Source of the DNA: Bacteroidales bacterium | GTDB taxonomy: Bacteria; Bacteroidota; Bacteroidia; Bacteroidales; UBA932 | Direction of reading: 5' to 3' | Length of the DNA stretch: 54,894 nucleotides | Assembly (NCBI GenBank): GCA_012513425.1 | Contig: JAAZCF010000165.1 | Span: forward strand, 1 to 54,894 | Part shown: positions 1 through 54,894 of the stretch, piece after piece | Position numbering within the stretch: position 1 is the first letter of the stretch | Layout of the letters: every line of letters starts with the position of its first letter | Made by a program: the position numbers and the translations under genes | The notes under the pieces: model-generated | Databases searched by the model: none | Seen by the model: the letters and a program-made list of their open reading frames with translations, nothing else | Told to the model about the DNA's origin: nothing

Positions 1-300
1 GTGTAGGCCACTCCCACTCTGGTAACGGAATCGGGTCCCATGCAGGTATTGGAATAGGTTGCCATTCCCATTCAGGTAATGTAGGCCATTCCCATTTAGG
101 GAAAGGTGGCCATTCCCATTTAGGCAGAGGAGGCCAACTAAACTCAGGTAGTGGTGGCCATACAAATTCAAGCGCAAATGGAGGCCAATGCCACGGAGGA
201 TATTCAGGCCATCTAAACTCAGGCCATACGAACTCAGGCCATCTAAACTCAGGCCATTCCAAGTCGAATTCATCATCCAAACCTGATAAGTCTAACTCAT
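1..300 (-). repeat. Degenerate Trp-rich coding repeats inside the tape measure gene
   Basis: The translation reads ...LEWPEFRWPEFVWPEFRWPEYPPWHWPPFALEFVWPPLPEFSWPPLPKWEWPPFPKWEWPTLPEWEWQPIPIPAWDPIPLPEWEWPT. The period is about 8-10 aa. The DNA shows repeated ggccattcccattyagg-type units. Confidence 0.9.
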
Positions 301-2041
301 CTAATTTAGGTAGGTCTATGATAAAGTCTGGGACCTTTATATCTTCTAAATCCTCCATACCATCTAGAAGCTTATCTAAGTCTTTTTCTTCCGGTACCTG
401 GAAAACTTCGTCAAATGCAGCAACGAATTTATCTTTTACTTTCTTACCGCTCTTCTTAGCATCTTCACCAACTTTGATAACATCTTTTGCAACGTCTCTT
501 AAATTATCATCTATTCCACTTACGCTTTCATTGAATTCAGCTGCCCATTCATTAAGGTCCTTTATTTCAGATTGTAGTATATCATCAACATTAAAACCAG
601 CCAAAGAGCTGAGTCGTGCAGTTAATTGGTCTAACCATTTAGTAACTGTTTTAGATGATAAGGCCAAGTGTAGCAACACCGCGGATATTACTAGTACTAC
701 AGCGGTCATTGGATTTCGCGCTAGTGTTAAGAACAACGCTCTAATTGCGCCAGTTAGTAAATTAACCGCTTTTGCAACAGCTGCTGCAACAACACCTAGA
801 CGCATTACCTTCCATAAGAACATTAATGAAGCAGCAGCTGATCTAGCAACTAGCAGTCCAATCAGAGCCGCCGCCAGCCAGCGCAATGGAGCTACTGTAT
901 TAAGAGCAACGTATGCAAGGGTAGATATAACTCTTACTACAGATGCAATAACTGGCATTACAGCTGAAAGTATTTGTATGAAGCTTTTACCAAGTTCAGC
1001 TATAACGGGCGCCAGTGCCTTTTGTATCATTACAAAACTCTTGGCCAGAGATGCTGCGCTACCTACAATAACGCGTATAGGTTGTTGTATCTCAGGAGAG
1101 AACATTTCTTCAACTACTCCACCCAAACCACTTTCAGTCAATATATCACGGGCTTCTTCTAATGTATCTCTCAAAGTACGTAAGAAGTTTTCTAAAGATT
1201 TATATGGAGCTTGGAAGATGGCCTCACCTAAGATAAGCATGTCGTCTTTAATCGTTTCAATCATACCTGGAACAGTGTCAGCTATTCTCTGCGCCGCACC
1301 TTCGTATCTTTGTTGTAGACCTTTTAGTACTGCAGTTACTGCAAGATCACCCGGTACTTTTAGGTCTCCTATATTCATTAGTTGCTCGCCAGTAAGGCCA
1401 AGCTGTTCTTGTAAGATTGTGTAGATAGGTATATTTGCCTCAGCTAATTGTCGTATTTCTTGACCCGCAAGCTTACCGTTGGTTCTTATTTGTGTCAATG
1501 CTAATACAATACGGTCAATTTGATCTGATGTCGCTCCAGTGGCTGATGCCGCATCATTTAATATTTCCATTATAGAGCGTACTTCTTCAGGCTTGAATTG
1601 AGCAGCCATCAACCGTCTAGAAAGGTCCAAGGCTTGTTGCGTACTAAAGGCCGTAGTAGCAGCAAAGTCTTTCATATTAACAATAAAGCCTTGAGCTCTC
1701 TCAGGAGTTCCTAAAAAGTACTCCATTGCTATTTGGGCCCTTTGCATATCATTCATAAATTCTAAAAGCGTGTTAGCAGCGTCCTGAATAGAGTTCGTTA
1801 AATTGTAAAAGGTTTGTGACACAATGATACCACTAACAATACGGCCAACGTCTTTAAAATCACGCTTAAGTTGCTGCGCTGCCCTACTAGTATCATTTAT
1901 TGAACTTGTGGCTTGCTTAAATGTAGATTGAAATTGTTTTCCTATGTCACGCACTTGCTTCAAGGAATCTTGTAGGCCTTTGGCAAATTGCTTATAGTCA
2001 AGCGACAGACGCGCATTTATTTGGCCTGCATTAACTGCCAT
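1..2041 (-). CDS. Tail tape measure protein, N-terminal part (gene split by the window boundary; continues at 53161..54894)
   Basis: The minus frame is open from ATG 2041 (RBS AAAGGAGG about 9 nt upstream) to base 1. The sequence is helical and TM-rich, and it lies between the tail chaperone and distal tail genes. The frame continues in register at the other window end. Confidence 0.85.
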   Translation of the reverse strand, partial: MAVNAGQINARLSLDYKQFAKGLQDSLKQVRDIGKQFQSTFKQATSSINDTSRAAQQLKRDFKDVGRIVSGIIVSQTFYNLTNSIQDAANTLLEFMNDMQRAQIAMEYFLGTPERAQGFIVNMKDFAATTAFSTQQALDLSRRLMAAQFKPEEVRSIMEILNDAASATGATSDQIDRIVLALTQIRTNGKLAGQEIRQLAEANIPIYTILQEQLGLTGEQLMNIGDLKVPGDLAVTAVLKGLQQRYEGAAQRIADTVPGMIETIKDDMLILGEAIFQAPYKSLENFLRTLRDTLEEARDILTESGLGGVVEEMFSPEIQQPIRVIVGSAASLAKSFVMIQKALAPVIAELGKSFIQILSAVMPVIASVVRVISTLAYVALNTVAPLRWLAAALIGLLVARSAAASLMFLWKVMRLGVVAAAVAKAVNLLTGAIRALFLTLARNPMTAVVLVISAVLLHLALSSKTVTKWLDQLTARLSSLAGFNVDDILQSEIKDLNEWAAEFNESVSGIDDNLRDVAKDVIKVGEDAKKSGKKVKDKFVAAFDEVFQVPEEKDLDKLLDGMEDLEDIKVPDFIIDLPKLDELDLSGLDDEFDLEWPEFRWPEFVWPEFRWPEYPPWHWPPFALEFVWPPLPEFSWPPLPKWEWPPFPKWEWPTLPEWEWQPIPIPAWDPIPLPEWEWPT

Positions 2042-2058
2042 TCATCCAAGCCTCCTTT

Positions 2059-2735
2059 CTAGAATATTTGGTCGATGTAAGCTACTCTTGATTTTTCTTT
2101 TGGCTTATAGTTTGAGTCATTAAGCCTCATGTGCACACGAGTTAAAGCATTGAACTTGCGAGGTGTCATACGCCAGAACTCTCTTTCTGAACGTTTTAAT
2201 ATCACTGTACCTACGTACAATAATAAAGGCCAATCCCACGAGTCTTCTACAGGCATCGCCTCATCAACGAGGCGCTCTACGCGTTTTTTGATTCAGCTTC
2301 TCCTTTTAATGCTTGAGAAAGTTCTTTTACATCAATTCCATGTTCTGCAAGCTTAGCTTTAACACTTTCTGGCATGTCTTCTGGGTCTGGCATTCCGCCG
2401 CCCATCGCTGCAGCTAACTTTTGGCTAGCTTCTTGAATCATCTTCGGACTTTTCAACCAGCTACCAACTTGGTATGGTGTAATATTATAACGAATTGGTT
2501 CACCAGTTACTTCATCAAATTCAGCTACTTCATCGTGAATTAAAGCAGCCCATAAAATTTTTCTAATATCAGAAATACGTCCTTCAGTAAGCTGGTCCAT
2601 TGCTTTTTCTACAGAGCCAAACATTTTTTCTAATTCAGCAAAAGCGTTCATATCAAATTGGAATATACGTTCTCTATCACCTAAAAACATAGTCACTGCA
2701 TCAGCATATTGTTTCACATCTTTTACATCTGCCAT
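2059..2735 (-). CDS. Tail assembly chaperone G-T fusion made by a -1 programmed frameshift
   Basis: The G ORF ends ...GAA TCA AAA AAC GCG TAG. The -1 frame is open from the slip site and reads KKRVERLVDEAMPVEDSWDW... to the stop at 2059. The pair sits directly upstream of the tape measure gene, as expected. Confidence 0.75.
2277..2735 (-). CDS. Tail assembly chaperone (G-like product)
   Basis: 152-aa acidic ORF between the major tail protein and the tape measure gene. RBS GGAGGAGG lies upstream of ATG 2735. Confidence 0.75.
   Translation of the reverse strand: MADVKDVKQYADAVTMFLGDRERIFQFDMNAFAELEKMFGSVEKAMDQLTEGRISDIRKILWAALIHDEVAEFDEVTGEPIRYNITPYQVGSWLKSPKMIQEASQKLAAAMGGGMPDPEDMPESVKAKLAEHGIDVKELSQALKGEAESKNA
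2283..2289 (-). promoter_or_regulatory. Slippery heptamer A_AAA_AAC for the -1 frameshift
   Basis: Plus strand gtttttt is AAAAAAC on the coding strand. In the zero frame it reads (TC)A AAA AAC, three codons before the G stop. Confidence 0.7.
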
Positions 2736-2807
2736 ATTTATCCTCCTCCAATTTATTAAAATACACTATGGCGTTTATACGCCATAGCATCAAATAATCT
2801 AATGATA

Positions 2808-3395
2808 TTAAGGACCACTAACAGCGGCGCCATAGGGGTTATTAAACCAATTCGCAGCCATATCAGGTGTGAAGTTTTCATCATCTTCGTCAATGTGACG
2901 CTCCCATTCATCGTCGCATTCCCGCTTAACGAATGAGCCAGCAATAGTTGGCGTTTGGAATTCAACAGACTCACCTTTTGTTTGGTTGTTTTGCTCAGGA
3001 ATACCAAATCTACCCTTGGCTAACCAAGTATAACGGTACTTACCATTAGACTTAAGTGACTTAAATCCAATAGCAACCCACGGAGGAACGTCTCCTCCTT
3101 TACGGATTAATACGCCGTCTTCATATGTGTGCCCCAACAACTCTGCTTGTACATCAAGAGGTAAGTCAGCAACGTTTAATTCAACTTCAATTTGACCAAT
3201 AGTAGTAGCTGTTTCATACGGGCCATCATCTGCGAATAAAGTCTCTGAAGATGTGTTAGCATTAATATTTACAGAAATAGCTCCTGCAATTAATTTAGGT
3301 GTCTCATAAGTGGCTTGACCTTGACCGAACGGTGGGTCTGTAATCAACTTAGCATAAACCAAGTTGCTTAAACCAATAATTGTACCTTTACTCAT
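2808..3395 (-). CDS. Major tail protein (phi13-like family)
   Basis: 195 aa with N-terminus MSKGTIIGLSNLVYAKL. It lies just upstream of the chaperone pair and has a strong RBS AAGGAGG. Confidence 0.75.
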   Translation of the reverse strand: MSKGTIIGLSNLVYAKLITDPPFGQGQATYETPKLIAGAISVNINANTSSETLFADDGPYETATTIGQIEVELNVADLPLDVQAELLGHTYEDGVLIRKGGDVPPWVAIGFKSLKSNGKYRYTWLAKGRFGIPEQNNQTKGESVEFQTPTIAGSFVKRECDDEWERHIDEDDENFTPDMAANWFNNPYGAAVSGP

Positions 3396-3409
3396 ACAAA
3401 CAAACCTCC

Positions 3410-3787
3410 TTAATCTTCATACGTTGTAGTTATAACATTGAAACAATAATATATTCTATCTTTATCGTCAGCTTTCAATTTGAATGGCGGTTCTTTCAAA
3501 TACATTGTAGTCCACCTTTCAGAAGTAAGATAAAGAATAGAGTCATCTGTTTTTAATAAGCTATAAAGCTGTCTAGCTAGCACTTTTGCAGCGGTTGCGG
3601 ATTTGTCTCTAACTACAATCTGTACCGGACGGGTTGCACCATCAATCTGTAAAAAATCTCTTGAGCCCTGATATTCATATAGAGCAATTACACTGTCTGG
3701 ACTGTCAGGCATGGTATCCCTAAAAATTGGAATGTTTACATTTTTAGATTTGAAGTAGCTTTCGAAGTCCTGTAGTAAATCAGCCAT
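3410..3787 (-). CDS. Neck / tail terminator-position protein
   Basis: 125-aa ORF immediately upstream of the major tail gene. Called by position only. Confidence 0.45.
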   Translation of the reverse strand: MADLLQDFESYFKSKNVNIPIFRDTMPDSPDSVIALYEYQGSRDFLQIDGATRPVQIVVRDKSATAAKVLARQLYSLLKTDDSILYLTSERWTTMYLKEPPFKLKADDKDRIYYCFNVITTTYED

Positions 3788-3798
3788 GCCTCCACCTC

Positions 3799-4224
3799 CT
3801 ACATACCAGTCTCTTTGCGAATTGCTCTAGCATAAGTTTGCCGCATCTTACGCTGATACTCTCTAACAGGGTCTTCAAGAAACTTGGCTTTACCTACAGG
3901 ATGGTGCGCTTGTAAGTCCTCATGCACCACAACCATATAATCTGACGCAGGCCTGCCTGTTTTTGGATTTATCGGATCCCCGTTACCTCCATAACCTATA
4001 GTAGCCGTAAAGTTTCTATATTTACCGTGTATTTCATAAAAGGCACTTTTAGCGAGTGTATTTGTGTCCTTAGGTACTTGCCGTAGACTTTCTGCTAATA
4101 TTTCCTCACAGGCTTGCCTTGTGGCCTTTTTTGTACCACGTTCTACCTTGCTTAATAAAACCTCTAATGACTTAGAAAACTTAGAATATTCAATATTGAA
4201 TGCAGCCCTACCACCTCTAGCCAT
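3799..4224 (-). CDS. HK97 gp10-like head-tail joining protein
   Basis: Start taken at MARGGRAAF (ATG 4224, overlapping the upstream TAA). Called from gene order and gp10-like size. Confidence 0.5.
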   Translation of the reverse strand: MARGGRAAFNIEYSKFSKSLEVLLSKVERGTKKATRQACEEILAESLRQVPKDTNTLAKSAFYEIHGKYRNFTATIGYGGNGDPINPKTGRPASDYMVVVHEDLQAHHPVGKAKFLEDPVREYQRKMRQTYARAIRKETGM

Positions 4225-4541
4225 TAAACATTCACCACCCATAACACGCAAGTACCATCTAGTTCTCTTATGGCACTTACAGCTTTTATAGGATATTCAG
4301 TGCCGAAGTATACCAGCAGGTCATATGGCGTTATATCGATGTCACTCTCAACATAGAAAGTGATATTTGATAATACTTTTTGTCCATTATTATCAAGTAT
4401 CTCAGTGATTTTCTCTTCTGCATAACAAGTAGTTTCTACTGGATTGCCATATGTCTTATCTCCGGCACCGTCCATACCTAAATAAGGTATAACAGTAATT
4501 GGTATACGAAGAATTTCTCTAAACCGTTTAGTCATTATCAT
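4224..4541 (-). CDS. Head closure / head-tail adaptor-position protein
   Basis: Start trimmed to MIMTKRF (4541 or 4535), which overlaps the upstream stop. The longer tracked form would overlap the upstream gene by 140 nt. Confidence 0.45.
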   Translation of the reverse strand: MIMTKRFREILRIPITVIPYLGMDGAGDKTYGNPVETTCYAEEKITEILDNNGQKVLSNITFYVESDIDITPYDLLVYFGTEYPIKAVSAIRELDGTCVLWVVNV

Positions 4542-4890
4542 GCATTCCTTTATAAAATATAGGAGGTGAAATCTTAGGAGCTTTAAAACTAGGGGTAGAT
4601 ATACGCATTTTGTAATATTCTGCTTTTTGTTTAAAATACTGTAATCTTTCAGTCGGGTCCTCTTCAATAGGACCTACAGTACGCTTTATCTTTCGTGCAA
4701 AATAATCTGCTGCACGGTCATATAATTGATAAAGACGCATATTATGATTAGGATGCTCAGAGATGATAAACTCAATCTCTTCATCTTGTAGAATAGGGTC
4801 ATCTACATTAGTATCGCCTATAAGAAAACGATACTTATCCTTTTCAGAAGTCTTTGGATCACCTGAATAAGACCAGGCCATACATATCAC
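4528..4890 (-). CDS. Head-tail connector-position protein
   Basis: 120-aa ORF downstream of the capsid module. Called by position only. Confidence 0.4.
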   Translation of the reverse strand: MICMAWSYSGDPKTSEKDKYRFLIGDTNVDDPILQDEEIEFIISEHPNHNMRLYQLYDRAADYFARKIKRTVGPIEEDPTERLQYFKQKAEYYKMRISTPSFKAPKISPPIFYKGMHDND

Positions 4891-5286
4891 CTACTTTACT
4901 GTAGGGTTTGGCTTCGTCGCCACTGGTTTATAAACTGACTTAGTAGTGGCAGACTTAACTACAGTCTTTGTTTGTGCTTGAGGTTTTGCTGTTGGTTTGG
5001 CTTTAGTTTTATCGAGGGCGGCTCTCAGTATTTCATAAGAATTTTCAACGCCCCGTCTGTATTTAAGGTAGGTGGCAACGCGCTCGATGTTGTGCTCATC
5101 AACTTCGACAATCTTGCCTTCTCCTACCTTAGATTTATACAAAGGGATTACTGCAGGGTCTTCAATAATTGTCCCTGCAGAGTATACTTTTCCGCGAGTT
5201 TTAAAGGGGCGTCTTACTACCTTAACCGACAATATCTTTGAAGAAGACACCAAGGTCCTGAGCAATGACCTTAGCGTCGAAAGCAA
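4891..5286 (-). CDS. Hypothetical head-associated protein with a Lys/Thr/Pro-rich tail (start uncertain)
   Basis: The ORF follows the capsid gene. ATG 5286 overlaps the capsid gene by 65 nt and there is no internal Met. The C-terminus reads KTKAKPTAKPQAQTKTVVKSATTK... Confidence 0.4.
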   Translation of the reverse strand: MLSTLRSLLRTLVSSSKILSVKVVRRPFKTRGKVYSAGTIIEDPAVIPLYKSKVGEGKIVEVDEHNIERVATYLKYRRGVENSYEILRAALDKTKAKPTAKPQAQTKTVVKSATTKSVYKPVATKPNPTVK

Positions 5287-6199
5287 TCTCGCCCTCGATA
5301 CGCTCTGTACCTATTCCAAGCATATCCATAGGTAAGCGTACGATACGGTTACCATACGCCCCAGCACCTTTTAAACCTGTCCAAGCAAAGATATAACCAG
5401 CTGACGGCTTTTTGATTGCAGGACGAGGGTTCACATAACACAATAGCATGTGTTTACCCATTACATAACCGATATTATCTTCAGCGCCTTGGTTAGCTGT
5501 GTTAACTACAGCCCAAGCCACATAGACATTTTCAACTTCAAACAATGTAGCAAGTAAGTCTGCTGTTACAATTCCTCTTTGAGTATACTTAATGCGGTCA
5601 AGAATATCTTCATGATTTTTCAACGCATAGAATACAGCAGGTGACATTACGATAGTATTTGGTCTAAATCCAGTTTTACCTGCTATTTCTACAATTTGTT
5701 GAGAGATTACACCTATTGGATCAGATCCAATTTTATCAAATTGTAGAACTTGTCCCGTACTAGGGTTAGAATCAACCCCTTCTATTTCAGTAGACCAAAC
5801 ACCAGGACGGAAGAATTTTTCTGCCCATACAACTTCGCGACGGATTAACATTTTTTGAGTTACGAAGTCTGTAGCATCTTGGTCAGCATCTAATGGGTCA
5901 TCGTAATTTGCGCGGTCTTGTTCCGTAACATCTTTGTGGAACGCGTGCACCTTGCAGTAGTATGGGTCAGAAGCTTCAACGCCATAGTCACCGCCTACAG
6001 ACTCGCTAGCTCCAGCACGTACGCGAGCCTCATCACGGAAGAAGTCACCCTTATTGTACACGAAGTAAACATCAGATTGTTTCTTTACCGGAATAATCGG
6101 GAATACTTTATCAGCAATAAAGTTAGATTCTTCTTGTATATATGCAACTGAAATATTAGTTAGTGCCTTATCAATATGTGCTTGAGTTTTAGTAGGCAT
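5222..6199 (-). CDS. Major capsid protein (lambda E-like family)
   Basis: 325 aa with RBS AAAGGAG. It is preceded by protease, scaffold and decoration genes, and its size and N-terminus resemble the capsid-E family. Confidence 0.8.
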   Translation of the reverse strand: MPTKTQAHIDKALTNISVAYIQEESNFIADKVFPIIPVKKQSDVYFVYNKGDFFRDEARVRAGASESVGGDYGVEASDPYYCKVHAFHKDVTEQDRANYDDPLDADQDATDFVTQKMLIRREVVWAEKFFRPGVWSTEIEGVDSNPSTGQVLQFDKIGSDPIGVISQQIVEIAGKTGFRPNTIVMSPAVFYALKNHEDILDRIKYTQRGIVTADLLATLFEVENVYVAWAVVNTANQGAEDNIGYVMGKHMLLCYVNPRPAIKKPSAGYIFAWTGLKGAGAYGNRIVRLPMDMLGIGTERIEGEIAFDAKVIAQDLGVFFKDIVG

Positions 6200-6222
6200 C
6201 TAATACATCTCCTTTCACTACA

Positions 6223-6561
6223 TTATAATTTTACAGAGACTAACTCTCCTGCGGCAGATGTAGATGTTAAAGCGCAGCCAGCTTTCCTACCGGAAGATAT
6301 AGGAACCGCACGTCCTTGGTCATCAGACTCAACGTCAGTACCTGCTTGTATAGCATCGCCAGCTTCTACCATTACAATACCGTCGTAAATCTCTGCAACT
6401 TCACCTGCGCTAGCCGGTTGAGAAGAAACACCAATAACAGAATCACCAGCGCCGGCCTGTACAATCTGTTCTGAGCTGTTGACTTTTACAAATCGACGAC
6501 GAGCAATATTGCCGCCCGCTTCACCGCTGAATCTTAAGTTAGGAATTTCATATGCAGCCAT
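6223..6561 (-). CDS. Head decoration / cement-like protein (DUF2190-like)
   Basis: 112-aa Gly/Ala-rich ORF directly upstream of the capsid gene, mirroring the D-E arrangement. Confidence 0.45.
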   Translation of the reverse strand: MAAYEIPNLRFSGEAGGNIARRRFVKVNSSEQIVQAGAGDSVIGVSSQPASAGEVAEIYDGIVMVEAGDAIQAGTDVESDDQGRAVPISSGRKAGCALTSTSAAGELVSVKL

Positions 6562-7328
6562 TAGTTAGCGCCTCCTTTCAAGTATTCACGGTAGAGGTCT
6601 GGATGACGTTTGATAACGAGAGAAATAGCTTTGGCTTTAGAAACGTTTTCTTGAGCAACAATTTCTTCAGCCTTCTTTTCAATTTGTTGCCAAGCTTCAT
6701 CACTAGTAGACGGGTTGTTAGTTCTGGACTTACCGATTTCATCAAGTAGCCCAGCGTCCTCAAGTGCCTTATTCGCTGCTTTTAAGATTTCATACACTTC
6801 AGGTGTAATACCTTTAATTACTTCTACAAGTTTAGTCTCTTCTACAGGAAGAGCTTTAAGTTCTTTAGCCTTAGCAAGCGCTTCTTGAGTACGTTTTTCC
6901 TCAGCAGCTTGACGAGCTAATTCTTCTGCAGCTTCCTTTTGAGCTTTCAAAGATTTGAACACCTCTTGTACAGCTGGGTCCAAACTTTTGATAACCTCTT
7001 CGAAATCAGGCTGCTGATTTTCATTCTTGCTTTTCTTAACATTTTCAAGCTCTTCAGTAGCAGCTTTGTAGTCTGCTTTTGCTTTTTCGAGGTCTTCTGT
7101 CATAGCTTGTAGTTTTTGCTCAGCCTCATCAGCAGCTTGCTTAACTTTTGCAAGCTCATCTTGAATAACCTTGGCATGCTCAGGCTTCATCTTCGCCAAA
7201 ATTTCTTCTAATGTCATATTAGGCTCCTGCTCCTTTCTTTTATAAAGTTTTATGAAAGCGGCTGAATTGGCACCTTCATCAACCAGATCTACTCTGTCGA
7301 CTTCAAGGTCAATAATGAAGTTAGGCAT
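6561..7328 (-). CDS. Scaffolding protein
   Basis: About 255 aa, strongly Glu/Lys/Ala-rich and predicted coiled coil. It lies between the protease-like gene and the capsid gene, with ATG 7328 after RBS AGGGGG. Confidence 0.65.
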   Translation of the reverse strand: MPNFIIDLEVDRVDLVDEGANSAAFIKLYKRKEQEPNMTLEEILAKMKPEHAKVIQDELAKVKQAADEAEQKLQAMTEDLEKAKADYKAATEELENVKKSKNENQQPDFEEVIKSLDPAVQEVFKSLKAQKEAAEELARQAAEEKRTQEALAKAKELKALPVEETKLVEVIKGITPEVYEILKAANKALEDAGLLDEIGKSRTNNPSTSDEAWQQIEKKAEEIVAQENVSKAKAISLVIKRHPDLYREYLKGGAN

Positions 7329-7340
7329 CACTTATACCCC

Positions 7341-7357
7341 CTAATTATATTATACGC
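7341..7357 (-). promoter_or_regulatory. Promoter-like block GCGTATAATATAATTAG
   Basis: TATAAT lies at 7349..7354 on the minus strand, with TTATGT 17 nt upstream. The same 17-mer recurs at 11800..11816 and 17108..17124. Confidence 0.4.
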
Positions 7358-7385
7358 TGTTAGCTATTCAGACATAACACAATTG

Positions 7386-7805
7386 TTACATATCAAGTTT
7401 AATTCGTTTGGCTTTACCTTGTATTGAGAACATTTTGTATTGGCCAGATTTGATTTTATCTACAACATCGTCGTCTGGAATATAAAATCCTACCCACCAG
7501 CCTTCAGGTAAGATACCTTCTGGAATACCCATAGCTTGCATCTTTTGCTTAGTAAACATACAGCTTTCAACAAGGTAACCCACAGCTTCACCTTGGTGCA
7601 TCTCACCTGTAGTTCTGTACTTAAGAACATATTGATAAGCCGCTTTCTCTAACACTTCAGGAGCCGTGATGTCACCCTGCCAGTCTAGTGGGGTGCTACC
7701 GTCTGCATTAATAGAAACGTTTGCCCAACCAAATACTAAGTGTTGTTCATCATTCATTTTTGAAATGTCTACTTCAAACGGCACTTCATCTTTATAAACA
7801 GACAT
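7386..7805 (-). CDS. XkdF-like putative prohead serine protease domain protein
   Basis: 139 aa with FGWANV...D..GD...HQGEAVGYLVES...GWWVGFYIPDDDVVDKIKSGQYKMFSIQG, a pattern typical of the XkdF family. It lies between portal and scaffold. Confidence 0.55.
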   Translation of the reverse strand: MSVYKDEVPFEVDISKMNDEQHLVFGWANVSINADGSTPLDWQGDITAPEVLEKAAYQYVLKYRTTGEMHQGEAVGYLVESCMFTKQKMQAMGIPEGILPEGWWVGFYIPDDDVVDKIKSGQYKMFSIQGKAKRIKLDM

Positions 7806-7817
7806 GTAAATCCCTCC

Positions 7818-9191
7818 TTATAGTTCTTGACCGGTATAAGCAAGGTCATTTTGTTCAAAGTCATTTTCTACAGTATCATCAAACTGGTCTTTAGGCTTGT
7901 TTGATTGGTTATTAACCCTAGCTTGCGGCTTGTAGACTTCTTCGAACGTTTTTTCATCCATCTGAGGTAAATCCGCAATCTTACGCAGATAGTTCATCAG
8001 TGGCATATCGTTCGAAATATCTACACCCATAGCACGTAGAAGTAATGCAATTTCTTTGAGACTTGGAGTTTCAATTTGTCCAGGTACAATTCTTGGATAA
8101 TCTACTAAACCTCTGAATGTATTTAGCTGGAATAGCTTCGGCACCGCGTATTTGTTGAATACCTCAGCAATACTGGCCAGCTGTGCCTCTAAAGCCGAAG
8201 ATAACAAGGATTGCTTCGTGCTCGCCATTGCAAATGAACCTGTTTTTTCACTACCAATCAATATTAGGTCAGAAAGCATAGTAATAGCAATACGGTTGTC
8301 ATAACGGTTAATAATTGCATTTGTATCAAATTGTCTAGCAGAACCTGTACTTAATAGTTTCAGTTCCCATCCATGTGGGAGCAGCACACCTTCCTCGCTA
8401 TCGCGTCGAATACTACGCACGAGCTCTTCAGCATTCTTCCGCAGCGCCGCCATGCGTTCATCTTCGCTATTCCATAAATCCAAGCCGTCAGGTGCCTGAA
8501 GAACAGGCAGACCTGCAAGGTCACGCTCAATACCAATACCTTCAATCTCTTCGATACGCTTTTTAAAATACCAAGGTCTATATGCATTACGTAGAAGTGA
8601 TTTACCTTCTGGGTTGTCACGTTGTACACTAGTACGGAATAGTAGTCCCTTTGACAATGGGATTACAACTTTCTTATAGTCAGGTGGAGCTATTTGAACG
8701 AATCCTTTAATGTCTCCATCTTCATCGAAAATCCACTCATGTAATGAAGTCTGAGCACGTACAGGGATTCGGCGCCAACCGATACGACCATCAGTATATT
8801 TACTGCGGAATCTACCATCCGTCTCATTAGGTCCTCTACGTACTTTGTAGACAATCTCATGGAAGCTGAATCCATAAGTCAACACGGACAAAATCTCACA
8901 AATCGTATCCGCCCAAGAGGTATCCATGTCATGCATGCAGCTCTCAAGAAACTCTGCTGCTTGTTTATCTACACGCCTATCGCCAGCTGCCTCAACACTC
9001 CAGTCAGCGTTGCGAATCATCATCTCAGCTAGGTACAAGATAGAGCCGATAACTGGGTCATTATTTGCCATCTCTTGATAAACTTTACCGGCTCTTGGCC
9101 AACGTAGATCTGATATGAACTCTTCGTATACATACCCACCATAGCGTCTAAGACCAGAGACACCTAGCTGCTTATAGTTAATATCAGACAT
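7818..9191 (-). CDS. Portal protein
   Basis: About 457-aa ORF directly downstream of large terminase. ATG 9191 follows RBS GGAGGTGA and overlaps the TerL stop. Confidence 0.75.
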   Translation of the reverse strand: MSDINYKQLGVSGLRRYGGYVYEEFISDLRWPRAGKVYQEMANNDPVIGSILYLAEMMIRNADWSVEAAGDRRVDKQAAEFLESCMHDMDTSWADTICEILSVLTYGFSFHEIVYKVRRGPNETDGRFRSKYTDGRIGWRRIPVRAQTSLHEWIFDEDGDIKGFVQIAPPDYKKVVIPLSKGLLFRTSVQRDNPEGKSLLRNAYRPWYFKKRIEEIEGIGIERDLAGLPVLQAPDGLDLWNSEDERMAALRKNAEELVRSIRRDSEEGVLLPHGWELKLLSTGSARQFDTNAIINRYDNRIAITMLSDLILIGSEKTGSFAMASTKQSLLSSALEAQLASIAEVFNKYAVPKLFQLNTFRGLVDYPRIVPGQIETPSLKEIALLLRAMGVDISNDMPLMNYLRKIADLPQMDEKTFEEVYKPQARVNNQSNKPKDQFDDTVENDFEQNDLAYTGQEL

Positions 9192-10599
9192 TATAATAGT
9201 CACCTCCTACACTCGGTCTGCGCCAATACGACCCGCCGCCTTTACGTAAGCTCGTTGGTGCAGCCAATACAACTGGTTTTCTGAAATAAATAAACGCTCC
9301 AGATAATGCGTCTACAGTGTCATCTTTTATACCGTAAGGAAACACATCTAACTCATCAAATAGTGCTTGTTTGTTTCTACAACGGTCAGTAATGAAGATT
9401 CGCCCCTGTTGCATTGCCGAAGATACCGGCCTCGCCCGCTCAACCTTCGAACCTGTAGACCGTACACCCTGAAAGTCATACCCATTCAACACATTTCTTG
9501 CATAGTGGTCAATCGTAATATCTCCAGACGAGCCAGGTTCCTGTTCCATACGTATTGCACAGTTATATCCGTCAATATCAGCCGTAGCACGGATAATATC
9601 TTCTACCTCAGCTGGTGTCTTCTGAACACGTACAATATCCTCAATCCAATATAGCCCTTGATGATGCGTCAGCTTTAGTCCTACAGTCCAGTCAGGCTCG
9701 CGCTTGTCTTTGCTCTTACGCTTGGACGGGTCTGTAGATGCCATATCCCAATATCTAACCCGCTGTGCTTGCTCCGGTATGTCGCTTGAAGGAACCAGCG
9801 TTATCCATGTATGACTGAACATGTCACCTGCTGCCTTAATTTCCCAGTTACCATTCAACAACTGCTCCCGCGTTACAGGGTCAAGCTCCTGAAGGGTCTG
9901 CATATACTCCTCAGCATCAAGGTGAGGATTATCTTGAATACCTGCAGGCACAAAGACGCGTCCTTTCTCTGGACCTTCTACAAAGAACCGTTGGTAGTAG
10001 TACTCTCCATACTCACCACCGGGGTTCGCAGTTGCTCTGAACCGCAGCGGCACGTTCAGCCACTTCGGCTTGCGCAGACGAGAGAACAGGTAGGTGTAGT
10101 TAGCTGGAGAGATATGCGTTACCTCGTCCATTCCTATATACTGGAACTCAGCACCCTGATAGCGAAAGTGGTCATTATCGGACTCAAGGTAACCGAACGA
10201 CAGTGTGGCACCAGAAGGGAACGTAAACTTTTTCTCTTTTTCAGACCACTTAACCTCGCCAGAATCTACAAACGGCATTAGCCATTCCTTCGCCATGGAG
10301 ATCAATGCACCAGGCAGAGATAAGTCTGCATAAGTTTTACGGAACAGAATAGCAGAGTACCCAGGGATATCTACAAACTGCAACGCAGCTGCAAGCTGAT
10401 ACACTGATTTTCCTCCACCCGCAGCTCCGCCATACAGAAGCTCCTTGACATTATTCATCAACAGACAAGCTGACTGTTTCGGTGTTGGTGTTATAGGAAT
10501 GTATTTAGTCAATCGCGGCGTCAGTGCTTTCTTCAGCGCCCCGACGTCTACACTCGACAAGTCAATATTATTGAAATCCGGCTTCACTGCATTACCCAC
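9184..10599 (-). CDS. Terminase large subunit
   Basis: 471 aa with Walker A GGAAGGGKS, Walker B-like YIGMDE and a C-terminal nuclease region. GTG start follows RBS GGAGGTGA. Confidence 0.9.
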   Translation of the reverse strand: MGNAVKPDFNNIDLSSVDVGALKKALTPRLTKYIPITPTPKQSACLLMNNVKELLYGGAAGGGKSVYQLAAALQFVDIPGYSAILFRKTYADLSLPGALISMAKEWLMPFVDSGEVKWSEKEKKFTFPSGATLSFGYLESDNDHFRYQGAEFQYIGMDEVTHISPANYTYLFSRLRKPKWLNVPLRFRATANPGGEYGEYYYQRFFVEGPEKGRVFVPAGIQDNPHLDAEEYMQTLQELDPVTREQLLNGNWEIKAAGDMFSHTWITLVPSSDIPEQAQRVRYWDMASTDPSKRKSKDKREPDWTVGLKLTHHQGLYWIEDIVRVQKTPAEVEDIIRATADIDGYNCAIRMEQEPGSSGDITIDHYARNVLNGYDFQGVRSTGSKVERARPVSSAMQQGRIFITDRCRNKQALFDELDVFPYGIKDDTVDALSGAFIYFRKPVVLAAPTSLRKGGGSYWRRPSVGGDYYNV

Positions 10600-11057
10600 C
10601 GTCTTATCACCTCCATCTGCTCAGGTGTGTAGAACGCTTGCTTGCTGTACCACTCAACCCAATTGCCATCCGACTTAGAGCTGTTACATCTCTGGCAAGC
10701 AGGCACGATATTCGGCCGTGTTGTTAGTCCTCCCTTACTAACAGGCACGACATGGTCTCTTGTCAGCTTTATCTTCCTGGACTGTTTAGTTCTACAATAG
10801 GCACACGCACCTCGAAAGTGCAGCATCACATCGCGCCAGTCCTGTAGAGTGTAGGTATGCTCTTCGCCGGTCCGATGTTTTGTATTATTCAGAAACTTCG
10901 TTACCGCTTTATGTTTCGTCAACTTCCTAGTAATGTTGTAACACTCTTTACAATCATTGCGGTAGCGTGTTCTACCATATTTGTCTTTTCCATTCTTCGG
11001 AAATTCCTTGATTGGTTTTTCTACACCGCACACAGTGCAGACTTGTTTATCATTCAT
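10584..11057 (-). CDS. HNH endonuclease with an N-terminal Zn-ribbon, terminase-associated
   Basis: C-terminus RDHVVPVSKGG...NIVPACQRCNSSK is an HNH motif. The N-terminus is CTVCG...RYRNDCKECY. It lies between the small and large terminase genes. Confidence 0.85.
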   Translation of the reverse strand: MNDKQVCTVCGVEKPIKEFPKNGKDKYGRTRYRNDCKECYNITRKLTKHKAVTKFLNNTKHRTGEEHTYTLQDWRDVMLHFRGACAYCRTKQSRKIKLTRDHVVPVSKGGLTTRPNIVPACQRCNSSKSDGNWVEWYSKQAFYTPEQMEVIRRWVMQ

Positions 11058-11787
11058 CCTTAACTACCACCTCTGTTGTAACCGTCTGGCGCACGCCGAT
11101 GTTGCTCAGCACCCCCGCTTTACCAAGAATATTGAGAATCTCTGAAATGTTCTCAGTACTAATGTCGACTTTCTTCAACTCAGGGTTTGTATCATCTACA
11201 CCCAAGTCTGTAGAAGACTTCGGCACTTGGTCAATTCTAGCCTTGCGCTCCAGTTCTGTCGCTGTCTTCATTAACGCATTAATCTCACGAGGTGATAGTG
11301 AGTAAGGGTCAATATTAGTAATTGCCCTTTGTATCTTATCATTAAGCGCTTTAGCCATTTCTACATGCCTCTTGTTCATCTCAATAATCTCTTGTTCGCG
11401 CTGTTTGAGAGTAACTTCATCTACATGCTTTGCCCAAGCTTGTAGTCTTGCAGGGAATGACCACCGTTGTGCTATCTTTCTAACAGCATTGACTGTAGTA
11501 CCTAGTTGTTCCGCAACGTCCCGGTAGCTTGGTCGTTTCCCCGGATATGCATCACGGTAGCACAGCCACACTGAGTACTCCCAGTCTGTTTCAGTAGGTT
11601 GTCGTTCCCACAGCTCTAGGTCTGCTTCCTTTGCAACGTCCATCCAGTTGAAGTTATGTTGTCTATAATAAGATACACGACTATTTTCTGCTTTTACGCA
11701 ATCTTCGCATAGATGCCGGTTTTCTTTGTGAGGCGGTTTCACCTGGGCGCAGCGCCGGCATGTTATTGTTTCTACAAGCTCGCTCAT
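11050..11787 (-). CDS. Terminase small subunit candidate (Zn-ribbon plus HTH)
   Basis: First gene of the late block. It has an HTH-like YRDVAEQLGTTVNAVRKIAQRW and an N-terminal CRRC...CEDC. Confidence 0.55.
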   Translation of the reverse strand: MSELVETITCRRCAQVKPPHKENRHLCEDCVKAENSRVSYYRQHNFNWMDVAKEADLELWERQPTETDWEYSVWLCYRDAYPGKRPSYRDVAEQLGTTVNAVRKIAQRWSFPARLQAWAKHVDEVTLKQREQEIIEMNKRHVEMAKALNDKIQRAITNIDPYSLSPREINALMKTATELERKARIDQVPKSSTDLGVDDTNPELKKVDISTENISEILNILGKAGVLSNIGVRQTVTTEVVVKDE

Positions 11788-11799
11788 TTAGCTCACCTC

Positions 11800-11816
11800 C
11801 TAAATATATTATACGC
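11800..11816 (-). promoter_or_regulatory. Promoter-like block GCGTATAATATATTTAG upstream of the small terminase gene
   Basis: TATAAT lies at 11808..11813 on the minus strand, immediately before RBS AGGAGGTG. The block is shared with two other loci. Confidence 0.35.
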
Positions 11817-11887
11817 AATGACAAATAAAATCAGAGCACAAAACGGATAATAAGAACTACAATGTAGCTCTTATAGATCCTATGGTA

Positions 11888-12002
11888 TTTTCACGGACTC
11901 GTATTTTTATTTAATACAAGTTCGTGATAAGGAGCCCTTATAATTTATATTGCCCCGCTATCACGGACTCGTATTTAAACATATACACTTGTAACGTGTT
12001 AT
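11888..12002 (+). promoter_or_regulatory. Conserved regulatory cassette, copy 1 (inverted relative to copies 2 and 3)
   Basis: 15-bp sites lie at 11891..11904, 11914..11928 and 11960..11974 (ATCACGGACTCGTAT / ATACAAGTTCGTGAT). They surround TTATAATTTATATT, and CTTGTAACGTGTT lies at the right end. Confidence 0.6.
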
Positions 12003-12405
12003 TTATACCCATTATTTATACGTAAACCGAGCCCCGTAAATGTATATACTACCGCGTAATTTTTGGACCTACACCTTGCAAATTTTGGACTGTTAATCTA
12101 CAGGCTGTAGATAGACGTGGACTCTGTTCCTCTATATCGCGAGCGCCGTAGCGCCAGGCGCGGGCAGAATTGTCAGAAAATTCGCGCAATTTTTGGATCG
12201 TCAGAATTGTCTGACAATTCAGAATAATCACTGTTTCACATGCAATTGAGACTATTCAGAATGTTCACGATTTCATATGCAAATGAAAATATTCTTACAA
12301 TTCTAAATATTCACGATTGCACATACATTTGCAACAATTCATTTTTATGCAATCATTCACATAAATATGAAATTGTGGCAATTCTGTGAACATTCCATTT
12401 TTCTG

Positions 12406-12434
12406 TTTACATTTCCATTCAATCATGATATATT
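12406..12434 (+). promoter_or_regulatory. Sigma-A-type promoter for the plus-strand early block
   Basis: TTTACA (12406..12411), a 17-nt spacer ending in TGa, then TATATT (12429..12434). It lies about 150 nt upstream of the 12594 gene. Confidence 0.6.
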
Positions 12435-12593
12435 ATAATTGTAAGTTGAATAAATAAATCAAACATTGAAAGCGTGGTGAAATTGCATGGCAATTTGAAA
12501 CAATTCTGACAATTCTGATTCGTTCTTTGACAACTGAATATTCTGACAATTCAGCGTATATCAAAATTACAAAGTGAAAGGGGAAAATTAGTT

Positions 12594-13103
12594 ATGTTAA
12601 AAAATATTTCTGCATTAGCTGAAAAGTTCACAAACGCTGAGGAGGTTCGCAAGGAATTAAAACGCGTGCAATCTATCAAGTGCCGCTTGAAAAAACAAAA
12701 AGCCCGCGAGGATTACGAAGCGCGCATGAAAGAGGTGCTTGAATATGAACAGGCCTTAAAAGAGGTGCGCGATTACTTCGAGCCGAAAAAGAAGCCTGTT
12801 ACGCAATTCACTTGGGATGACATTCAACAACTTGATTACGAAGAGACAATGAAAGCTATCAAGTCAATTCAGTCTAAAAAGTGCAACGTTCAATTCTTGA
12901 CAGAACGAATTGAAGATAACGTAGAATATCAGAAAGCATGCGAAATTGAGCAAATGTTGCTCGAACACAAAAAGAATATCAAGCCGGTTGAAGACACGGT
13001 TGTTCGCAAATCAGAAATAAAGAACTTGATAGAACATCTAGAAGGTTTAGAGCCAAAAGTCGACCGCGATTATGTGATAGACTTGCTAAGAAAGCTTATG
13101 TGA
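12594..13103 (+). CDS. Hypothetical early protein, Lys/Glu-rich coiled coil (IQSKK-motif family)
   Basis: 169 aa with RBS GAAAGGGG. The motif ETMKAIKSIQSKKCNV is shared with the 14710 gene. Confidence 0.6.
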   Translation: MLKNISALAEKFTNAEEVRKELKRVQSIKCRLKKQKAREDYEARMKEVLEYEQALKEVRDYFEPKKKPVTQFTWDDIQQLDYEETMKAIKSIQSKKCNVQFLTERIEDNVEYQKACEIEQMLLEHKKNIKPVEDTVVRKSEIKNLIEHLEGLEPKVDRDYVIDLLRKLM

Positions 13104-13151
13104 TGCGGGCCGCCTGCACAGGCGGTCCAACAACAAAGGAGGTAGTTAGCA

Positions 13152-13232
13152 ATGCGTCTGTTTACAATCAAAGGCAAACCTGCCGAAATTATGGCGCAGC
13201 TTAGATTGCTGATTCAAATATTCGGCCAATAA
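13152..13232 (+). CDS. Small ORF (26 aa) with a strong RBS
   Basis: AAAGGAGG lies 9 nt before the ATG. The product is MRLFTIKGKPAEIMAQLRLLIQIFGQ and is followed by hairpin 13240..13267. It is below the ORF-track size cutoff. Confidence 0.35.
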   Translation: MRLFTIKGKPAEIMAQLRLLIQIFGQ

Positions 13233-13623
13233 TCTACACAGACCGGGATTGGCCCATGGCCCGGTCTTTAAAATAAATAAACCCACGCCAGGGGGAGAAA
13301 GGCATTGAATTGTCAGAATATTCAGAATTATTGCGGCCTCGATTGGCCAAAGCTGAACCGTGCTGCATAGACGCGGTCTCAATTAGACTGAGCTAAGCCG
13401 CATAAAAGCCATCGCAATTGGCCCCTGCGTCACCAAGCAAAACCACACTGCATAAAAGCAGCGCCGCTTAGCTACACCTGACCTAGTTGTACTGCAATGC
13501 TGAACACTTTAGAAAATAAAATTGCTTATGCCATCCGCAAGGAAATGTAATATAATTAAAATAGTTACAGGAAATATAATCGCACCTGTAGCTACAATCA
13601 GCAAAATTATAAATTAGGAGTGA

Positions 13624-14076
13624 TTGATGATGAATATCAAGAGAGCGCGTCTGGTGGAAACTAGAAGCGGCCGCGCAGCAGTTGAAATGGCCGTACATTA
13701 CGGTGAAGAAGTTGATTTGATTACAATTAATAGTGACCAAATCGTCTACACCGAAGGCAACGACAATGTGCTGTGGTTTACATCCAGCTGGAGAAAGTTG
13801 GTAAGATACCTCAGTGTACCAAACGCTGTCAGCGTCTACAGGCAGTTTAAAGCAGTATGGAAGTTTCCATCTTACATCGAAGATGAATGTGACATTCGAG
13901 CGTTAGATTTACTGCTTGATTTCGTTTCATGTGCAAGCAAGCTGAGCGACAACTGGCAGAGCTTCTTAAACAATAATTATCCGTTTATAGAAGATTTTGA
14001 AACAGTGCTATTTGATTTAATAGACTGGCAAAATACGATAGTTTCAATAATTGAAAACAACGGTTGGGAAGATTAA
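13624..14076 (+). CDS. Hypothetical early protein
   Basis: 150-aa acidic ORF with RBS TTAGGAG. Confidence 0.55.
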   Translation: MMMNIKRARLVETRSGRAAVEMAVHYGEEVDLITINSDQIVYTEGNDNVLWFTSSWRKLVRYLSVPNAVSVYRQFKAVWKFPSYIEDECDIRALDLLLDFVSCASKLSDNWQSFLNNNYPFIEDFETVLFDLIDWQNTIVSIIENNGWED

Positions 14077-14219
14077 TCAAAGATGGGAGCGGTAAACCCA
14101 GCGCCGCTCCCAGCTACCCGAGCCGGAGGCGATAAGCTGAAAGGAGGTGAATCGGCTGCCTCCTCGGCGGGTAGGCACCGCCATCAATCCCCATACAGTT
14201 ACCTCTTAGATTCCTCTTT
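14077..14219 (+). ncRNA. GC-rich structured 3' region / ncRNA candidate
   Basis: Hairpins lie at 14085..14111 (GGGAGCGG/CCGCTCCC), 14118..14167 (loop displays AAAGGAGGTGA) and 14166..14182 (GGCGG/CCGCC). All lie between the stop codon and the terminator. Confidence 0.4.
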
Positions 14220-14247
14220 GCCGCGCCCCATTCGCGGCATCTTTTTT
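14220..14247 (+). terminator. Rho-independent terminator
   Basis: GCCGCG ccccatt CGCGGC followed by ATCTTTTTT. Confidence 0.7.
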
Positions 14248-14709
14248 AACCGCGCAACGCAGCCCCGATTGGACGATGCTAAACTACAACCTGAATAATG
14301 AAGTTCCATTCCGGCTAATCGACACCGCATGTAGTTCTTATTCGATGCTGAGTTTAACTACAGGCATGTGGACAAACACGGAAACCCATTACCGCAAGGA
14401 ACCGCACGCGGCCTCGATAGGTCCGAACTGAATCAGATAAAGCGGCCTCGATAAGACCATGCAATACAGCGCCACCGCGACCTTAGTTAGACGGAGTTAA
14501 AGACGGTATCTCACTACAGTGAGTCGTGTGCAGCTGCATAAAAGCAACTGCAGTAGGTCCCGTATCATCGAGCAAGACCGTACCACCATCTGCAGTAGAG
14601 CGCGGAAAATAAAATTTCCTGAATCATCTGCGTTAAGCTTGGTTATAATATAAGTAGAGTTAGAAAATAACTCAAAAATAAAAATTACAAAGTGAGGAGC
14701 GATAATATC

Positions 14710-15522
14710 ATGGCAAAGAAACAACTTAATAACGGTGTAGCTGTTAGCAACGACGCGCTGAACGGATTGTTCGCGGAAGAGGTTCAGGTGGTGAAGGTTG
14801 GCGGTGCAAATCAACTATCAAAGACTGCTCAGCTTACGCAAGTAGCTACAGTCATTGCAAACGAGATTTTTGCGAAAATCACTGCTGACCCAGAAACTTA
14901 CCAAGCAAAGGTTCTTGAGAGCCAAAAATCGCACGATGCAATGGATGAGCTAATCGATGAATTGTATCAGCTCGATACGGTAGACACAAGCTTCTTGCAA
15001 TCAGAACCTGAAGAGACTCTTGAGAAAATGATTCGCTCGCAGCAATCAAAACGTTCTCGAGCTAAAGGCAAACAAATGACTAAAGAGAACTACTTGAATA
15101 TGATGGTTGGAGCAATCTCAGAGAATCTACTACGCTTGGTTACTGGCAAGCCAAAGTCAGCTGGCGGCGGATATGTTGCGAAAGACATTGTCTACAGCGA
15201 AAAGGATTTAGAATATCTTGCACAGCATCCTACGGAGCTGAAAAAAGCAATCCGCAACATTCAAAGCAAGAAGTCAATTATGAAATCAAAAGCAGACTTT
15301 GACCCACAAAGCGAGCGTTGGCAACAGTTACTACAGGCCGAGCAACAGCTTAAGGAACTTCGTAGCCACGTAAATGGTGCGGTTAATAAAGAAGCCAAGG
15401 AAGCGTTAGAGGCGAAACAAAAGCTGGAAGAAATGTTAGCAACTAGAGACCTCGACAGCTTGCCACCAGAAGAAGCAAAGCAGCTACTCGATGCTGTTAA
15501 AGAAATGCTTGCTAGTAAGTAA
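14710..15522 (+). CDS. Hypothetical early protein (IQSKK-motif family, larger paralogue)
   Basis: ATG 14710 follows RBS AGTGAGGAG. The tracked GTG start lies inside the RBS. Motifs are ELKKAIRNIQSKKSIMK and MIRSQQSKRSRAK. Confidence 0.6.
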   Translation: MAKKQLNNGVAVSNDALNGLFAEEVQVVKVGGANQLSKTAQLTQVATVIANEIFAKITADPETYQAKVLESQKSHDAMDELIDELYQLDTVDTSFLQSEPEETLEKMIRSQQSKRSRAKGKQMTKENYLNMMVGAISENLLRLVTGKPKSAGGGYVAKDIVYSEKDLEYLAQHPTELKKAIRNIQSKKSIMKSKADFDPQSERWQQLLQAEQQLKELRSHVNGAVNKEAKEALEAKQKLEEMLATRDLDSLPPEEAKQLLDAVKEMLASK

Positions 15523-15525
15523 CGA

Positions 15526-15554
15526 GGGGTGCGTTTAGCGCCCCATTTATTTTA
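15526..15554 (+). terminator. Rho-independent terminator
   Basis: GGGGTGC gttta GCGCCCC followed by ATTTATTTTA. Confidence 0.7.
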
Positions 15555-15571
15555 TAAACGAGGTGAGACTG

Positions 15572-15727
15572 TTGCTGGCCGCATTTATGATAGTAGTATT
15601 CTTTTGGCGACTATGGGAGCTCATTCAACTAGACCGTTGCGCCAAGCATGGACACAAGTTCAAAGTCAATGGTAAGTATCTACAATGTGAAAGGTGTTAC
15701 ACAGTAATATATAACAGCCGCCAGTAG
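15572..15727 (+). CDS. Small membrane / Cys-rich ORF (46-51 aa)
   Basis: RBS GAGGTGA, then TTG 15572 or in-frame ATG 15587. The product is ..MIVVFFWRLWELIQLDRCAKHGHKFKVNGKYLQCERCYTVIYNSRQ. It is bracketed by two terminators. Confidence 0.4.
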   Translation: MLAAFMIVVFFWRLWELIQLDRCAKHGHKFKVNGKYLQCERCYTVIYNSRQ

Positions 15728-15741
15728 GCGGTTTCTTTTTT
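15717..15741 (+). terminator. Rho-independent terminator
   Basis: CCGCC agta GGCGG followed by TTTCTTTTTT. Confidence 0.75.
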
Positions 15742-16107
15742 AGACCGTAGCGCGGTGTCGATTGGACGGCGTATAGCATATCTACAGGCTTGTGGACAAA
15801 CTTCGCCACGCGGCACTGAGGGTAAGATTCAATGCAGCCTCGATTAGCCAAAGCTACTACTATACATCGGCGCAGCGCCACTCGGCCCAGGTTAGTTGAA
15901 CTACAGGTCTGTGAACATATTCCGCCATGCGGCGCTGAGGGGTCTCTGCGGCGCGGCCTCGATTAGTCAAGGTAGTACTTCACTATAGAGAAATAGTGCC
16001 ACTTCGCCCAATCGAAACCGCGATTATTACCTACAGTCTGCTTTGGCCTATAAAAGCAAATCTCGTAGACCCCGCGGCGCAGCGATGCAGTGGCGTCATA
16101 TTTTTTA

Positions 16108-16151
16108 GCCTATAAAAGCAAACTCATTGGCCTATAAAAGCAAACTCATTG
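16108..16151 (+). repeat. Perfect tandem duplication of a 22-bp unit
   Basis: GCCTATAAAAGCAAACTCATTG occurs twice, with a degenerate third copy at 16046..16065. Confidence 0.95.
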
Positions 16152-16330
16152 AACTACCTCGCCGCAGCGCCGGTGTAACTACAGGCATATTTATAATGGT
16201 TGCTGTGCTGGTGTAATTATAGGAAGATTCAGAACTGTTACTGGGTTAGTGAGTGGCGCGGCGCCGCGCGGCTGTCAGCCAAGCGAATCTGCGCGGGTTG
16301 GAGTCACCAAGCGTCGTATATTTATTGGAT

Positions 16331-16990
16331 CAGGTTGAGGTATTAAAATATTGAGATATTAAAATATTGAGATTTTGAGGTACAAGCGACTTTTTACTAC
16401 AAACCCAAGCGTATCAAGACTTTGAAGGGCTTCTGATTATCTTAATAACTCAATTAACTTAATTATCTAAATTATCTAAGTGACCTTGCGCGATTCGGAG
16501 CGGCTATATATAAATTGATAACTTTTTATAAATATGTCTATTAATTTCTATTAATGGATATTGCTAACTACAGTTCTTTCTAATATTAATTTCTATTATA
16601 TTATATAATCCAAAAATAATCTGATAAAATTCGTGCTAAAGAAAATAATAAATTACTATATAGATATAAAAGAAATCATATAGTATTGTAGATATATAAT
16701 TAGCACGAAAATTATCAGATTATATTTAGCTAATAGATATATTACATATGTAGATATATTTCTATATCCATATCCAGTATACATAATGTCTGTAGATAAA
16801 TAAAAAAGCTCATTTTAATAAAGGGATTCTAAATCGCGCGAGGTTGTTTAGATAATCAAAATAATTGAGTTAATTGAGGTGGTTGAGGTACATAGAAAGC
16901 TTCTAAAGCCTTGATACGATTGGGTTTGTGGTAAAAAAGTTATCTTAAAATCTAACACCTTAATATTTAATCTACCTCAATTATTGTTTA
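16331..16990. repeat. Imperfect palindrome of about 660 bp: 170-bp arms around an AT-rich iteron core (origin candidate)
   Basis: The left arm (16331..16500) matches the reverse complement of the right arm (16826..16990), for example CTTTTTACTACAAACCCAAGCGTATCAAGACTTTGAAG vs CTTTTTTACCACAAACCCAATCGTATCAAGGCTTTAGAAG. A nested inverted repeat lies at 16616..16639 / 16701..16724. Confidence 0.8.
16341..16372 (+). repeat. Perfect tandem duplication of a 16-bp unit
   Basis: TATTAAAATATTGAGA occurs twice, inside the left arm of the large inverted repeat. Confidence 0.95.
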
Positions 16991-17087
16991 TCTCAGCCGC
17001 GCTGCGGCACTGTGTCACATACTATCTACACCATTGTAGATACATAATAGCTGAATCACACCCATCAAAACTCGTGCAACAAAAGTG

Positions 17088-17124
17088 TTATATCAATTAA
17101 ACCTTGTGCGTATAATATAATTAG
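17088..17124 (+). promoter_or_regulatory. Promoter-like element with the GCGTATAATATAATTAG block
   Basis: TTATAT (17088..17093), a 17-nt spacer, then TATAAT (17111..17116). It lies 37 nt upstream of ATG 17153. Confidence 0.45.
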
Positions 17125-17152
17125 AGCGACCAACATAATAGGAGGTAACTGT

Positions 17153-17614
17153 ATGTTTGAGTGCAAATTGTGCCATAATCTACTACCAAAAGAAATGGAA
17201 TGTACATCGCATGAAAGGCTGTGTAACAAGTGTAACAACATGCTACACATATACAGACGCGCTATGTCTCAATCATCAATAACTGTAGAGCAACAAATGA
17301 CAGTAGCATATGTAGAAAGATTGATTGAGCACAATAAACAACGAGGCGGCTATGTGCCAAAGATCTACAACCGCCCATTGTCTGTTTACAAATGTGAGTA
17401 TTGTGGTAATAACTTTGGGTCAAGAGTCCAGACCAGTAAGTGTGAAGAGTGTAAGAAGCGTGAGGCTGTTTACCGGACATTGATACACAAAGTTAAAAGA
17501 ACTGGTAAACACTCCGACCGCTTAGCAGAAATAGAGGAATATTATACTATACAAGAGCGGCGCGGCTTGAAGGTGCCGAAAATATTCTTAAAACATCGAG
17601 GTGAGTTGTTGTGA
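17153..17614 (+). CDS. Double Zn-ribbon protein, tandem paralogue A
   Basis: 153 aa with RBS AGGAGG. Motifs are CKLC...CNKC, EHNKQRGGYVPKIY and CEYC...CEEC. Confidence 0.65.
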   Translation: MFECKLCHNLLPKEMECTSHERLCNKCNNMLHIYRRAMSQSSITVEQQMTVAYVERLIEHNKQRGGYVPKIYNRPLSVYKCEYCGNNFGSRVQTSKCEECKKREAVYRTLIHKVKRTGKHSDRLAEIEEYYTIQERRGLKVPKIFLKHRGELL

Positions 17615-18063
17615 TTATTACATGCGCACTGTGCCATCAACAAGGAGAGAGATCAAGTGCGAATCGAAGACTATGTAAGCCATGTAATCGTAAGCTGAAT
17701 AAGTACAAGAGGTTAGTAGTTAAAGACAGGGCAAAGCTTCCTCCAGGTAATATAAAACTATTAGAACAAATGGAAGCAATGTTCGAGCATAATAAGCAGC
17801 ACGGCGGCTATGTGCCGCAGTTCTATGGCAAACTTTTGTATGAGGGTACATGTGTTACATGCTTAAAACGTTTTAAATGGGTGTCTGGAAATGATATATG
17901 CCCAAATTGCAGAAAAGATAAAACTATGTTCTATGTCTATTATAACAAGCATGGCCTGGTTGGCAAAGCAGCAGAATATTATGACTACTATCTAGACTTG
18001 TATAGAAAAGGTCGTAAAGTTCCTCAATTGTTTATCGACCTATATACAGGCAAGAAGAAATAA
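17611..18063 (+). CDS. Double Zn-ribbon protein, tandem paralogue B
   Basis: 150 aa with a GTGA start/stop overlap with paralogue A. Motifs are CALC...CKPC, EHNKQHGGYVPQFY and CVTC...CPNC. Confidence 0.65.
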   Translation: MIITCALCHQQGERSSANRRLCKPCNRKLNKYKRLVVKDRAKLPPGNIKLLEQMEAMFEHNKQHGGYVPQFYGKLLYEGTCVTCLKRFKWVSGNDICPNCRKDKTMFYVYYNKHGLVGKAAEYYDYYLDLYRKGRKVPQLFIDLYTGKKK

Positions 18064-18097
18064 AAACGGACCTGCTACTTAAGCAGGTCCTTTAATT
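18062..18097. terminator. Bidirectional terminator between convergent plus and minus blocks
   Basis: GGACCTGC tacttaa GCAGGTCC is flanked by AAAAA on the left and TTTAATT on the right. Confidence 0.7.
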
Positions 18098-18233
18098 GCT
18101 GCTGTAGTTTCTTACGTCTTACCGAGTGCTTTGTGATGCTTATCTTATACTCTAGTTCCTTGATGCGGCGCTGTGTAGCTTCATCACGTCGGGTTCTTTT
18201 AACTAGAGCCCTTGCGAGTAACCGTTTGAACAT
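18075..18233 (-). CDS. Small basic ORF (52 aa)
   Basis: RBS GGAGAGGA. The product is MFKRLLARALVKRTRRDEATQRRIKELEYKISITKHSVRRKKLQQQLKDLLK. It is the last minus-strand ORF before the terminator and is below the track cutoff. Confidence 0.4.
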   Translation of the reverse strand: MFKRLLARALVKRTRRDEATQRRIKELEYKISITKHSVRRKKLQQQLKDLLK

Positions 18234-18256
18234 CTACTCATCCTCTCCTCAGTAAT

Positions 18257-18469
18257 TTATTCAGCAAATGGTGGTTCGGGTAATGGTAGCCAATGGGTCA
18301 CAGCTTTTTCGTGTCTCCACTCCAAACTATTAAAGAGATCCAATTCAAGTACATAAAATTTTCCGTTTTTGAATTTCGCTATATCATAACCACCGTAATA
18401 GTATATCAGATATTTTCCGTCTGATTCTGGTAGCCTTTCTTTAACGCTAATCCATTCATGCATCTTCAT
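18257..18469 (-). CDS. DUF551-like protein
   Basis: Start trimmed to MKMHEWISVKERLPESDGKYL, which matches the typical DUF551 signature WISVKDRLPE. Confidence 0.55.
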   Translation of the reverse strand: MKMHEWISVKERLPESDGKYLIYYYGGYDIAKFKNGKFYVLELDLFNSLEWRHEKAVTHWLPLPEPPFAE

Positions 18470-19052
18470 CCTCTCCCTCGTCAGTGTAGTTGTCCTCGTA
18501 TTCGTCGAATCTCTCAAGCACTTTGTTTAAAAGGTCGCGGTGAGTGTCATCGTATATCGGCTTGTAGGTATTAGAATCTACACCGATTTGTGGTCGGTAT
18601 TTCTTAATCAACTCATCGGCCACAACATCTTGTAGATACTCTGGGTCATACTGCGAAAGGTCTGCATTGAGCCAATCCAAGAGCTCCTGCGGCGCTGCGG
18701 CACTGACTAACTCGTCGGTGTCCTCTACGGAGCTGGTACTATGCTTCTCGAGCAACTCATCTACAAGATTCAGGATTGTAGAGCGTTCCCGCTTGGATGG
18801 TGGCTTGAGGCCCTTAGCGCGTAACAGGTCGTACAGCTGCTCGATTTTATCTAGCTCCTGTAGTTCCTGCTCGCTGGCTCTGCCGTTGGACTGTTTCTTG
18901 CAGAGGTATTTGTACCGGGTGTTGATGGATTCGCAGGCCTTGCAGGTGCGGTAGCGCCCGCGCTCTTTGCCGGTGCGCGTCTCGCCGTAGTATTGACGGA
19001 ATTCGGTTTCTAGTTTGATTTCGCCACATTGTCTGCACTTTCTAAACTTCAT
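18456..19052 (-). CDS. Zn-ribbon module protein with an acidic C-terminus
   Basis: N-terminus CRQCGEIKLETEF...RYRTCKACESINTRYKY. The tail reads DEYEDNYTDEGEDEDA. Confidence 0.55.
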   Translation of the reverse strand: MKFRKCRQCGEIKLETEFRQYYGETRTGKERGRYRTCKACESINTRYKYLCKKQSNGRASEQELQELDKIEQLYDLLRAKGLKPPSKRERSTILNLVDELLEKHSTSSVEDTDELVSAAAPQELLDWLNADLSQYDPEYLQDVVADELIKKYRPQIGVDSNTYKPIYDDTHRDLLNKVLERFDEYEDNYTDEGEDEDA

Positions 19053-19332
19053 CTGTTATATGCTCCTTTAGTAGATTGTTTGCTTTATTTATAGTAGCAT
19101 TTAGTGTATCAAGTTCGTATTGTAGATAGTAAAGTGATAAGTTGATGACTTTATCGAAGAGGCCAGGCGCTTGCTCTCTTGTAATAGAAGCATGTTGCAA
19201 GAAGGAGGAGCTGAATTGCAGCGCTGGGTTGTCGTCTTTTTCTGCTATACGCTTGATTGCTTGGATTTTGTTTTCAATCATGTCACGTTTTTCTACCAAC
19301 TGATTTAGTTTGTAGATATAGTCTTCTTTCAT
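19042..19332 (-). CDS. Hypothetical coiled-coil protein
   Basis: Start trimmed to MKEDYIYKLNQL (ATG 19332, RBS GAAAGGA). Confidence 0.45.
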   Translation of the reverse strand: MKEDYIYKLNQLVEKRDMIENKIQAIKRIAEKDDNPALQFSSSFLQHASITREQAPGLFDKVINLSLYYLQYELDTLNATINKANNLLKEHITDEV

Positions 19333-19336
19333 ATTA

Positions 19337-19591
19337 TCATATCCTTTCTTTGTAGATTTTTCCAGGTCCATCAGCCTTGTAATAGTAAACACCGATTTCA
19401 TCTTTTAGGTACAACTTACAATTGTGCTGATTGAGATACTTGATTTGTCCATAAGTTAGCGTGATGTCTTCATCAAGGTGGCGCACCACCGGGCCGCCGG
19501 TGCGCTGGGCCTCTTCAATCATTTGGTCGATGACATTACTGAGTTTTGCTTTCTGAGTAGTCAAGTTTGACATCAGAACAACTTTTCTCAT
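19337..19591 (-). CDS. Hypothetical protein
   Basis: 84-aa ORF in an operon of overlapping starts and stops. Confidence 0.45.
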   Translation of the reverse strand: MRKVVLMSNLTTQKAKLSNVIDQMIEEAQRTGGPVVRHLDEDITLTYGQIKYLNQHNCKLYLKDEIGVYYYKADGPGKIYKERI

Positions 19592-19749
19592 ATAAGTCTC
19601 TCCACCTCTACAAGTTTGTTACAGACCTCACAGAATGCTTGGTCGCTATCTGGCTCAATAGGATTCGTCTCCATACCGCACTCAGGACATTCATGTGTCA
19701 CGTAACCAAACTCCTCGAACTGCTCGAGTAATTCTAATAAGTCTTTCAT
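19588..19749 (-). CDS. Small Zn-ribbon protein
   Basis: Start trimmed to MKDLLELLEQ (ATGA overlap with the upstream gene). It carries CPECG...CEVC. Confidence 0.5.
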   Translation of the reverse strand: MKDLLELLEQFEEFGYVTHECPECGMETNPIEPDSDQAFCEVCNKLVEVERLI

Positions 19750-19937
19750 TTTACACCCCTTCTGCTTTTCAATCTTGATATGCGATAACATTGTTTGCAA
19801 TCGCGACGGTATCTCGGGTTGCCGTTGGCATCTATACCATCTTTGTAGAATTCTGAGATTGGTTTGCGCTCTAAGCAGGTACCGCATGTGCGGAATCCAT
19901 CTGCATCTTGTTCGATAAGACTTGGTTCGAACATCAT
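19746..19937 (-). CDS. Stand-alone copy of the Zn-ribbon module
   Basis: 63 aa with CGTCLERKPISEFYKDG...RYRRDCKQCYRISRLK. Confidence 0.5.
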   Translation of the reverse strand: MMFEPSLIEQDADGFRTCGTCLERKPISEFYKDGIDANGNPRYRRDCKQCYRISRLKSRRGVK

Positions 19938-19938
19938 C

Positions 19939-20100
19939 TCAATTGACCTCCTCTTGCGGTACGCAATCTTCTATGCAAAATTCTTCAACGTAGCCTGTAG
20001 CATCTATCTCAACAGCAACAGTATTGTTGTCCAAAGGGTCCAGCCAAATAACTGTACCCTCTAGACCTCTAACTAGAACTTTGTCACCAGGTTTAACCAT
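19939..20100 (-). CDS. Small hypothetical protein
   Basis: Start trimmed to MVKPGDKVLVRG after RBS GGAGGG. Confidence 0.45.
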   Translation of the reverse strand: MVKPGDKVLVRGLEGTVIWLDPLDNNTVAVEIDATGYVEEFCIEDCVPQEEVN

Positions 20101-20692
20101 GTACGACCCTCCTGAAAATATGGTTAGTTTCATCATGGACATAAAGCATACCACATACGCATTGACAAAGACCTGAACGTGCATCCAGCACTTCGTATGA
20201 CGCTTGTCCACATGCACATAAGAAGTACGGTTCGTAGATGCCTTCTTTATGATTGTAGATATATTTCGCGTTACATCCTTTACAATATAGTTCGCCGACT
20301 TTTACTAGCTCAAAATCGTCGCATCCACATTGGCAGCGCAGCGATTCACTAGCTTCTTGCTCATTAAAAGTTTCTTCACCAATCTGTAGGTTGATTGCAG
20401 CGTCAACAACACCATCATAAATTTGTTCCAGTAGTTCGGCCTTACCAGAGACTATAGTAGCAATCCAGTCATCGAGCCGCGGTAGATGTACGGCGATGTG
20501 GTACATAATGACTGAGCCAAGTTCCTTAGGTCCAGGAAACTCTGTGTTACTAACGAGTTCAGCCAGTAGATTAATGCAAGCGTTCAGGTAATCATCAGTT
20601 AAAACGAATTGCGAGAAACTACACTTCTCACAATGCAAGTGTGAACCAGACTTTACTAAGTTACCTGTTTTGCAGACGGGGCATTTATTCAT
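20093..20692 (-). CDS. Multi-CxxC protein
   Basis: Start at ATG 20692 (MNKCPVCKTG) or GTG 20704. There are several CxxC pairs along the protein. Confidence 0.5.
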   Translation of the reverse strand: MNKCPVCKTGNLVKSGSHLHCEKCSFSQFVLTDDYLNACINLLAELVSNTEFPGPKELGSVIMYHIAVHLPRLDDWIATIVSGKAELLEQIYDGVVDAAINLQIGEETFNEQEASESLRCQCGCDDFELVKVGELYCKGCNAKYIYNHKEGIYEPYFLCACGQASYEVLDARSGLCQCVCGMLYVHDETNHIFRRVVHG

Positions 20693-20864
20693 TTGATTCT
20701 TCACCCTTAACTACACACTGTTTGGAGCAATAGTGCTTTATCCTTTCTGCACCTCTTGCTACAGTGTACCAATCCTTCGGAATGTCCGCCATCCCGAATA
20801 AGTCTACATAAGTAACAGGACGTTGTTTGCCACAGTAATCGCATTCTACAACTTGTTTAATCAT
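20685..20864 (-). CDS. Small Cys-containing ORF (59 aa)
   Basis: ATGA overlap with the ThyA-like stop. The product is MIKQVVECDYCGKQRPV...HYCSKQCVVKGEESNE. It is just below the track cutoff. Confidence 0.45.
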   Translation of the reverse strand: MIKQVVECDYCGKQRPVTYVDLFGMADIPKDWYTVARGAERIKHYCSKQCVVKGEESNE

Positions 20865-21664
20865 ACTGATACCTCCCCTTTAATTGTTGGATGATGTTGA
20901 TAACCTACAAGCTCAAAGTCTTCGAGCTCAAAATCATCAATTGACTTAATTTCACGATTGCGCTTGTTGATGCTAATCTTAGGTAGCGGGTATGGCTTAC
21001 GTTGTAATTGTGTTTTTACTTGTTCCAAGTGGTTCAAGTAAATGTGCGTATCGCCTAAGTTGTAGATAAGCTCACCAGGTCTTAACCCAGTGACATGTGC
21101 AACCATGTGAGTTAAAGTTGCGTAGGATGCGATGTCGAATGGTAACCCAAGAAACACATCGGCGCTGCGTTGATTCACTAGTGTGCTTAATCTGCCATCG
21201 TTGTGTACGTAGAACTGATACGAATAATGGCAAGGCGGAAGTGCCATCTCATCAAGTTCACCTGGATTCCATGCTGTCACTAACATGCGACGGTCTGTAG
21301 GATTATTCTTGATTGTATCAATTGCTTTTTGTAGCTGGTCTATTGTTTTTAAATCCTTTTTCCAGCTACGCCATTGCACGCCATACACTGGACCCAGTTC
21401 ACCATAAGGGTCAGCCCATTCGTCCCAGATGTGAACATTGTTGTCTAACATGAACCCAATGTTTGAAGAGCCACTAAGCATCCATAAAAGCTCAACCCAT
21501 ACGCCTTTGATGAAGAGTCGCTTAGTTGTTACAGCTGGAAAACCCTTTTGTAAGTCAAATCTAAGTTGCCGGCCGAACACGGAGATAGTCCCCGTGCCGG
21601 TACGGTCTATACGCTGTTCGCCATTTTCAAGTACATCTTTAACTAAGTCTAGATATTGACGCAT
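20861..21664 (-). CDS. Thymidylate synthase (ThyA) family enzyme with Asp177 in place of the specificity Asn; candidate dCMP C5-transferase
   Basis: It aligns without gaps to E. coli ThyA over DRTGTGT, WDEWAD, LGPVYG.QWR, ALPPCH and QRSADVFLGLPFDIASY. Codon GAC lies at 21134..21136. Confidence 0.9.
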   Translation of the reverse strand: MRQYLDLVKDVLENGEQRIDRTGTGTISVFGRQLRFDLQKGFPAVTTKRLFIKGVWVELLWMLSGSSNIGFMLDNNVHIWDEWADPYGELGPVYGVQWRSWKKDLKTIDQLQKAIDTIKNNPTDRRMLVTAWNPGELDEMALPPCHYSYQFYVHNDGRLSTLVNQRSADVFLGLPFDIASYATLTHMVAHVTGLRPGELIYNLGDTHIYLNHLEQVKTQLQRKPYPLPKISINKRNREIKSIDDFELEDFELVGYQHHPTIKGEVSV

Positions 21665-21667
21665 ACA

Positions 21668-21859
21668 TTACTCTCCTTCAAACATTTTGTCAAAGCATTT
21701 ACCGCAAATACCTGAAATCATAATCTCGCGTTGGTCAGGTGTTAGTGTAGGTAGTGCATATTGGATGTGTTCTCCTTCAAGCCAACGTTTGTAGCCCTCA
21801 TCAGATACTTCAAATGAGTATTGCTTACCACATATTATACAATTAGTTGTATACAACAT
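21668..21859 (-). CDS. Small Zn-binding protein
   Basis: 63 aa with CIICG...CGKC. Confidence 0.45.
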   Translation of the reverse strand: MLYTTNCIICGKQYSFEVSDEGYKRWLEGEHIQYALPTLTPDQREIMISGICGKCFDKMFEGE

Positions 21860-21865
21860 CTACAA

Positions 21866-22279
21866 TCACCCTTTCGTACGACCTAAGATGTAATCAGGTC
21901 GGTTTTTATCTGGTTGTTGACAAACTGCTAATATGCGCCAACCTTTGTCAAGATACTCTTGTAGAACTCCTGTGCTGCAATTTTCTAAACAATTTACTTC
22001 ATTAATAATCAACAAACCGAGGTTTGGCACATGTACGTTTACTTTGTCGTATTTTTGTTTCAATAACCGCTTTATGGTAAAAGGGGTGTTCGGAATAATG
22101 CTGTTTAGTTCTTCAATGTCTACTACGTAAGTGTTCCAAGAAATTAGCTCTACAGTGCCCTCATCACTTTGTTTATCGTTGATGATGTCTTCAAGTTTTT
22201 GCTCCAATAATTCTGCGAGTGATTTGGCTGTGTCGTATGGTACTTTAGTGCCCCAATGAAATTCTATTTCAGCTAGCAT
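21866..22279 (-). CDS. Hypothetical protein
   Basis: 137-aa ORF with RBS GGAGGG. Confidence 0.45.
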   Translation of the reverse strand: MLAEIEFHWGTKVPYDTAKSLAELLEQKLEDIINDKQSDEGTVELISWNTYVVDIEELNSIIPNTPFTIKRLLKQKYDKVNVHVPNLGLLIINEVNCLENCSTGVLQEYLDKGWRILAVCQQPDKNRPDYILGRTKG

Positions 22280-22296
22280 GTGAATCCCTCCACTTA

Positions 22297-23232
22297 TTAT
22301 TGCATTACTTCATGTACATAATATTGTGTGAACATTTGCTTGTTACCGAATGCCCAAATTTTGTCAGTGAATTTTGCGTCTGTATTTACTCTGTTGTTAG
22401 CCTCAATGATGATTTGCGCCTTTGCATCTACACTATCAGCATAGTGTACAATAATAGCTTCTAAGAAGCGCGGTGTTGTAGGAGAGCCGTACTCAAGTTC
22501 TCCGTGGTGCGAAGATACTATATGCAGTATCAAGTCTAGCACAGCTGAGTTTTCAGGTGTTCTATACTTTTCTAGTTTCATTGCTCCCAGCATGATGTGC
22601 TCAAGCATTTGGCCTTGGTCTGTCATTTCAATGACAGCACCATTTAGTTCATAAGTCCAAAGTTTACCCATATCATGTAGTAGCGCTCCTGCAACTACTA
22701 GGTCAACATTACACATTGGAGTCAGTTCTGCAATAGCTTTTGCTTTTGTAGCTACATCAACAGTATGCTTCAACAAACCAGATACAAACGCATGGTGCAC
22801 TCCTTTAGCACCAGGAGTCGTTTTCCATAGTTTTGCATTGTCATTAAACACTTGCACAACAATGTCTCTAGCATATTGATTTGTTATAGATTCCATCAAA
22901 GCTTTGGCTTTTGCAACATACTCTTCAACATCTACATCTCCAGATGGAGCGAATGTTTCTACACTGACGTTACTAGGTTTCATTGTGAATAACTTTAGTT
23001 GTTTCTTACCCATATACTCAGTGACAGTTGCTACTATGTCTATTACTGCGTTCTTTGCTGGAGGCTGGTTGTTGCCAAACTCCCAGTCCTGTGCTTGAAT
23101 TGTGTCGGTACCATCAGTTAGCTCAGCGAAGAGATAAGGCTTTTGAGCTTTAGTTAGTTTAATCTCTGCCGATTTAACCAGCAGTGTTGTAGATACTGTT
23201 TCACCTATATACATGTCTTTAATCTTTAGCAA
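22297..23232 (-). CDS. OB-fold plus HD-domain phosphohydrolase (YhaM-like 3'-5' exonuclease family)
   Basis: 311 aa. An N-terminal OB-like region is followed by HHAFVSGLLKHT, LHDMGK and SSHHG. Confidence 0.65.
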   Translation of the reverse strand: MLKIKDMYIGETVSTTLLVKSAEIKLTKAQKPYLFAELTDGTDTIQAQDWEFGNNQPPAKNAVIDIVATVTEYMGKKQLKLFTMKPSNVSVETFAPSGDVDVEEYVAKAKALMESITNQYARDIVVQVFNDNAKLWKTTPGAKGVHHAFVSGLLKHTVDVATKAKAIAELTPMCNVDLVVAGALLHDMGKLWTYELNGAVIEMTDQGQMLEHIMLGAMKLEKYRTPENSAVLDLILHIVSSHHGELEYGSPTTPRFLEAIIVHYADSVDAKAQIIIEANNRVNTDAKFTDKIWAFGNKQMFTQYYVHEVMQ

Positions 23233-23255
23233 GGTTATTCCCCCTCTATATTTGA

Positions 23256-23810
23256 TTATCTGCTTAAAATGTCAATTCTGGCGATGCCGAACTTCGACAT
23301 TAACAACTTTGATGATGCTTCCTTTGGCACATCATGTATAACAATTTTGCCTTCTCTATTAATTAACATTACATCTGTATCTCTAAATGCGCTTTCTATA
23401 ACCATTACATCCATATAGCTGTTAATTCTATACCATCTGCCTGGCACAAATGTGAACTTGCCTGGATCATACTTTTCAATTTCATGTACGGCGTATGCGT
23501 ATCTAGTGCGCTTATCCTTGTAGTTATCTATTCTGTCAGAAACTACAATAGCTCTGTTCGTATGGTATTCAAAAGCAACAATACGTCCAGTGAGTGTACC
23601 AATATCAGATCTAACACGATCTCCAATGCTGAAAACGTCGTAAACAAGTGGCTGTAAATGACCTTTATTGATAAGATACTCTGTGCCTGGTCTAATTTGC
23701 TCTTCAAATCTGTAATCTTCTACAACTTTTACTATCGTATCAAAATTAGAGTCCTGTAGGTCACTATCTATAACTTGCACTTTCATACCGTTGTAAAATC
23801 CAAATATCAT
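23256..23810 (-). CDS. Hypothetical protein
   Basis: 184-aa ORF. Confidence 0.45.
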   Translation of the reverse strand: MIFGFYNGMKVQVIDSDLQDSNFDTIVKVVEDYRFEEQIRPGTEYLINKGHLQPLVYDVFSIGDRVRSDIGTLTGRIVAFEYHTNRAIVVSDRIDNYKDKRTRYAYAVHEIEKYDPGKFTFVPGRWYRINSYMDVMVIESAFRDTDVMLINREGKIVIHDVPKEASSKLLMSKFGIARIDILSR

Positions 23811-23896
23811 ATCAGATTCTCCAATCTAATGTTTATTCTAACAGGTAGCGGTTTGGCCGGCAAGCTCTCAAATGTCTTGCGGCCCATAACCGCCAT
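23807..23896 (-). pseudogene. Dihydrofolate reductase relic (29-codon fragment)
   Basis: The translation [29 protein letters not shown] matches the DHFR core motif (I)[15 protein letters not shown].NIV. There are no flanking DHFR segments. Confidence 0.5.
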
Positions 23897-23901
23897 GTTA
23901 C

Positions 23902-24054
23902 TTAGTCATGTTCACTGTCATTATTAAATTCATCATCTGCGCTATTTTCCAACTCCATGTCTCTTCTACGTTTGTATTCTTCTAGTTCATCAATTTCAAC
24001 TTTGCGATAATTACGTTCCCATGCCATTGGCCACGAAAATCTGTCAAGGTTCAT
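23902..24054 (-). CDS. Small acidic ORF (50 aa)
   Basis: RBS GGAGTG. The product is MNLDRFSWPMAWERNYRKVEIDELEEYKRRRDMELENSADDEFNNDSEHD. Confidence 0.35.
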   Translation of the reverse strand: MNLDRFSWPMAWERNYRKVEIDELEEYKRRRDMELENSADDEFNNDSEHD

Positions 24055-24075
24055 TCTTTAACACTCCAAACCGCA

Positions 24076-24798
24076 TTAGTCCTTTAGCAATCCTAGACGC
24101 TCTAAAATCACTGCTAGTTGTGCGCGTGTGACAGGTTCATCTGGACCATATCTACCATCACTATGGCCTCTAATGATTCCTGCTTTCATTGCCTTTCTAA
24201 TGCTTTGTTCTGCCCAATGACCTGTAACGTCATCTTTTACTCCTTTTTTCTTGAGCCCGAACGCCTTCTCAAGGCCAATGACATGACCATAAGCGACTTG
24301 TTGTAGGAACTGCTCTGTTTTCAATTTGGCAGCGTCACTTGGATTGTCAATGAATAAATTTTCCGTTAGTAAAGCAGGCATATTTGTTTGACGAAGTACT
24401 GCAAAGTTAGCGCGTTTCTTTCCGCGATCACGCACATTGCCGATTGCTTTCACAATCTCGGCGTGAATCACGTTTTGATATGCTATTGTCGCTGAACTAA
24501 CATTACCGTTGTATATGAATGTCTCAAAGCCCGTACCCTTGCCGCTGCCACTAGCGTTGATGTGAACACTCAAGAAAAAGTCTGCTTTTGCTTTGTTTGC
24601 AATTGCCGCGCGTTCGGACAAATCAATAAAACGGTCGTCTGTGCGGGTGTAGATGACTTTTACACCCTCATAGTTTTTGAGCATGGCGCCAATTCTTTTG
24701 ACGATATTCAATGTCAAATCTTTTTCTCTAAGCCCGTGCCCAACTGCACCTGGGTCGCTGCCTCCATGTCCCGGATCTAATACGATAACCTTACTCAT
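24076..24798 (-). CDS. Endolysin: N-acetylmuramoyl-L-alanine amidase (Amidase_3) with a C-terminal SLH domain
   Basis: The N-terminus VIVLDPGHGGSDPGAVG...SVHINA is the amidase part. The C-terminus VTGHWAEQSIRKAMKAGIIRGHSDGRYGPDEPVTRAQLAVILERL is an SLH motif. Confidence 0.85.
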   Translation of the reverse strand: MSKVIVLDPGHGGSDPGAVGHGLREKDLTLNIVKRIGAMLKNYEGVKVIYTRTDDRFIDLSERAAIANKAKADFFLSVHINASGSGKGTGFETFIYNGNVSSATIAYQNVIHAEIVKAIGNVRDRGKKRANFAVLRQTNMPALLTENLFIDNPSDAAKLKTEQFLQQVAYGHVIGLEKAFGLKKKGVKDDVTGHWAEQSIRKAMKAGIIRGHSDGRYGPDEPVTRAQLAVILERLGLLKD

Positions 24799-25124
24799 TC
24801 TTTAACCCTCCAAACTGCGTTAGCTTCATCTTCGAGTGGGAAGCTAGGTGCTTCTTCAATTACTTTTTGCATCAGCTTAATCAACTCTTCAGCAGGTTGT
24901 ACGACTTGCCCTTCAATTGGAATTTTAACCGGAATAGCAAATCCACTAAGTCCTGGTTTCCAAATACCTTCAGATTTTTTCATGTACCATTCACGAACAT
25001 TGATGTAACGAACACCATCACGCGCAACTAATTCAACACGTAGTTTTGTACGTTCGGATTTTTTAACCTCACCAATAAATTTACAGTTATCCCAGACTTT
25101 CTTTTGTTTTGACATATTATTCAA
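24795..25124 (-). CDS. PC4/YdbC-like ssDNA-binding protein candidate
   Basis: 109 aa. RVELVARDGVRYINVREWYMKKSEGIWKPGLSGFAIP resembles the PC4-family core. Confidence 0.45.
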   Translation of the reverse strand: MNNMSKQKKVWDNCKFIGEVKKSERTKLRVELVARDGVRYINVREWYMKKSEGIWKPGLSGFAIPVKIPIEGQVVQPAEELIKLMQKVIEEAPSFPLEDEANAVWRVKE

Positions 25125-25299
25125 CCTCCATTTTAATTGAATATTTAATCATACGCAAATAGTTTTCAGCGGTTCTTATGCACCACCCCCCTTAATTCTA
25201 TAATAATTATACTATAGAATAATGTAGTCGACTTAAGCAATTTTTCTTTCCTTTAGCTACTGCATGAGCTAAGAGCAAGTGTGTATAGAACTACAATGC

Positions 25300-27315
25300 T
25301 TAGCGAACTAAGTCAAACACAGAACCATCAAACACATTGAATTCTAAAGTACTTTGCATTTCTTCTTCTGTGAGAGGTTCAAATCCAACATCACCCGGGT
25401 CCACTTTTTCACCCCAAGATGGATTACCCTTTTCAGCGCCTGCTGTGATAGGCACCCTAAATTCTTTAAAGTCAGACAACAACCATCGTAGTTTAGGTAT
25501 TAAATGTAATTCACTCTTATGCACTTCTAATACTAATTCGTCATGTACTACATTCACCATACGTGTCTTATAACCATGCGCCATAAGGAACTTGTAAATA
25601 AGCACAATCTTATGTTTAATGTAGTCCGCGGCGCAGCCTTGAATCAGCGCGTTAGGCGCTTTATACGCCTCATCCCAAGTTAATCTACGACGTCGTTCAT
25701 ATTTGTTTTTGACATAACCTCTTGCGCGTACCACACTATGCACAGTATTTATAAAAGGAAGAGCTTCAGGAATCATAGCAAAGTAGTGCTGCTTAAAACT
25801 ACGAGCCTCGTTTAAAGGCATTTTAAGCAATGTAGCCGTTAACTCGTCGCCTTGCCCATAGATTAAGCCGAAGTTAATAGTCTTCGCTTTAGCGCGCTCA
25901 TCCTCAGTAACTTCTTCATAAGGTTTGTTGTAGATAATCGCAGCTGTAGCTTGGTGCACGTCATGACCATTCTTAATTGCTTCAATAAGTCCTTGCGCTT
26001 GGGCATAGTGAGCAAATATGCGGTACTCAATCTGATCAAGATCCATAAACCACAGCTCATACCCTTCAGAAGGTATGAATGCTTTACGTATGCGCTTGTC
26101 CTTTTTTGGCAACGTTTGCAGAGCTGGCTTGGTTATAGACATACGGCCCGTAGTTGCTTCTGTTTGGTTTATGGAACCATGAACTTTACCTTCAGCGTCA
26201 CGTTGGTCATAAATACCTATAGCGTAAGTACCAAGCAGTTTTTCATATTTACGATATTCCTGAATTTTGATGAGTAAGTCAATATTGTGCACCTCAATCA
26301 AACGTTTCAGTTCATCTTTGTCAAGTTTAATATTACCTTTCTCAGTGTATCTGAATATGCTAGGGTCTACACCTAAATCTAATAAGGCCTTGTGTATTTG
26401 TTTGTTAGAGTTCATGTTAAACATATAGCCCACAGTGTCGTAGACAGCTTGCTCAGCTTCATCGGCTAGGCGCTGTAGTTCTGCTTTGAGCGGCTCTTCG
26501 TAGTTAGGGTCTGTCTGCATACCGAAACGTTCTTTTGCCCACAGTGCTATCATCAATTGTATTTCATTCTCATATAGCATTTCTAAGCCTTCATTAACTA
26601 GTTTCGGATACTCATTGACAAATAGCACATAAGCATTCCATACGTCAGCATTCGCATACTCAGTAAGTAGCTCACGTGGAATTAATCGATAATCTGCTAC
26701 ACCATGTGTTTTCTTGTAGGTGTCTACCATGTATTCAAACTTCACTATTCCATCTTTGTATTTTGCAGCAATGTCCATTAACTTGAATGAGTGTCTATTC
26801 TCGTTCACAAGCTTCGCAATAATAACTGTGTCGTGTAGTTTACCTACCATCTTCATGCCAATATTTGCAAGCATGTGCATATCGAACTTTGTATTATGGT
26901 ATACTTTCTCAATTGTCGGGTCTTCAAGCAATACTTTGAGCTTTCTTAACTCTTCATAACCATTTTCTGCTGAGTCATATAATGTTATCATGTTTTTGCC
27001 ATCACAAATACTTATACAGAAAGGTAAATCTACAGGAGTTGCTCTTTTACCAGAACCAATCCAGCGACGAACAACGTTGCGCTGCATTTCATGGTTCTTG
27101 AGGTCAGTAGGATAGTCCTCTGTATCCATGAATAGGAATTTGCGGCCCATAAACTCAAATGGTTGTATTAAGTTCAAAACATCTTCAGCCTTTGTAGTTT
27201 CATAAGAGTTAGGCATCTTATGTTCTTTTGCAAATGTGTCTGGATTGTACGAGAAGTTTGTACCTTTCTTAATAACTGTTCTACGTTTGCGCTGAATAAC
27301 AGCCATGTTTCTCAC
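25300..27315 (-). CDS. DNA polymerase, family A (Pol I-like) with a 3'-5' exonuclease domain
   Basis: 671 aa. Exo motif FMDTED; motif A DLDQIEYRIFAH; motif B RAKAKTINFGLIYG; motif C VHDELVLE. Confidence 0.95.
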   Translation of the reverse strand: MRNMAVIQRKRRTVIKKGTNFSYNPDTFAKEHKMPNSYETTKAEDVLNLIQPFEFMGRKFLFMDTEDYPTDLKNHEMQRNVVRRWIGSGKRATPVDLPFCISICDGKNMITLYDSAENGYEELRKLKVLLEDPTIEKVYHNTKFDMHMLANIGMKMVGKLHDTVIIAKLVNENRHSFKLMDIAAKYKDGIVKFEYMVDTYKKTHGVADYRLIPRELLTEYANADVWNAYVLFVNEYPKLVNEGLEMLYENEIQLMIALWAKERFGMQTDPNYEEPLKAELQRLADEAEQAVYDTVGYMFNMNSNKQIHKALLDLGVDPSIFRYTEKGNIKLDKDELKRLIEVHNIDLLIKIQEYRKYEKLLGTYAIGIYDQRDAEGKVHGSINQTEATTGRMSITKPALQTLPKKDKRIRKAFIPSEGYELWFMDLDQIEYRIFAHYAQAQGLIEAIKNGHDVHQATAAIIYNKPYEEVTEDERAKAKTINFGLIYGQGDELTATLLKMPLNEARSFKQHYFAMIPEALPFINTVHSVVRARGYVKNKYERRRRLTWDEAYKAPNALIQGCAADYIKHKIVLIYKFLMAHGYKTRMVNVVHDELVLEVHKSELHLIPKLRWLLSDFKEFRVPITAGAEKGNPSWGEKVDPGDVGFEPLTEEEMQSTLEFNVFDGSVFDLVR

Positions 27316-27322
27316 TCTCCTA

Positions 27323-27559
27323 CTATTTTACAATATCATAGCTATAGCGAATGTATCGCGGATTATAAGCCTTTGTAGGCGTTCTAACAATTTTACCTTC
27401 TTGTAACAATTCTTCAATTACAAAGCGAGCCCTGTTTGGATTTTGACCTGCTTCATTAGCAATAGCTGATATAGACATCGTTTTGCCTCTGTTCTTTTTA
27501 ATTACTTTTAAGATTTGTTCCTTCTCTTCTGGATAAATTTTTATGTTGATTATTGCCAT
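27323..27559 (-). CDS. Winged-helix DNA-binding protein candidate
   Basis: ATG 27559 follows RBS GGAGGTGG. The sequence MSISAIANEAGQNPNRARFVIEELLQEGKIV is wHTH-like. Confidence 0.45.
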   Translation of the reverse strand: MAIINIKIYPEEKEQILKVIKKNRGKTMSISAIANEAGQNPNRARFVIEELLQEGKIVRTPTKAYNPRYIRYSYDIVK

Positions 27560-27791
27560 GCTTTCCACCTCCTATCTGATTTATCATCCGATGTAGTTTA
27601 TGTTGCTCTGCAGGTCTTAAGTTTACTGTAGTATGCACTTCTTGGGCAGCCTTTTCTTTTATTGCATTCATCAACTTCTCTTGTGTCTTTGGACCAATAC
27701 CAGGAACGTTCTTAATTGCCTCTTCAATTAGGTCCCAAGTGTCATTACAGCCCCTAATGTATGCTCTCAGCATTTTCTCTTGTAAACCCAT
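27498..27791 (-). CDS. Helix-hairpin-helix protein
   Basis: Start at ATG 27791 (MGLQEKML) after RBS AAGGGGTG. HhH motif VPGIGPKTQEKLM. The 3' end overlaps the next gene by about 60 nt. Confidence 0.45.
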   Translation of the reverse strand: MGLQEKMLRAYIRGCNDTWDLIEEAIKNVPGIGPKTQEKLMNAIKEKAAQEVHTTVNLRPAEQHKLHRMINQIGGGKHGNNQHKNLSRREGTNLKSN

Positions 27792-27819
27792 ATAAAACAC
27801 CCCTTAAAACAGTGATTTT

Positions 27820-28002
27820 TACTTGTAACATGTTCACAATCATTAACACAAGTTCGTGATAGGGTTTAATATAATTATATTAAGCAGGGTGGCACGAACT
27901 CGTAATAAGCTTGTTTACGAGTCCGTGAAAAGTCTAGTTTTTCAAAAGGAGCCTTATTGACTCCCATAAATATATTATAACATATTATCACGAACTTGTA
28001 TA
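27820..28002 (-). promoter_or_regulatory. Conserved regulatory cassette, copy 2, plus an extra sigma-A-like promoter
   Basis: Sites lie at 27846..27863, 27890..27903, 27913..27929 and 27987..28001. The central 16-bp palindrome TAATATAATTATATTA is at 27867..27882. The minus-strand promoter is TATACA, 17 nt, TGtTATAAT (27974..28002). Confidence 0.6.
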
Positions 28003-28009
28003 CGCTGTA

Positions 28010-28417
28010 TTATATCTTTACTACTTGTATACCTGCGGCGCGGAGTAGCCTCAGTCCTGTGTCCTCTTTCCAGTCCTCAAAATAGTACACTGTAGAAAAC
28101 CCGCCAGGTGTGTTAATAATCGCTGCGGCGCATTGTTTGCACGGTGCCAGCGTTACAAACATCACTTTGTCAGGGTCTTGGCATTTATTTTTAACCAGAC
28201 AATTTATCTCTGCATGGACACACCCATATTTGCCATCTACAACACATAGACAATTAGCGAGTCCTTTCGGTCCACCGTTCAATCCAATGCTGTAGACTTG
28301 AGTAAAATCTTTATCTGTTATGATTGCTGCTACTTTTCTTTCTCGGCATTTTGATAGTGTAGCTAGATTTTGCGTAAATTCTTTAAAGACCTTTAATCTC
28401 ATGTTCAATTGGACCAA
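28010..28417 (-). CDS. dCMP deaminase (ComEB / cytidylate deaminase family); start uncertain
   Basis: Zinc motifs CVHAEINC and PCKQCAAAI. About 130 aa. Confidence 0.8.
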   Translation of the reverse strand: MVQLNMRLKVFKEFTQNLATLSKCRERKVAAIITDKDFTQVYSIGLNGGPKGLANCLCVVDGKYGCVHAEINCLVKNKCQDPDKVMFVTLAPCKQCAAAIINTPGGFSTVYYFEDWKEDTGLRLLRAAGIQVVKI

Positions 28418-29036
28418 CCGCCTTTTCTAACTGCATTATTAGATAGCTGAAGATTTTGTCGCGACGTTCTTCAGTTAAACCCATACGCCGGCCTGTAGTT
28501 CCGTATTTATCAAACCACTTGAAAGGATTTTCCTGATACCGCGCTACGCTACCGCATTTCTCACACATAGGAAGCATGTTCCATGCTGTATAATGGCCAC
28601 CACTTTTAAACGGCACAAAGAACTCGCGCTTTGCTATATACTCATCGCCACATATTGCGCATCCTCCAAAGTATGAACAAGTCTGTAGCCACTCTTCCTC
28701 TGTCATCGGCTTGAAAGTCTTGTTGCTTAACTCAAGCCACTTTTTGAACAGCTTTTCAGCATATTCAGCACGGCGCTTGTGAAAGTTATGGCGGTTCTTT
28801 GCATGTAGGTCTGGCCTGCGTTTGTTAAATTCATTTTTACGGTTACTTTCGCATCGCTTACATCTGGTCTCAAGTATGCCTTTCTTGCTCATATAAAACT
28901 CTTTAAACGGCTTCCATTGCTTGCAAGTTCTACAAAACTGTGTAGGAAAATACGTTTTGCAAAATTTACATTTTTGAGCAATGTAGCTGAGAGGGAATTC
29001 CCAGCCACATTTATTACAAACTCTTACTGAGTTCAT
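28383..29036 (-). CDS. Zn-ribbon module protein with an HNH-like C-terminal domain
   Basis: The N-terminus has CNKCG...CKFC and CRTCKQWKPFKEF...RCKRCESNRKNEF. The C-terminus is CAICGDE...GGHYTAWNMLPMCEKCGS. Confidence 0.55.
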   Translation of the reverse strand: MNSVRVCNKCGWEFPLSYIAQKCKFCKTYFPTQFCRTCKQWKPFKEFYMSKKGILETRCKRCESNRKNEFNKRRPDLHAKNRHNFHKRRAEYAEKLFKKWLELSNKTFKPMTEEEWLQTCSYFGGCAICGDEYIAKREFFVPFKSGGHYTAWNMLPMCEKCGSVARYQENPFKWFDKYGTTGRRMGLTEERRDKIFSYLIMQLEKAVGPIEHEIKGL

Positions 29037-29484
29037 ATCGCATCACCGGTATATGATGTGGTATTTTATGCATCAGCCATTCATACGTATGCTTAATGGC
29101 AGCCAACTTGTCATATTCTGTGATGTAGTCCTCACCACGCTCTTGTGAACGTAGCCAGAGTAAATCTACCTTATCTGTGCAATGAATTATAATGCCGCCA
29201 CCATTCTTGACCAATGCGCTTTCCAGCTCATGCATTTGTTCAATAGTGATGTATGATTGGTCGCGCATAATTTTACCATACACCATTTCGGAATACCAAC
29301 AACGGTCAAATATTGCATTTTGTTTGTTATACACAGCCTGTAGATATGACTCATACATCTCTTGCTTTTCTTTTTCATTTTTAGGCTTACTACGATGAAT
29401 ATAAGGAAAGCCCAGCATATCTACTAGCTTATTAGCTAGTGTAGTTTTACCTGCACCTTCAGGTCCTTCAAGAATGATAATCAT
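29014..29484 (-). CDS. Thymidylate kinase-like dNMP kinase
   Basis: P-loop LEGPEGAGKTT and a DR motif (FDRCWYSE). 156 aa. Confidence 0.7.
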   Translation of the reverse strand: MIIILEGPEGAGKTTLANKLVDMLGFPYIHRSKPKNEKEKQEMYESYLQAVYNKQNAIFDRCWYSEMVYGKIMRDQSYITIEQMHELESALVKNGGGIIIHCTDKVDLLWLRSQERGEDYITEYDKLAAIKHTYEWLMHKIPHHIPVMRYELSKSL

Positions 29485-29753
29485 AACATACCTCCTAAAA
29501 ATTCGCGTAATTCTTCAAGCTGTTCCGGCTGAAGCGTTTGAATACTATTTGCAAAAGCTTTACTGACTAACAGATACGCTTGACCCAGCGTCAAAGGGTC
29601 AGCATGTTGCAATAGTGTAGTTTTGCCGGTTTGTTCATTGTATCCTACAACAACAAACTCATTGAATGTATCTACAGTGTTGTCCATCTTTATAGTACAT
29701 TTAGGTTTGAATGATTTAGTAAACTTATCATTTGTATACAGCTTGTATGTCAT
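29481..29753 (-). CDS. Hypothetical protein
   Basis: 90-aa ORF with an ATGA overlap with the downstream kinase gene. Confidence 0.45.
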   Translation of the reverse strand: MTYKLYTNDKFTKSFKPKCTIKMDNTVDTFNEFVVVGYNEQTGKTTLLQHADPLTLGQAYLLVSKAFANSIQTLQPEQLEELREFLGGML

Positions 29754-29764
29754 AGGTCAATCTC

Positions 29765-30148
29765 CTATCTATAAATTTTATTGTGAGTGTAGCCTTCATC
29801 TTGGCGGCGATGATTTTCTGTATTCTTAGCTACATACTCTTTGTAGATGTCGTCAGATAACATATTAAGTAACAATGCAATGTTTAAGATAAAATGCCAT
29901 AAATCAATGAACTCCTTGCGTGCTTTATCAAATGCTGCTTCAATCTCTTCTGAAGTCATTCTACTATAATCTTTCCAAGGCTTAAAGAACGGCAGCTCAT
30001 ACAGCATCTCGTTCATTTCTTGATTAGCATGAATACTAAACTCTTTAATCAATGCTACACGCGCTTCATGAGGCATGTCTGTGAAGTCGTATCCTAAGCG
30101 TTGTTGCAAAGTATTCTGTAACATTAACATCTCTTGTAGTTTATCCAT
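29765..30148 (-). CDS. All-alpha NTP pyrophosphatase (dimeric dUTPase / MazG-like), paralogue 1
   Basis: Start trimmed to MDKLQEML after RBS GAGGAGGAG. Motifs HANQEMNEMLYE...EFIDLWHFILNI. Confidence 0.6.
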   Translation of the reverse strand: MDKLQEMLMLQNTLQQRLGYDFTDMPHEARVALIKEFSIHANQEMNEMLYELPFFKPWKDYSRMTSEEIEAAFDKARKEFIDLWHFILNIALLLNMLSDDIYKEYVAKNTENHRRQDEGYTHNKIYR

Positions 30149-30161
30149 ATCAAACTCCTCC

Positions 30162-31208
30162 TCATTTAACTGTAAATGTTCTATATTTGATTGTTTTCTT
30201 ACAAGCTTCATAAATATCAGGGAACTCAGTTTTTAACTTATCTGTATCTACACGTGTCTGAGTCCTAGGTGACCATTTTATAATATGGTCAGTTGTATAG
30301 CCGATTTCATTATTTTGCATCTTATTTTGTAACTTGTGAATAGCCTCATTCATCTTCTTCTCAAGCTCTTTTATTTGTTGCTTTGTTTGCACAATGAACT
30401 CGGCTAATTCATTGTCTTCATCATCCGTAAGAGCTATTTCAGAGTCCTTCTCTGCATCTGGGAATTGTGACTGTATAAAGGCTGCATCAGCTTCGCTGCC
30501 GCTAAGGTCAGGTTCTATTAAGTTCTTTACATGATAGTTCCAAAATTTATCAGCAGCTGGGAATATTGTGTTCTTAATCAAATCATCGTCACGATACACT
30601 TCTAGTGTAACAAATCTATTCCCACCAATAAGCCCCGCGATGGCGCCGTACTTAAGACCTGTTATCCATAAGTACCATTGTAGTTGGTAAATATACGAAG
30701 TAGGTACATCACCTTCTTCCCAGTCCTTAAGCATCCGAGCGTCCGCTGTTTTAATTTCTAAGATGCCAATAGGCTTCTCTTCATCATCTACAATCACACG
30801 GTCAATGTTCGCTAATGCCCATTCATAGTCTTTGTGGCGCAGTGTTGCTGGACATATAACTACCCTCTTACCGGTACGCTCCATGAACTCGTCAGCGATA
30901 ATAGGCTCTAGTTTGTGTCCCCACTTCATACGCTCCAGCGCTACCTCACTCATGTTAAGGGATTCGTTATCTTGATACTGTCCGGTCTTTTTGAAATACA
31001 GCAGTCGTGCGGAGGAATATTTGTTCACTCCGCATATAGTACCAATATCCGAACCTCCGATACCTTTTGTGCGAACTGCAAGCCATTGTTCTTCATCTTC
31101 ATCTTGACTTACTGTAGATAATACTCTACAATTTGTAAACTGCGCTAGAAATGCTTCCGGATTATTTACCCTTTGTGATTCTTCATAAAGCTTTGTAATA
31201 TTGTTCAA
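30162..31208 (-). CDS. YqaJ-like PD-(D/E)XK recombination exonuclease
   Basis: GIGGSDIGTICGVNKYSS at the N-terminus and the ILEIKT (ExK) motif. Confidence 0.75.
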   Translation of the reverse strand: MNNITKLYEESQRVNNPEAFLAQFTNCRVLSTVSQDEDEEQWLAVRTKGIGGSDIGTICGVNKYSSARLLYFKKTGQYQDNESLNMSEVALERMKWGHKLEPIIADEFMERTGKRVVICPATLRHKDYEWALANIDRVIVDDEEKPIGILEIKTADARMLKDWEEGDVPTSYIYQLQWYLWITGLKYGAIAGLIGGNRFVTLEVYRDDDLIKNTIFPAADKFWNYHVKNLIEPDLSGSEADAAFIQSQFPDAEKDSEIALTDDEDNELAEFIVQTKQQIKELEKKMNEAIHKLQNKMQNNEIGYTTDHIIKWSPRTQTRVDTDKLKTEFPDIYEACKKTIKYRTFTVK

Positions 31209-31222
31209 TCAGCTCTCCTCCT

Positions 31223-34117
31223 TTAAAAATCAGCTGAACTATAGAACTCTTTACGCGCTTCCTCAACTTGCTGTCTTGTAATCCTGTTGGCTCTTAAGTA
31301 CTCTAAGAACTCTGTACCAAGTGGGAAACGTCTGTAGTCCCCACGAACTTTTTCTACAAGGTGGTTGTTTGTCAAGAACTTCAATAATACTCTTAGTTCG
31401 TCTTTAGGCAGACCTGTGTAGTCTTCTAGTGTACTTCGGCTGAAGTAAGGTAAGCCGTATAATATGTCAACAGTTTCGTTGTGGTCCATAATAGGCAGTA
31501 CAAGGAACTTCTTAACAAGCGCTTCAATTGTATTCTTAGACGCATCGCTTTGAGCTTTGTCGATTTCGCTCAGCTTATCGTAACCCAGCGCTTTAGAACT
31601 GTAGAGTCTATTCATAAAGTTCACAACAAAATCTACATGTTCCTTTTTAACTACAAGGTCTTCACCATCGGTTGTAGAAAACATACAAGCCGCACAACTA
31701 ACCGAAAGCCTTGCTATTTTTATACGTTGGTCAGCAGCCTCAACTACTGGCACCTTGGAACTATACTTACGACCCATGTCAGTTGCATGACTTAATATTG
31801 CATCAACAGCTTCGGGTTCAAATTTCACGTTTTCTGGCCTGCGACTCCATGCCCAAAGAACGCGTAAGTTACATAAGTCAGAGTCATACACGTGTAGAAC
31901 CTCAGGCATATCATCTACAGACTTGTTGATAATAGAAGGGTCAATGTCATTATACGCAACACCCACAACTAAATCTAACCGCCGTACATCTTCTGTTTTA
32001 CCGAACAGTTTAAGTACAGCACTTATACCATGCGTTTCAGTGTTGAGCGGTCTTCCGTTTCTAGGGTTCGAAATATAGATAGCCCGCGTTCTTGCAGAAG
32101 TTTCCGCTGTAATAACACCAGTAGACTTCGCGATACCAGATGAACGCACGTCTGACATTTCAGCAAGGCTTTCTTCAGATAGCCCAGACAATTCATCGAT
32201 ACACAACAGTCCTCCATCATTTAATGGAAAAGCACCCCACACAAGAAACCAGCGCTTATTCGTTTGCTGGATGTTGTAGACTAGACCAGTACGTCTTGAT
32301 GACTCACCTGAGTGCATTTCTCCTAGTCTGTAGTGACTCATGATACGTTCTACAAGAGTAGACTTAGCTTGCCCAGAATCTCCTATGATTAGTACTTCCC
32401 CCCAGCCACGTTTAATGAACTGGTTCTGGAAGTAAAAATGTAATATAGTATGATAGATAAGGTCTACAGCAATGGCAACGTCGCGGCGGTCCCATACATA
32501 AGTGACATTACGCTCTAAGTCTTTGTGAATTTCATTCATCTTATCTTCTACAGATTGTCCTGGTTTTGGTTGGAATATTTTTAATCGTTCATAAACGTCT
32601 TCAGTCATCTCGAAGTCACTGATAATGTCCTTTTCAGGATACGCCTTGTCAAAGATATAGGTTGCATACTGTGACTGTGGATCCGGAAACATATATCCAA
32701 CCATCGTGTAGCGTTTATTTGTCTTGATGTTGTTACCTATATAGTATCCGTTCCTAACTACATACTCGTGTTCCTTTGCAAAACCAAAATTTGCTTCTGC
32801 TTTCGGTATCATGCGAACTTCTTCAATGTTCATGTGCTCTTCAATTGTTATTGTAAACGCTGGACAACTTTTGTTAATACCAAGCATTTCTACAATTGTT
32901 GCGTGTTGTTGCTTTTCTGTGACCTTGATAAGCTTCATTAAGTCCTTGTCAGAAGCTTTTAGCTCTTTAGTCATTTCACCAGCATACATACATAATCTAC
33001 AAGACTGACAAGCTTTCTTTTCAGAGTCAGCTGCATCACCACAGTATGCTCTTATTTTCTTCGGTGCAATATACGGTGTAGGGTCTTTACCAGACACCAT
33101 AATAGGCACTTGAATCCGCTTACCATACAAAGATGCATCGGCAGACTCAGCTAGATGAACATCTTTTGCTTCAACTTCCTCAGCCAAAGTTTCGCCAAGT
33201 AACGGATCAACATACTTAGTTGCGTTATCTAGTAATTTTCTAAAGTCTTCAGCAGAGTAGCCACACTTTACGAAGAAGTCCGTTACGTCACCTTTATGCG
33301 GGAAGTCTTCTGGCCAGTTAATTACATAAACCTCTACAGCTCTACAAAGTTTCTCACAAAGTTTCTTTGTAGCATTACGACCAGCTTCATCATTATCCTG
33401 AACGATGTAGACCCGCTTTTTATTTCTAAAATATCGTATCCATTCTGGTTTCCATGTACCGGCACCAGATGTAGGACACGCGGCTGGGAAGCCATACTGC
33501 TCAGCGATGATGCGGTCCATCTCACCTTCACACCAGACAACCTCTTCAATATCATCATTTACTAGGTTTTCAATACCAAAGATACGAACTTCACCATATG
33601 TGTTGCCATACTCATCTACATAGTTTAGTACTTTCCATTGGTCGTCTGTCGAGTTCCATTTGTATCTTCTAAAGTTGACTAGTGTGTTGAACTCATCATA
33701 GATTGGAATAGTTATACGTTCTCCGTCCCAACCAAGCTGGAATCTGACTGTTGTTTCATCGGTTAAACCGCGGCGCTCCCGTAGTACTTGTCGTATTGGG
33801 CCAGTGAGCTTCATCAAGGCTTGATGGTATTCGGCTACAAGGTCTACATCAATCTCAGGCCTAGCTGGTTTTGAGCTGTTTGGTCGTTCAATTTTTAGAG
33901 CATCACCTAACTCAAACCATGCTTGTTCACTTGTCAGATTATACAAATGCTTGTAAAGAGTATGTGCGTTACCTTTACTATGACAAGTTTGACAGTAATA
34001 TACACCTTTGTCCAAGTTAACTGTGAACGATGGTGTGTTGTCCGTTTGTTTCTCATGTAGATGTTTAAATGGACATTCGGCTTTTATTTCGTTGCCTCGC
34101 CTTGCTATATTTTTCAA
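31223..34117 (-). CDS. Bifunctional DNA primase-helicase
   Basis: 964 aa. It has a CHC2-type zinc finger (CPFKH...CQTCH), a Toprim domain (WCEGEMD, VQDNDEAG), Walker A GDSGQAKST and Walker B LLCIDEL. Confidence 0.85.
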   Translation of the reverse strand: MKNIARRGNEIKAECPFKHLHEKQTDNTPSFTVNLDKGVYYCQTCHSKGNAHTLYKHLYNLTSEQAWFELGDALKIERPNSSKPARPEIDVDLVAEYHQALMKLTGPIRQVLRERRGLTDETTVRFQLGWDGERITIPIYDEFNTLVNFRRYKWNSTDDQWKVLNYVDEYGNTYGEVRIFGIENLVNDDIEEVVWCEGEMDRIIAEQYGFPAACPTSGAGTWKPEWIRYFRNKKRVYIVQDNDEAGRNATKKLCEKLCRAVEVYVINWPEDFPHKGDVTDFFVKCGYSAEDFRKLLDNATKYVDPLLGETLAEEVEAKDVHLAESADASLYGKRIQVPIMVSGKDPTPYIAPKKIRAYCGDAADSEKKACQSCRLCMYAGEMTKELKASDKDLMKLIKVTEKQQHATIVEMLGINKSCPAFTITIEEHMNIEEVRMIPKAEANFGFAKEHEYVVRNGYYIGNNIKTNKRYTMVGYMFPDPQSQYATYIFDKAYPEKDIISDFEMTEDVYERLKIFQPKPGQSVEDKMNEIHKDLERNVTYVWDRRDVAIAVDLIYHTILHFYFQNQFIKRGWGEVLIIGDSGQAKSTLVERIMSHYRLGEMHSGESSRRTGLVYNIQQTNKRWFLVWGAFPLNDGGLLCIDELSGLSEESLAEMSDVRSSGIAKSTGVITAETSARTRAIYISNPRNGRPLNTETHGISAVLKLFGKTEDVRRLDLVVGVAYNDIDPSIINKSVDDMPEVLHVYDSDLCNLRVLWAWSRRPENVKFEPEAVDAILSHATDMGRKYSSKVPVVEAADQRIKIARLSVSCAACMFSTTDGEDLVVKKEHVDFVVNFMNRLYSSKALGYDKLSEIDKAQSDASKNTIEALVKKFLVLPIMDHNETVDILYGLPYFSRSTLEDYTGLPKDELRVLLKFLTNNHLVEKVRGDYRRFPLGTEFLEYLRANRITRQQVEEARKEFYSSADF

Positions 34118-34253
34118 CTCACTGAGGAAGAATGCTTCGTTGTCTAATTCTGCAAGTATTTTGTTTCTATACTCTGACCATTTAATCTTAACCGCCTCCT
34201 CTTATACAGTAGAATGGGGAGCCAGCTACTGACTCCCTACCCTACAAGTTGCG

Positions 34254-35018
34254 TTAGAACTCAGTATTTTCAATGTCTGTTGTAGTACCAACAGATGGGC
34301 CCGCAACGTCAGCAGTGTCGTCAAGGTCAATATTAAGGTCAGTTCTATTACGGAACGTTTTATATAGCTGCATACCGAATTCGCGGTCTTCCTCAGAAGT
34401 AGGGCCAGCAGGCGCAACAGTAATAATATACCATTCATTATTACCTTTTGATACAAGCTTCTCTTGTAGAGTATAGCCAAAGTGCCACATATTTTGCATT
34501 GTAACTTTTGCTAAGCTGTATAATTTCTTACCCTCATTGTAGTTTGTCTTAGCAAAGCTCAAAATAATTGGCATTCTTTCACCTGCAAAGAAACCGAAGA
34601 AGTTAAGGTACTTAGTACATTTCGGAATAGCTTCAGCTCCTTGTTTTGAGTTGTCAAATTCATTTTTACGACAAACCTTACATAGTAGTGTAGTACCATC
34701 AGAAGCTACACCAACTTTACCATCGCGAGCAATACATTGAATGCCTCCACCTTCGGAGCGTGGTTTCCACCAAATATTGTTGTTAAATTTGAACACTGGA
34801 ATAAATACTTTGCCATTAAGCTTTTCTTTTGTAAGTGAGTTGATAATGTCGCCTTCATCAGCGAGTTTGTCTTTACGCTCTGGACTAAGCGTTTGTACAA
34901 CTTTTACGCGAGGTACAATTAAGTCCCCTTCTTCCTCTTCTTCAAATCCAAGAGGCTCCTCAGATTGAGTAGCTAATAAGTTTTCGTCTTTGACTTGTAA
35001 TTCTTTTTTGTTTTCCAT
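34254..35018 (-). CDS. Hypothetical replication-module protein; weak SSB / annealing-protein candidate
   Basis: 254 aa with an acidic N-terminus. The acidic C-terminal tip ends ...TTDIENTEF, resembling an SSB-type tail. No family was recognised. Confidence 0.3.
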   Translation of the reverse strand: MENKKELQVKDENLLATQSEEPLGFEEEEEGDLIVPRVKVVQTLSPERKDKLADEGDIINSLTKEKLNGKVFIPVFKFNNNIWWKPRSEGGGIQCIARDGKVGVASDGTTLLCKVCRKNEFDNSKQGAEAIPKCTKYLNFFGFFAGERMPIILSFAKTNYNEGKKLYSLAKVTMQNMWHFGYTLQEKLVSKGNNEWYIITVAPAGPTSEEDREFGMQLYKTFRNRTDLNIDLDDTADVAGPSVGTTTDIENTEF

Positions 35019-35084
35019 ACGAATTCTCCTCCACTTTGTAGTATTTTGTATTTATCTACAACACCCGTTATAAGGTGCAGAGAC

Positions 35085-35384
35085 CTAGATAGTTAAATGT
35101 CTAACAATATAGTCTTGTTCTTTAGCGTCGAAAACCAACACTTTTATTGGGTCTTTACCATTCATAACAATCATAGTAGCTAGAATACACATGATTGATG
35201 GACCTGATAGTAATAAATAATCTTCTTTTATATTGAAGTCCTTAAGACCGTTGCGTAGCATATTCTTAACTACATCAGTCTTGAATATAGGCACTTTACC
35301 TTTAGTGACATAATGTATTGTGCCGTATTTAGATGCTTTATGGAAGCTGTGATTCATGTTGTTGATAACATACACTTTTGACAT
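35085..35384 (-). CDS. Hypothetical protein
   Basis: 99-aa ORF with RBS AGGAGG. Confidence 0.45.
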   Translation of the reverse strand: MSKVYVINNMNHSFHKASKYGTIHYVTKGKVPIFKTDVVKNMLRNGLKDFNIKEDYLLLSGPSIMCILATMIVMNGKDPIKVLVFDAKEQDYIVRHLTI

Positions 35385-35483
35385 CTGTATTACCTCCTAG
35401 TACTTTTCAATTTATGCTTTTATAAACCCTTACACTAATATTATACTATACCTATATGTGGTTGAACTAAGTAATTTTATTTA

Positions 35484-36158
35484 CTATACCACACTACCTG
35501 AGTCAATCTTATCTGCAACATAACCAGCATATAAATCAGCTACTGTATTACACACAATCATTTCTCTAAACGTTTCTATAGGTGCATCATAGCCATGGTT
35601 TGCTCTGAACAGCTCTCGCGCATGTGTAAACTTATCTGCGTATTTTACTTCTGCTTCGTCATACTTTTGTTGTACAAGGTCATAAAGCGACTTCAATGAT
35701 GGGTCCGCCTCAATAGTCTTACGTGCTGTAACCTTACCTACAGAAACCAAATGACCTTTTATATGGAATACTGACACTTCAAAGTCATCATCATGTAGTT
35801 GTTCCAGCAGCGCTGCGGCTTTGACCCATAAGTCTTTATTCTTTACTGGATTACCTTCTGCAGTAACCCAGCCTTTAATCTGCCAATTGACATACCATTC
35901 TTTAGTAAGACAATTGTAGATATATTCAGAGTCAGTAATTAGCATGATTTCTTCAGTACTACCATTACGGCAGCAATATAACCCTTTATTAAGAGCGTTT
36001 ACCAATGCGGTTAATTCGCCGCGCTGATTCGTTGAGCCATTTTCAGAACTGACCAGCTTACCAAAAGTACCGTCAGGGTATATACAAAAGACAGAACCTA
36101 CAGATAAGCAGTCAGGTTTACCGTTGCGGCGACTAGCGCCATCTATTGCAAAAATCAC
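35484..36158 (-). CDS. RNase H (type I)
   Basis: DGASRRNG, NQRGELTAL, ITDSEYI and HIKGH match the D-E-D-H/D catalytic pattern. Confidence 0.75.
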   Translation of the reverse strand: MIFAIDGASRRNGKPDCLSVGSVFCIYPDGTFGKLVSSENGSTNQRGELTALVNALNKGLYCCRNGSTEEIMLITDSEYIYNCLTKEWYVNWQIKGWVTAEGNPVKNKDLWVKAAALLEQLHDDDFEVSVFHIKGHLVSVGKVTARKTIEADPSLKSLYDLVQQKYDEAEVKYADKFTHARELFRANHGYDAPIETFREMIVCNTVADLYAGYVADKIDSGSVV

Positions 36159-36174
36159 TTTGTAGTTTCCTCCT

Positions 36175-36399
36175 TTATACTAGCTTATAGCCTATAATTC
36201 TGTTTGCAGGATTTGACTTTAATTTGAATTCATCGTCATAAGCATCCATGTAGTGCTGTATTTTCTCTGTAAGCTCAGATGTAATTGCAAGTATCTCAAT
36301 TGCTCCTGTGGGTAACTTAACAGCAACTACAAGCAGTTCTGGAGCTGTCTTTGTTTGCACATCGTTTATGAATCGCTTGCGTAGCTCAGTCATTAGCAT
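36175..36399 (-). CDS. Hypothetical protein
   Basis: 74-aa ORF. Confidence 0.4.
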   Translation of the reverse strand: MLMTELRKRFINDVQTKTAPELLVVAVKLPTGAIEILAITSELTEKIQHYMDAYDDEFKLKSNPANRIIGYKLV

Positions 36400-36402
36400 A
36401 AC

Positions 36403-36633
36403 CTACCACCTCCTAAACATAGTATCCAACATATTCTTTGCATAATAAGAAAGTGGAGCAGGCGTGTCAACTACACCGTGTCTTCTATCTTTTCTATCAC
36501 TAACCACGAAGCCTATAGTGTAGCCGCACATCTGGAAAGTTTTCGCAATAATCTTAGGATGCCGCGGCGCTGTGTCTAGATCATTCTTCCGTATTAGGCG
36601 AATGTACTCTAAACCGTCATCCTTCTTGCACAC
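36403..36633 (-). CDS. Hypothetical protein
   Basis: 76-aa ORF. Confidence 0.4.
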   Translation of the reverse strand: MCKKDDGLEYIRLIRKNDLDTAPRHPKIIAKTFQMCGYTIGFVVSDRKDRRHGVVDTPAPLSYYAKNMLDTMFRRW

Positions 36634-36644
36634 TTGCCATCACC

Positions 36645-37979
36645 TTACTCCTGTCCAGCAATACGTTTGAATATTGGGCAGTTTAATGAAATACCACCCT
36701 GCTTATTCTTTGATTCACCAAAACAGTCAATCTCAATCCACTTACCTACAATCAGTGTTGGATTCTTCCACCACTTCTCGCGCATAGCATCATCTAAACC
36801 AGATCCGACTCCAACTCTGTGACCTTTGTATTCTACAATCAATGCACCAAGTTTACCTTCATTCTTCGTACCTGGTTTACCTTCTTCCAAATCTACAACT
36901 TTCAATACATGTTCTTCTACACTCTTGACTTTTAAGATGTCACGGCTACGGTCTTTAGTGAGGTCATACTTACCTTTAAATGTGTTTAGCATAATTCCCT
37001 CGAAGCCGCGCTGCCAAATTGGTTTTGCCATTGCCATGACTTCTTCTTCCGTATTAACGACACCAAGAATTGGAACTGACTTGATGTACTTAAAGTCATA
37101 TGAAACTTTATATTGTGCAATGATTTCCTTATACTTTGTAGGTGCAAGACACTCAATGCTTTCATCTCCAAATAGGGCCCCTAACATGATTTTTCGCGTT
37201 ACGGCGTCATGTTTAGACACACCACGTTTGAAGTCATCAATCGGCACCATATCAAAGATGTTGTAGGTAAGTCCACTTCTAACACCTTTAGAGTTAGCAA
37301 TAGCGTTAGTAGCCTGACGCAATTCAATAGCATTCTCGAATTGACCAATAGCTAGTAGCTCACCGTCATACACACAGTTGTCTGGTAAATGTACAGCTTC
37401 TGTCTCAATATCTACAAGTCCTTCATCAGGAAGACCTGAGCGTGTGTACATAGAAACTTGTCCGTTCTCTTTAACAAGTAGGCGGCGAGAGCCATCAAGC
37501 TTCTCTGTGGCGATGAAAGGCCCTTTCACTTTATCTTTGTAGTCTTCATACTTCTCAGCCTTCATGATACCAATCATAGGAATGAAATCATCACCATAAA
37601 CTTGGTTAAGAGTCTTCTCAGTAACACCTATCTTCAGCGTCTTAGTTACCATCGCTACGGCAAGGGTATGTTCGTCAGAGCCGTGCTCAAACTGATTGAT
37701 AAACGATTTAGCAAACGCAACATCTTTGTCAGCACCTGTTTGATTCTTAGTAAAATATGAAACTACATCTTCCCAAGTAATATCAGTTGAATCAGCCGGT
37801 AGGGTTACGTCTCTGCCTAGTTTCTTCTTAGCAATTCCAGTTCGGATGTATGGATTGTAGATAAACTGCAAAATTTCTTTGAAACCAGGTACATCTTTAT
37901 ATTTGCGTAGTAATTCAAGTTTTGCATTACGACCAGATACGCGGCCAACTTCAAGAATACAGCTTGCAACTTCTTTCAT
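36645..37979 (-). CDS. ATP-dependent DNA ligase
   Basis: 444 aa with motif I ATEKLDGSR (KxDG), plus downstream nucleotidyltransferase and OB regions. Confidence 0.85.
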   Translation of the reverse strand: MKEVASCILEVGRVSGRNAKLELLRKYKDVPGFKEILQFIYNPYIRTGIAKKKLGRDVTLPADSTDITWEDVVSYFTKNQTGADKDVAFAKSFINQFEHGSDEHTLAVAMVTKTLKIGVTEKTLNQVYGDDFIPMIGIMKAEKYEDYKDKVKGPFIATEKLDGSRRLLVKENGQVSMYTRSGLPDEGLVDIETEAVHLPDNCVYDGELLAIGQFENAIELRQATNAIANSKGVRSGLTYNIFDMVPIDDFKRGVSKHDAVTRKIMLGALFGDESIECLAPTKYKEIIAQYKVSYDFKYIKSVPILGVVNTEEEVMAMAKPIWQRGFEGIMLNTFKGKYDLTKDRSRDILKVKSVEEHVLKVVDLEEGKPGTKNEGKLGALIVEYKGHRVGVGSGLDDAMREKWWKNPTLIVGKWIEIDCFGESKNKQGGISLNCPIFKRIAGQE

Positions 37980-38440
37980 TTCAAATCCTCCAATACTTTA
38001 AGTGCTATATCAGTAATCCTATCTAATTCTCTTTCCGCATCCAATCCTTCTAAGCTACAATCAGCATTTGATATTTCTTCCAACACTTGTTTATAGCGCT
38101 GGTTTTCACTTATTGTTAAATGCAATAATTCGCTTGTTTCCAAATACCTCATTTCGGATTCTTTATAAAGTTGTTGCCATTTTTGGACTTCTGCTCGCCA
38201 ATCTTTTATCTCTAGCTCTAACTCCTTAATACGTTCAGCTTGTTCGATAAAAAATGGCTCTATTGCATTAAATATATTGTCCAATAATTCTTCGTCAATT
38301 TCTTTGAAGTCTTCCAGAGTCATAGTACCTACTGCAAAAGCCGATTTACATCTAGTTAAGTAATATAAATAAGTTCCATCCATATAGTCATCAGTTAAGC
38401 CTAGCTCATGTGCAATAGCATCTTTGATTTGTTCCAACAT
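37976..38440 (-). CDS. Hypothetical coiled-coil protein
   Basis: 154-aa ORF with an ATGA-type overlap with the ligase gene. Confidence 0.45.
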   Translation of the reverse strand: MLEQIKDAIAHELGLTDDYMDGTYLYYLTRCKSAFAVGTMTLEDFKEIDEELLDNIFNAIEPFFIEQAERIKELELEIKDWRAEVQKWQQLYKESEMRYLETSELLHLTISENQRYKQVLEEISNADCSLEGLDAERELDRITDIALKVLEDLK

Positions 38441-38458
38441 TTTTACTCTCCTTCAAAT

Positions 38459-38845
38459 TCAATTATACTTAGGTTTAAAACCCCACGCAATACACCCAAA
38501 AAGCGTACCTAAATCTATTTCGTCTTTGCCCTTAATAGCTTTATCTCCATCAATACATTCTAGCTCCGTACCATCTGGAATTAAGTCAAATGCCCATAAC
38601 GGAATTAAGTATAACTCGCTTTCTTCTTCCCATTTTTTAAAGCCTAATTCTTCTAACTCATCTGCTGATAATTCAGTAATGTCACCAATAAGCTCTCTTA
38701 GTTGTTCTTTAATGATTAAGTAACTTGTTTTGATTTCTCTGTAAGAAAGTTCGTCACTCCAACTTTCATAGGATATTCCCATTTGAACACGGTTCATTAA
38801 AATTTTACCAACATTTCTCATAACTACTGTTAGGTTTTTATTCAT
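38459..38845 (-). CDS. Hypothetical protein
   Basis: Start trimmed to MNKNLTVV, overlapping the upstream stop. Confidence 0.45.
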   Translation of the reverse strand: MNKNLTVVMRNVGKILMNRVQMGISYESWSDELSYREIKTSYLIIKEQLRELIGDITELSADELEELGFKKWEEESELYLIPLWAFDLIPDGTELECIDGDKAIKGKDEIDLGTLFGCIAWGFKPKYN

Positions 38846-39434
38846 TTTTAGTCCCCCAATTATTGACTTTGTCAAAATACGCTTCTTCGATTTGTTCCCA
38901 AGTGAATCCGAGCATTTTTCCTAACCCAATAAGATAAGCTAATAAGTGTTCATACATTATTCTAGGCACTTCGCCACTGACTTTCTTTTGGACATGTAAG
39001 CTATAGACTGCTCCTAAACATTCGATAAATTGATTAGTAATGTTTATTTCTTTAAATTTCCAAACATCAATATCTGTAAAATTTAATTCCAACCCAATAC
39101 TCAAAATGAAGCGCAAACAATCCAAGTATTCTTCTAACAACGGGTTGATAATTTTAACCGCTACTTGACCTCTATTACCACACATCCAACATGAATCGAC
39201 ATCATATTCACCATTACACGATGGACATGTCTTATACGTTCTTTTTTCAATTCTCGGCTCTTGGTCATAGCTCCAAAACTTGAAACCACGCCATTCGTTT
39301 GCGAGTTCCCCAAGTTCTACTTGCAGCGCGAGAATCTTCTTTGCAAGACGATCTTCGCCTTCTTTTGGCGGATGCTCTCGCACTATATGTTCGTCTAACT
39401 GTCGTTGCAACTCAAATAATTTTGATATATTCAT
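38838..39434 (-). CDS. All-alpha NTP pyrophosphatase (dimeric dUTPase / MazG-like), paralogue 2, with an inserted Zn-ribbon
   Basis: LALQVELGELANEWR...LLEEYLDCLRFILSIG is interrupted by CPSCNGEYDVDSCWMCGNRG. Confidence 0.55.
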   Translation of the reverse strand: MNISKLFELQRQLDEHIVREHPPKEGEDRLAKKILALQVELGELANEWRGFKFWSYDQEPRIEKRTYKTCPSCNGEYDVDSCWMCGNRGQVAVKIINPLLEEYLDCLRFILSIGLELNFTDIDVWKFKEINITNQFIECLGAVYSLHVQKKVSGEVPRIMYEHLLAYLIGLGKMLGFTWEQIEEAYFDKVNNWGTKNE

Positions 39435-39616
39435 TCCGTTCCCCCCACACTTGAATTTATCAATCTATTAATCCACTCACCAATCATTTCCGGATTTTCT
39501 ACAGCTTTATAAACAATGAAACCATAGAACACGTAACTGATTATCGTTAGTGCGAAAACAAAGATGATAAAACCGATAACCAAGCGTTCGAATCTTTTAT
39601 GCTTTTTACGATTCAT
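39431..39616 (-). CDS. Small membrane protein
   Basis: 61 aa with one clear TM segment, LVIGFIIFVFALTIISYVFYGFIVY. Confidence 0.45.
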   Translation of the reverse strand: MNRKKHKRFERLVIGFIIFVFALTIISYVFYGFIVYKAVENPEMIGEWINRLINSSVGGTE

Positions 39617-40209
39617 TCCATTTCCTCCAATTTGTTCTTTAATGTATTTTTAAATGTTTTCAATACTTGCGTTACATATGCTTGCGAGCATTGTAGTTCT
39701 TCAGCAATCTTTGTATGTGTCTTTCCAAAATTAGACTCAATCCATGCACCTACAATCCTCTTATGCAATGGATTTTTTAAAGCATTGTAGCATTCTTTCA
39801 ATGACTGTAATATATTATTGACACCATGTGAAGCTATTGCTTCATCTTCAGCAGTAAACGGACTTTCAAATGTGTCAAGTAATGTCATTCCATCCTCATC
39901 ATCTTCATTAATAGGTTGGTTGCAAGATATTGTATTCAGTATTGCTTGGGTGTTTATACTTCTCACATAAGAGCCTAATCTATTGTAAATACAGACAGTG
40001 GCGTAGGTTGAGAATTTGTTGTTCTTATTAGGCTTAAAATTGAGTATGGCGTTAAATAATGCTTCGTACGCAAAGCTTATAGCGTCAAGATCATCTTCCA
40101 AATAGAATTTTCGTAATTGTGCGTGTATGAGGCCTTGGTTTAATTCAATAAGCTCAGTAACCACTTCTTCTGTCTTTGGTAATAACAACAGCTCCTCTAT
40201 TCTTTTCAT
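39613..40209 (-). CDS. Sigma-70 family sigma factor (regions 2 and 4 only)
   Basis: Start trimmed to MKRIEELL (ATGA overlap). Region 2-like DAISFAYEALFNAILNFKPNKNNKFSTYATVCIYNRL. Region 4 HTH THTKIAEELQCSQAYVTQVLK. Confidence 0.7.
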   Translation of the reverse strand: MKRIEELLLLPKTEEVVTELIELNQGLIHAQLRKFYLEDDLDAISFAYEALFNAILNFKPNKNNKFSTYATVCIYNRLGSYVRSINTQAILNTISCNQPINEDDEDGMTLLDTFESPFTAEDEAIASHGVNNILQSLKECYNALKNPLHKRIVGAWIESNFGKTHTKIAEELQCSQAYVTQVLKTFKNTLKNKLEEME

Positions 40210-40526
40210 TTCCTGGCTTTTTCTACAAGTGCTTTTACTTCTGCTAGTGTGTAACATACACCTGCAATACCTCCAGCATCTTGTAGCTGCTTTATGAACA
40301 GGAGCTGATGTGGTGTAGGTTTACCATCTTTCGCCTTCAACTCAATACCTACAAACTTGCCTCTAACGCACGCTATGAAGTCAGGTATTCCCTTGTTGTA
40401 TCTATCTGATGCTTTGTAGAAATGAATGTCAGGCTGAACTTCCAACCATTCTTTCACTTTTCTTGTTAGTGTTGCTTCCTGCGAGTATTTTGTTTGGTCG
40501 GATGATAAGGGCTTCTCCATCTTCAC
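40206..40526 (-). CDS. VRR-NUC domain nuclease
   Basis: GIPDFIACVRGKFVGIELKAKDGKPTPHQLLFIKQLQDAGG matches the D...ExK pattern. Confidence 0.75.
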   Translation of the reverse strand: MKMEKPLSSDQTKYSQEATLTRKVKEWLEVQPDIHFYKASDRYNKGIPDFIACVRGKFVGIELKAKDGKPTPHQLLFIKQLQDAGGIAGVCYTLAEVKALVEKARK

Positions 40527-40641
40527 TTATATGCACCCCCAGCGTCTCTCCCTCTTTTAGAGCCCATTTTCTAGCAACCCAGCCAGGGACCTGTACCAGT
40601 ACATTTCTCGGATTAGTGACGCGAGAGTCTTTAATGTGCAT
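40429..40641 (-). CDS. AbrB/SpoVT-type DNA-binding protein
   Basis: VLVQVPGWVARKWALKEGETLGVHISEDGEALIIRP resembles a swapped-hairpin barrel motif. Its 3' end overlaps the VRR-NUC gene by 98 nt. Confidence 0.55.
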   Translation of the reverse strand: MHIKDSRVTNPRNVLVQVPGWVARKWALKEGETLGVHISEDGEALIIRPNKILAGSNTNKKSERMVGSSA

Positions 40642-42321
40642 CTACAGGCCTCCTTTCAAATGGTTTAGAACGTCCATACTCATGTCACCTTTACTTCGAA
40701 TTGTATTGTAGATAACTCTGTCAATTGTTCCTTTAGCAATGAAGATATAATATTTGCATCGCTTCGGTTGCTTGACCACTGAACCATATATTCTCTCGAT
40801 GCTTTGTTTGAACAATTCATAACTATACCCAAGACTGAAATATATCGCGATGTGTGCATTAGTGAGTGTAAGTCCTTTGTCCGCAGACGCCGGATTGGCA
40901 ATGAGGTAGCGGACTTTCTCCTCCTTAAATGCTCTAATAGCTGCGTTCTTTTCATTAATGTTAGTGTCACCGTAAACGAGAGCACACTTATCACCAAGCC
41001 TTTTCTTCAATATCTCAAACTCTTTCTTGTACATACACCATATAATGGCCTGCTCATCACCAAGACCCTGCAGCAACTTATCAAGTGCCTCAAACCGGTA
41101 CTCAGATAGTAGATGTACTTCTTGCTGAGGTATACCATGTATCTTATTGTATTTCATAGCCTCAGTGTCTATAATAAATCCAGATGTGACCTGATTCAAT
41201 TTATTGAGACTTGCTGCAGTGCTAGGCGCTGTAATGACAATGTTGTCGCCTAGTTCTAAGTACAGTTGTTTCTTCAGCTTGTTGTAGTGCTCTTTCAATT
41301 CATTAGGCATTGTTAACTCAACCTCAATGAAGTCGCGGCCAGGTGTCTCTAATACGTCTTCTTTATCTACATACAGTGAATAAGACTTAATCAAAGAAAG
41401 CAATTCTTCTCGTCTATCCTCACGCACTTTCAACTTCTCATATTGCGGATTACGCGAGACATTCTCGAAGAAGTATTGCTTGAACTGTGTCCAAGATTTA
41501 TGCACACCGTAAAAGTCAATAGATTGTAGTTGTCTGTAGTACTCCCACTCACCATTAGGTGCAGGAGTTCCAGATAATAAGTACCATCGCTTCACATTCC
41601 AAGCAAATTCTACAGCTGCTTTTGCAAACTTCGAACTACTACTCTTCATTGCTGAGCTCTCATCTACAAAGCAACCGTGAATTCCTAGTTTTTCAATATG
41701 TTCTCGATACTGAACAAATGACTCAATGTTAGTGATATACAGATTTGCATCTTCTTTGAACTTCGCTAGTCTTTTAGCTTTGCTCGTGTCGTGTAGATTA
41801 ACTACTCTCAGCTCTGGAAATATGTTCCGAGCATCCTCAAGCCAAGCGTTTTCGATTAAGATCAGAGGACACAGCACTAGCCACTTATGATGCGGATTTC
41901 TTTTGATGTCATCTACAATGATTTGTAGACTCATAGGTGTCTTTCCAGTGCGTGTGTCATAGAAGAACGCAAACCTGTTGTTAACTTCTGCTAGCTCCCT
42001 GCCAAGCTGTTGATGAGGCCACAAGAAGCCTGGATCTCCTGTTGGTCCATGTTCTAATAACGCCTTCGTAACGCTGCGGCGCTGCATTTCTTTATCATAG
42101 ATACGCTGCACCGCAGGTGGCGCTTTGTCAATATTCGATTCATCAATATTTCTAAACAGTTTCAATACTAAGTCGATATTACGTACAGTTGTCCGAAACA
42201 CAGTGTTGACACGATTTCTATGTACGTATGGAATTTTATTCACTAGTTCCAGCGTTGCAGCATCGCCGCGGTCACAACGTATTTCTATAAACTGTTCATT
42301 TATTATCAGCTTGTTTCCCAT
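40642..42321 (-). CDS. SNF2-family DNA helicase
   Basis: 559 aa with motif I DTRTGKT, motif II VDESSAMK and the C-terminal helicase lobe. Confidence 0.85.
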   Translation of the reverse strand: MGNKLIINEQFIEIRCDRGDAATLELVNKIPYVHRNRVNTVFRTTVRNIDLVLKLFRNIDESNIDKAPPAVQRIYDKEMQRRSVTKALLEHGPTGDPGFLWPHQQLGRELAEVNNRFAFFYDTRTGKTPMSLQIIVDDIKRNPHHKWLVLCPLILIENAWLEDARNIFPELRVVNLHDTSKAKRLAKFKEDANLYITNIESFVQYREHIEKLGIHGCFVDESSAMKSSSSKFAKAAVEFAWNVKRWYLLSGTPAPNGEWEYYRQLQSIDFYGVHKSWTQFKQYFFENVSRNPQYEKLKVREDRREELLSLIKSYSLYVDKEDVLETPGRDFIEVELTMPNELKEHYNKLKKQLYLELGDNIVITAPSTAASLNKLNQVTSGFIIDTEAMKYNKIHGIPQQEVHLLSEYRFEALDKLLQGLGDEQAIIWCMYKKEFEILKKRLGDKCALVYGDTNINEKNAAIRAFKEEKVRYLIANPASADKGLTLTNAHIAIYFSLGYSYELFKQSIERIYGSVVKQPKRCKYYIFIAKGTIDRVIYNTIRSKGDMSMDVLNHLKGGL

Positions 42322-42508
42322 TGAACAACCCTTCTATAGTAGACCTTCTATAGTAAACATTGTGACCTACAACAGCGTGTGCAATCTGTCTCTTAGCAGT
42401 TAGTTCGCCTAGGAATTGAATTTCATCTACACCCAGGTGAAACTCTAATATTGCGTCCGCCAAGCTGATGTCGAATCCTTTTGGCGGTTTTGGTTTTTGA
42501 TTAGCCAT
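42296..42508 (-). CDS. Small DNA-binding protein candidate
   Basis: 70-aa ORF with weak excisionase/MerR-like HTH resemblance. Confidence 0.3.
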   Translation of the reverse strand: MANQKPKPPKGFDISLADAILEFHLGVDEIQFLGELTAKRQIAHAVVGHNVYYRRSTIEGLFNGKQADNK

Positions 42509-42738
42509 TACTCCATCTCCTCTAAATTACGTAAAGTGTCTTCAAAGCTAACAAAGCTTTTGCTAATGTACCCATATCTGTTTTCTAGTGCACCATCAAT
42601 ATGGGCAAGCCAATAAGATTTAGCCATCTGTAGTTGTTTTGGTGCAACTTCTTGTAGAATATCTTCCATCTCATGCAATGATTCATAAATCTGGTCTGCT
42701 AACTCTAGAAGCCTATCTACAGCCTCTGTTTTAGTCAA
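42508..42738 (-). CDS. Hypothetical acidic protein
   Basis: 76 aa with a TTG start after RBS AAGGAGGG. Confidence 0.45.
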   Translation of the reverse strand: MTKTEAVDRLLELADQIYESLHEMEDILQEVAPKQLQMAKSYWLAHIDGALENRYGYISKSFVSFEDTLRNLEEME

Positions 42739-42780
42739 CGTGCTGTCCCTCCTTTTTAAAACTTTTAAAAATTCAAATCA

Positions 42781-42872
42781 AAAAATAAAGGCGTAGCCTT
42801 CTCTGAGGCACCCAAGTGTGGAGGTTGTTGAAGGGGGAACGAATATAATAGCCTTGGATGCCTCAGAGAAGG
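42781..42872 (-). terminator. Long hairpin plus intrinsic terminator
   Basis: The 14-bp perfect arms 42797..42810 and 42859..42872 enclose a 48-nt loop. On the minus strand this is followed by AAGGC tac GCCTT TATTTTTT. Confidence 0.5.
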
Positions 42873-42902
42873 AGCGTCTAAGACGCGCCTCCTATTACAG
42901 AA

Positions 42903-43268
42903 TTAAAACTCAGCTTGTTCGCTGTAAACCTCTTCTTCTTCCGGCTGTGCTTCAGCTTTTAAAGATTCACGGCGAGCTTTTTCCTCTAATGCAGCGTCAA
43001 CACGAGCTTGGTTTTTCTCAATAGTTTCTTGAGAAGCACCGCGTTGAATAGCTTTGTAAAGAACAGATTTCGCATTGATGATTTCGCGTTTCAATTGCTC
43101 ATCAGTCATTTCTTCAAGAGTTAGACCAGCAAGTTGACCACGACGTTGGCCAGAAGCAGGACGTGCAGTGATTTCTTTCAAAGTGTCGATAACGTACTGC
43201 TTATCAACAGCAGTGTCCTCAATACTTTCTAAATGGGCTACAAATGCGGATACAGTTTTGAATTCCAT
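42903..43268 (-). CDS. Hypothetical protein (weak IQSKK-family resemblance)
   Basis: 121 aa with RBS AGGAGGAG. It contains TDEQLKREIINAKSVLYKA. Confidence 0.45.
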   Translation of the reverse strand: MEFKTVSAFVAHLESIEDTAVDKQYVIDTLKEITARPASGQRRGQLAGLTLEEMTDEQLKREIINAKSVLYKAIQRGASQETIEKNQARVDAALEEKARRESLKAEAQPEEEEVYSEQAEF

Positions 43269-43382
43269 AGTTCAATCTCCTCCTAATTTATAATTTGTTC
43301 TTACATATATAATTATACTATATAGAAAGAACTTTTGTAAGCATATTTTTTCACGAATTCTTTCAAGAGTTCTTTGGCGTAA

Positions 43383-43622
43383 TTAATCACAAGATGAAGC
43401 AGTATGCCATTTAACTACATACTCGTTTGGATTTTCAGTTGGCTTAATAGTTGATGGGCCATACAATCCGTAACCAGCTGGGTGGTAACCACACTCTATA
43501 CTTGTCTGAGCTACAACCTCGTCATGATGTTTTGTTACATCTACAAGTGTGCGGATAATCGCTGTGTGACTGTAGGCAAATCCATAACGTTCTTTCGTGT
43601 GCTCAATAACTTGCAACTCCAT
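43383..43622 (-). CDS. Hypothetical protein
   Basis: 79-aa ORF with RBS AAGGAGGG. Confidence 0.45.
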   Translation of the reverse strand: MELQVIEHTKERYGFAYSHTAIIRTLVDVTKHHDEVVAQTSIECGYHPAGYGLYGPSTIKPTENPNEYVVKWHTASSCD

Positions 43623-43847
43623 GGAAATCCCTCCTTTATCTCGTTTTTGTGTTTTTTCTTAATTATCTTGGTTATCTTAATTATTTAAGCCGTCACGGAT
43701 AGGGTGGGCCTTTATAAAAAACAAAATGATTTTTATTTTTTGAAAACAAAAATTTAAAAAGGTCGGTTAGATAATTGAGATTTCTAAAATAATTAAGATA
43801 ATTAAAATATTAAAATAATGGCCTTTTTTCAATAATAAAATTAATTA

Positions 43848-44315
43848 CTATATATATACCCTTTTTTGTACTTTAAGCAGATCTGTCAGCTTGTAGGTTA
43901 TTTTGTAGGCGAGCAGCGCAACATTCCAACTATCAGCAGATAACATTTCACCGACTGTAGTTCCAGTGTAGGCTTTGATTGAGATATCACCTACAGGGCT
44001 AACTGTTTTCACTAATGCTGAGCCTGGATTAATGGATCCCTGTAGTATTTCATAACACCAAAGGTTAAGACCTACAGCCGCATCAATTGCAATCACCAAA
44101 GCGCCGGGGCGCAGCTGCTCAAGTTTTGTATTATAAGTAAAGCTATTAATCGGTGATTCTATTGTACCAAGCACCTGAACATCTTTCTCAAAGGTGTGTA
44201 GTTTCAACATAGTACCTACAAGTGGGCCAACTGCATCGCCTTTGATGTTCGGTGTTCCAATACAGAAGATGTCAATTTGTTTGTGTTCTTCAATTAGTTT
44301 TTCAATATTATTCAT
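43848..44315 (-). CDS. YyaC-like (GPR-family) putative sporulation protease
   Basis: DIFCIGTPNIKGDAVGPLVGTML and VIAIDA match the YyaC pattern. Confidence 0.55.
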   Translation of the reverse strand: MNNIEKLIEEHKQIDIFCIGTPNIKGDAVGPLVGTMLKLHTFEKDVQVLGTIESPINSFTYNTKLEQLRPGALVIAIDAAVGLNLWCYEILQGSINPGSALVKTVSPVGDISIKAYTGTTVGEMLSADSWNVALLAYKITYKLTDLLKVQKRVYI

Positions 44316-44327
44316 GCGCCGCTGAGT

Positions 44328-44909
44328 TTATTCACCTCCTTGCTTATACCATATCACTGTAGCATCCTTAATGCCGAACTTCATCGCTGAGGCGTAGGTA
44401 TGACGAAATACATCTATGCGATAATTCTTTATTGCTCCACCCGTATCCTCAGCGCGCCCGCGCTCTACAGTGCCATCAGGATAGAGGATAATCATCTCAG
44501 AACCATAAGGTATAATGTTCGGGTCAACTGCAAATGTTCCTGGTCCAGGTTTAGTGCCTGTAGCAGTACTGTTAGGATTACCATCTGAATTAATGCCGTT
44601 GCGGTCATCATAAGGCGAATAGGCAGAAATTCTAAACTTTGCTACATTGAAGTTCTTATTAAAGGTAACGTCCATATCTGACAAATAAACCGGCCGTTCA
44701 AGTTGCTCTAGTAGATAGTCATTTGCATCTACAAGAGCCTTGTTCAATTCATTTAGATGTCTCACCTCCTTTAAGTAATCTGTAGCCTCGTTACTCACCG
44801 CCACTAGTTTTGGCTGCATATCCTCAATACCGTTGTTATAACCTGTTATGTATGCAACTCCTACAGAGACTACAAACCCAGTGGTTATAAGAACATTGCG
44901 AAATTTCAT
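44328..44909 (-). CDS. Membrane-anchored 3D-domain cell-wall protein
   Basis: N-terminal TM segment. The C-terminus FRISAYSPYD...GTFAVDPNIIPYGSEMIILYPDG...RAEDTGGAIKNYRIDVF is a 3D domain. Confidence 0.65.
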   Translation of the reverse strand: MKFRNVLITTGFVVSVGVAYITGYNNGIEDMQPKLVAVSNEATDYLKEVRHLNELNKALVDANDYLLEQLERPVYLSDMDVTFNKNFNVAKFRISAYSPYDDRNGINSDGNPNSTATGTKPGPGTFAVDPNIIPYGSEMIILYPDGTVERGRAEDTGGAIKNYRIDVFRHTYASAMKFGIKDATVIWYKQGGE

Positions 44910-45062
44910 CTTATTCTCCCCTTTCTATGCTTATTATATACTATTCTTTCGTAGACGACTTTGGAAAATATTTACCGAATTTCTACCTCATTACCCTATA
45001 TAATATATAATAAGAAGTTTCGGAAAAATTTTGGTTTTTATAAATTAAAACTTTGGGTTTTT

Positions 45063-45174
45063 AACACGTTACAAGCCCAGAATCCTCGATACAAGCCCGT
45101 GATAGGCCCCTAATATAATTATAAGCCTTATATTATCACGGACTTGTATTAAATAAAAATACGAGTCCGTAAAA
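45063..45174 (-). promoter_or_regulatory. Conserved regulatory cassette, copy 3
   Basis: AACACGTTACAAG lies at 45063..45075, with sites at 45089..45106, 45135..45149 and 45159..45174. The centre TAATATAATTATAAG is at 45111..45125. It is colinear with the reverse complement of copy 1. Confidence 0.6.
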
Positions 45175-45206
45175 TTAAAGAAGCCCACCGATTTTTCTCG
45201 GTGAGC
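45170..45206 (-). terminator. Terminator of the late operon
   Basis: On the minus strand: GCTCACCGA gaaaaa TCGGTGGGC followed by TTCTTTAATTTTA. Confidence 0.6.
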
Positions 45207-45214
45207 TCCATAAT

Positions 45215-45445
45215 TCATTCCTCTTCGTCATTAAAGCCAGGAGTCGTCGGGTCAATTACCACACCAAGTGTAGCTAATACTATAAGCACTGCATCAGCTG
45301 CAGCTAAGATTTTATTTTGTAAAACTGTATCCAATAAGTGGCCCTTGCCAAACAACACGAGCACAGCTTGCGCGGCGACGAGGATTTGCGAAATCAGCGT
45401 CATATAGAACATTTTGTTATTGCGTTTCTTGAAGAACTCTTTCAT
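45215..45445 (-). CDS. Holin, phiLC3-like family
   Basis: 76 aa with two TM segments. The C-terminus LGVVIDPTTPGFNDEEE matches the DPTT.G signature. Confidence 0.65.
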   Translation of the reverse strand: MKEFFKKRNNKMFYMTLISQILVAAQAVLVLFGKGHLLDTVLQNKILAAADAVLIVLATLGVVIDPTTPGFNDEEE

Positions 45446-45467
45446 CTACAATCACCTCCTTCAACGT

Positions 45468-46688
45468 TTAGCCCTCAGTTGCTATATCTAAGACAAAGTC
45501 GTACGTTATTTTCATCGTATATTGGTCTGTTTTTGTAACCGGTGCGTCTAATAGTGCCCGTGACGCAATATTCATTTTTGGCATCACGTATCCACTATTG
45601 AGTAGCATTTTATCATCAAATACGCATAAAAAGTCTGGCATGTTGAAATTACTTAATGAGTAATCTGAGGACACGCGCCTTGTACGCTCAGTATAATAGT
45701 TAGTTGTAATCAAAAGTTGTCCTTCCTCAAATCTCAGTTTTGCACTTCCACTCGCCAAAGAACCAATCTCTTTGTTATTTATCGCATTGAAATTACTATC
45801 CAGCTCTGTAATTTGATGTGTAGCACCACTACTACTAACTATAAACTTACTACCGTCCCATACAATACCACGAGCGTTGTAATTGTTTGGTAAAGATACA
45901 CTAACTGGTGTAGCCGCAGCAGGGTTGTTTAAATCCGCTACGTATAACGGTTGGGAACTGCTATTTCTAGCAAAATAAATCTTATCCCCAACAATCTCAA
46001 AATCTTCAAAAGAGCTAGGTAGATTATACTCGTTTAGCAGATTAAACTGCTTATCAAATACTCGCAGCTTATTACTACTACCGCTACTAGTACTACCAGT
46101 ACTACTAGTATCAGTACCAAGTACATAAATTAGTCCGTTATGATATTTTCCAGCAACGTTATATTGTAATGGTCGGTTAAAGTAATTAGGTAATGTGGTT
46201 TGCCAGTTATACATTAACACTTCTGACTCCCCAATAAAATACAAGCTTTGAAATACTCCATTCCCCGCATGACTTGGGAAATCGAACACCATGTGTACTC
46301 GTTCTAAATTGGTATAACTTTCTTTTGTGTTATACGTACCGCGTAGCACGTCGCTACCACTATACGTTTCATGCGTGTGTGCGTATCCAATTTCTTTTCC
46401 TTTTAGTAACCATTCATTGTCAGGGTCTTCTGGGTGAGATGCGTCAGTTAAGACTAATGTTCGAAACACATCTCTAATGTCCCCGTACACATCACGTCCA
46501 CCCGTTGCTTTATTACGGATAAACAGCCCTTTAATTGCTAGTCGATATAAATAGCTTCCAACAGCTTTACTAATAAAGTTATGTGTATTCGCTTCATCGA
46601 CTTTTCTACCCGTCAACTCGTCAAATAATTCAATTTTAATTTCTCCTCTTGGAGCCATTTCTGGATAGATTACTTTTTCTTGTAACAT
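45468..46688 (-). CDS. Tail fibre-associated / receptor-binding candidate
   Basis: 406-aa ORF following the fibre gene. It has a Ser/Thr/Gly tract, GTDTSSTGSTSSGSSNK. No family was recognised. Confidence 0.4.
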   Translation of the reverse strand: MLQEKVIYPEMAPRGEIKIELFDELTGRKVDEANTHNFISKAVGSYLYRLAIKGLFIRNKATGGRDVYGDIRDVFRTLVLTDASHPEDPDNEWLLKGKEIGYAHTHETYSGSDVLRGTYNTKESYTNLERVHMVFDFPSHAGNGVFQSLYFIGESEVLMYNWQTTLPNYFNRPLQYNVAGKYHNGLIYVLGTDTSSTGSTSSGSSNKLRVFDKQFNLLNEYNLPSSFEDFEIVGDKIYFARNSSSQPLYVADLNNPAAATPVSVSLPNNYNARGIVWDGSKFIVSSSGATHQITELDSNFNAINNKEIGSLASGSAKLRFEEGQLLITTNYYTERTRRVSSDYSLSNFNMPDFLCVFDDKMLLNSGYVMPKMNIASRALLDAPVTKTDQYTMKITYDFVLDIATEG

Positions 46689-46689
46689 G

Positions 46690-47943
46690 TTATACCTCCT
46701 TTAGTTCCACAATGAAGTTTTCACCGATTTGCAAATCATCTGGATATTGTACAACATCAACCATACCCTTTCTCGGCTCGTCAATTACATTTGTGATGAT
46801 GCGTTCTTTAACTAAATACTGTAGCACTTTATCGTCTGTGCCGTTTTTGAGTAAATCAACTTCTAACTCTAATTCACTTATTCGGCTTTTCAAGCTATTT
46901 AATTCAGCCTGTAAACCCGTTATGTCGCTTACACTGTGGCTATGAGATGTAGGTGGGAATTTAGTAGGCTTATTCTCGATATTTTCCCAAGATACCGAGC
47001 CGCCAACCTCAAGTTGTTCAATTTTCTCATTAAGGACACGTCCCATATTCGCGCTCAATGCGCTTGTAGTAGAAGTAGACGTTAGATTATCTACAACCGT
47101 TATACCGCCACTTGAACTCTGTTCCGCTTTAGCATACGTCTGCTTAATTGCGTCTTGTACGTTTGTAGCGGTAATTTTACCTGAACTGTCAATAAATGCT
47201 GTTTCACTAGCGTTTTGTTTTTCATAACGAGTTTTCGGTAAAATGTTTGTTGTCTCGGTTTGTAAGTCGATAGGGTTTGTTGTAAAGTCTCGTATTTCTC
47301 CACCTTTAAATTCACCGGCGAAAACAAATTCATTACCGTTGTAGATATAAATCGTAGAAGCGCCGTTCTTCGTTTCATCTTCAAGTACAATAACCATGTC
47401 GTTATTTGACACGTTTAGACTACTTAATTCTGCATAGGTGTCTACAGTTGTACTAAAGTTACCTACATTACTTAATGCGTTTATCTGCTGTTGTACGTTT
47501 TCTGTTACGCCCTTCAACGCATTAATCTCATCCGTTGTAACTTCTACTCCCGCAATTGATTTCACCACTAATTTACCGTTTTCAGTAATAATCGTTTCGC
47601 CATCTACAATATCGTCGGGAATTGTATCTTCTAAGTTTTGAATGCGGGTGCTGTGATTGGCCAATTCGGCCTGTAGACCGTTTACATCTGAAATATCGTG
47701 CTCGTGTGCCGACGGTGGAAATGTGGAAGGTTTGCCGATAATCGAACCCCATGTAACAGGGCCGCTACCACCGCCACCTACATATGGTGTACCATCTGGA
47801 TTAACGAGTATGACTTTGTGCGCTTTCTTACCTAAATACACGTCAGGTCTTTCCATACCCTTTATGGTAGTTACATCATCTACAACGACACCTATAAGAG
47901 CTTTGTTATCTAAGACTACATCCGGTCTACTTAGCTTCGTCAT
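46690..47943 (-). CDS. Tail fibre protein with duplicated HxH motif
   Basis: KPSTFPPSAHEHDISDVNGLQAEL and NKPTKFPPTSHSHSVSDITGLQAEL flank a coiled and beta-rich shaft. Confidence 0.6.
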   Translation of the reverse strand: MTKLSRPDVVLDNKALIGVVVDDVTTIKGMERPDVYLGKKAHKVILVNPDGTPYVGGGGSGPVTWGSIIGKPSTFPPSAHEHDISDVNGLQAELANHSTRIQNLEDTIPDDIVDGETIITENGKLVVKSIAGVEVTTDEINALKGVTENVQQQINALSNVGNFSTTVDTYAELSSLNVSNNDMVIVLEDETKNGASTIYIYNGNEFVFAGEFKGGEIRDFTTNPIDLQTETTNILPKTRYEKQNASETAFIDSSGKITATNVQDAIKQTYAKAEQSSSGGITVVDNLTSTSTTSALSANMGRVLNEKIEQLEVGGSVSWENIENKPTKFPPTSHSHSVSDITGLQAELNSLKSRISELELEVDLLKNGTDDKVLQYLVKERIITNVIDEPRKGMVDVVQYPDDLQIGENFIVELKEV

Positions 47944-48211
47944 CTTTATCTCCCTCCCTACTTAATGCTGTCTTTGCTGCATCAAACGCGCCAGATGCCA
48001 TAAGACCGGCGATACCACCACCCCATAGTAACTGTGCCAATGAGGCTTCATGTATCGGTGCCGCGGCGACGCCTATAAGCATACCGAGTAACAAGGCTGT
48101 TAGAGGAACCCAACGTTTCTTAATATTAAAAGCCTTCTTGAGCACCTCAGTTACAGCCAACACAATAACTCCAATGGCAGTTGCAATAGCGTACACACTA
48201 GTTAAGTCCAT
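47927..48211 (-). CDS. Holin, Hol118-like
   Basis: Start trimmed to MDLTSVYAIATAIG after RBS GGAGGTGA. KKRWVPLTALLLGMLIG...LWGGGIAGLMASGAFD and the charged tail match the A118 holin architecture. Confidence 0.7.
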   Translation of the reverse strand: MDLTSVYAIATAIGVIVLAVTEVLKKAFNIKKRWVPLTALLLGMLIGVAAAPIHEASLAQLLWGGGIAGLMASGAFDAAKTALSREGDKDDEAK

Positions 48212-48701
48212 CTTTATCACCTCCATGAATTTCATCATATCTTTGTTTTGCTCTTGCTTCCTTGTGAGCAATCTCATCTGACACCCATACCAGAAGCTTA
48301 TTCAGCGCACCGGTGGGCACCCACTGCGCCCAACCTGCCCTGTAGGTATTTGCTATTACTGATTTTAGCAGGTGGCGCGCCAGTGCAGCTATCATGAAGT
48401 ATGATACCAAACCTTGCGTATAGAAGAATAAATCCATAAAGTGGGCAATAGCAGGTAGTAGCAATAGAACTACAGTCCTAAATAGACCATCTATGCCATA
48501 ACTACTGGTATCTATACAATCTTTCTTTGCGGCGCTAATGCCAGTTATCCAATCTAAAACAATAAGTAGAACTACAAGGGTCATTCCAGCTCTAGTTATA
48601 TCGTTGGGGCCATACAGTAAGCCAAACAACGTTAGCAACAGTGCCGCAGCACTGTTTATGGCAGGGCTGTCAGTCAGTATTCTAAACACATCATTTTTCA
48701 T
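48198..48701 (-). CDS. Holin-like membrane protein (LL-H / TcdE-type holin family 4)
   Basis: 167 aa with about 4 TM segments and a DWITGISAAKKD motif. Confidence 0.55.
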   Translation of the reverse strand: MKNDVFRILTDSPAINSAAALLLTLFGLLYGPNDITRAGMTLVVLLIVLDWITGISAAKKDCIDTSSYGIDGLFRTVVLLLLPAIAHFMDLFFYTQGLVSYFMIAALARHLLKSVIANTYRAGWAQWVPTGALNKLLVWVSDEIAHKEARAKQRYDEIHGGDKDGLN

Positions 48702-48805
48702 GGCGCTACCCTCCTATAACTATTATATTACAAACCGCATAGCTGTTATTTATAGCGTGCCGCGGCGCTGTTCTATAAAAGCCTACTTCGAAAAGTGAGA
48801 TAGGT

Positions 48806-51421
48806 TTAAGCGTGGCCTCCGCCTTCATAATATATATCTTCAATAGCCCCACTTAAGCTTCCATAATCGAATTTCAAGTTTAAACCCCAATTTTGAATTT
48901 TAAAATTGAAGTACAGCCTTTCTGATATTATTTCATCCTCGTTACTGTTAGCTGATTGACCTAATAGATACACGTCTTGTCTTCGTGTAGCTTTAATCGT
49001 ATACGGGAAAGGTATTACGAGGTCTTCTCCACTTACAACATACTGAGTGATGTAGGGACTTCTATAAGAACCAAATGTTACATAAAAAGTAACCATGCCT
49101 CCTATATACTCTTCTAATATTAAATAAGTTAGCCCCGTTAGGACCTCTCCTTCTTTAACACTTATTTTATTCCCACCACCTAGTTCTCTATGGTAAAAAT
49201 CTACCTGGCAGGAATAGACTTTTTCCTCCTCATAATAGTTGATGGAAAGCGGTATAGTTTCAATATTCCGGTAAGTTGTAATTGTTGGTTCAGGTTCTTT
49301 TTCCACAAACCTCACACCGAAATATTGGTGTTTGGTGTTGTCTGGATTTGATACGACAACGATAAGAGCAGTTTGGCCACGATCATAGTAGTCACGAACA
49401 GGTAGCTTCATATCTCCATGGGTAGGATAATTGTAATCATACTCTTCGACGTAAACATTAGCATATACTTCTATAAATTTCAGTGTATAATCAGCATACT
49501 CTTCTTTTAACCTTAATATAAAGCCTTCATGTTGATAAAAATCTTCATACTCAATTACTGCCGTTGGTTCATAATATACGGATCGCAATTGAACACCAGA
49601 CAATTCTAAACAGTCAATGTCGCCGATGCGGAATTCGGAGAGCCAGTAATATTCCTTACCGACCATTTTAACAGTAATCCCGAACGCGGTCACAAATGAT
49701 TCCTCTGTTAATGGTCCATTAGACAATATGAAACCTACAGTTGTGACTTCACCCATTGGTAACTCGAGGTCCTTGCCCCAGTTAGGTGTCCATGCTTCTG
49801 TAGTCATCCTGCCATCTGCTGTGACTACAAACGCCGTAACCTGAAGCTTCTTACCAGCCTCATTAAATACGAGCGTTACACCACGTAGTACTTCTTCAGT
49901 CATTATCTCAACGGGCGCACTAATCACATGAGAATTATCTCTAATGTACTCAAGCGCCTCTGCATTAATTGACAGGTCACTCAGTATCAAGCAGTCTACA
50001 TTGCCTATCATGAATGTTTCTACAAAATCAGTGTAGGTACCTTCCATAGGTTCTACAAAGACCAACTCGAACACCTGGTGGTTATGGAACTTAGGATTGA
50101 ATGTTTCCAGAGGTGAATCGGTAACCATTATACTAATCTTCTCGCCGGCCTCTAGTGGAAATTTACGATTTTTCAATTCCTCATCGTCTATCGCATACAC
50201 TGTGCCTGCAATAGTAACATGGCAGTGTTCAGGTGGCACGTCCTCACGCGGCACTACCTCTAGTCCTGTAAATTGTTGTAAGTGGTCGAATGGGATAATC
50301 ACCGGTGTAGGTTCGCCACCATCTAAAACATCCTGGACCATTTCCTTCGTGAACTGAGTTATGTAGTCCACGTCACCTATTTTAATGGATGCTAGTTTTA
50401 GGAAAGAGGTCTCATCAATTATGACATCTTCTTCATGAGGCAACCACGCAGATGGTTCAGCGTCATATTCCATACCGCTAGGTAGATTTAGCTCTTCTAC
50501 CTTTATACCATCTATGTAGACCTCACCCTGCATCGTACCATCGCCCATGAAGCGTATTCCTATGGAGCTAGCATCCTTCAATATCTTATAAGGTAATACT
50601 TTAAACTTTCGGCGCCATTCATCTGTAAGACCTCCAGCGGTCCCGGATGCAAGTATACTCCTATCATCGCCAAATATTTCATACCTACCACCCTCGCCAC
50701 TAGCATACCAGCTGATAAGCATCCCATTTGAGCCTACTCCAATACGCCCAGTATACTGCATGAAGGTGTTAGCTGTTATACACAGACTATGCTCATCAGG
50801 AAAATTCCCATAGTTCAATGCGTATGCTTTTTCAGCTATAGTCATGTTACCTTCCCAATACGCCGGCACGCCATTTTCAAATATCTCGAAAGAGGAATTC
50901 CGTACGAGGTTGGCAGGTAGTTCATCTGATACAGCTCTCTTGACAAATAGATACTCCATACGTAGGTCCAATCTATCTACACGTATCTGTCCGGTACCAA
51001 CTAGACGGACGATGACGCGTGTAGGAACTACCTCGTCACCATAGTCCACATCAAACGCTTCATCCATGTATTGACACAGTGAACCCTTACCGGTTACAAA
51101 GAACATCTTCGTGTTACTAGTCCCATCACTGTTCTCAACTGTTACACTAACGGAGCCTAACGTCTTATTTAAATCACTATCAGTGATAGCACATATCCTA
51201 CCAAAGAACTCAATAGTTAATATCCTATGACTGATAGATTCACCTCCACCAACACTCTCCAAATCAACTACCTGGGTAGCAGTATCCCCATCATTAAGAA
51301 GTATACCCATCTCACTGGAGGTAGGCGAACCCTCTATAATCCAATTTGCAGTGTCCTCGAGGTTGGGACTCTTCAATAAGTTACCTGAATACCTGATTGT
51401 AGTCTCTTCAGTTACATTCAT
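48806..51421 (-). CDS. Large tail tip / receptor-binding protein
   Basis: 871 aa, downstream of the Tal-like gene. It holds three tandem modules of about 125 aa marked by IKIGDVDYI, MIGNVDCLIL and RIGDIDCLEL. Confidence 0.6.
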   Translation of the reverse strand: MNVTEETTIRYSGNLLKSPNLEDTANWIIEGSPTSSEMGILLNDGDTATQVVDLESVGGGESISHRILTIEFFGRICAITDSDLNKTLGSVSVTVENSDGTSNTKMFFVTGKGSLCQYMDEAFDVDYGDEVVPTRVIVRLVGTGQIRVDRLDLRMEYLFVKRAVSDELPANLVRNSSFEIFENGVPAYWEGNMTIAEKAYALNYGNFPDEHSLCITANTFMQYTGRIGVGSNGMLISWYASGEGGRYEIFGDDRSILASGTAGGLTDEWRRKFKVLPYKILKDASSIGIRFMGDGTMQGEVYIDGIKVEELNLPSGMEYDAEPSAWLPHEEDVIIDETSFLKLASIKIGDVDYITQFTKEMVQDVLDGGEPTPVIIPFDHLQQFTGLEVVPREDVPPEHCHVTIAGTVYAIDDEELKNRKFPLEAGEKISIMVTDSPLETFNPKFHNHQVFELVFVEPMEGTYTDFVETFMIGNVDCLILSDLSINAEALEYIRDNSHVISAPVEIMTEEVLRGVTLVFNEAGKKLQVTAFVVTADGRMTTEAWTPNWGKDLELPMGEVTTVGFILSNGPLTEESFVTAFGITVKMVGKEYYWLSEFRIGDIDCLELSGVQLRSVYYEPTAVIEYEDFYQHEGFILRLKEEYADYTLKFIEVYANVYVEEYDYNYPTHGDMKLPVRDYYDRGQTALIVVVSNPDNTKHQYFGVRFVEKEPEPTITTYRNIETIPLSINYYEEEKVYSCQVDFYHRELGGGNKISVKEGEVLTGLTYLILEEYIGGMVTFYVTFGSYRSPYITQYVVSGEDLVIPFPYTIKATRRQDVYLLGQSANSNEDEIISERLYFNFKIQNWGLNLKFDYGSLSGAIEDIYYEGGGHA

Positions 51422-51426
51422 TCACA

Positions 51427-52788
51427 TCACCCACCAGTTTGTGTACGACAGTCCATGTCAATACTAAGAGCACCGTCGTAGGAAATTTTATTACGTAGCA
51501 CAACTACACGTTTATTGACTATACCCTGTGATGCGGCGTTGATGTAGATAGCATCCATAACCTCAATAGCAAGGTTACCTCTACCTACAATATTAAAATC
51601 TGCATAGGGGTCAGAAACTAATTCTAATATACTATTGGCATGTTTTATAGCATCCTCAGCTGATTGTATGAATTTGTTATCCACCTCAAATAGCTTATTT
51701 CCCCAGCTGTCACGCGCCTGTTCATTGTATACTGTTTCGCTTAACTTATTCAATTGGTACCCAGAGCCTACTATGTCAAATGTAATCCTGCGCTCGCTGT
51801 CAGTTGTGTTCTTAAGTATTACATCACATGACCTGGCAGTTATGTTCTCTATACGAACATCTACACCACTCATGCCTTCACCATTAATCATGTGTATATT
51901 GTCAACAGGCTCTTTGTTAAACTCTATATTAGAAAGTGTTATCGTGTCGTGTGCATCTATAACAACATCAGATATAGTAGCAAGTACCACATTATTTACC
52001 CATTGTGGCTTATAATACGCAACACTAACACCCGTGTATAAGTCCTTTATTCGTTGTGGATTGGCTAGGTCATTGATTAAATCATAATCCCCGAATGTAT
52101 CTACAGGTTCAGAAGTTACATTATTCGACTTAACAACTATCTGGTCTAATCTGTTAACGTACACAGAACAGTTGCCCGCGGTAGCGAGCTCACTGACAAC
52201 ATCAATAAAGTCGCCTTTAGGAATCCATCCAACTCTAACCAGCCCATCCAATGATTCATCTACAATATACTGTGATTCAGTTAAACCGACAGCCTCGAAT
52301 AATCTCTTAAATATTTCTGCTATAGTAACATCGTACATAGTAGGGATGCTAGGTATAGGTTTAGAAGACAATTGTAGTATCTTATCATTACCTATCACTG
52401 TAGCTTCTATAGAACCATATGGAGCTACCCAGTCACCTGTTCTAAACGTACCCATAGGCACATACTCAACACCGTCAGATGTAACTACACCTAAGAACAC
52501 CTCAAATATTACGTTAGGCAATATCTTGCCATATAAAGGGCTCTGGTCATTCGTAGGTGTAAACTTATTATTGTCATTACGTAATACGAGCGTACATTCA
52601 TTAGATGTAACACGTCCTATGGGTGCTTTAGAGTCAGTCTGCGTCTCCTCCAGGATATCGATACTAACTATATCGTCATCTGTTAATTCCAAAGGGTCAA
52701 GACCAGGGAAGTGCATAACTACCCTGGCCCGTGTCTCTCGTACATCAGCATGCATTGCTTCCATAAATTGACTTGACACGGTTAACAT
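51427..52788 (-). CDS. Tail-associated (Tal-position) protein
   Basis: Start trimmed to MLTVSSQF (ATG 52788). About 453 aa, in the position after the Dit-like gene. Confidence 0.55.
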   Translation of the reverse strand: MLTVSSQFMEAMHADVRETRARVVMHFPGLDPLELTDDDIVSIDILEETQTDSKAPIGRVTSNECTLVLRNDNNKFTPTNDQSPLYGKILPNVIFEVFLGVVTSDGVEYVPMGTFRTGDWVAPYGSIEATVIGNDKILQLSSKPIPSIPTMYDVTIAEIFKRLFEAVGLTESQYIVDESLDGLVRVGWIPKGDFIDVVSELATAGNCSVYVNRLDQIVVKSNNVTSEPVDTFGDYDLINDLANPQRIKDLYTGVSVAYYKPQWVNNVVLATISDVVIDAHDTITLSNIEFNKEPVDNIHMINGEGMSGVDVRIENITARSCDVILKNTTDSERRITFDIVGSGYQLNKLSETVYNEQARDSWGNKLFEVDNKFIQSAEDAIKHANSILELVSDPYADFNIVGRGNLAIEVMDAIYINAASQGIVNKRVVVLRNKISYDGALSIDMDCRTQTGG

Positions 52789-52804
52789 AATGCAACACCC
52801 CTGC

Positions 52805-53161
52805 CTATTGTTCAATGAAGTTGAATGATACGTCAGTCCAGTACCATCCGTTATTACCACCGCCGCGGTGCAGCTTTCTACTAATCTCTCCTACATAGGC
52901 TATAAAACTACGCTCAATTCCATTCTCAGTATAGGACACATTAAAGAACATGTTATTACCATCAATAAGGCTCAATATTTGCTCAAGGTCTTTGCCACTA
53001 AGGACGTCATAGTCTAGGAATAGTTTTCTCTTTTTAGCTACAAGTTCCATGGTCATCTTACCATTGGCAAGACGACCAGACTTAGTTAGATTGTAGTGAG
53101 ACAGGGACGGGTTTTTAGGTTGCTTTATTTTGACACCGTTAACGCGTATATTCATTCCCAT
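52805..53161 (-). CDS. Tail component in the distal-tail-protein position
   Basis: 118-aa ORF whose start overlaps the tape measure stop. It is small for a Dit protein. Confidence 0.35.
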   Translation of the reverse strand: MGMNIRVNGVKIKQPKNPSLSHYNLTKSGRLANGKMTMELVAKKRKLFLDYDVLSGKDLEQILSLIDGNNMFFNVSYTENGIERSFIAYVGEISRKLHRGGGNNGWYWTDVSFNFIEQ

Positions 53162-54894
53162 TATCTAACACCCCTAGCGCTCTCATTCAATCTTATTACA
53201 TTCATTCTACGCTCAAGTTCACGCAGGCTTCGGTCATCAGCAATTAATGTTCCCACGTAAAGGATTTGTTGACCGCCGCCCCACTGTTGCGTACCAGGTT
53301 GAGGAGCTATCGATTCCTGCAAGTGCCGCGCCACTGCCTCGGCGAACGGCTGCATTGCTCCTGGATTTTCCAATGGGATAATTGCTTCTCGTCTGCCGCG
53401 TTCACCTACACGAACAATGGATTCTTCGTCTATAATACCGCCTTTTGCGAATCCAGCAATTTTACCAACCTCTATTACCTGTGTTGTGATACCACTACCA
53501 CTAGAAATAAAGGAAGGTATCTTAATGTTACCTAGAACTTCTCCAACCTTAGAAGGAATAGATTTAATGGCTTCCCAAATAGCTCCAGGTAACTTACCGA
53601 ATTCCTTGGCAATAGCTGAAACTACTGTAGGAATCTTGCTAGGTAACTCCCCAATTAAATCAGCAAAGGTTTTAGGAAGGTCTTTAATAGCATCCCAAAG
53701 CTTTCCTGGAATCTTACCTACCTCGGAACCGAAGTTGGTTACGAAGTCAACTACTGCTTTAATACCTCGGCTAACCCAGTCACCTATGATTTGTAGGGCT
53801 GTCTGAGTAGCTGTTGTGAAGGCTTTAATTAGTTCCGAAGACCATGTTAAAAAGCTAGCAACAGTCTCAGAGACCCAACCAGTAATAGATTTAGTAGTTC
53901 CACTTACCCAGCCAGCAATAGATGTGGCAGTACTAGAAATCCAATCTGCTACAACTTGAGCTGTATCTTTAGCCCAGCTAGATATTGCTGAGGCTACGTC
54001 GGATACCCAGGCTGTGAAGGAATTCCATGTATCAGAGACCCACGATGCAATCGCTTCTGAAGTATCTACAACCCATTGGCTTATCGTATCTATAGTGTCA
54101 GTAGCCCATTCTGCTAATGTGTTTCCTATGTCCGTAGCCCAGGTTACTACTGCATCCCAAACTCCCGACAGCCATGCCTTAATTTCGTCCCAGAATGGTG
54201 CCAGAAGTAATATAATCCCAGAGATAGCAGCAGCTATTGCAGCTCCTACAAGTGTTACAGCTCCGGCAGCCGCCTCGAATGGTAAGGCTACTACAGATAA
54301 CGCTCCGACAGCAACAGCAGCAAGTACTCCAATGATACCCATTAGAACCATCTGCCAGTGCTCACTTAGCCAAGCTCCGAAAGCAGAGAAGCCATTTTTG
54401 ACTCCAGTCCAAACAGTATCTATAACTGTACTCCAGCCTGTAATGAACCACTCGCCGAAGCTAGACATAGCGTCTCCTAATGCTTGGATAGCCGTACTCC
54501 ATCCAGTAACGAGCCACTCGCCAAGACTAGAGAGACTTTCACTAATAGTTGTACTTACAACAGCCCAGCCGACATCCCATATAAGCTCCAACGATTCTAC
54601 CATGTAAGCCAATTCTGCCAGCGCATCAGTTGCCCAGGCTCTTATTGGCGCAAGTACAGGTTCAAAAGCAGGTGAAGGAAGATCAATCATTGGCCATTCC
54701 CATTCTGGCCACTCCCATTCAGGCAGTGTAGGCCACTCCCACTCTGGTAACGGAATCGGGTCCCATGCAGGTATTGGAATAGGTTGCCATTCCCATTCAG
54801 GTAAAGGAATAGGTTGCCATTCCCATTCAGGTAAAGGAATAGGTTGCCATTCCCATTCAGGTAAAGGAATAGGTTGCCATTCCCATTCAGGTAA
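53161..54894 (-). CDS. Tail tape measure protein, C-terminal part
   Basis: The frame of tracked ORF 53161..54690 stays open upstream to the window end, reading (LPEWEWQPIP)x4...LPEWEWPEWEWPMIDLP. This is followed by a long WxxxxxW/TDxxxxW helical repeat region. Confidence 0.85.
   Translation of the reverse strand, partial: LPEWEWQPIPLPEWEWQPIPLPEWEWQPIPLPEWEWQPIPIPAWDPIPLPEWEWPTLPEWEWPEWEWPMIDLPSPAFEPVLAPIRAWATDALAELAYMVESLELIWDVGWAVVSTTISESLSSLGEWLVTGWSTAIQALGDAMSSFGEWFITGWSTVIDTVWTGVKNGFSAFGAWLSEHWQMVLMGIIGVLAAVAVGALSVVALPFEAAAGAVTLVGAAIAAAISGIILLLAPFWDEIKAWLSGVWDAVVTWATDIGNTLAEWATDTIDTISQWVVDTSEAIASWVSDTWNSFTAWVSDVASAISSWAKDTAQVVADWISSTATSIAGWVSGTTKSITGWVSETVASFLTWSSELIKAFTTATQTALQIIGDWVSRGIKAVVDFVTNFGSEVGKIPGKLWDAIKDLPKTFADLIGELPSKIPTVVSAIAKEFGKLPGAIWEAIKSIPSKVGEVLGNIKIPSFISSGSGITTQVIEVGKIAGFAKGGIIDEESIVRVGERGRREAIIPLENPGAMQPFAEAVARHLQESIAPQPGTQQWGGGQQILYVGTLIADDRSLRELERRMNVIRLNESARGVR
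54775..54894 (-). repeat. Four tandem 30-bp units (three perfect) encoding LPEWEWQPIP
   Basis: The unit aggaataggttgccattcccattcaggtaa lies at 54805, 54835 and 54865. The first copy, at 54775, has one mismatch. Confidence 0.95.

Follow-up and report, generated by a model that had tools for sequence, protein, structure and literature searches.

The window, meaning the whole stretch of 54,894 nucleotides analysed here, reads from its layout as a complete phage genome. The assembly is probably circular, and tandem repeats are shared by its two ends. Genes were mapped from the layout of open reading frames (ORFs) together with family scans (Pfam, PHROGs and NCBIfam), which covered about 25 ORFs of the window. 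The late genes lie on the minus strand, where the terminase small-subunit gene, terS (11787), is followed by the genes for the terminase large subunit, the portal and the major head protein; the late block then crosses the window ends and continues with the tape measure protein, the tail proteins and a holin (45215-45445). Beyond the holin are a 3D-domain protein, a YyaC-like protease, a helicase (40642-42321) and an AbrB-like protein (40429-40641), and further along the same stretch a sigma-70 family protein (39613-40257), a ligase, a primase-helicase and a dCMP deaminase (28010-28417). Past the deaminase follow an ORF of 100 amino acids (27498-27800), a winged-helix protein (27323-27559) and DNA polymerase A. 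The genes of the plus-strand block at 12000-18063 have no assigned function. The YyaC-like protease and the sigma factor, which is distantly similar to SigK, SigE and SigH, are sporulation-related genes carried by the phage. The window showed no integrase or lysogeny module, and a tRNA scan and an Rfam scan of it were both empty.

A near-identity search with 10 kb of the window returned no match among cultured phages, whose best identities are at most 33% for DNA polymerase and at most 43% for the terminase large subunit. Cultured phages are therefore too distant to supply an annotated relative for comparison. In a genome scan, the terminase was found in three short contigs of metagenome-assembled genomes (MAGs) only, with Lachnospiraceae and Clostridium sp. 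among the bins, which is a weak hint of hosts in Lachnospiraceae or Clostridium. The hosts of this phage family are probably anaerobic Clostridia, that is, Gram-positive bacteria.

Architecture of the three intergenic cassettes

A 14-nt site, TCACGRACTYGTAT (reverse complement ATACRAGTYCGTGA), matches the window nine times with at most one mismatch, compared with 0.06 matches expected from shuffled sequences, and a tenth copy carries two mismatches. All ten sites are confined to three intergenic cassettes of about 115 bp each, and both site orientations are present in every cassette. Each 14-bp site is a weak dyad of the form TCACG-N4-CGTAT, in which the positions CG..C..GTA are invariant. Read in the direction of the genes, a cassette begins with a site (TCACG...), 9 nt, a second site (ATAC...GTGA), 10-12 nt and TATAAT, and continues with about 14 nt, another site (TCACG...), about 12-17 nt and an outer box; site starts within the window's cassettes are accordingly spaced by 23 and 46-47 bp. 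The original prediction that three intergenic regions share one architecture was thus borne out, with all ten sites in place and the layout as described.

In cassette 1, on the plus strand, the distal site (11891-11904, TCACGGACTCGTAT) forms an inverted pair with the next site (11914-11927, ATACAAGTTCGTGA) across a 9-nt spacer. The second member of the pair stands at the -35 position, with 11 nt between its end and the TATAAT of the -10 region (11939-11949). This TATAAT (11939-11944) points toward the plus-strand block, while TATAAA is read on the other strand at 11944-11949. The proximal site (11961-11974, again TCACGGACTCGTAT) would span about +10 to +23 if transcription starts some 7 nt past TATAAT, and the outer box (11987-11999) is an imperfect palindrome, ACTTGTAACGTGT, which contains the originally described AACACGTTACAAG on the other strand.

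Cassettes 2 and 3 are oriented on the minus strand. The distal site of cassette 2 (27915-27928) is followed by the site at the -35 position (27892-27905, TTACGAGTTCGTGC on the minus strand), a perfect 18-bp palindrome, TTAATATAATTATATTAA (27866-27883), that contains TATAAT on both the minus (27874-27879) and the plus strand (27870-27875), the proximal site (27846-27859) and the outer box (27821-27833, ACTTGTAACATGT on the plus strand), which leaves about 30 nt to the ATG at 27791. Cassette 3 consists of a distal site (45159-45172), a site at the -35 position (45136-45149), a -10 region (45113-45123) with TATAAT on the minus strand at 45118-45123, 12 nt after the preceding site, and TATAAT also on the plus strand, a proximal site (45089-45102) and an outer box (45063-45076, AACACGTTACAAGC on the plus strand), which lies about 150 nt before the ATG at 44909.

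An extra site (27988-28001, minus strand) is found upstream of cassette 2, with 8 nt between it and a TGT-TATAAT box (27974-27979, minus strand), and is set apart from the core of the cassette by a hairpin and TTTT. This hairpin (27947-27965, minus strand; GGGAGUCAAUAAGGCUCC, then UUUUG) is terminator-like, lies between the dCMP deaminase gene and cassette 2, and is entered directly from the TGT-TATAAT box. Equivalent hairpins are present in three relatives (L001-L003), in which the TGT-TATAAT box, an extended -10, is also kept. The extra site belongs to this second promoter-like element and not to core cassette 2.

The positions of the cassettes at the borders of gene blocks were also as foreseen. 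They stand at the heads of three transcription blocks, each facing the next block (the plus-strand block in the case of cassette 1), and cassettes 2 and 3 each follow a hairpin and T-run; for cassette 3 this is an intrinsic terminator (45180-45209, minus strand) located after the holin gene and immediately upstream of the cassette. The distance to the first gene is 590 nt for cassette 1 and 150 nt for cassette 3, with further promoter-like sequences in between. Cassette 1 is inverted relative to the other two, again as anticipated, and positions 11886-11930 are 93% complementary to 45133-45177 over 45 nt. Orientation was further expected to track the downstream genes throughout, and this holds for the cassette as a whole and fails for two of its parts, the outer box and TATAAT.

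The outer box, AACAYGTTACAAG, is indeed present in all three cassettes, and is found on opposite strands in cassettes 2 and 3, which are otherwise co-oriented. Its sequence forms a 13-bp palindrome with imperfections, ACTTGT-W-ACAAGT, and in one relative genome the symmetry is complete or almost complete. The better half falls on opposite strands in these two cassettes because the box is palindromic, and the box therefore has no fixed orientation. A fourth exact copy covers a start codon at 46679-46691. As an independently enriched motif the outer box was rejected: with mismatches allowed, the palindrome has 28 matches in comparison with 23.5 expected, and the half-site WTACRAGT has 14 in comparison with 10.

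The -10 hexamer is TATAAT, with six of six positions matching, in all three window cassettes. It does read toward the downstream genes as claimed, but in all three cassettes TATAAT or TATAAA is also readable on the other strand, in each case 10-12 nt from a flanking site. Direction is thus not given by TATAAT alone; it is given by gene context and by the relatives. No TTGACA-like -35 hexamer is found at 17-bp spacing in the window cassettes, where the hexamer ACRAGT matches at two of six positions, nor is there a TGn extension (TG at -15/-14), and a promoter scan of the cassettes returned only 9-of-12 matches, which use GTGATA and TATATT. The cassettes therefore have the -10 of a canonical sigma-70/sigma-A promoter and lack both its -35 and the TGn alternative, in agreement with the earlier proposal that the conserved site takes the place of a -35; the site lies at a fixed 10-12 nt from TATAAW. 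Such a promoter should be weak for Firmicute sigma-A polymerase alone. A second promoter-like box, gcgTATAATATA, which precedes terS (11787), the ORF ending at 7331 and position 17153, also lacks a -35, and the missing -35 is thus not diagnostic for the cassettes.

Conservation in uncultured relatives

One pattern scan and three protein-anchored scans of IMG/VR yielded about 80 loci of an uncultured phage family, in which identity to the proteins of the window is 53-67% for DNA polymerase, 65-82% for the terminase large subunit and 52-67% for the helicase. Site clusters in these relatives were located with a weight matrix built from the sites. Three syntenic cassette positions are kept: before the winged-helix and DNA polymerase genes, in the gap between terS and a divergent block with a homologue of p169, and 2-3.5 kb before the helicase. 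The last of these positions was anchored on the helicase gene; a 406-amino-acid tail-region protein used as a probe for cassette 3 gave no matches in the relatives. In eight independent samples, a look-up of one common homologue recovered the same arrangement of deaminase gene, 100-nt spacer with cassette, and winged-helix gene.

In 1.28 Mb of sequence from the relatives, a plus site is followed by a minus site at a start-to-start distance of 44-47 bp 33 times, compared with 0.06 expected if sites were scattered, and no plus-then-minus pair at any other spacing was found in the same 1.28 Mb. The conservation in related genomes that had been proposed as a check of the cassettes is therefore present, at the same three syntenic positions. 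A site, 10-12 nt, TATAAW, about 14 nt and an inverted site make up the core that is kept. The third site is clade-specific, lying 23 bp upstream in the clade of the window and 22 bp downstream in the clade of L054, and is absent or degenerate outside these two clades. In the most distant relatives, L009 and L018, the order ...CGTAA, N11, TATATT, N13, TTACG... stands directly before the winged-helix gene. The site motif hardly varies (WTACRNGTYCGTRA) among relatives with protein identities of only about 55%.

Among 31 distinct cassettes, 25 have a -10 box matching TATAAT at five or more of six positions, 7-12 nt past the upstream site, whereas the same test in the direction opposite to the genes succeeds in 13. 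In most cassettes the upstream site ends 10-12 nt before the -10. This strict spacing looks more like that of a promoter element or activator box than that of a mere operator. Repeated sites that overlap promoter elements, at positions kept in relatives, are the pattern of operator-flanked promoters, and this pattern is found here.

Cassettes of one genome are 71-78% identical to each other (75% for cassettes 1 and 3 of the window), whereas positional orthologues are 56-70% identical. Spacers outside the sites are also common within a genome, such as TTTTTATTTA in cassettes 1 and 3 of the window and the TTTAACTCG spacer in L002 and L052. The greater likeness of cassettes within a genome than between positional orthologues indicates concerted evolution, and the homogenisation could result from gene conversion between the repeats or from co-evolution with genome-specific factors.

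A candidate binding protein

Only three predicted DNA-binding proteins are conserved in the family, namely the winged-helix protein, the AbrB-like protein and the sigma factor. The latter two are equally conserved, so that presence or absence does not single out the binder. The 100-amino-acid ORF (27498-27800) has no homologue in any relative and is therefore not the binder. The gene for the winged-helix protein (27323-27559, minus strand; 78 amino acids) is part of the cassette 2 operon, just before the DNA polymerase A gene, and in most relatives examined, even distant ones, it lies directly downstream of a cassette or one small ORF away. Such adjacency is the classic arrangement of an autoregulated regulator. 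We regard this protein as the most likely binder of the 14-bp sites. The original prediction had left the choice between a dedicated binding protein and the phage sigma factor; the former is the most economical reading, given that the winged-helix gene, which had been named as a candidate, is downstream of the cassette in most relatives examined, and the latter is unlikely.

An AlphaFold2 model of the 78-amino-acid protein (pLDDT 82) has the topology H-H-H-E-E of a winged helix. MarR, ArsR and Z-alpha winged helices give the best matches in the PDB, at 13-25% identity, E-values of about 1e-3 and TM-scores normalised to the query of 0.55-0.7, while Pfam matches to HTH_24 and FaeA fall below the cut-off. 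In 15 homologues with identities of only 38-57% to the protein of the window, R43 and R45 of helix 3 and N66, Y69, R71, Y72 and Y74 of the wing are invariant, which parallels the conserved DNA core CG..C..GTA. The recognition-helix sequence NPNRARF tends to accompany GTGA sites and NQNRVRY to accompany GTAA sites; this possible covariation is a hint only, since it is confounded by phylogeny and has counter-examples in L012 and L015. The winged-helix family comprises 717 clusters, of which the best 120 listed encode proteins of 77-89 amino acids on contigs of up to about 60 kb. Against this protein as the binder stands the fact that a winged helix of 78 amino acids has no obvious dimerisation domain.

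Proposed control of the cassettes and alternative readings

To the reading that the cassettes are -35-less promoters bracketed by 14-bp sites for a phage DNA-binding protein, likely the winged-helix protein, and serve repression or feedback, we give about an even chance. Each cassette would start a transcription unit from a promoter with a good -10 (TATAAT/TATAAA) and no TTGACA-like -35, flanked by the putative binding sites. With the -10 placed at -12 to -7, the upstream site would cover approximately -37 to -24 and the inverted copy approximately +10 to +23; in the clade of the window, the third site would lie 23 bp further upstream and the 13-bp palindrome about 25 bp further downstream. 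If the winged-helix protein is the binder, it would control its own synthesis and coordinate three blocks: the plus-strand genes from cassette 1, the winged-helix and DNA polymerase genes from cassette 2, and the genes for the helicase, AbrB-like protein, sigma factor, ligase and primase from cassette 3. As the protein accumulates, it would, once bound, lie over both the -35 region and the initially transcribed region, and host RNA polymerase would be excluded or trapped. As to the sign of regulation, we infer, as a weak preference, repression or feedback shut-off in place of activation, because the inverted site on the downstream side is kept more universally than any other element, because all non-late blocks carry a cassette and something must therefore fire unaided at the start of infection, and because the promoter-like elements of the gcgTATAATATA class are also without a -35. 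Extra flanking sites and a regulator gene inside a controlled operon also fit repression. Points against the favoured reading are the expected weakness of the promoter for sigma-A polymerase alone, the strict spacing of site and -10, the 590 and 150 nt with promoter-like sequences that follow cassettes 1 and 3, and that a conserved host factor would explain a DNA motif that is kept more closely than the phage proteins.

The geometry just described could also be that of activator boxes, in which the site at -37 to -24 replaces the -35 and a small phage protein recruits host RNA polymerase, the precedents being the MotA box of T4 middle promoters and p4 at the A3 promoter of phi29; the cassettes would then be middle promoters, used after an unaided early promoter that is possibly the TGT-TATAAT box at 27974-27979. 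An excellent -10 lacking both a -35 and TGn is what such a promoter would have, the site ends 10-12 nt before it, near the 12 +/- 1 bp of the MotA box (PMC2988021), and the separate extended -10 upstream of cassette 2 is kept in L001-L003. We consider this possible but doubtful, since an equally conserved inverted site lies past the presumed start, where activators normally do not act, the other promoter-like class likewise has no -35, the presence of a cassette at all non-late blocks leaves no clear unaided early promoter, and the upstream TATAAT box leads straight into the terminator-like hairpin. A stronger form of dependence, in which host polymerase uses the cassettes only together with the winged-helix protein and gene conversion keeps the module identical within a genome, appears rather improbable to us. 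As the box and the -10 are dyad-symmetric in this phage, each cassette would then fire in both directions, and if this were true the cassettes would be a Gram-positive analogue of T4 sigma appropriation. The sites might instead belong to a regulator encoded by the host and exploited by the phage family, which would tie early transcription to the physiological state of the host, for which the Spo0A boxes in phi29 are a precedent. The near constancy of the motif (WTACRNGTYCGTRA) beside phage proteins of only about 55% identity, the binning of relatives with Clostridium and Lachnospiraceae MAGs and the sporulation-related genes of the phage would all suit such a regulator. The known boxes do not: the sites contain the CGAAC of the LexA (Cheo) box CGAAC-N4-GTTCG and have no GTTCG partner, matches to this box at two mismatches (18, with 12.7 expected) do not mark the cassettes, and by-eye comparison with the CIRCE, Spo0A, Rex and Fur/PerR/Zur boxes showed no fit to the 14-nt site or its spacing. 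Whole-cassette homogenisation within genomes and the fixed adjacency of the winged-helix gene point instead to a circuit internal to the phage, and a host regulator is in our view unlikely.

If the phage sigma factor (39613-40257) read the cassettes and used TACRAGT as a -35, this would account for the conserved non-TTGACA sequence 17-19 nt upstream of the -10, and a sigma-70 family protein with distant similarity to SigK, SigE and SigH is encoded. We nevertheless infer that such recognition is distinctly unlikely, as the same 14-nt sequence recurs in inverted form downstream and upstream, which is not required of a -35, the sigma gene itself lies inside the block headed by cassette 3, and the box carried by late genes, namely terS (11787) and the ORF that ends at 7331, is the other one, gcgTATAATATA. 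The cassettes may also be dispersed repeats that are maintained chiefly for recombination or as module boundaries, promoter function coming second. They lie exactly at module borders, cassette 1 is inverted along with its gene block, and the excess of within-genome (71-78%) over orthologue identity (56-70%) extends to spacers outside the sites. However, homogenisation is equally expected of co-regulated promoters, and the conservation of site positions, spacing and -10 across the whole family far exceeds the needs of recombination substrates, which makes this account very unlikely. Structured nucleic acid, with the inverted pair forming a DNA cruciform or an RNA hairpin (as terminator back-up or in processing or antitermination), is more improbable still. 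Extrusion of the site pairs as hairpins had been suggested originally, and on paper the 14-bp/9-nt inverted pairs, which lie just past terminators, fold well, with predicted RNA hairpins of -15.7 to -17.4 kcal/mol and z-scores of -5.5 to -6.4. However, in 11 cassettes the arms pair in 83.8% of cells, and shuffling of the 3' arms among the cassettes gives 84.6%; six of the 11 have two positions of the stem that do not pair, and the covariation score of the arms is 0.114, the shuffled mean being 0.130. The arms thus vary independently, as two separate copies of a consensus, which is the behaviour of protein sites and not of a selected stem. Despite the good energies, a functional hairpin or cruciform was therefore rejected, because pairing is not maintained by compensatory change; in addition, no U-tract follows the hairpin of the inverted pair, the L054 clade has the extra site at the opposite side of the promoter, many relatives have no pair, and no Rfam family matches.

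Repressor-operator arrays at early promoters are known from lambda CI/Cro (OR, OL) and TP901-1 CI (OR, OL, OD). The cassettes resemble these in that several copies of a short site overlap or flank the -35, -10 and +1, in the use of the module at more than one promoter, and in the location of the regulator gene (here the candidate regulator) within a controlled operon, which would lead to autoregulation. They differ in that no integrase or lysogeny module accompanies them in the window, in sites of 14 bp that are weakly dyadic, with a core pair that is inverted around the -10 with starts 44-47 bp apart and not adjacent, and in a candidate regulator that is a 78-amino-acid winged helix and not a CI-type helix-turn-helix protein with an oligomerisation domain. 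The phi29 protein p4 is a small DNA-binding protein whose targets are inverted repeats at several places near early and late promoters (A2c-A2b-A3), where it activates the -35-less A3 promoter and represses others; its sites, all in one control region, consist of 6-bp arms spaced 15 bp apart. The cassettes, in contrast, are a module at three distant loci, with no relation to p4 in sequence or fold.

In mycobacteriophage L5 and other cluster A phages, an asymmetric 13-14-bp site of the gp71 repressor is repeated in intergenic spaces, with more than 20 single, dispersed stoperators in one orientation relative to transcription (PMC9283540). The cassettes share with this system a repeated intergenic site at an early promoter and downstream, in an orientation related to the direction of transcription. 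However, their ten sites fall in three clusters with both orientations in each, and there is no two-domain repressor; they are not stoperators of the L5 type, and the resemblance is superficial. At T4 middle promoters, a MotA box 12 +/- 1 bp from an excellent -10 replaces the -35 (PMC2988021). The cassettes have this geometry, with the site ending 10-12 nt from TATAAW, as a resemblance of layout only: the box sequence is different, a further copy in inverted form is found past +1, the host is likely to be an anaerobic Gram-positive bacterium, and no MotA or AsiA homologue was found among the approximately 25 ORFs of the window scanned with Pfam, PHROGs or NCBIfam.

In kind, the cassettes are probably operator-flanked early promoters as ordinarily found in phages, and their putative binding-site motif is new. 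Together with it comes a candidate regulator family in an uncultured phage group that is apparently widespread. The value of these results lies in annotation and in synthetic parts, and not in a new principle. The 14-bp motif can be used to annotate promoters in related metagenomic contigs, and the cassettes provide the first regulatory map for a large family of phages (about 55-60 kb) without a cultured member, one that marks the predicted starts of the early and replication transcription units, the 14-bp operator motif and a candidate regulator.

A second promoter-like class

Besides the cassettes, the window carries a second promoter-like class with the consensus gcgTATAATATAwtTA. Copies were found on the minus strand at 11805-11821, 7346-7362 and 27971-27983, and on the plus strand at 17106-17125 and 14640-14655. 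At three genes, namely the terminase small-subunit gene terS (11787, minus strand), ORF 17153 and the ORF that ends at 7331, this box lies only ~6 nt upstream of the ribosome-binding site. Another copy, at 27979, leads directly into a hairpin and TTTT run that follow the deaminase gene, a box-plus-hairpin arrangement that is kept in three IMG/VR contig loci from uncultured phage relatives (L001-L003). Such boxes could serve as promoters, either late or sigma-dependent, or might give rise to a tiny RNA.

Repeats in the plus-strand block and AT-rich fields

No credible ORF was found in the ~590 nt after cassette 1 (12002-12594), and this stretch of the plus-strand block (12000-16300 considered) is dense in short conserved repeats. 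The repeat ATTTTTGGAC occurs at 12059, 12082 and 12189 and has a counterpart, ATTTCTGGACT, in L033, L040, L041 and L043; TTGTCAGAATATTC includes a perfect 20-nt inverted pair (12534-12553 and 13306-13325), and GCGGCCTCGATTGGCC and TAACTACAGGCATGTGGACAAAC are present in five and four copies, respectively. Two AT-rich fields, at 16330-16940 and 43650-43815, are composed of iterated TTAATTATCT-like units and contain long imperfect inverted repeats (I1, I2, I4, I10 and I12). These fields may be replication origins.

A palindromic hairpin between terS and cassette 1 (11848-11868) has an inverted 21-nt match (95%) at 44641-44661, inside the 3D-domain gene, which opens the gene block behind cassette 3. 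The 13-nt outer box at the cassette edge, AACATGTTACAAG, has a fourth exact copy (~0.003 expected by chance) at 46679-46691, overlying the start codon of a 406-aa ORF in the tail module.

Rearrangement, small ORFs and contig ends

In one relative, L036 (605-1111; compared with L029-L043), the homologue of p169, a gene in the block after cassette 1, is co-oriented with, not divergent from, the terminase gene. This hints that the block with cassette 1 at its boundary has been inverted or rearranged. After cassette 2, a 100-aa ORF shares ~60 nt (27498-27559) with the beginning of the winged-helix gene. No homologue of this ORF was found in the relatives; in its place they have either no ORF or different small ones that are unrelated. 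Since both ends of the contig (1-260 and 54676-54894) share 24- to 30-nt GGCCATTCCCATTCAGGTAA-like tandem repeats, it is probably a circular assembly cut within a repetitive gene.

Cassette identity within and between genomes

The window cassettes were compared with those of L003/L030/L079, L029/L046 and L002/L052. With spacers included, identity is 71-78% between cassettes within one genome versus 56-70% between positional counterparts from different genomes. The higher identity within genomes indicates that this dispersed regulatory repeat has undergone concerted evolution.

Follow-up and report, generated by a model that had tools for sequence, protein, structure and literature searches.

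Our analysis supports a 660-bp palindromic element, located at positions 16331–16990 of a 54,894-nt genome of an uncultured phage (the whole stretch of DNA analyzed, hereafter the window), as a cis-acting DNA element that is conserved and built like a replication origin, and we infer that it is probably the main origin of DNA replication of this phage. Its design is of a known kind, and its sequences form a new family. An earlier interpretation made from the letters alone (the sequence-only reading) had suggested an origin or another cis-acting element at this site; the cis-acting role and the origin anatomy hold up, whereas the repeat that it had taken for the core iteron does not.

The palindrome itself was confirmed. 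Gapped local alignment of 16356–16495 with the reverse complement of 16832–16966 gave 110 identical columns out of 130 and a score of 103, compared with 18.8 ± 2.5 (maximum 28) in 200 shuffles. Gapless segments of the arms were 74–76% complementary (I1, 16449–16515/16812–16878; I3, 16391–16445/16883–16937), and the long exact runs ACAAACCCAA and CGTATCAAG quoted by the sequence-only reading were present in the arms together with their respective complements. As had also been proposed, there is no credible ORF: none inside the palindrome exceeds 48 aa, and the ORF-free stretch, from about 15523 (or 15730) to 17152, far exceeds the palindrome. The left arm carries a central block, TTTTTACTACAAACCCAAGCGTATCAAGACTTTGAAGGGCTTCTGATTATCTTAA (16391–16445, + strand), with a counterpart in the right arm (I3); the right central block (16893–16937, − strand) is the reverse complement of the left one and is kept in the relatives L181, L015, and L019. 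This block is common to six arm copies from three phages. A GC “clamp”, CCTTGCGCGATTCGGAGCGGC (16484–16504, no strand), marks the left edge of the core and is mirrored, according to the arm alignment, by a right clamp, AAATCGCGCGAGGTTG (16822–16838, no strand); GC at the spacer-proximal ends recurs in relatives, for example as GGGCGTCAAAAAG in L052, L038, and L005. At their inner ends, the left arm has TGCGCGA and the right arm TCGCGCGA, which means that the strings previously quoted for these motifs were approximate. Just outside the right arm, a perfect palindrome, TATCTACA-ccat-TGTAGATA, had been noticed and does exist, one base away from its reported position, at 17023–17042 (no strand). 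It is retained with one change in L181 and missing in L015 and L019. It is operator-like and made of a genome-wide word, and it probably does not belong to the array system.

The repeats specific to the locus are TTGAGGTA/TTAAGATA-type units, present in about 14 copies that form four arrays. Exact TTGAGGTA occurs four times, as the sequence-only reading had counted, at 16335, 16375, 16883 (+), and 16973 (−), and nowhere else in the genome; TATTAAAATATTGAGA, correctly reported as occurring twice, is a tandem pair, and there are three copies of ATTATCTAA/TTAGATAAT. In the two arms, the unit family TT[GA]AG[GAT]T[AGT] numbers 7 and 6 members, where random placement gives 4 per 200 nt at most, and Tandem Repeats Finder (TRF) confined period-9 AT-rich arrays to the palindrome and a second module described below. 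The outer-left array (16331–16384, + strand) consists of TTGAGGTA, TTGAGATA, TTGAGATT, and TTGAGGTA at 16335, 16351, 16367, and 16375, with units facing the center and periods of 16 and 8 (TRF period 8 × 5.6 and 16 × 2.4). The inner-left array (16434–16482, − strand; TRF period 9 × 5.0) reads outward as TTAGATAA TTTAGATAA TTAAGTTAA TTGAGTTA TTAAGATAA with a 9-nt period, and the inner-right array (16845–16892, + strand) reads outward with the same period as TTAGATAA TCAAAATAA TTGAGTTAA TTGAGGTGG TTGAGGTA. The outer-right array (16938–16998, − strand) again has center-facing units, at 16941, 16956, 16973, and 16989, and includes ATCTCAATTATTGTTTATCTCA, which is unchanged across the window, L181, and L015. 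Farther left, 22-nt direct repeats, TTGGCCTATAAAAGCAAACTCA (16043–16148, + strand), comprise a tandem pair at 16105–16148 and a 77% copy at 16043. Their spacing is that of classical iterons, two helical turns, and they lie about 350 nt from the core; they possibly belong to the same functional region as the palindrome.

Between the clamps lies an AT-rich core (16505–16804, no strand; 16–23% GC), a candidate DNA-unwinding element. Nearest-neighbor duplex stability in the 54.9-kb genome reached its minimum here when assessed over 100, 200, and 300 nt (z 4.3–5.4). As had been described, the core contains its own inverted repeat (I2, 16604–16661/16678–16735), whose arms match at 74% around a 16-nt gap. 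The sequence-only reading had also counted at least five copies of TGTAGATA in the core; only three are exact (16687, 16749, and 16791), and the count of five holds for the shorter TAGATA, all on the + strand (p about 0.001). TGTAGATA is not specific to the locus: it is a genome-wide 8-mer (37 copies compared with 3 expected) that is enriched across the phage family as well; the locus-specific family is that of TTGAGGTA/TTAAGATA. We also rejected TGTAGATA as a DnaA box: a perfect box is lacking, A is not preferred as the next letter, and canonical boxes form no cluster. The perfect DnaA box TTATCCACA is absent, and the excess of one-mismatch matches is due to TTATCTACA only.

We then compared the locus with its relatives. 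Against L010, a relative with 86% identity, 4-fold codon sites were 79% identical, while the arm central block was 98% (52/53) and the inner repeat array 96% (22/23) identical; since the arm block and the inner array are more identical than the 4-fold sites, the palindrome is under purifying selection. The 22-nt repeat zone (16061–16160) was likewise 97/100 identical, with three tandem copies in L010. In the outer array of L010, the TTGAGGTA units are retained and the spacers replaced, a pattern of iteron-like concerted evolution. The sequence-only reading had named a recent degenerate duplication without conservation as what would speak against it; instead, the element was found at the same site in all relatives reaching that site, and its position is shared by relatives with as little as 58% protein identity. 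In relatives to about 40% protein identity, opposed arrays with a period of 8–9 nt flank an AT-rich trough at the same position, and about 15 relatives have an AT trough (9–21% GC) that begins or lies 0.7–1.3 kb downstream of one and the same gene. The TTRAGAT core recurs in the arrays of L019, L052, L038, and partly L005, and other units occupy those of L056, L008, and L058. In five relatives (L010, L015, L017, L057, and L181), contig ends fall in or close to the element; as every closer assembly breaks within it, the sequence of the core was compared in one relative, L019. An exact search for the arm block found no other copy in IMG/VR or elsewhere in the window, and an IMG/VR scan for TTTTGACGNTTTTGACG, which looked for a second locus with the unit of L005, returned at least 120 loci, the pattern being too common, with the L005 contig contributing no more than its two known arms. 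DNA similarity searches of the region and of a 12-kb context against deposited phages and a tblastn search with the neighboring gene were both without a match, so there was no annotated relative to rely on; a search for relatives via the DUF1256 gene found none.

A second, smaller module (43654–43819, no strand) is built from the same units as the palindrome and occupies the region that ranks second in the genome for low duplex stability. Its two opposed arrays, a left one of TTATCTTAA-type units (43654–43688, − strand) and a right one reading TTAGATAA TTGAGATTT ... TTAAGATAA ... (43767–43819, + strand), flank a 78-nt A/T-tract spacer. The module is conserved in L180 (1806–1856/1949–1999) and L179 (359–409/479–529), and in the window and these two relatives it sits in a promoter-bearing gap heading the replication operon, which continues downstream with genes for a small ORF, SNF2, sigma, ligase, and primase-MCM. 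An operator would fit this position no less well than an origin.

The candidate trans-acting reader of the arrays is the primase-MCM helicase (31223–34117, − strand), a 964-aa protein comprising a DnaG-type Zn ribbon, a Toprim domain, an MCM AAA+ domain, and a modeled C-terminal winged helix. Pfam assigned an MCM P-loop domain (E 1.5e-14), Zn_ribbon_DnaG, and Toprim_2, and the best PDB sequence matches were MCM2-7 and archaeal MCM; Rep of the staphylococcal pathogenicity islands (SaPIs) was absent among the PDB matches at E ≤ 0.01. In the AF2 model, the C-terminus adopts an H-b-H-H-b-b topology (pLDDT 85–90), for which the top Foldseek matches were MCM4, a MarR-family protein, ORC, and Sso10a (probability 0.9–0.99; best E 0.02, which is weak); the modeled fold is winged-helix-like. 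Pfam and PDB sequence searches with the C-terminal 250 aa and the middle region gave no match. The C-terminal motif GDYRRxPLGT is invariant across relatives, including P0184. This protein may belong to the L056 phage, whose array units look different (TTTTTAACT); if it does, an invariant motif alongside differing units counts against the origin reading.

The phage encodes a complete replisome including Pol A, in keeping with the primase-helicase plus Pol A replisome invoked by the sequence-only reading. No other initiator of the Rep, O, or DnaA-like kind was recognizable in the genome by Pfam or PHROG family, nor were genes for a protelomerase, tyrosine recombinase, transposase, integrase, partition protein (ParA/ParM/ParB), or lysogeny found. 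The main element lies 14.2 kb past the 3′ end of the helicase gene, and the second module lies 9.5 kb upstream of the helicase start. The distance of the main element from the helicase gene and the lack of a DnaA-box cluster count against the origin reading. GC skew is no indicator of an origin here, because nearly all genes are on one strand. The conserved gene adjoining the element has a modeled fold that is novel and all-helical (alignment A1, pLDDT 80), for which a PDB search gave no match (best E 1.6). Should the helicase not be the reader of the arrays, the 276-aa neighbor (14692–15522) and the Zn-ribbon proteins (17153–18063) would be the next candidates.

Based on these features, we infer how the origin might work. 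The TTGAGGTA/TTAAGATA-type arrays in the mirror-image arms would be binding sites for the phage initiator, with the inner arrays, each of about 5 units at a 9-bp period, facing away from the 300-bp AT-rich core, where the DNA would be unwound. These sites would most likely be read by the primase-MCM helicase, with its C-terminal winged helix making the contact; the helicase could assemble one ring per side, melt the core, and start bidirectional synthesis, with its DnaG-type domain supplying its own priming, as SaPI Rep/PriRep helicases do at origins of the iteron-AT-iteron type. The module at 43.65–43.82 kb might then be a second loading site, acting as an auxiliary or late origin or as an enhancer resembling P4 crr.

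A more specific version, which we consider unlikely, is an origin system with two sites read by the helicase, for which we know of no precedent among tailed phages. In this version, about six TTRAGNT units with a 9-bp period would template one primase-MCM hexamer, one winged helix per unit; the palindrome would load opposed rings, possibly two pairs, around the 300-bp unwinding zone; and the mini-module would act as another origin, used late or for rolling-circle replication, or would tie expression of the replication genes at the transcriptional level to occupancy by the helicase. If true, it would represent a bacterial-virus analogue of MCM double-hexamer loading without ORC or Cdc6.

The strongest rival holds that the arrays are operators of a phage transcription regulator, and that the palindrome and the 43.7-kb module are hubs of regulated promoters for early genes and for the replication operon, comparable to omega, ParR, and CopG-type repressor arrays, instead of replication starts. 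We judge this unlikely, yet it stays a rival, especially because the second module heads the replication-gene operon, lying exactly in the upstream gap in the window and in two relatives. The gene at 17153 has the main element upstream of it, both strands of the core contain promoter-like hexamers, and contiguous short repeats in direct and inverted orientation are typical of operator arrays. However, promoter-like matches in the region were not enriched (23, compared with 19.1 ± 5.5 in shuffles), and the conserved promoter of the downstream gene, GCGTATAATATAA (about 17108), is outside the palindrome, more than 100 nt past the outer array. Furthermore, no RHH or HTH regulator was recognizable among the large or small ORFs, and a 300-bp core at the stability minimum together with four arrays over 660 bp far exceeds what an operator needs.

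An improbable alternative is a packaging (pac/cos), partition, or DNA-organizing site, with a terminase small subunit or a centromere-binding protein on the arrays. The pac sites of P1 and SPP1 do have repeat sets on either side of the cleavage region, and several contigs of relatives end in or near the element. Such breaks are nevertheless expected from palindromic, very AT-rich DNA, and genome-length contigs of distant relatives end outside the element, 0.5–0.9 kb upstream of the neighboring gene. An HNH endonuclease gene directly adjoins terL and terS (10584–11787), as in cos-type phages, an arrangement that puts packaging close to terS and 4.5 kb from the element; the terS region carries a separate repeat family of its own, GAATTGTCnGACAATTC. 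Two modules per genome are also unlike a single pac site, and the lack of ParA/ParM/ParB and lysogeny genes argues against partition.

It is more improbable still that the region acts as a transcribed RNA, be it a long hairpin, a convergent or divergent pair of small RNAs, an RNA primer, or a regulator. A single strand does fold into one long hairpin (−209 kcal/mol, z −15.5), and upstream terminators (15526–15544 and 15716–15733) mark the zone as a separate transcription unit; the fold, however, is trivial because the sequence is palindromic. Arm mismatches showed no strand-specific wobble bias (13, 9, and 7 transversions), and no Rfam family matched at the gathering threshold, E ≤ 1 yielding only a chance lncRNA fragment inside the upstream gene; these two results indicate that the constraint acts on DNA. 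Relatives conserve the short units and their period, not the pairing partners. The GC-rich flank shows no unusual degree of structure (z −0.7 and −1.7), and GC-rich two-box repeats showed neither a consensus RNA fold nor covariation. Structured RNA, packaging, and partition, which the sequence-only reading had listed as alternatives, thus found no support.

Finally, a decaying inverted duplication, a functionless non-autonomous MITE-like transposon, or a hairpin-telomere resolution site, to which the long terminal inverted repeats around an AT-rich, ORF-free middle and the palindromic targets of protelomerases might point, is extremely improbable and largely refuted, as the arms are more conserved than synonymous sites, the position is the same to 58% and the architecture persists to about 40% protein identity, the arm block has no further copy in IMG/VR, the ends show no sign of a target-site duplication, transposase, integrase, and protelomerase genes are missing, and the center is an imperfect palindrome (I2).

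To our knowledge, very few phages have a known replication origin, and among uncultured phages hardly any do. The origin that we propose is a testable, sequence-level candidate for a large group of metagenomic phages. The family of the neighboring gene counts more than 1400 members, and that of the helicase more than 560. The candidate also provides a searchable grammar, in which a GC clamp is followed by 3–7 units with a period of 9 bp, and the same order returns in mirror image across an AT-rich spacer. A palindromic, AT-rich origin of this kind would explain why assemblies of these phages break at the locus. If the primase-MCM fusion reads the arrays, the system could serve as a minimal bacterial-virus model for symmetric placement of MCM-type rings on duplex DNA without separate loaders.

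Several known systems share parts of this design. In HSV oriL and oriS, the core origins of SV40 and papillomavirus, and archaeal oriC with its inverted ORB elements, inverted initiator sites flank an AT-rich center, and two helicase assemblies are loaded head-to-head on these palindromic origins; HSV oriL is a 144-bp palindrome, unstable on cloning, in a genome with several origins. Their initiators are UL9 (SF2), LTag/E1 (SF3), and Orc1/Cdc6 plus MCM, and their hosts are eukaryotic or archaeal; the resemblance to our element is an analogy of design, not homology. Two separated loci with the same initiator-binding repeats occur in P4 (ori and crr) and SPP1 (oriL and oriR), as two loci with the same units do in the present genome. 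P4 alpha is an SF3-type primase-helicase whose C-terminal DNA-binding domain reads octamer iterons in direct and inverted orientation, whereas SPP1 G38P is a separate origin-binding protein, and neither origin is a large palindrome. With iteron plasmids and lambda, the element shares a candidate AT-rich unwinding element beside repeats, and the 22-nt tandem repeats at 16105–16148, about 350 nt from the core, have the spacing of iterons; it differs in that an initiator gene of the Rep or O type and a perfect DnaA box are both absent, and in the dominance of mirrored 8–9-nt units instead of 17–22-bp direct iterons. The origins of SaPIs, lambda, and many plasmids lie beside or inside the initiator gene.

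SaPI origins contain iterons in two opposed sets around an AT-rich center, which are recognized through the C-terminal winged helix of a PS2-insert (MCM-like) AAA+ helicase that loads itself and may be fused to a primase, as in SaPI5, and SaPIs have no separate loader or initiator gene (PMC9371898). They span about 100–200 bp immediately downstream of rep and carry 6–12 penta- or hexanucleotide iterons (PMC9371898). Likewise, opposed arrays (16434–16482, −; 16845–16892, +) surround the core of the element described here, the same arrangement recurs in the 43.7-kb module, and an MCM-type AAA+ helicase is fused to primase domains. Unlike the SaPI origins, the present element extends over 660 bp with four arrays of 8–9-nt units and a 300-bp core, is accompanied by a second module, and lies 14 kb from the helicase gene instead of beside rep.

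The imperfect palindrome of about 660 bp at 16331–16990, proposed by the sequence-only reading as a replication origin or other cis-acting element, proved to be a real inverted repeat. Positions 16356–16495 align with the reverse complement of 16832–16966 over 110 of 130 identical columns (alignment score 103 versus 18.8 ± 2.5 in shuffles), and the gapless pieces of the arms are 74–76% complementary. Its core is AT-rich, as described (GC 16–23%), and contains the nested inverted repeat (16604–16661/16678–16735); the short motifs listed earlier are present, with small corrections. Nearest-neighbour duplex stability reaches its genome-wide minimum at 16505–16804 in 100-, 200- and 300-nt windows (z 4.3, 5.0 and 5.4), and the second least stable duplex lies at 43.6–43.9 kb.

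The window looks like a complete tailed-phage genome opened at an arbitrary point, from a phage whose host looks Gram-positive, Clostridia- or Bacillota-like. Packaging and structural genes (terS, HNH, terL, portal, capsid and tail) occupy 2.2–11.8 kb, tail, fibre and lysis genes 44–54.9 kb, and a replication and nucleotide-metabolism operon 18.4–43.6 kb. This operon encodes a family-A DNA polymerase, a primase-MCM fusion, ligase, RNase H and YqaJ exonuclease, together with an SNF2 helicase, VRR-NUC, a sigma factor and an SLH-amidase. The window has no gene for an integrase, protelomerase or transposase, and none for partition. Almost all genes lie on the − strand, and those on the + strand form a single 6-kb block (12.6–18.1 kb) closed by a bidirectional terminator (18068–18090). 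The element sits in this block, within the largest ORF-poor gap of the genome (15523–17152). A possible small gene at 15563–15727 (54 aa, hydrophobic N-terminus, C..H..C..C motif) is flanked by terminator-like hairpins (15526–15544 and 15716–15733), and one or two small genes are called at this position in relatives (e.g., 6910–7341 in L019), so that the truly noncoding stretch may start near 15730. Deposited phages include no relative at the DNA level and none via the neighbouring gene, and the closest protein matches among cultured phages show 25–45% identity.

Tandem 30-, 24- and 15-nt repeats at both window ends (54761–54894, 54691–54724, 61–136 and 204–257) fall inside the tape-measure gene, which spans those ends, so the window was probably assembled into a closed circle that was then opened within a repeat. 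The + strand ORF 318–1424 is a low-complexity antisense artefact. Pol A, a single 671-aa ORF here, is called as two ORFs about 420 nt apart (16863–18065 and 18484–19230) in the 96%-identical relative L180, which could reflect an intervening sequence, a frameshift or an assembly error.

TGTAGATA, previously taken for a core iteron, is not specific to the locus. The genome carries 37 copies of TGTAGATA/TATCTACA against 3.0 ± 1.8 expected (e.g., at 15677, 15779, 16687, 16749, 16791, 17023 and 17035, plus 30 more), 12 of them intergenic or unassigned; coding DNA carries it on either strand, with neither a strand bias nor an extended consensus. Under a third-order model it ranks first among outlying 8-mers (z 11.6), an enrichment traced to the shorter core ATCTACA, and it is also found in loci L001–L058 of relatives, being enriched 6–15-fold in relatives down to 40% identity. 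Around the element it is locally dense: the right half of the core has it three times on one strand, and the palindrome at 17023–17042 adds further copies. The word may be recognised by a conserved DNA-binding protein of the phage. Its identification as a DnaA box was rejected.

The repeats specific to the locus are the TTGAGGTA-type units: all four exact copies of this word in the genome lie within the element, and of the 60 copies of the relaxed unit TT[GA]AG[GAT]T[AGT], one arm holds 7 and the other 6, against a maximum of four per 200 nt under random placement. These units form four mirror-symmetric arrays: outer-left (16335, 16351, 16367 and 16375, +), inner-left (16438, 16446 and 16455 with two TTAGATAA, −), inner-right (16865, 16874 and 16883 with TTAGATAA and TCAAAATAA, +) and outer-right (16941, 16956, 16973 and 16989, −). 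With their 9-nt period, the inner arrays are oriented outward from the core, and TRF detects them independently. A 55-nt block (ACAAACCCAAGCGTATCAAGACTTTGAAGGGCTTCTG...) separates outer from inner array in each arm, and a GC-rich clamp edges the core on both sides.

Relatives were retrieved via the upstream gene (14692–15522), the downstream gene and the helicase. Both arms are present in the closest relative (contigs L010 and L015 of one sample, ~86% identical), whose contigs break inside them. Against this relative, 79% of fourfold sites in the upstream gene are identical, compared with 52/53 positions in the arm block, 22/23 in the inner array and 97/100 in the 22-nt repeats; in the outer array (75%) the TTGAGGTA units are kept while the spacers are replaced and the period shifts from 16 to 17. 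These patterns are the signature in sequence of a noncoding element under purifying selection with iteron-like concerted evolution, and such conservation speaks against a duplication relic. L181, which supplies a third right arm, and L019 have the block, the outer units and the downstream promoter GCGTATAATATAA in common. At 58% identity in the upstream gene and 78% in the helicase, L019 has the whole design, a GC-rich repeat zone followed by 77-nt arms (7941–8017/8253–8329, 78%) and a 235-nt core of 17% GC, with TTGAG units as in the window and the GGCTTTGAAGGGCTTCTG block. Some 15 more distant relatives have an AT trough (9–21% GC) 0.7–1.3 kb downstream of the homologous gene, adjoined by opposed arrays of units with an 8–9-nt period: (GTTGAGAT T)x3 per side in L052 (93% complementary, 69-nt spacer), GTTAAGAT/GTTAAGTT in L038, CGTCAAAAA plus GTTGAGAT in L005, GTTGAAAA/GTTAAAAA in L056, TGCGACAAA five times per arm in L008 and TAATCAC in L058. 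Throughout the relatives the grammar is common: outward from the spacer, a clamp containing GC is followed by 3–7 units with a 9-nt period.

In the closer relatives (L010, L015, L017, L057 and L181), contigs are interrupted within the palindrome or AT zone, suggesting that assembly failed at the element. Genome-length contigs (55–62 kb) of the distant relatives L006, L043, L047 and L052 stop 540–930 nt upstream of the homologous gene; such ends recur in independent assemblies, suggesting that the genomes really end there.

The second least stable region of the genome holds a small version of the element, comparable in size to the primary modules of distant relatives. Its left array (43654–43688, −, TTAAGATAA-type) and right array (43767–43819, +, TTAGATAA TTGAGATTT ... 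TTAAGATAA ...) are separated by a 78-nt A/T-tract spacer, in the gap after a DUF1256 gene at the head of the operon reaching the primase-MCM gene. The same units are kept in L180 (1806–1856/1949–1999) and in the L019 phage (contig L179, 359–409/479–529).

Two other repeat families occur in the window. A strand-specific two-box repeat, CTACAGGnnnGYGGACA followed after 45–60 variable nt by CAGCCTCGAYnRG, is found at 13336, 14262, 14358–14455, 15776–15859 and 15895–15978 and in loci of relatives (L009, L011, L013, L017–L020, L025 and L056). All six copies of box 2 lie on the + strand in gaps between + block genes, and the repeat is conserved across relatives, also in their other early intergenic gaps. 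It showed no consensus RNA fold or covariation, and may act in the early operon as a signal in the transcript or as a site for protein binding. The 17-bp palindromes GAATTGTCnGACAATTC (12167–12183, 12204–12220, 12536–12552 and 13307–13323; four copies versus 0.33 expected) form a separate family in the divergent gap from terS to the + block, alongside 37–46-nt tandem repeats (12213–12340); these sequences may serve as operators or be bound by terminase.

Among the window's ORFs, no recognisable Rep, O, DnaA-like, RHH or HTH protein offers itself as a reader of the units. A candidate reader is the 964-aa primase-helicase, in which an MCM AAA+ core is joined to a Toprim domain and a DnaG zinc ribbon, and its PDB matches are MCM proteins. 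Its last ~130 residues model as helix-strand-helix-helix-hairpin, a winged-helix topology (pLDDT 85–90), for which Foldseek ranks MCM4, MarR-family regulators, ORC and Sso10a on top, with weak E-values (best 0.02). The protein is 70–96% identical across 563 relatives, a breadth matching that of the TTRAG unit core. The upstream gene, always 5′ of the element, belongs to a family of at least 1438 proteins without a Pfam domain but with invariant basic motifs (SQQSKRSRAK and RNxQSKKSIMKSKADFD); its 276-aa product has a confidently modelled all-helical fold (pLDDT 80) without a PDB match, which neither supports nor excludes it as a binder. Directly downstream of the element lie two paralogous double-zinc-ribbon proteins (17153–17614 and 17611–18063), which evolve much faster than their neighbours (55% identity where the upstream gene has 86%); terS, the HNH protein, 18456–19052 and 28383–29036 have similar CxxC...CxxC N-termini.

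The best-supported reading of these sequence features is a replication origin, which we consider moderately probable. The arrays would be opposed initiator or helicase loading sites on either side of an unwinding element, and loading would also occur at a second site, the 43.7-kb module. P4 and SPP1 are two-site systems. ICP1 has two origins, used at different stages (PMC7145576). Our confidence is limited by the large distance between the element and the helicase gene, by a core that could be compared with just one relative, and by the position of the second module, which suits an operator equally well. This last point counts towards reading the unit arrays as operator arrays, which we regard as rather doubtful overall. 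A packaging site, raised earlier, is unlikely: an HNH gene adjoins terL/terS, the terS-proximal gap has its own repeat family, relatives' genome-length contigs end upstream of the neighbouring gene and outside the element, and each genome has two modules. Action as a structured RNA is also unlikely, given no Rfam match, no wobble bias and conservation of units and period rather than pairing. A transposon, duplication relic or telomere is contradicted by selection, the fixed position and the absence of other copies and of the relevant enzymes.

As a replication origin, the design would be of a known kind, with mirror-symmetric initiator sites about an AT-rich unwinding element, as in SaPI ori, HSV oriL/oriS, the SV40 core origin and archaeal oriC with inverted ORBs. 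The closest precedent is the published SaPI system, in which Rep helicases of an MCM-like clade (primase-fused in SaPI5) self-load at origins whose iterons, two opposed sets around an AT-rich centre, are read by a C-terminal winged helix (PMC9371898). The phage element should nevertheless not be classed with the SaPI origins: it lacks their defining adjacency to rep, the phage helicase gave no sequence link to SaPI Rep at E ≤ 0.01, and its binding to the element is a prediction. What is new is the sequence family, the compound 660-bp palindrome with four arrays and a 300-bp core, the 9-bp-period grammar common to a large uncultured phage group, and the conserved second module.

Follow-up and report, generated by a model that had tools for sequence, protein, structure and literature searches.

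The window analysed here, a stretch of 54,894 nt, represents a complete, circularly permuted phage genome, as indicated by the repetition of its first 79 nt at 54726..54804; a tape-measure-like minus-strand ORF runs past both window ends. One of its genes codes for a ThyA-type thymidylate synthase (TS) homologue with an Asp at position 177, which is occupied in the canonical enzymes (dUMP to dTMP, EC 2.1.1.45) by an Asn that reads the O4/N3-H of uracil. The question raised by this locus is whether the protein, in the following called Asp177 TS, still produces dTMP or has changed its substrate to dCMP. The latter had been proposed in an earlier note on the same DNA, which preferred a dCMP methylase over a hydroxymethylase and deduced the presence of modified cytosine in the phage DNA.

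Residue 177 and its conservation

Asp177 TS belongs to the thymidylate synthase superfamily (ThyA fold, PF00303) by sequence as well as by predicted structure, since the Pfam profile spans residues 2-267 of 267 (E = 2.8e-117) and the AlphaFold model (pLDDT 89.6) matches E. coli TS with TM values of 0.95-0.96 and an rmsd of 1.3 A. The protein shares 55% identity with E. coli ThyA and reaches 406 bits against the NCBIfam ThyA equivalog, whose cut-off is 327. Its Asp177 faces the Asn of the GxPFNIASY motif in a global alignment with E. coli ThyA and likewise in HMMER alignments to the solved bacterial TSs 6auj and 3ix6, and it sits at the homologous position when ThyA, T4 gp42, and the Xp12 enzyme are aligned, with gp42 sharing the Asp. 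The alignments thus bear out the earlier assignment of the GAC codon to the column of E. coli Asn177, and also the claimed correspondence to gp42. An alignment to E. coli ThyA free of gaps, which had been claimed as well, is seen from the QRS motif through residue 177, but two compensating one-residue indels occur after residue 101 and at 155. Owing to these indels, the catalytic Cys carries number 145 in this protein but 146 in E. coli, whereas position 177 has the same number in both.

The Cys is found in the translated ORF within ALPPCH, as stated before, and is preceded by Leu142 (E. coli Leu143) three residues upstream. Glu58, the IWDEWAD motif (Trp80/Trp83), Tyr94, and the C-terminal tail, which ends with ...IKGEVSV, are all intact in the alignments, in agreement with the earlier description. 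The catalytic Cys146, the phosphate-binding residues Arg21, Arg126, Arg127, Arg166, and Ser167, as well as Glu58 and Tyr94 (E. coli numbering), are not only present but invariant in the clade described below.

Among the best 120 database homologues of Asp177 TS, 19 carry Asp177, and these are clustered at the top of the ranking. Together with the query they constitute a clade in which the Asp is found in 20 of 20 members, whereas all 102 neighbouring TSs (102/102) contain Asn. The clade is monophyletic with the query at 63% bootstrap in a neighbour-joining tree calculated with column 177 removed, its internal identity goes down to 56%, and both GAC and GAT occur as codons for the Asp. A sequencing error or a private mutation is ruled out by the conservation throughout the clade and the use of synonymous codons. 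The split between 20/20 and 102/102, the depth of the clade, and the occurrence of both codons argue for Asp177 being an old and selected character. Looking further afield, representatives of clusters at 50% identity include nine more ThyA-like proteins with Asp177 besides P0034, several of which are closest to Asn-type proteins, and this distribution hints at repeated origins of Asp177 among ThyA-like proteins. Of the 80 nearest loci in IMG/VR, 10 combine Asp177 with Leu143, His147, and Asp169, as read from tblastn-anchored positions. A deaminase gene is found no farther than 10 kb away in 4 of these 10 loci and in 3 of the 70 Asn177 loci (Fisher P = 0.004), which reproduces the published association.

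As to a possible second enzyme, tblastn searches of the window with Asp177 TS, Xp12 TS, and T4 gp42 revealed no TS locus besides 20861..21664, the RHRxxS motif of ThyX is absent from any usable ORF of the window, and Pfam scans of nearly all window ORFs of at least 100 aa detected no further TS domain. The claim that the genome lacks a second TS gene is upheld by all three approaches.

The phage and the genes around the TS gene

The phage appears siphovirus-like, as it encodes a Mu-type portal, a large terminase, and a tail tube protein, and its genome contains 59% A+T. No close relatives were found among deposited phages by megablast, the best matches in cultured phages being 61% identity for the TS and 32% for PolA, and IMG/VR contained no relative of the Asp177 TS lineage above 60% identity. 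Scans of the window for tRNAs and Rfam families remained negative. The endolysin (Amidase_3 + SLH) shares 78% identity with its counterparts in Geobacillus phages, and genes for YhaM, DUF1256/YyaC, a 3D domain, and a sigma factor point in the same direction. Because of this gene set, the host is probably a spore-forming, Geobacillus-like member of the Bacillaceae. The features of relevance to the TS gene are compiled in Table 1.

Table 1. The TS gene with its key codons and the neighbouring nucleotide-metabolism and replication genes (positions refer to the window).
Feature	Position	Strand	Evidence and remarks
ThyA-type thymidylate synthase homologue with Asp177, 267 aa	20861..21664	-	ORF list, PF00303; predicted dCMP C5-methyltransferase (5mdCMP synthase)
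Codon GAC for Asp177, column of E. coli Asn177	21134..21136	-	Alignments
Codon of catalytic Cys145 (E. coli Cys146), within ALPPCH	21230..21232	-	Coordinates derived from frame
YhaM-like OB-fold + HD-domain 3'-5' exonuclease, beside TS	22297..23232	-	PF01966; kept in 6/6 relatives
DHFR gene remnant	23822..23936	-	tblastn with L003 DHFR: 25 aa, 80% identity, E = 3e-8
Family A DNA polymerase + 3'-5' exonuclease	25300..27315	-	PF00476 + PF01612; syntenic in all relatives
dCMP-deaminase-family enzyme, 135-aa ORF (~130 aa)	28010..28417	-	PF00383 E = 1.2e-12; phrog_174
P-loop dNMP (thymidylate-type) kinase	29014..29484	-	Pfam dNK/Thymidylate_kin; phrog_761 E = 1.7e-21; syntenic in relatives
All-alpha NTP pyrophosphatase, dUTPase_2 family, T4 gp56-like	29765..30211	-	PF08761 E = 4.3e-12
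Second dUTPase_2-family NTP pyrophosphohydrolase	38838..39434	-	PF08761 E = 4.3e-31; phrog_173

Six related contigs, whose TSs are 60-90% identical to the one studied here, contain the genes for the deaminase, kinase, dUTPase_2 protein, PolA, and HD-domain protein in the same order, and most of them add a DHFR gene. An intact DHFR gene is present at the matching position in the related contigs L003, L004, L005, L006, L007, and L009, while about 375 of the 498 nt of the L003 gene are gone from the window (blastn). The deaminase, which has a homologue in 6/6 relatives and probably starts at the ATG at 28402, retains the HAE and PCxxC zinc motifs in a motif alignment with the Xp12 deaminase, and its neighbours in the PDB are the deaminases of S-TIM5, T4, and PBCV-1. 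Enzymes of this kind turn 5mdCTP into dTTP (bioRxiv 10.1101/2024.12.05.627091). The selectivity of deaminases for 5mC is polyphyletic and unreadable from sequence, and the gene product is regarded as a candidate 5mdCTP deaminase for dTTP supply.

The C-terminus of the smaller pyrophosphatase, whose start is likely the internal ATG near 30148, shows 45% identity over 42 aa (BLASTP, E = 8e-11) to the T4 dCTPase/dUTPase gp56, which itself matches PF08761, making it a candidate for the step from dCTP to dCMP. The second protein of this family is closer to the usual dimeric dUTPases found in Geobacillus phages, with a D6E homologue from the same family, and yielded zero matches in a PDB sequence search. 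The neighbouring kinase would phosphorylate 5mdCMP, and the family A polymerase would incorporate the resulting 5mdCTP. Thus, a deaminase, a kinase, and a pyrophosphatase, all of predicted specificity, provide the gene context known from 5mdCMP synthases. The HD-domain protein beside the TS gene matches YhaM (PDB 9h3f) over its full length (E = 4e-39) and may contribute nucleotides from degraded host nucleic acid; as a full-length homologue of YhaM-type exonucleases it is ruled out as a dCTP triphosphohydrolase.

Predicted product and alternative readings

Asp177 confers specificity for dCMP, and TSs with this residue are enriched on contigs with modified C (PMC8670742). Which product is formed can be read from further residues. 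In hydroxymethylases, the third residue ahead of the Cys is Asp or Glu, a Ser/Thr-x-Tyr motif is present, the C-terminal tail is missing, and THF is released; Leu143, Trp83, and a C-terminal tail characterize the methylases, which release DHF (PMC6400193; PMC13326640). Asn169, together with Glu143, marks the 5-hydroxy-dCMP synthases of the RB69 gp48 / DLP3 gp80 type (PMC13326640). Production of 5mdC in vivo has been reported for the Xp12 enzyme and for 5 of 7 metagenomic Asp177 TSs, the other 2 of 7 yielding no 5mdC in the published assay; the genes of the producing enzymes have deaminases acting on 5mdCTP as neighbours (bioRxiv 10.1101/2024.12.05.627091).

Apart from residue 177, the first shell of Asp177 TS is that of a canonical ThyA, consisting of Trp80, Trp83, Tyr94, Leu143, Cys146, His147, and Asp169. 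The ThyA-like residues close to C5 or the folate comprise R21, K48, E58, I79, W80, W83, Y94, R126, R127, L143, C146, H147, Q165, R166, S167, D169, G173, H207, and Y209. The set required for hydride transfer (a hydrophobic residue 143, Trp80/Trp83, Asp169, and the tail) is therefore retained next to an Asp177 common to the entire clade. The T4 gp42-type hydroxymethylases differ in all diagnostic features, as Leu142 precedes the Cys here, Pro92 occupies the second position ahead of the Tyr94 equivalent, and the tail is intact. Asp169 and Leu143 equivalents take the places of the Asn169 and Glu143 of 5-hydroxy-dCMP synthases. Applying the published rules to Leu143, Pro-x-Tyr, Trp83, the tail, and Asp169, 5mdCMP is predicted as the product with high probability, and Asp177 TS appears in effect to be a natural N177D variant of ThyA. 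The changes L163V, F150Y, I112L, H201Y, L183T, and F62M, which are fixed in the second shell of the clade, may tune its activity.

As judged from sequence and gene context, which both support the dCMP methylase of Xp12-type chemistry preferred in the earlier note, the proposed mechanism would start from a ThyA-derived enzyme which has switched from dUMP to dCMP by the lone first-shell exchange of Asn177 to Asp. Keeping the reductive hydride-transfer chemistry, this enzyme would convert dCMP and 5,10-methylene-THF to 5-methyl-dCMP and dihydrofolate, while the gp56-like pyrophosphatase, possibly together with the YhaM-like exonuclease, would supply dCMP while reducing dCTP. From 5mdCMP, the dNMP kinase of the phage and the NDP kinase of the host would form 5mdCTP for insertion by the family A polymerase, so that C in the virion would largely or wholly consist of 5mC. 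The small deaminase would turn some of the 5mdCTP (or 5mdCMP) into thymidine nucleotides, which would explain how the phage manages without a dUMP-specific TS. We consider this mechanism as a whole about 70% likely; full replacement of C in the virion DNA, as one part of it, stands at only slightly better than even odds. Counting against the mechanism are the two of seven Asp177 enzymes that yielded no 5mdC, the low identity (30%) to the classical dCMP methylase of Xp12, which has Pro147, and the loss of DHFR from this phage. From the gene alone, 5mC in the virion is something we infer, and the modified cytosine deduced in the earlier note fares accordingly: the observation behind it is real, but its novelty had been overstated, since natural Asp177 phage TSs are already described in PMC8670742 and bioRxiv 10.1101/2024.12.05.627091.

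The palindromes of the genome bear indirectly on the state of its DNA. The four most avoided 4-bp palindromes in the window are GATC (36 observed vs 140 expected, z = -10.7), GTAC, AATT, and CTAG, while CCGG, GGCC, GCGC, CGCG, AGCT, TGCA, and ACGT are not avoided. The 5mC-containing DNA of Xp12 is digested completely by MboI and DpnII (GATC) and by MluCI (AATT), and partially by RsaI and CviQI (GTAC), and the enzymes for the sites not avoided here are all blocked on it. An exact rank test of avoidance against these restriction data yields P = 0.025, with exceptions in CTAG and CATG, which are avoided though blocked, and TCGA, which is cut yet not avoided. Because the avoidance of GATC is missing in two relatives, the pattern is host-dependent and not diagnostic, and it lends weak support to DNA with modified C.

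A dCMP hydroxymethylase similar to T4 gp42, or a 5-hydroxy-dCMP synthase similar to RB69 gp48, would lead to DNA with 5hmC or 5hoC, possibly decorated further. The earlier note had left room for hydroxymethylation, and Asp177 is indeed common to gp42, as is the clade-specific Val163. This possibility now appears very improbable in view of the residues named above (Leu143 instead of Asp/Glu, Pro instead of Ser/Thr before Tyr94, the retained Trp83 and tail, and Asp169 instead of Asn) and an identity to gp42 of only 26%. Moreover, the DHFR linked to the TS in the relatives fits a methylase releasing DHF, whereas hydroxymethylases release THF, and Pfam scans of nearly all window ORFs of at least 100 aa detected none of the glycosyltransferase, TET/JBP, or carbamoyltransferase domains.

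Two further readings keep the virion DNA wholly or nearly canonical. A protein that still or also works as a thymidylate synthase and tolerates the Asp would account for the score above the ThyA equivalog cut-off, the 55% identity to E. coli ThyA with all other catalytic residues intact, the absence of another TS from the phage genome, and the strong avoidance of GATC, a site containing C. Its neighbours are ordinary dTTP module genes: a deaminase, a TS, a DHFR, and a kinase make up the ordinary phage dTMP module, as in T4 (cd/td/frd/gene 1), and only Asp177 separates such a module from a 5mC pathway. We nevertheless rate this reading as unlikely, as an Asp invariant across a deep clade next to Asn in 102/102 neighbours is unexpected for a neutral position, and since MboI and DpnII cut 5mC DNA at GATC, the avoidance is compatible with 5mC. 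In addition, a statistical association links Asp177 TSs with contigs containing modified C (PMC8670742), and engineered Asn-to-Asp TSs become dCMP methylases according to work cited in PMC8670742 and PMC13326640. Alternatively, 5mdCMP may be made just as the intermediate of a thymidylate bypass (from dCMP via a 5mdC nucleotide to a dT nucleotide), leaving little or no 5mC in the virion. The deaminase that accompanies the TS throughout the relatives, the activity of such deaminases on 5mdCTP (bioRxiv 10.1101/2024.12.05.627091), the high thymidine demand of a 59% A+T genome, and the weak match behind the dCTPase assignment are in line with such a bypass. It is judged quite unlikely, because the same pairing in Xp12 and PaMx74 goes along with complete replacement of C by 5mC (bioRxiv 10.1101/2024.12.05.627091), there is no evident gain over an ordinary TS, and the C-containing palindromes that are not avoided suit protected DNA.

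The Asp177 rule, the link to modified-C viromes, the TS-deaminase pathway, and the production of 5mdC have all been published before, so the gain from this locus is incremental. If the dCMP methylase reading is confirmed, phages with complete 5mC substitution, known from the proteobacterial Xp12 and PaMx74, would also include an uncultured lineage of siphoviruses infecting Gram-positive spore-formers, and a single exchange in the first shell would have brought an ordinary ThyA to the substrate switch. This may have happened more than once, as Asp177 variants are scattered over ThyA-like clusters. Annotation pipelines would call the protein a thymidylate synthase, since it passes the equivalog, and such modified-DNA phages would stay hidden in the databases. 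The class of the paired small deaminase now serves as a 5mC-selective sequencing reagent (bioRxiv 10.1101/2024.12.05.627091). We put forward tentatively, at somewhat less than even odds, that this is the first lineage with C wholly present as 5mC among phages of Geobacillus-like Bacillaceae, which form spores and are probably thermophilic. Its enzyme would have been reached, independently of the Xp12 type, by an N177D-like conversion of one residue in a host-like ThyA; if true, 5mC, which is prone to deamination on heating, would occur in a virus living at high temperature, from which even the DHFR has been lost.

Relation to known systems

A close parallel, as judged from the published descriptions, is offered by the metavirome Asp177 TSs (Yang et al. 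2021, eLife, PMC8670742; bioRxiv 10.1101/2024.12.05.627091), which share Asp177 and are likewise accompanied by a dCMP_cyt_deam_1 gene (mSCD-type), an NTP pyrophosphatase, and a family A polymerase. The product 5mdCMP was shown for five tested enzymes of that group and is only predicted here. Position 147 differs between modified and unmodified contigs (PMC8670742), and His147 is kept in the enzyme studied here. T4 gp42, the dCMP hydroxymethylase, has the TS fold, the catalytic Cys, the Glu58 equivalent, and the Asp at the 177 column in common with Asp177 TS, but contains Asp145 in the place of the Leu, Val for Trp83, and Ser94-x-Tyr96, and is devoid of the C-terminal tail. Its reaction involves the addition of water and liberates THF (PMC6400193). 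The closest TSs from cultured phages are those of the Geobacillus-type phages D6E and GVE2 (61% identity), which contain a similar LPPCHY motif; unlike Asp177 TS, the D6E enzyme carries Asn177 and is a canonical TS.

The TS homologue of Xp12 (QNN97214.1), from a 63.8-kb genome and a Gram-negative host, shares Asp177, Cys146, Asp169, Tyr94, and Glu58. In Xp12, a deaminase and a DHFR gene adjoin the TS gene, whereas the DHFR was lost from the window phage, and 5mC fully replaces C in the Xp12 DNA. However, the two enzymes are only 30% identical, compared with the 55% between Asp177 TS and E. coli ThyA, and the Xp12 enzyme exhibits Pro147, Leu165, and Phe83, has extra loop residues inserted ahead of the Cys, and differs at its C-terminus, while the Asp177 clade keeps His147. 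The differences at positions 83, 147, and 165 and in the C-terminus, together with the low identity, show that Asp177 TS is no orthologue of the Xp12-type dCMP methyltransferase; the two represent separate lineages that acquired the switch separately, and their common function would be convergent. The engineered N177D ThyA corresponds to Asp177 TS in having the exchange of Asn to Asp as its sole first-shell change, whereas the fixed second-shell changes belong to the natural clade.

Genome ends and early region

Nucleotides 1..79 of the window are repeated at 54726..54804, close to its end, and a tape-measure-like large ORF overruns both ends (see table); the window is therefore a complete, circularly permuted genome, cut within the tape-measure-like gene. 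This gene carries tandem, Trp-rich repeats of the PEWEWQPIPL type, the opposite strand of which reads as His-rich GHSHSG repeats.

Few long ORFs are present between about 11800 and 17150. None of the predicted proteins at 12594..13103, 13624..14076, and 14692..15522 within this stretch matched a Pfam family, and scans for tRNAs and Rfam families gave no hits there. Internal repeats are suggested at about 16200..17010, because blastn matches of this segment to positions 13969..15005 of the related contig L003 are multiple, overlapping, and in both orientations. Many small Cys-rich ORFs resembling zinc-ribbon or HNH proteins are dispersed over the early region, some of them on either side of the thymidylate synthase homologue (TS) gene.

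Features of the window (positions on the forward strand)
Feature	Position	Strand	Remarks
Zinc-ribbon or HNH-like small Cys-rich ORFs	10584..11057, 11050..11787, 17153..18063, 18456..19052, 20093..20864, 21668..21859, 28383..29036		CxxC...CxxC N-termini
YhaM homologue	22297..23232	-	full-length, OB + HD; PDB 9h3f, E = 4e-39
Decayed DHFR remnant	23822..23936	-	25 aa, 80% identity to L003 DHFR
Amidase_3 + SLH endolysin	24076..24798	-	adjoins DHFR remnant
dUTPase_2-family genes (all-alpha NTP pyrophosphatase)	29765..30211 and 38838..39434	-	two, separate
Sigma-70-like factor	39613..40257	-	
DUF1256/YyaC-like protein	43848..44315	-	sporulation protease family
3D-domain protein	44328..44909	-	
Tape-measure-like large ORF	53161..54894 + 1..about 2050	-	runs off both window ends

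Relatives, gene exchange, and host

Related contigs carry an intact DHFR gene at the site of the remnant, from which about 375 of 498 nt are gone in the window. The adjoining endolysin gene is missing at this site in L003, and the catalytic domain that it encodes shares 78% identity with endolysins of Geobacillus phages, which suggests that a cassette was exchanged here recently. A further difference concerns the family A polymerase gene, which is intact in the window and interrupted in the close relatives L003 and L004 by an insert of about 590 bp (L003 5196..5788; window point 26121). This insert holds a 103-aa ORF and may represent an intron or homing element. The 63-kb IMG/VR contig IMGVR_UViG_3300013102_000033 (L018) probably belongs to the phage lineage of the window, as a remote member; its TS is 56% identical and has Asp177, and its deaminase matches the family profile built in the present analysis with E = 5e-62.

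The DUF1256/YyaC-like, 3D-domain, and sigma-70-like proteins point to a spore-forming member of the Bacillaceae as phage host. GATC is about four-fold rarer than expected in the whole window (36 observed, 140 expected, z = -10.7). This under-representation recurs in the relatives L007 and L009, but is absent from L005 and L006, a contrast which suggests hosts with differing GATC-specific restriction systems.

YhaM homologue and dUTPase_2-family genes

The gene for the YhaM homologue is kept adjoining the TS gene in every relative. YhaM is a 3'-5' exoribonuclease of Firmicutes, and the phage homologue might serve as a nucleotide scavenger. As to the dUTPase_2-family genes, L007 contains a trimeric dUTPase (PF00692) in the syntenic slot in place of a dUTPase_2 gene, and the smaller of the two proteins encoded in the window matches the C-terminus of the T4 dCTPase gp56.
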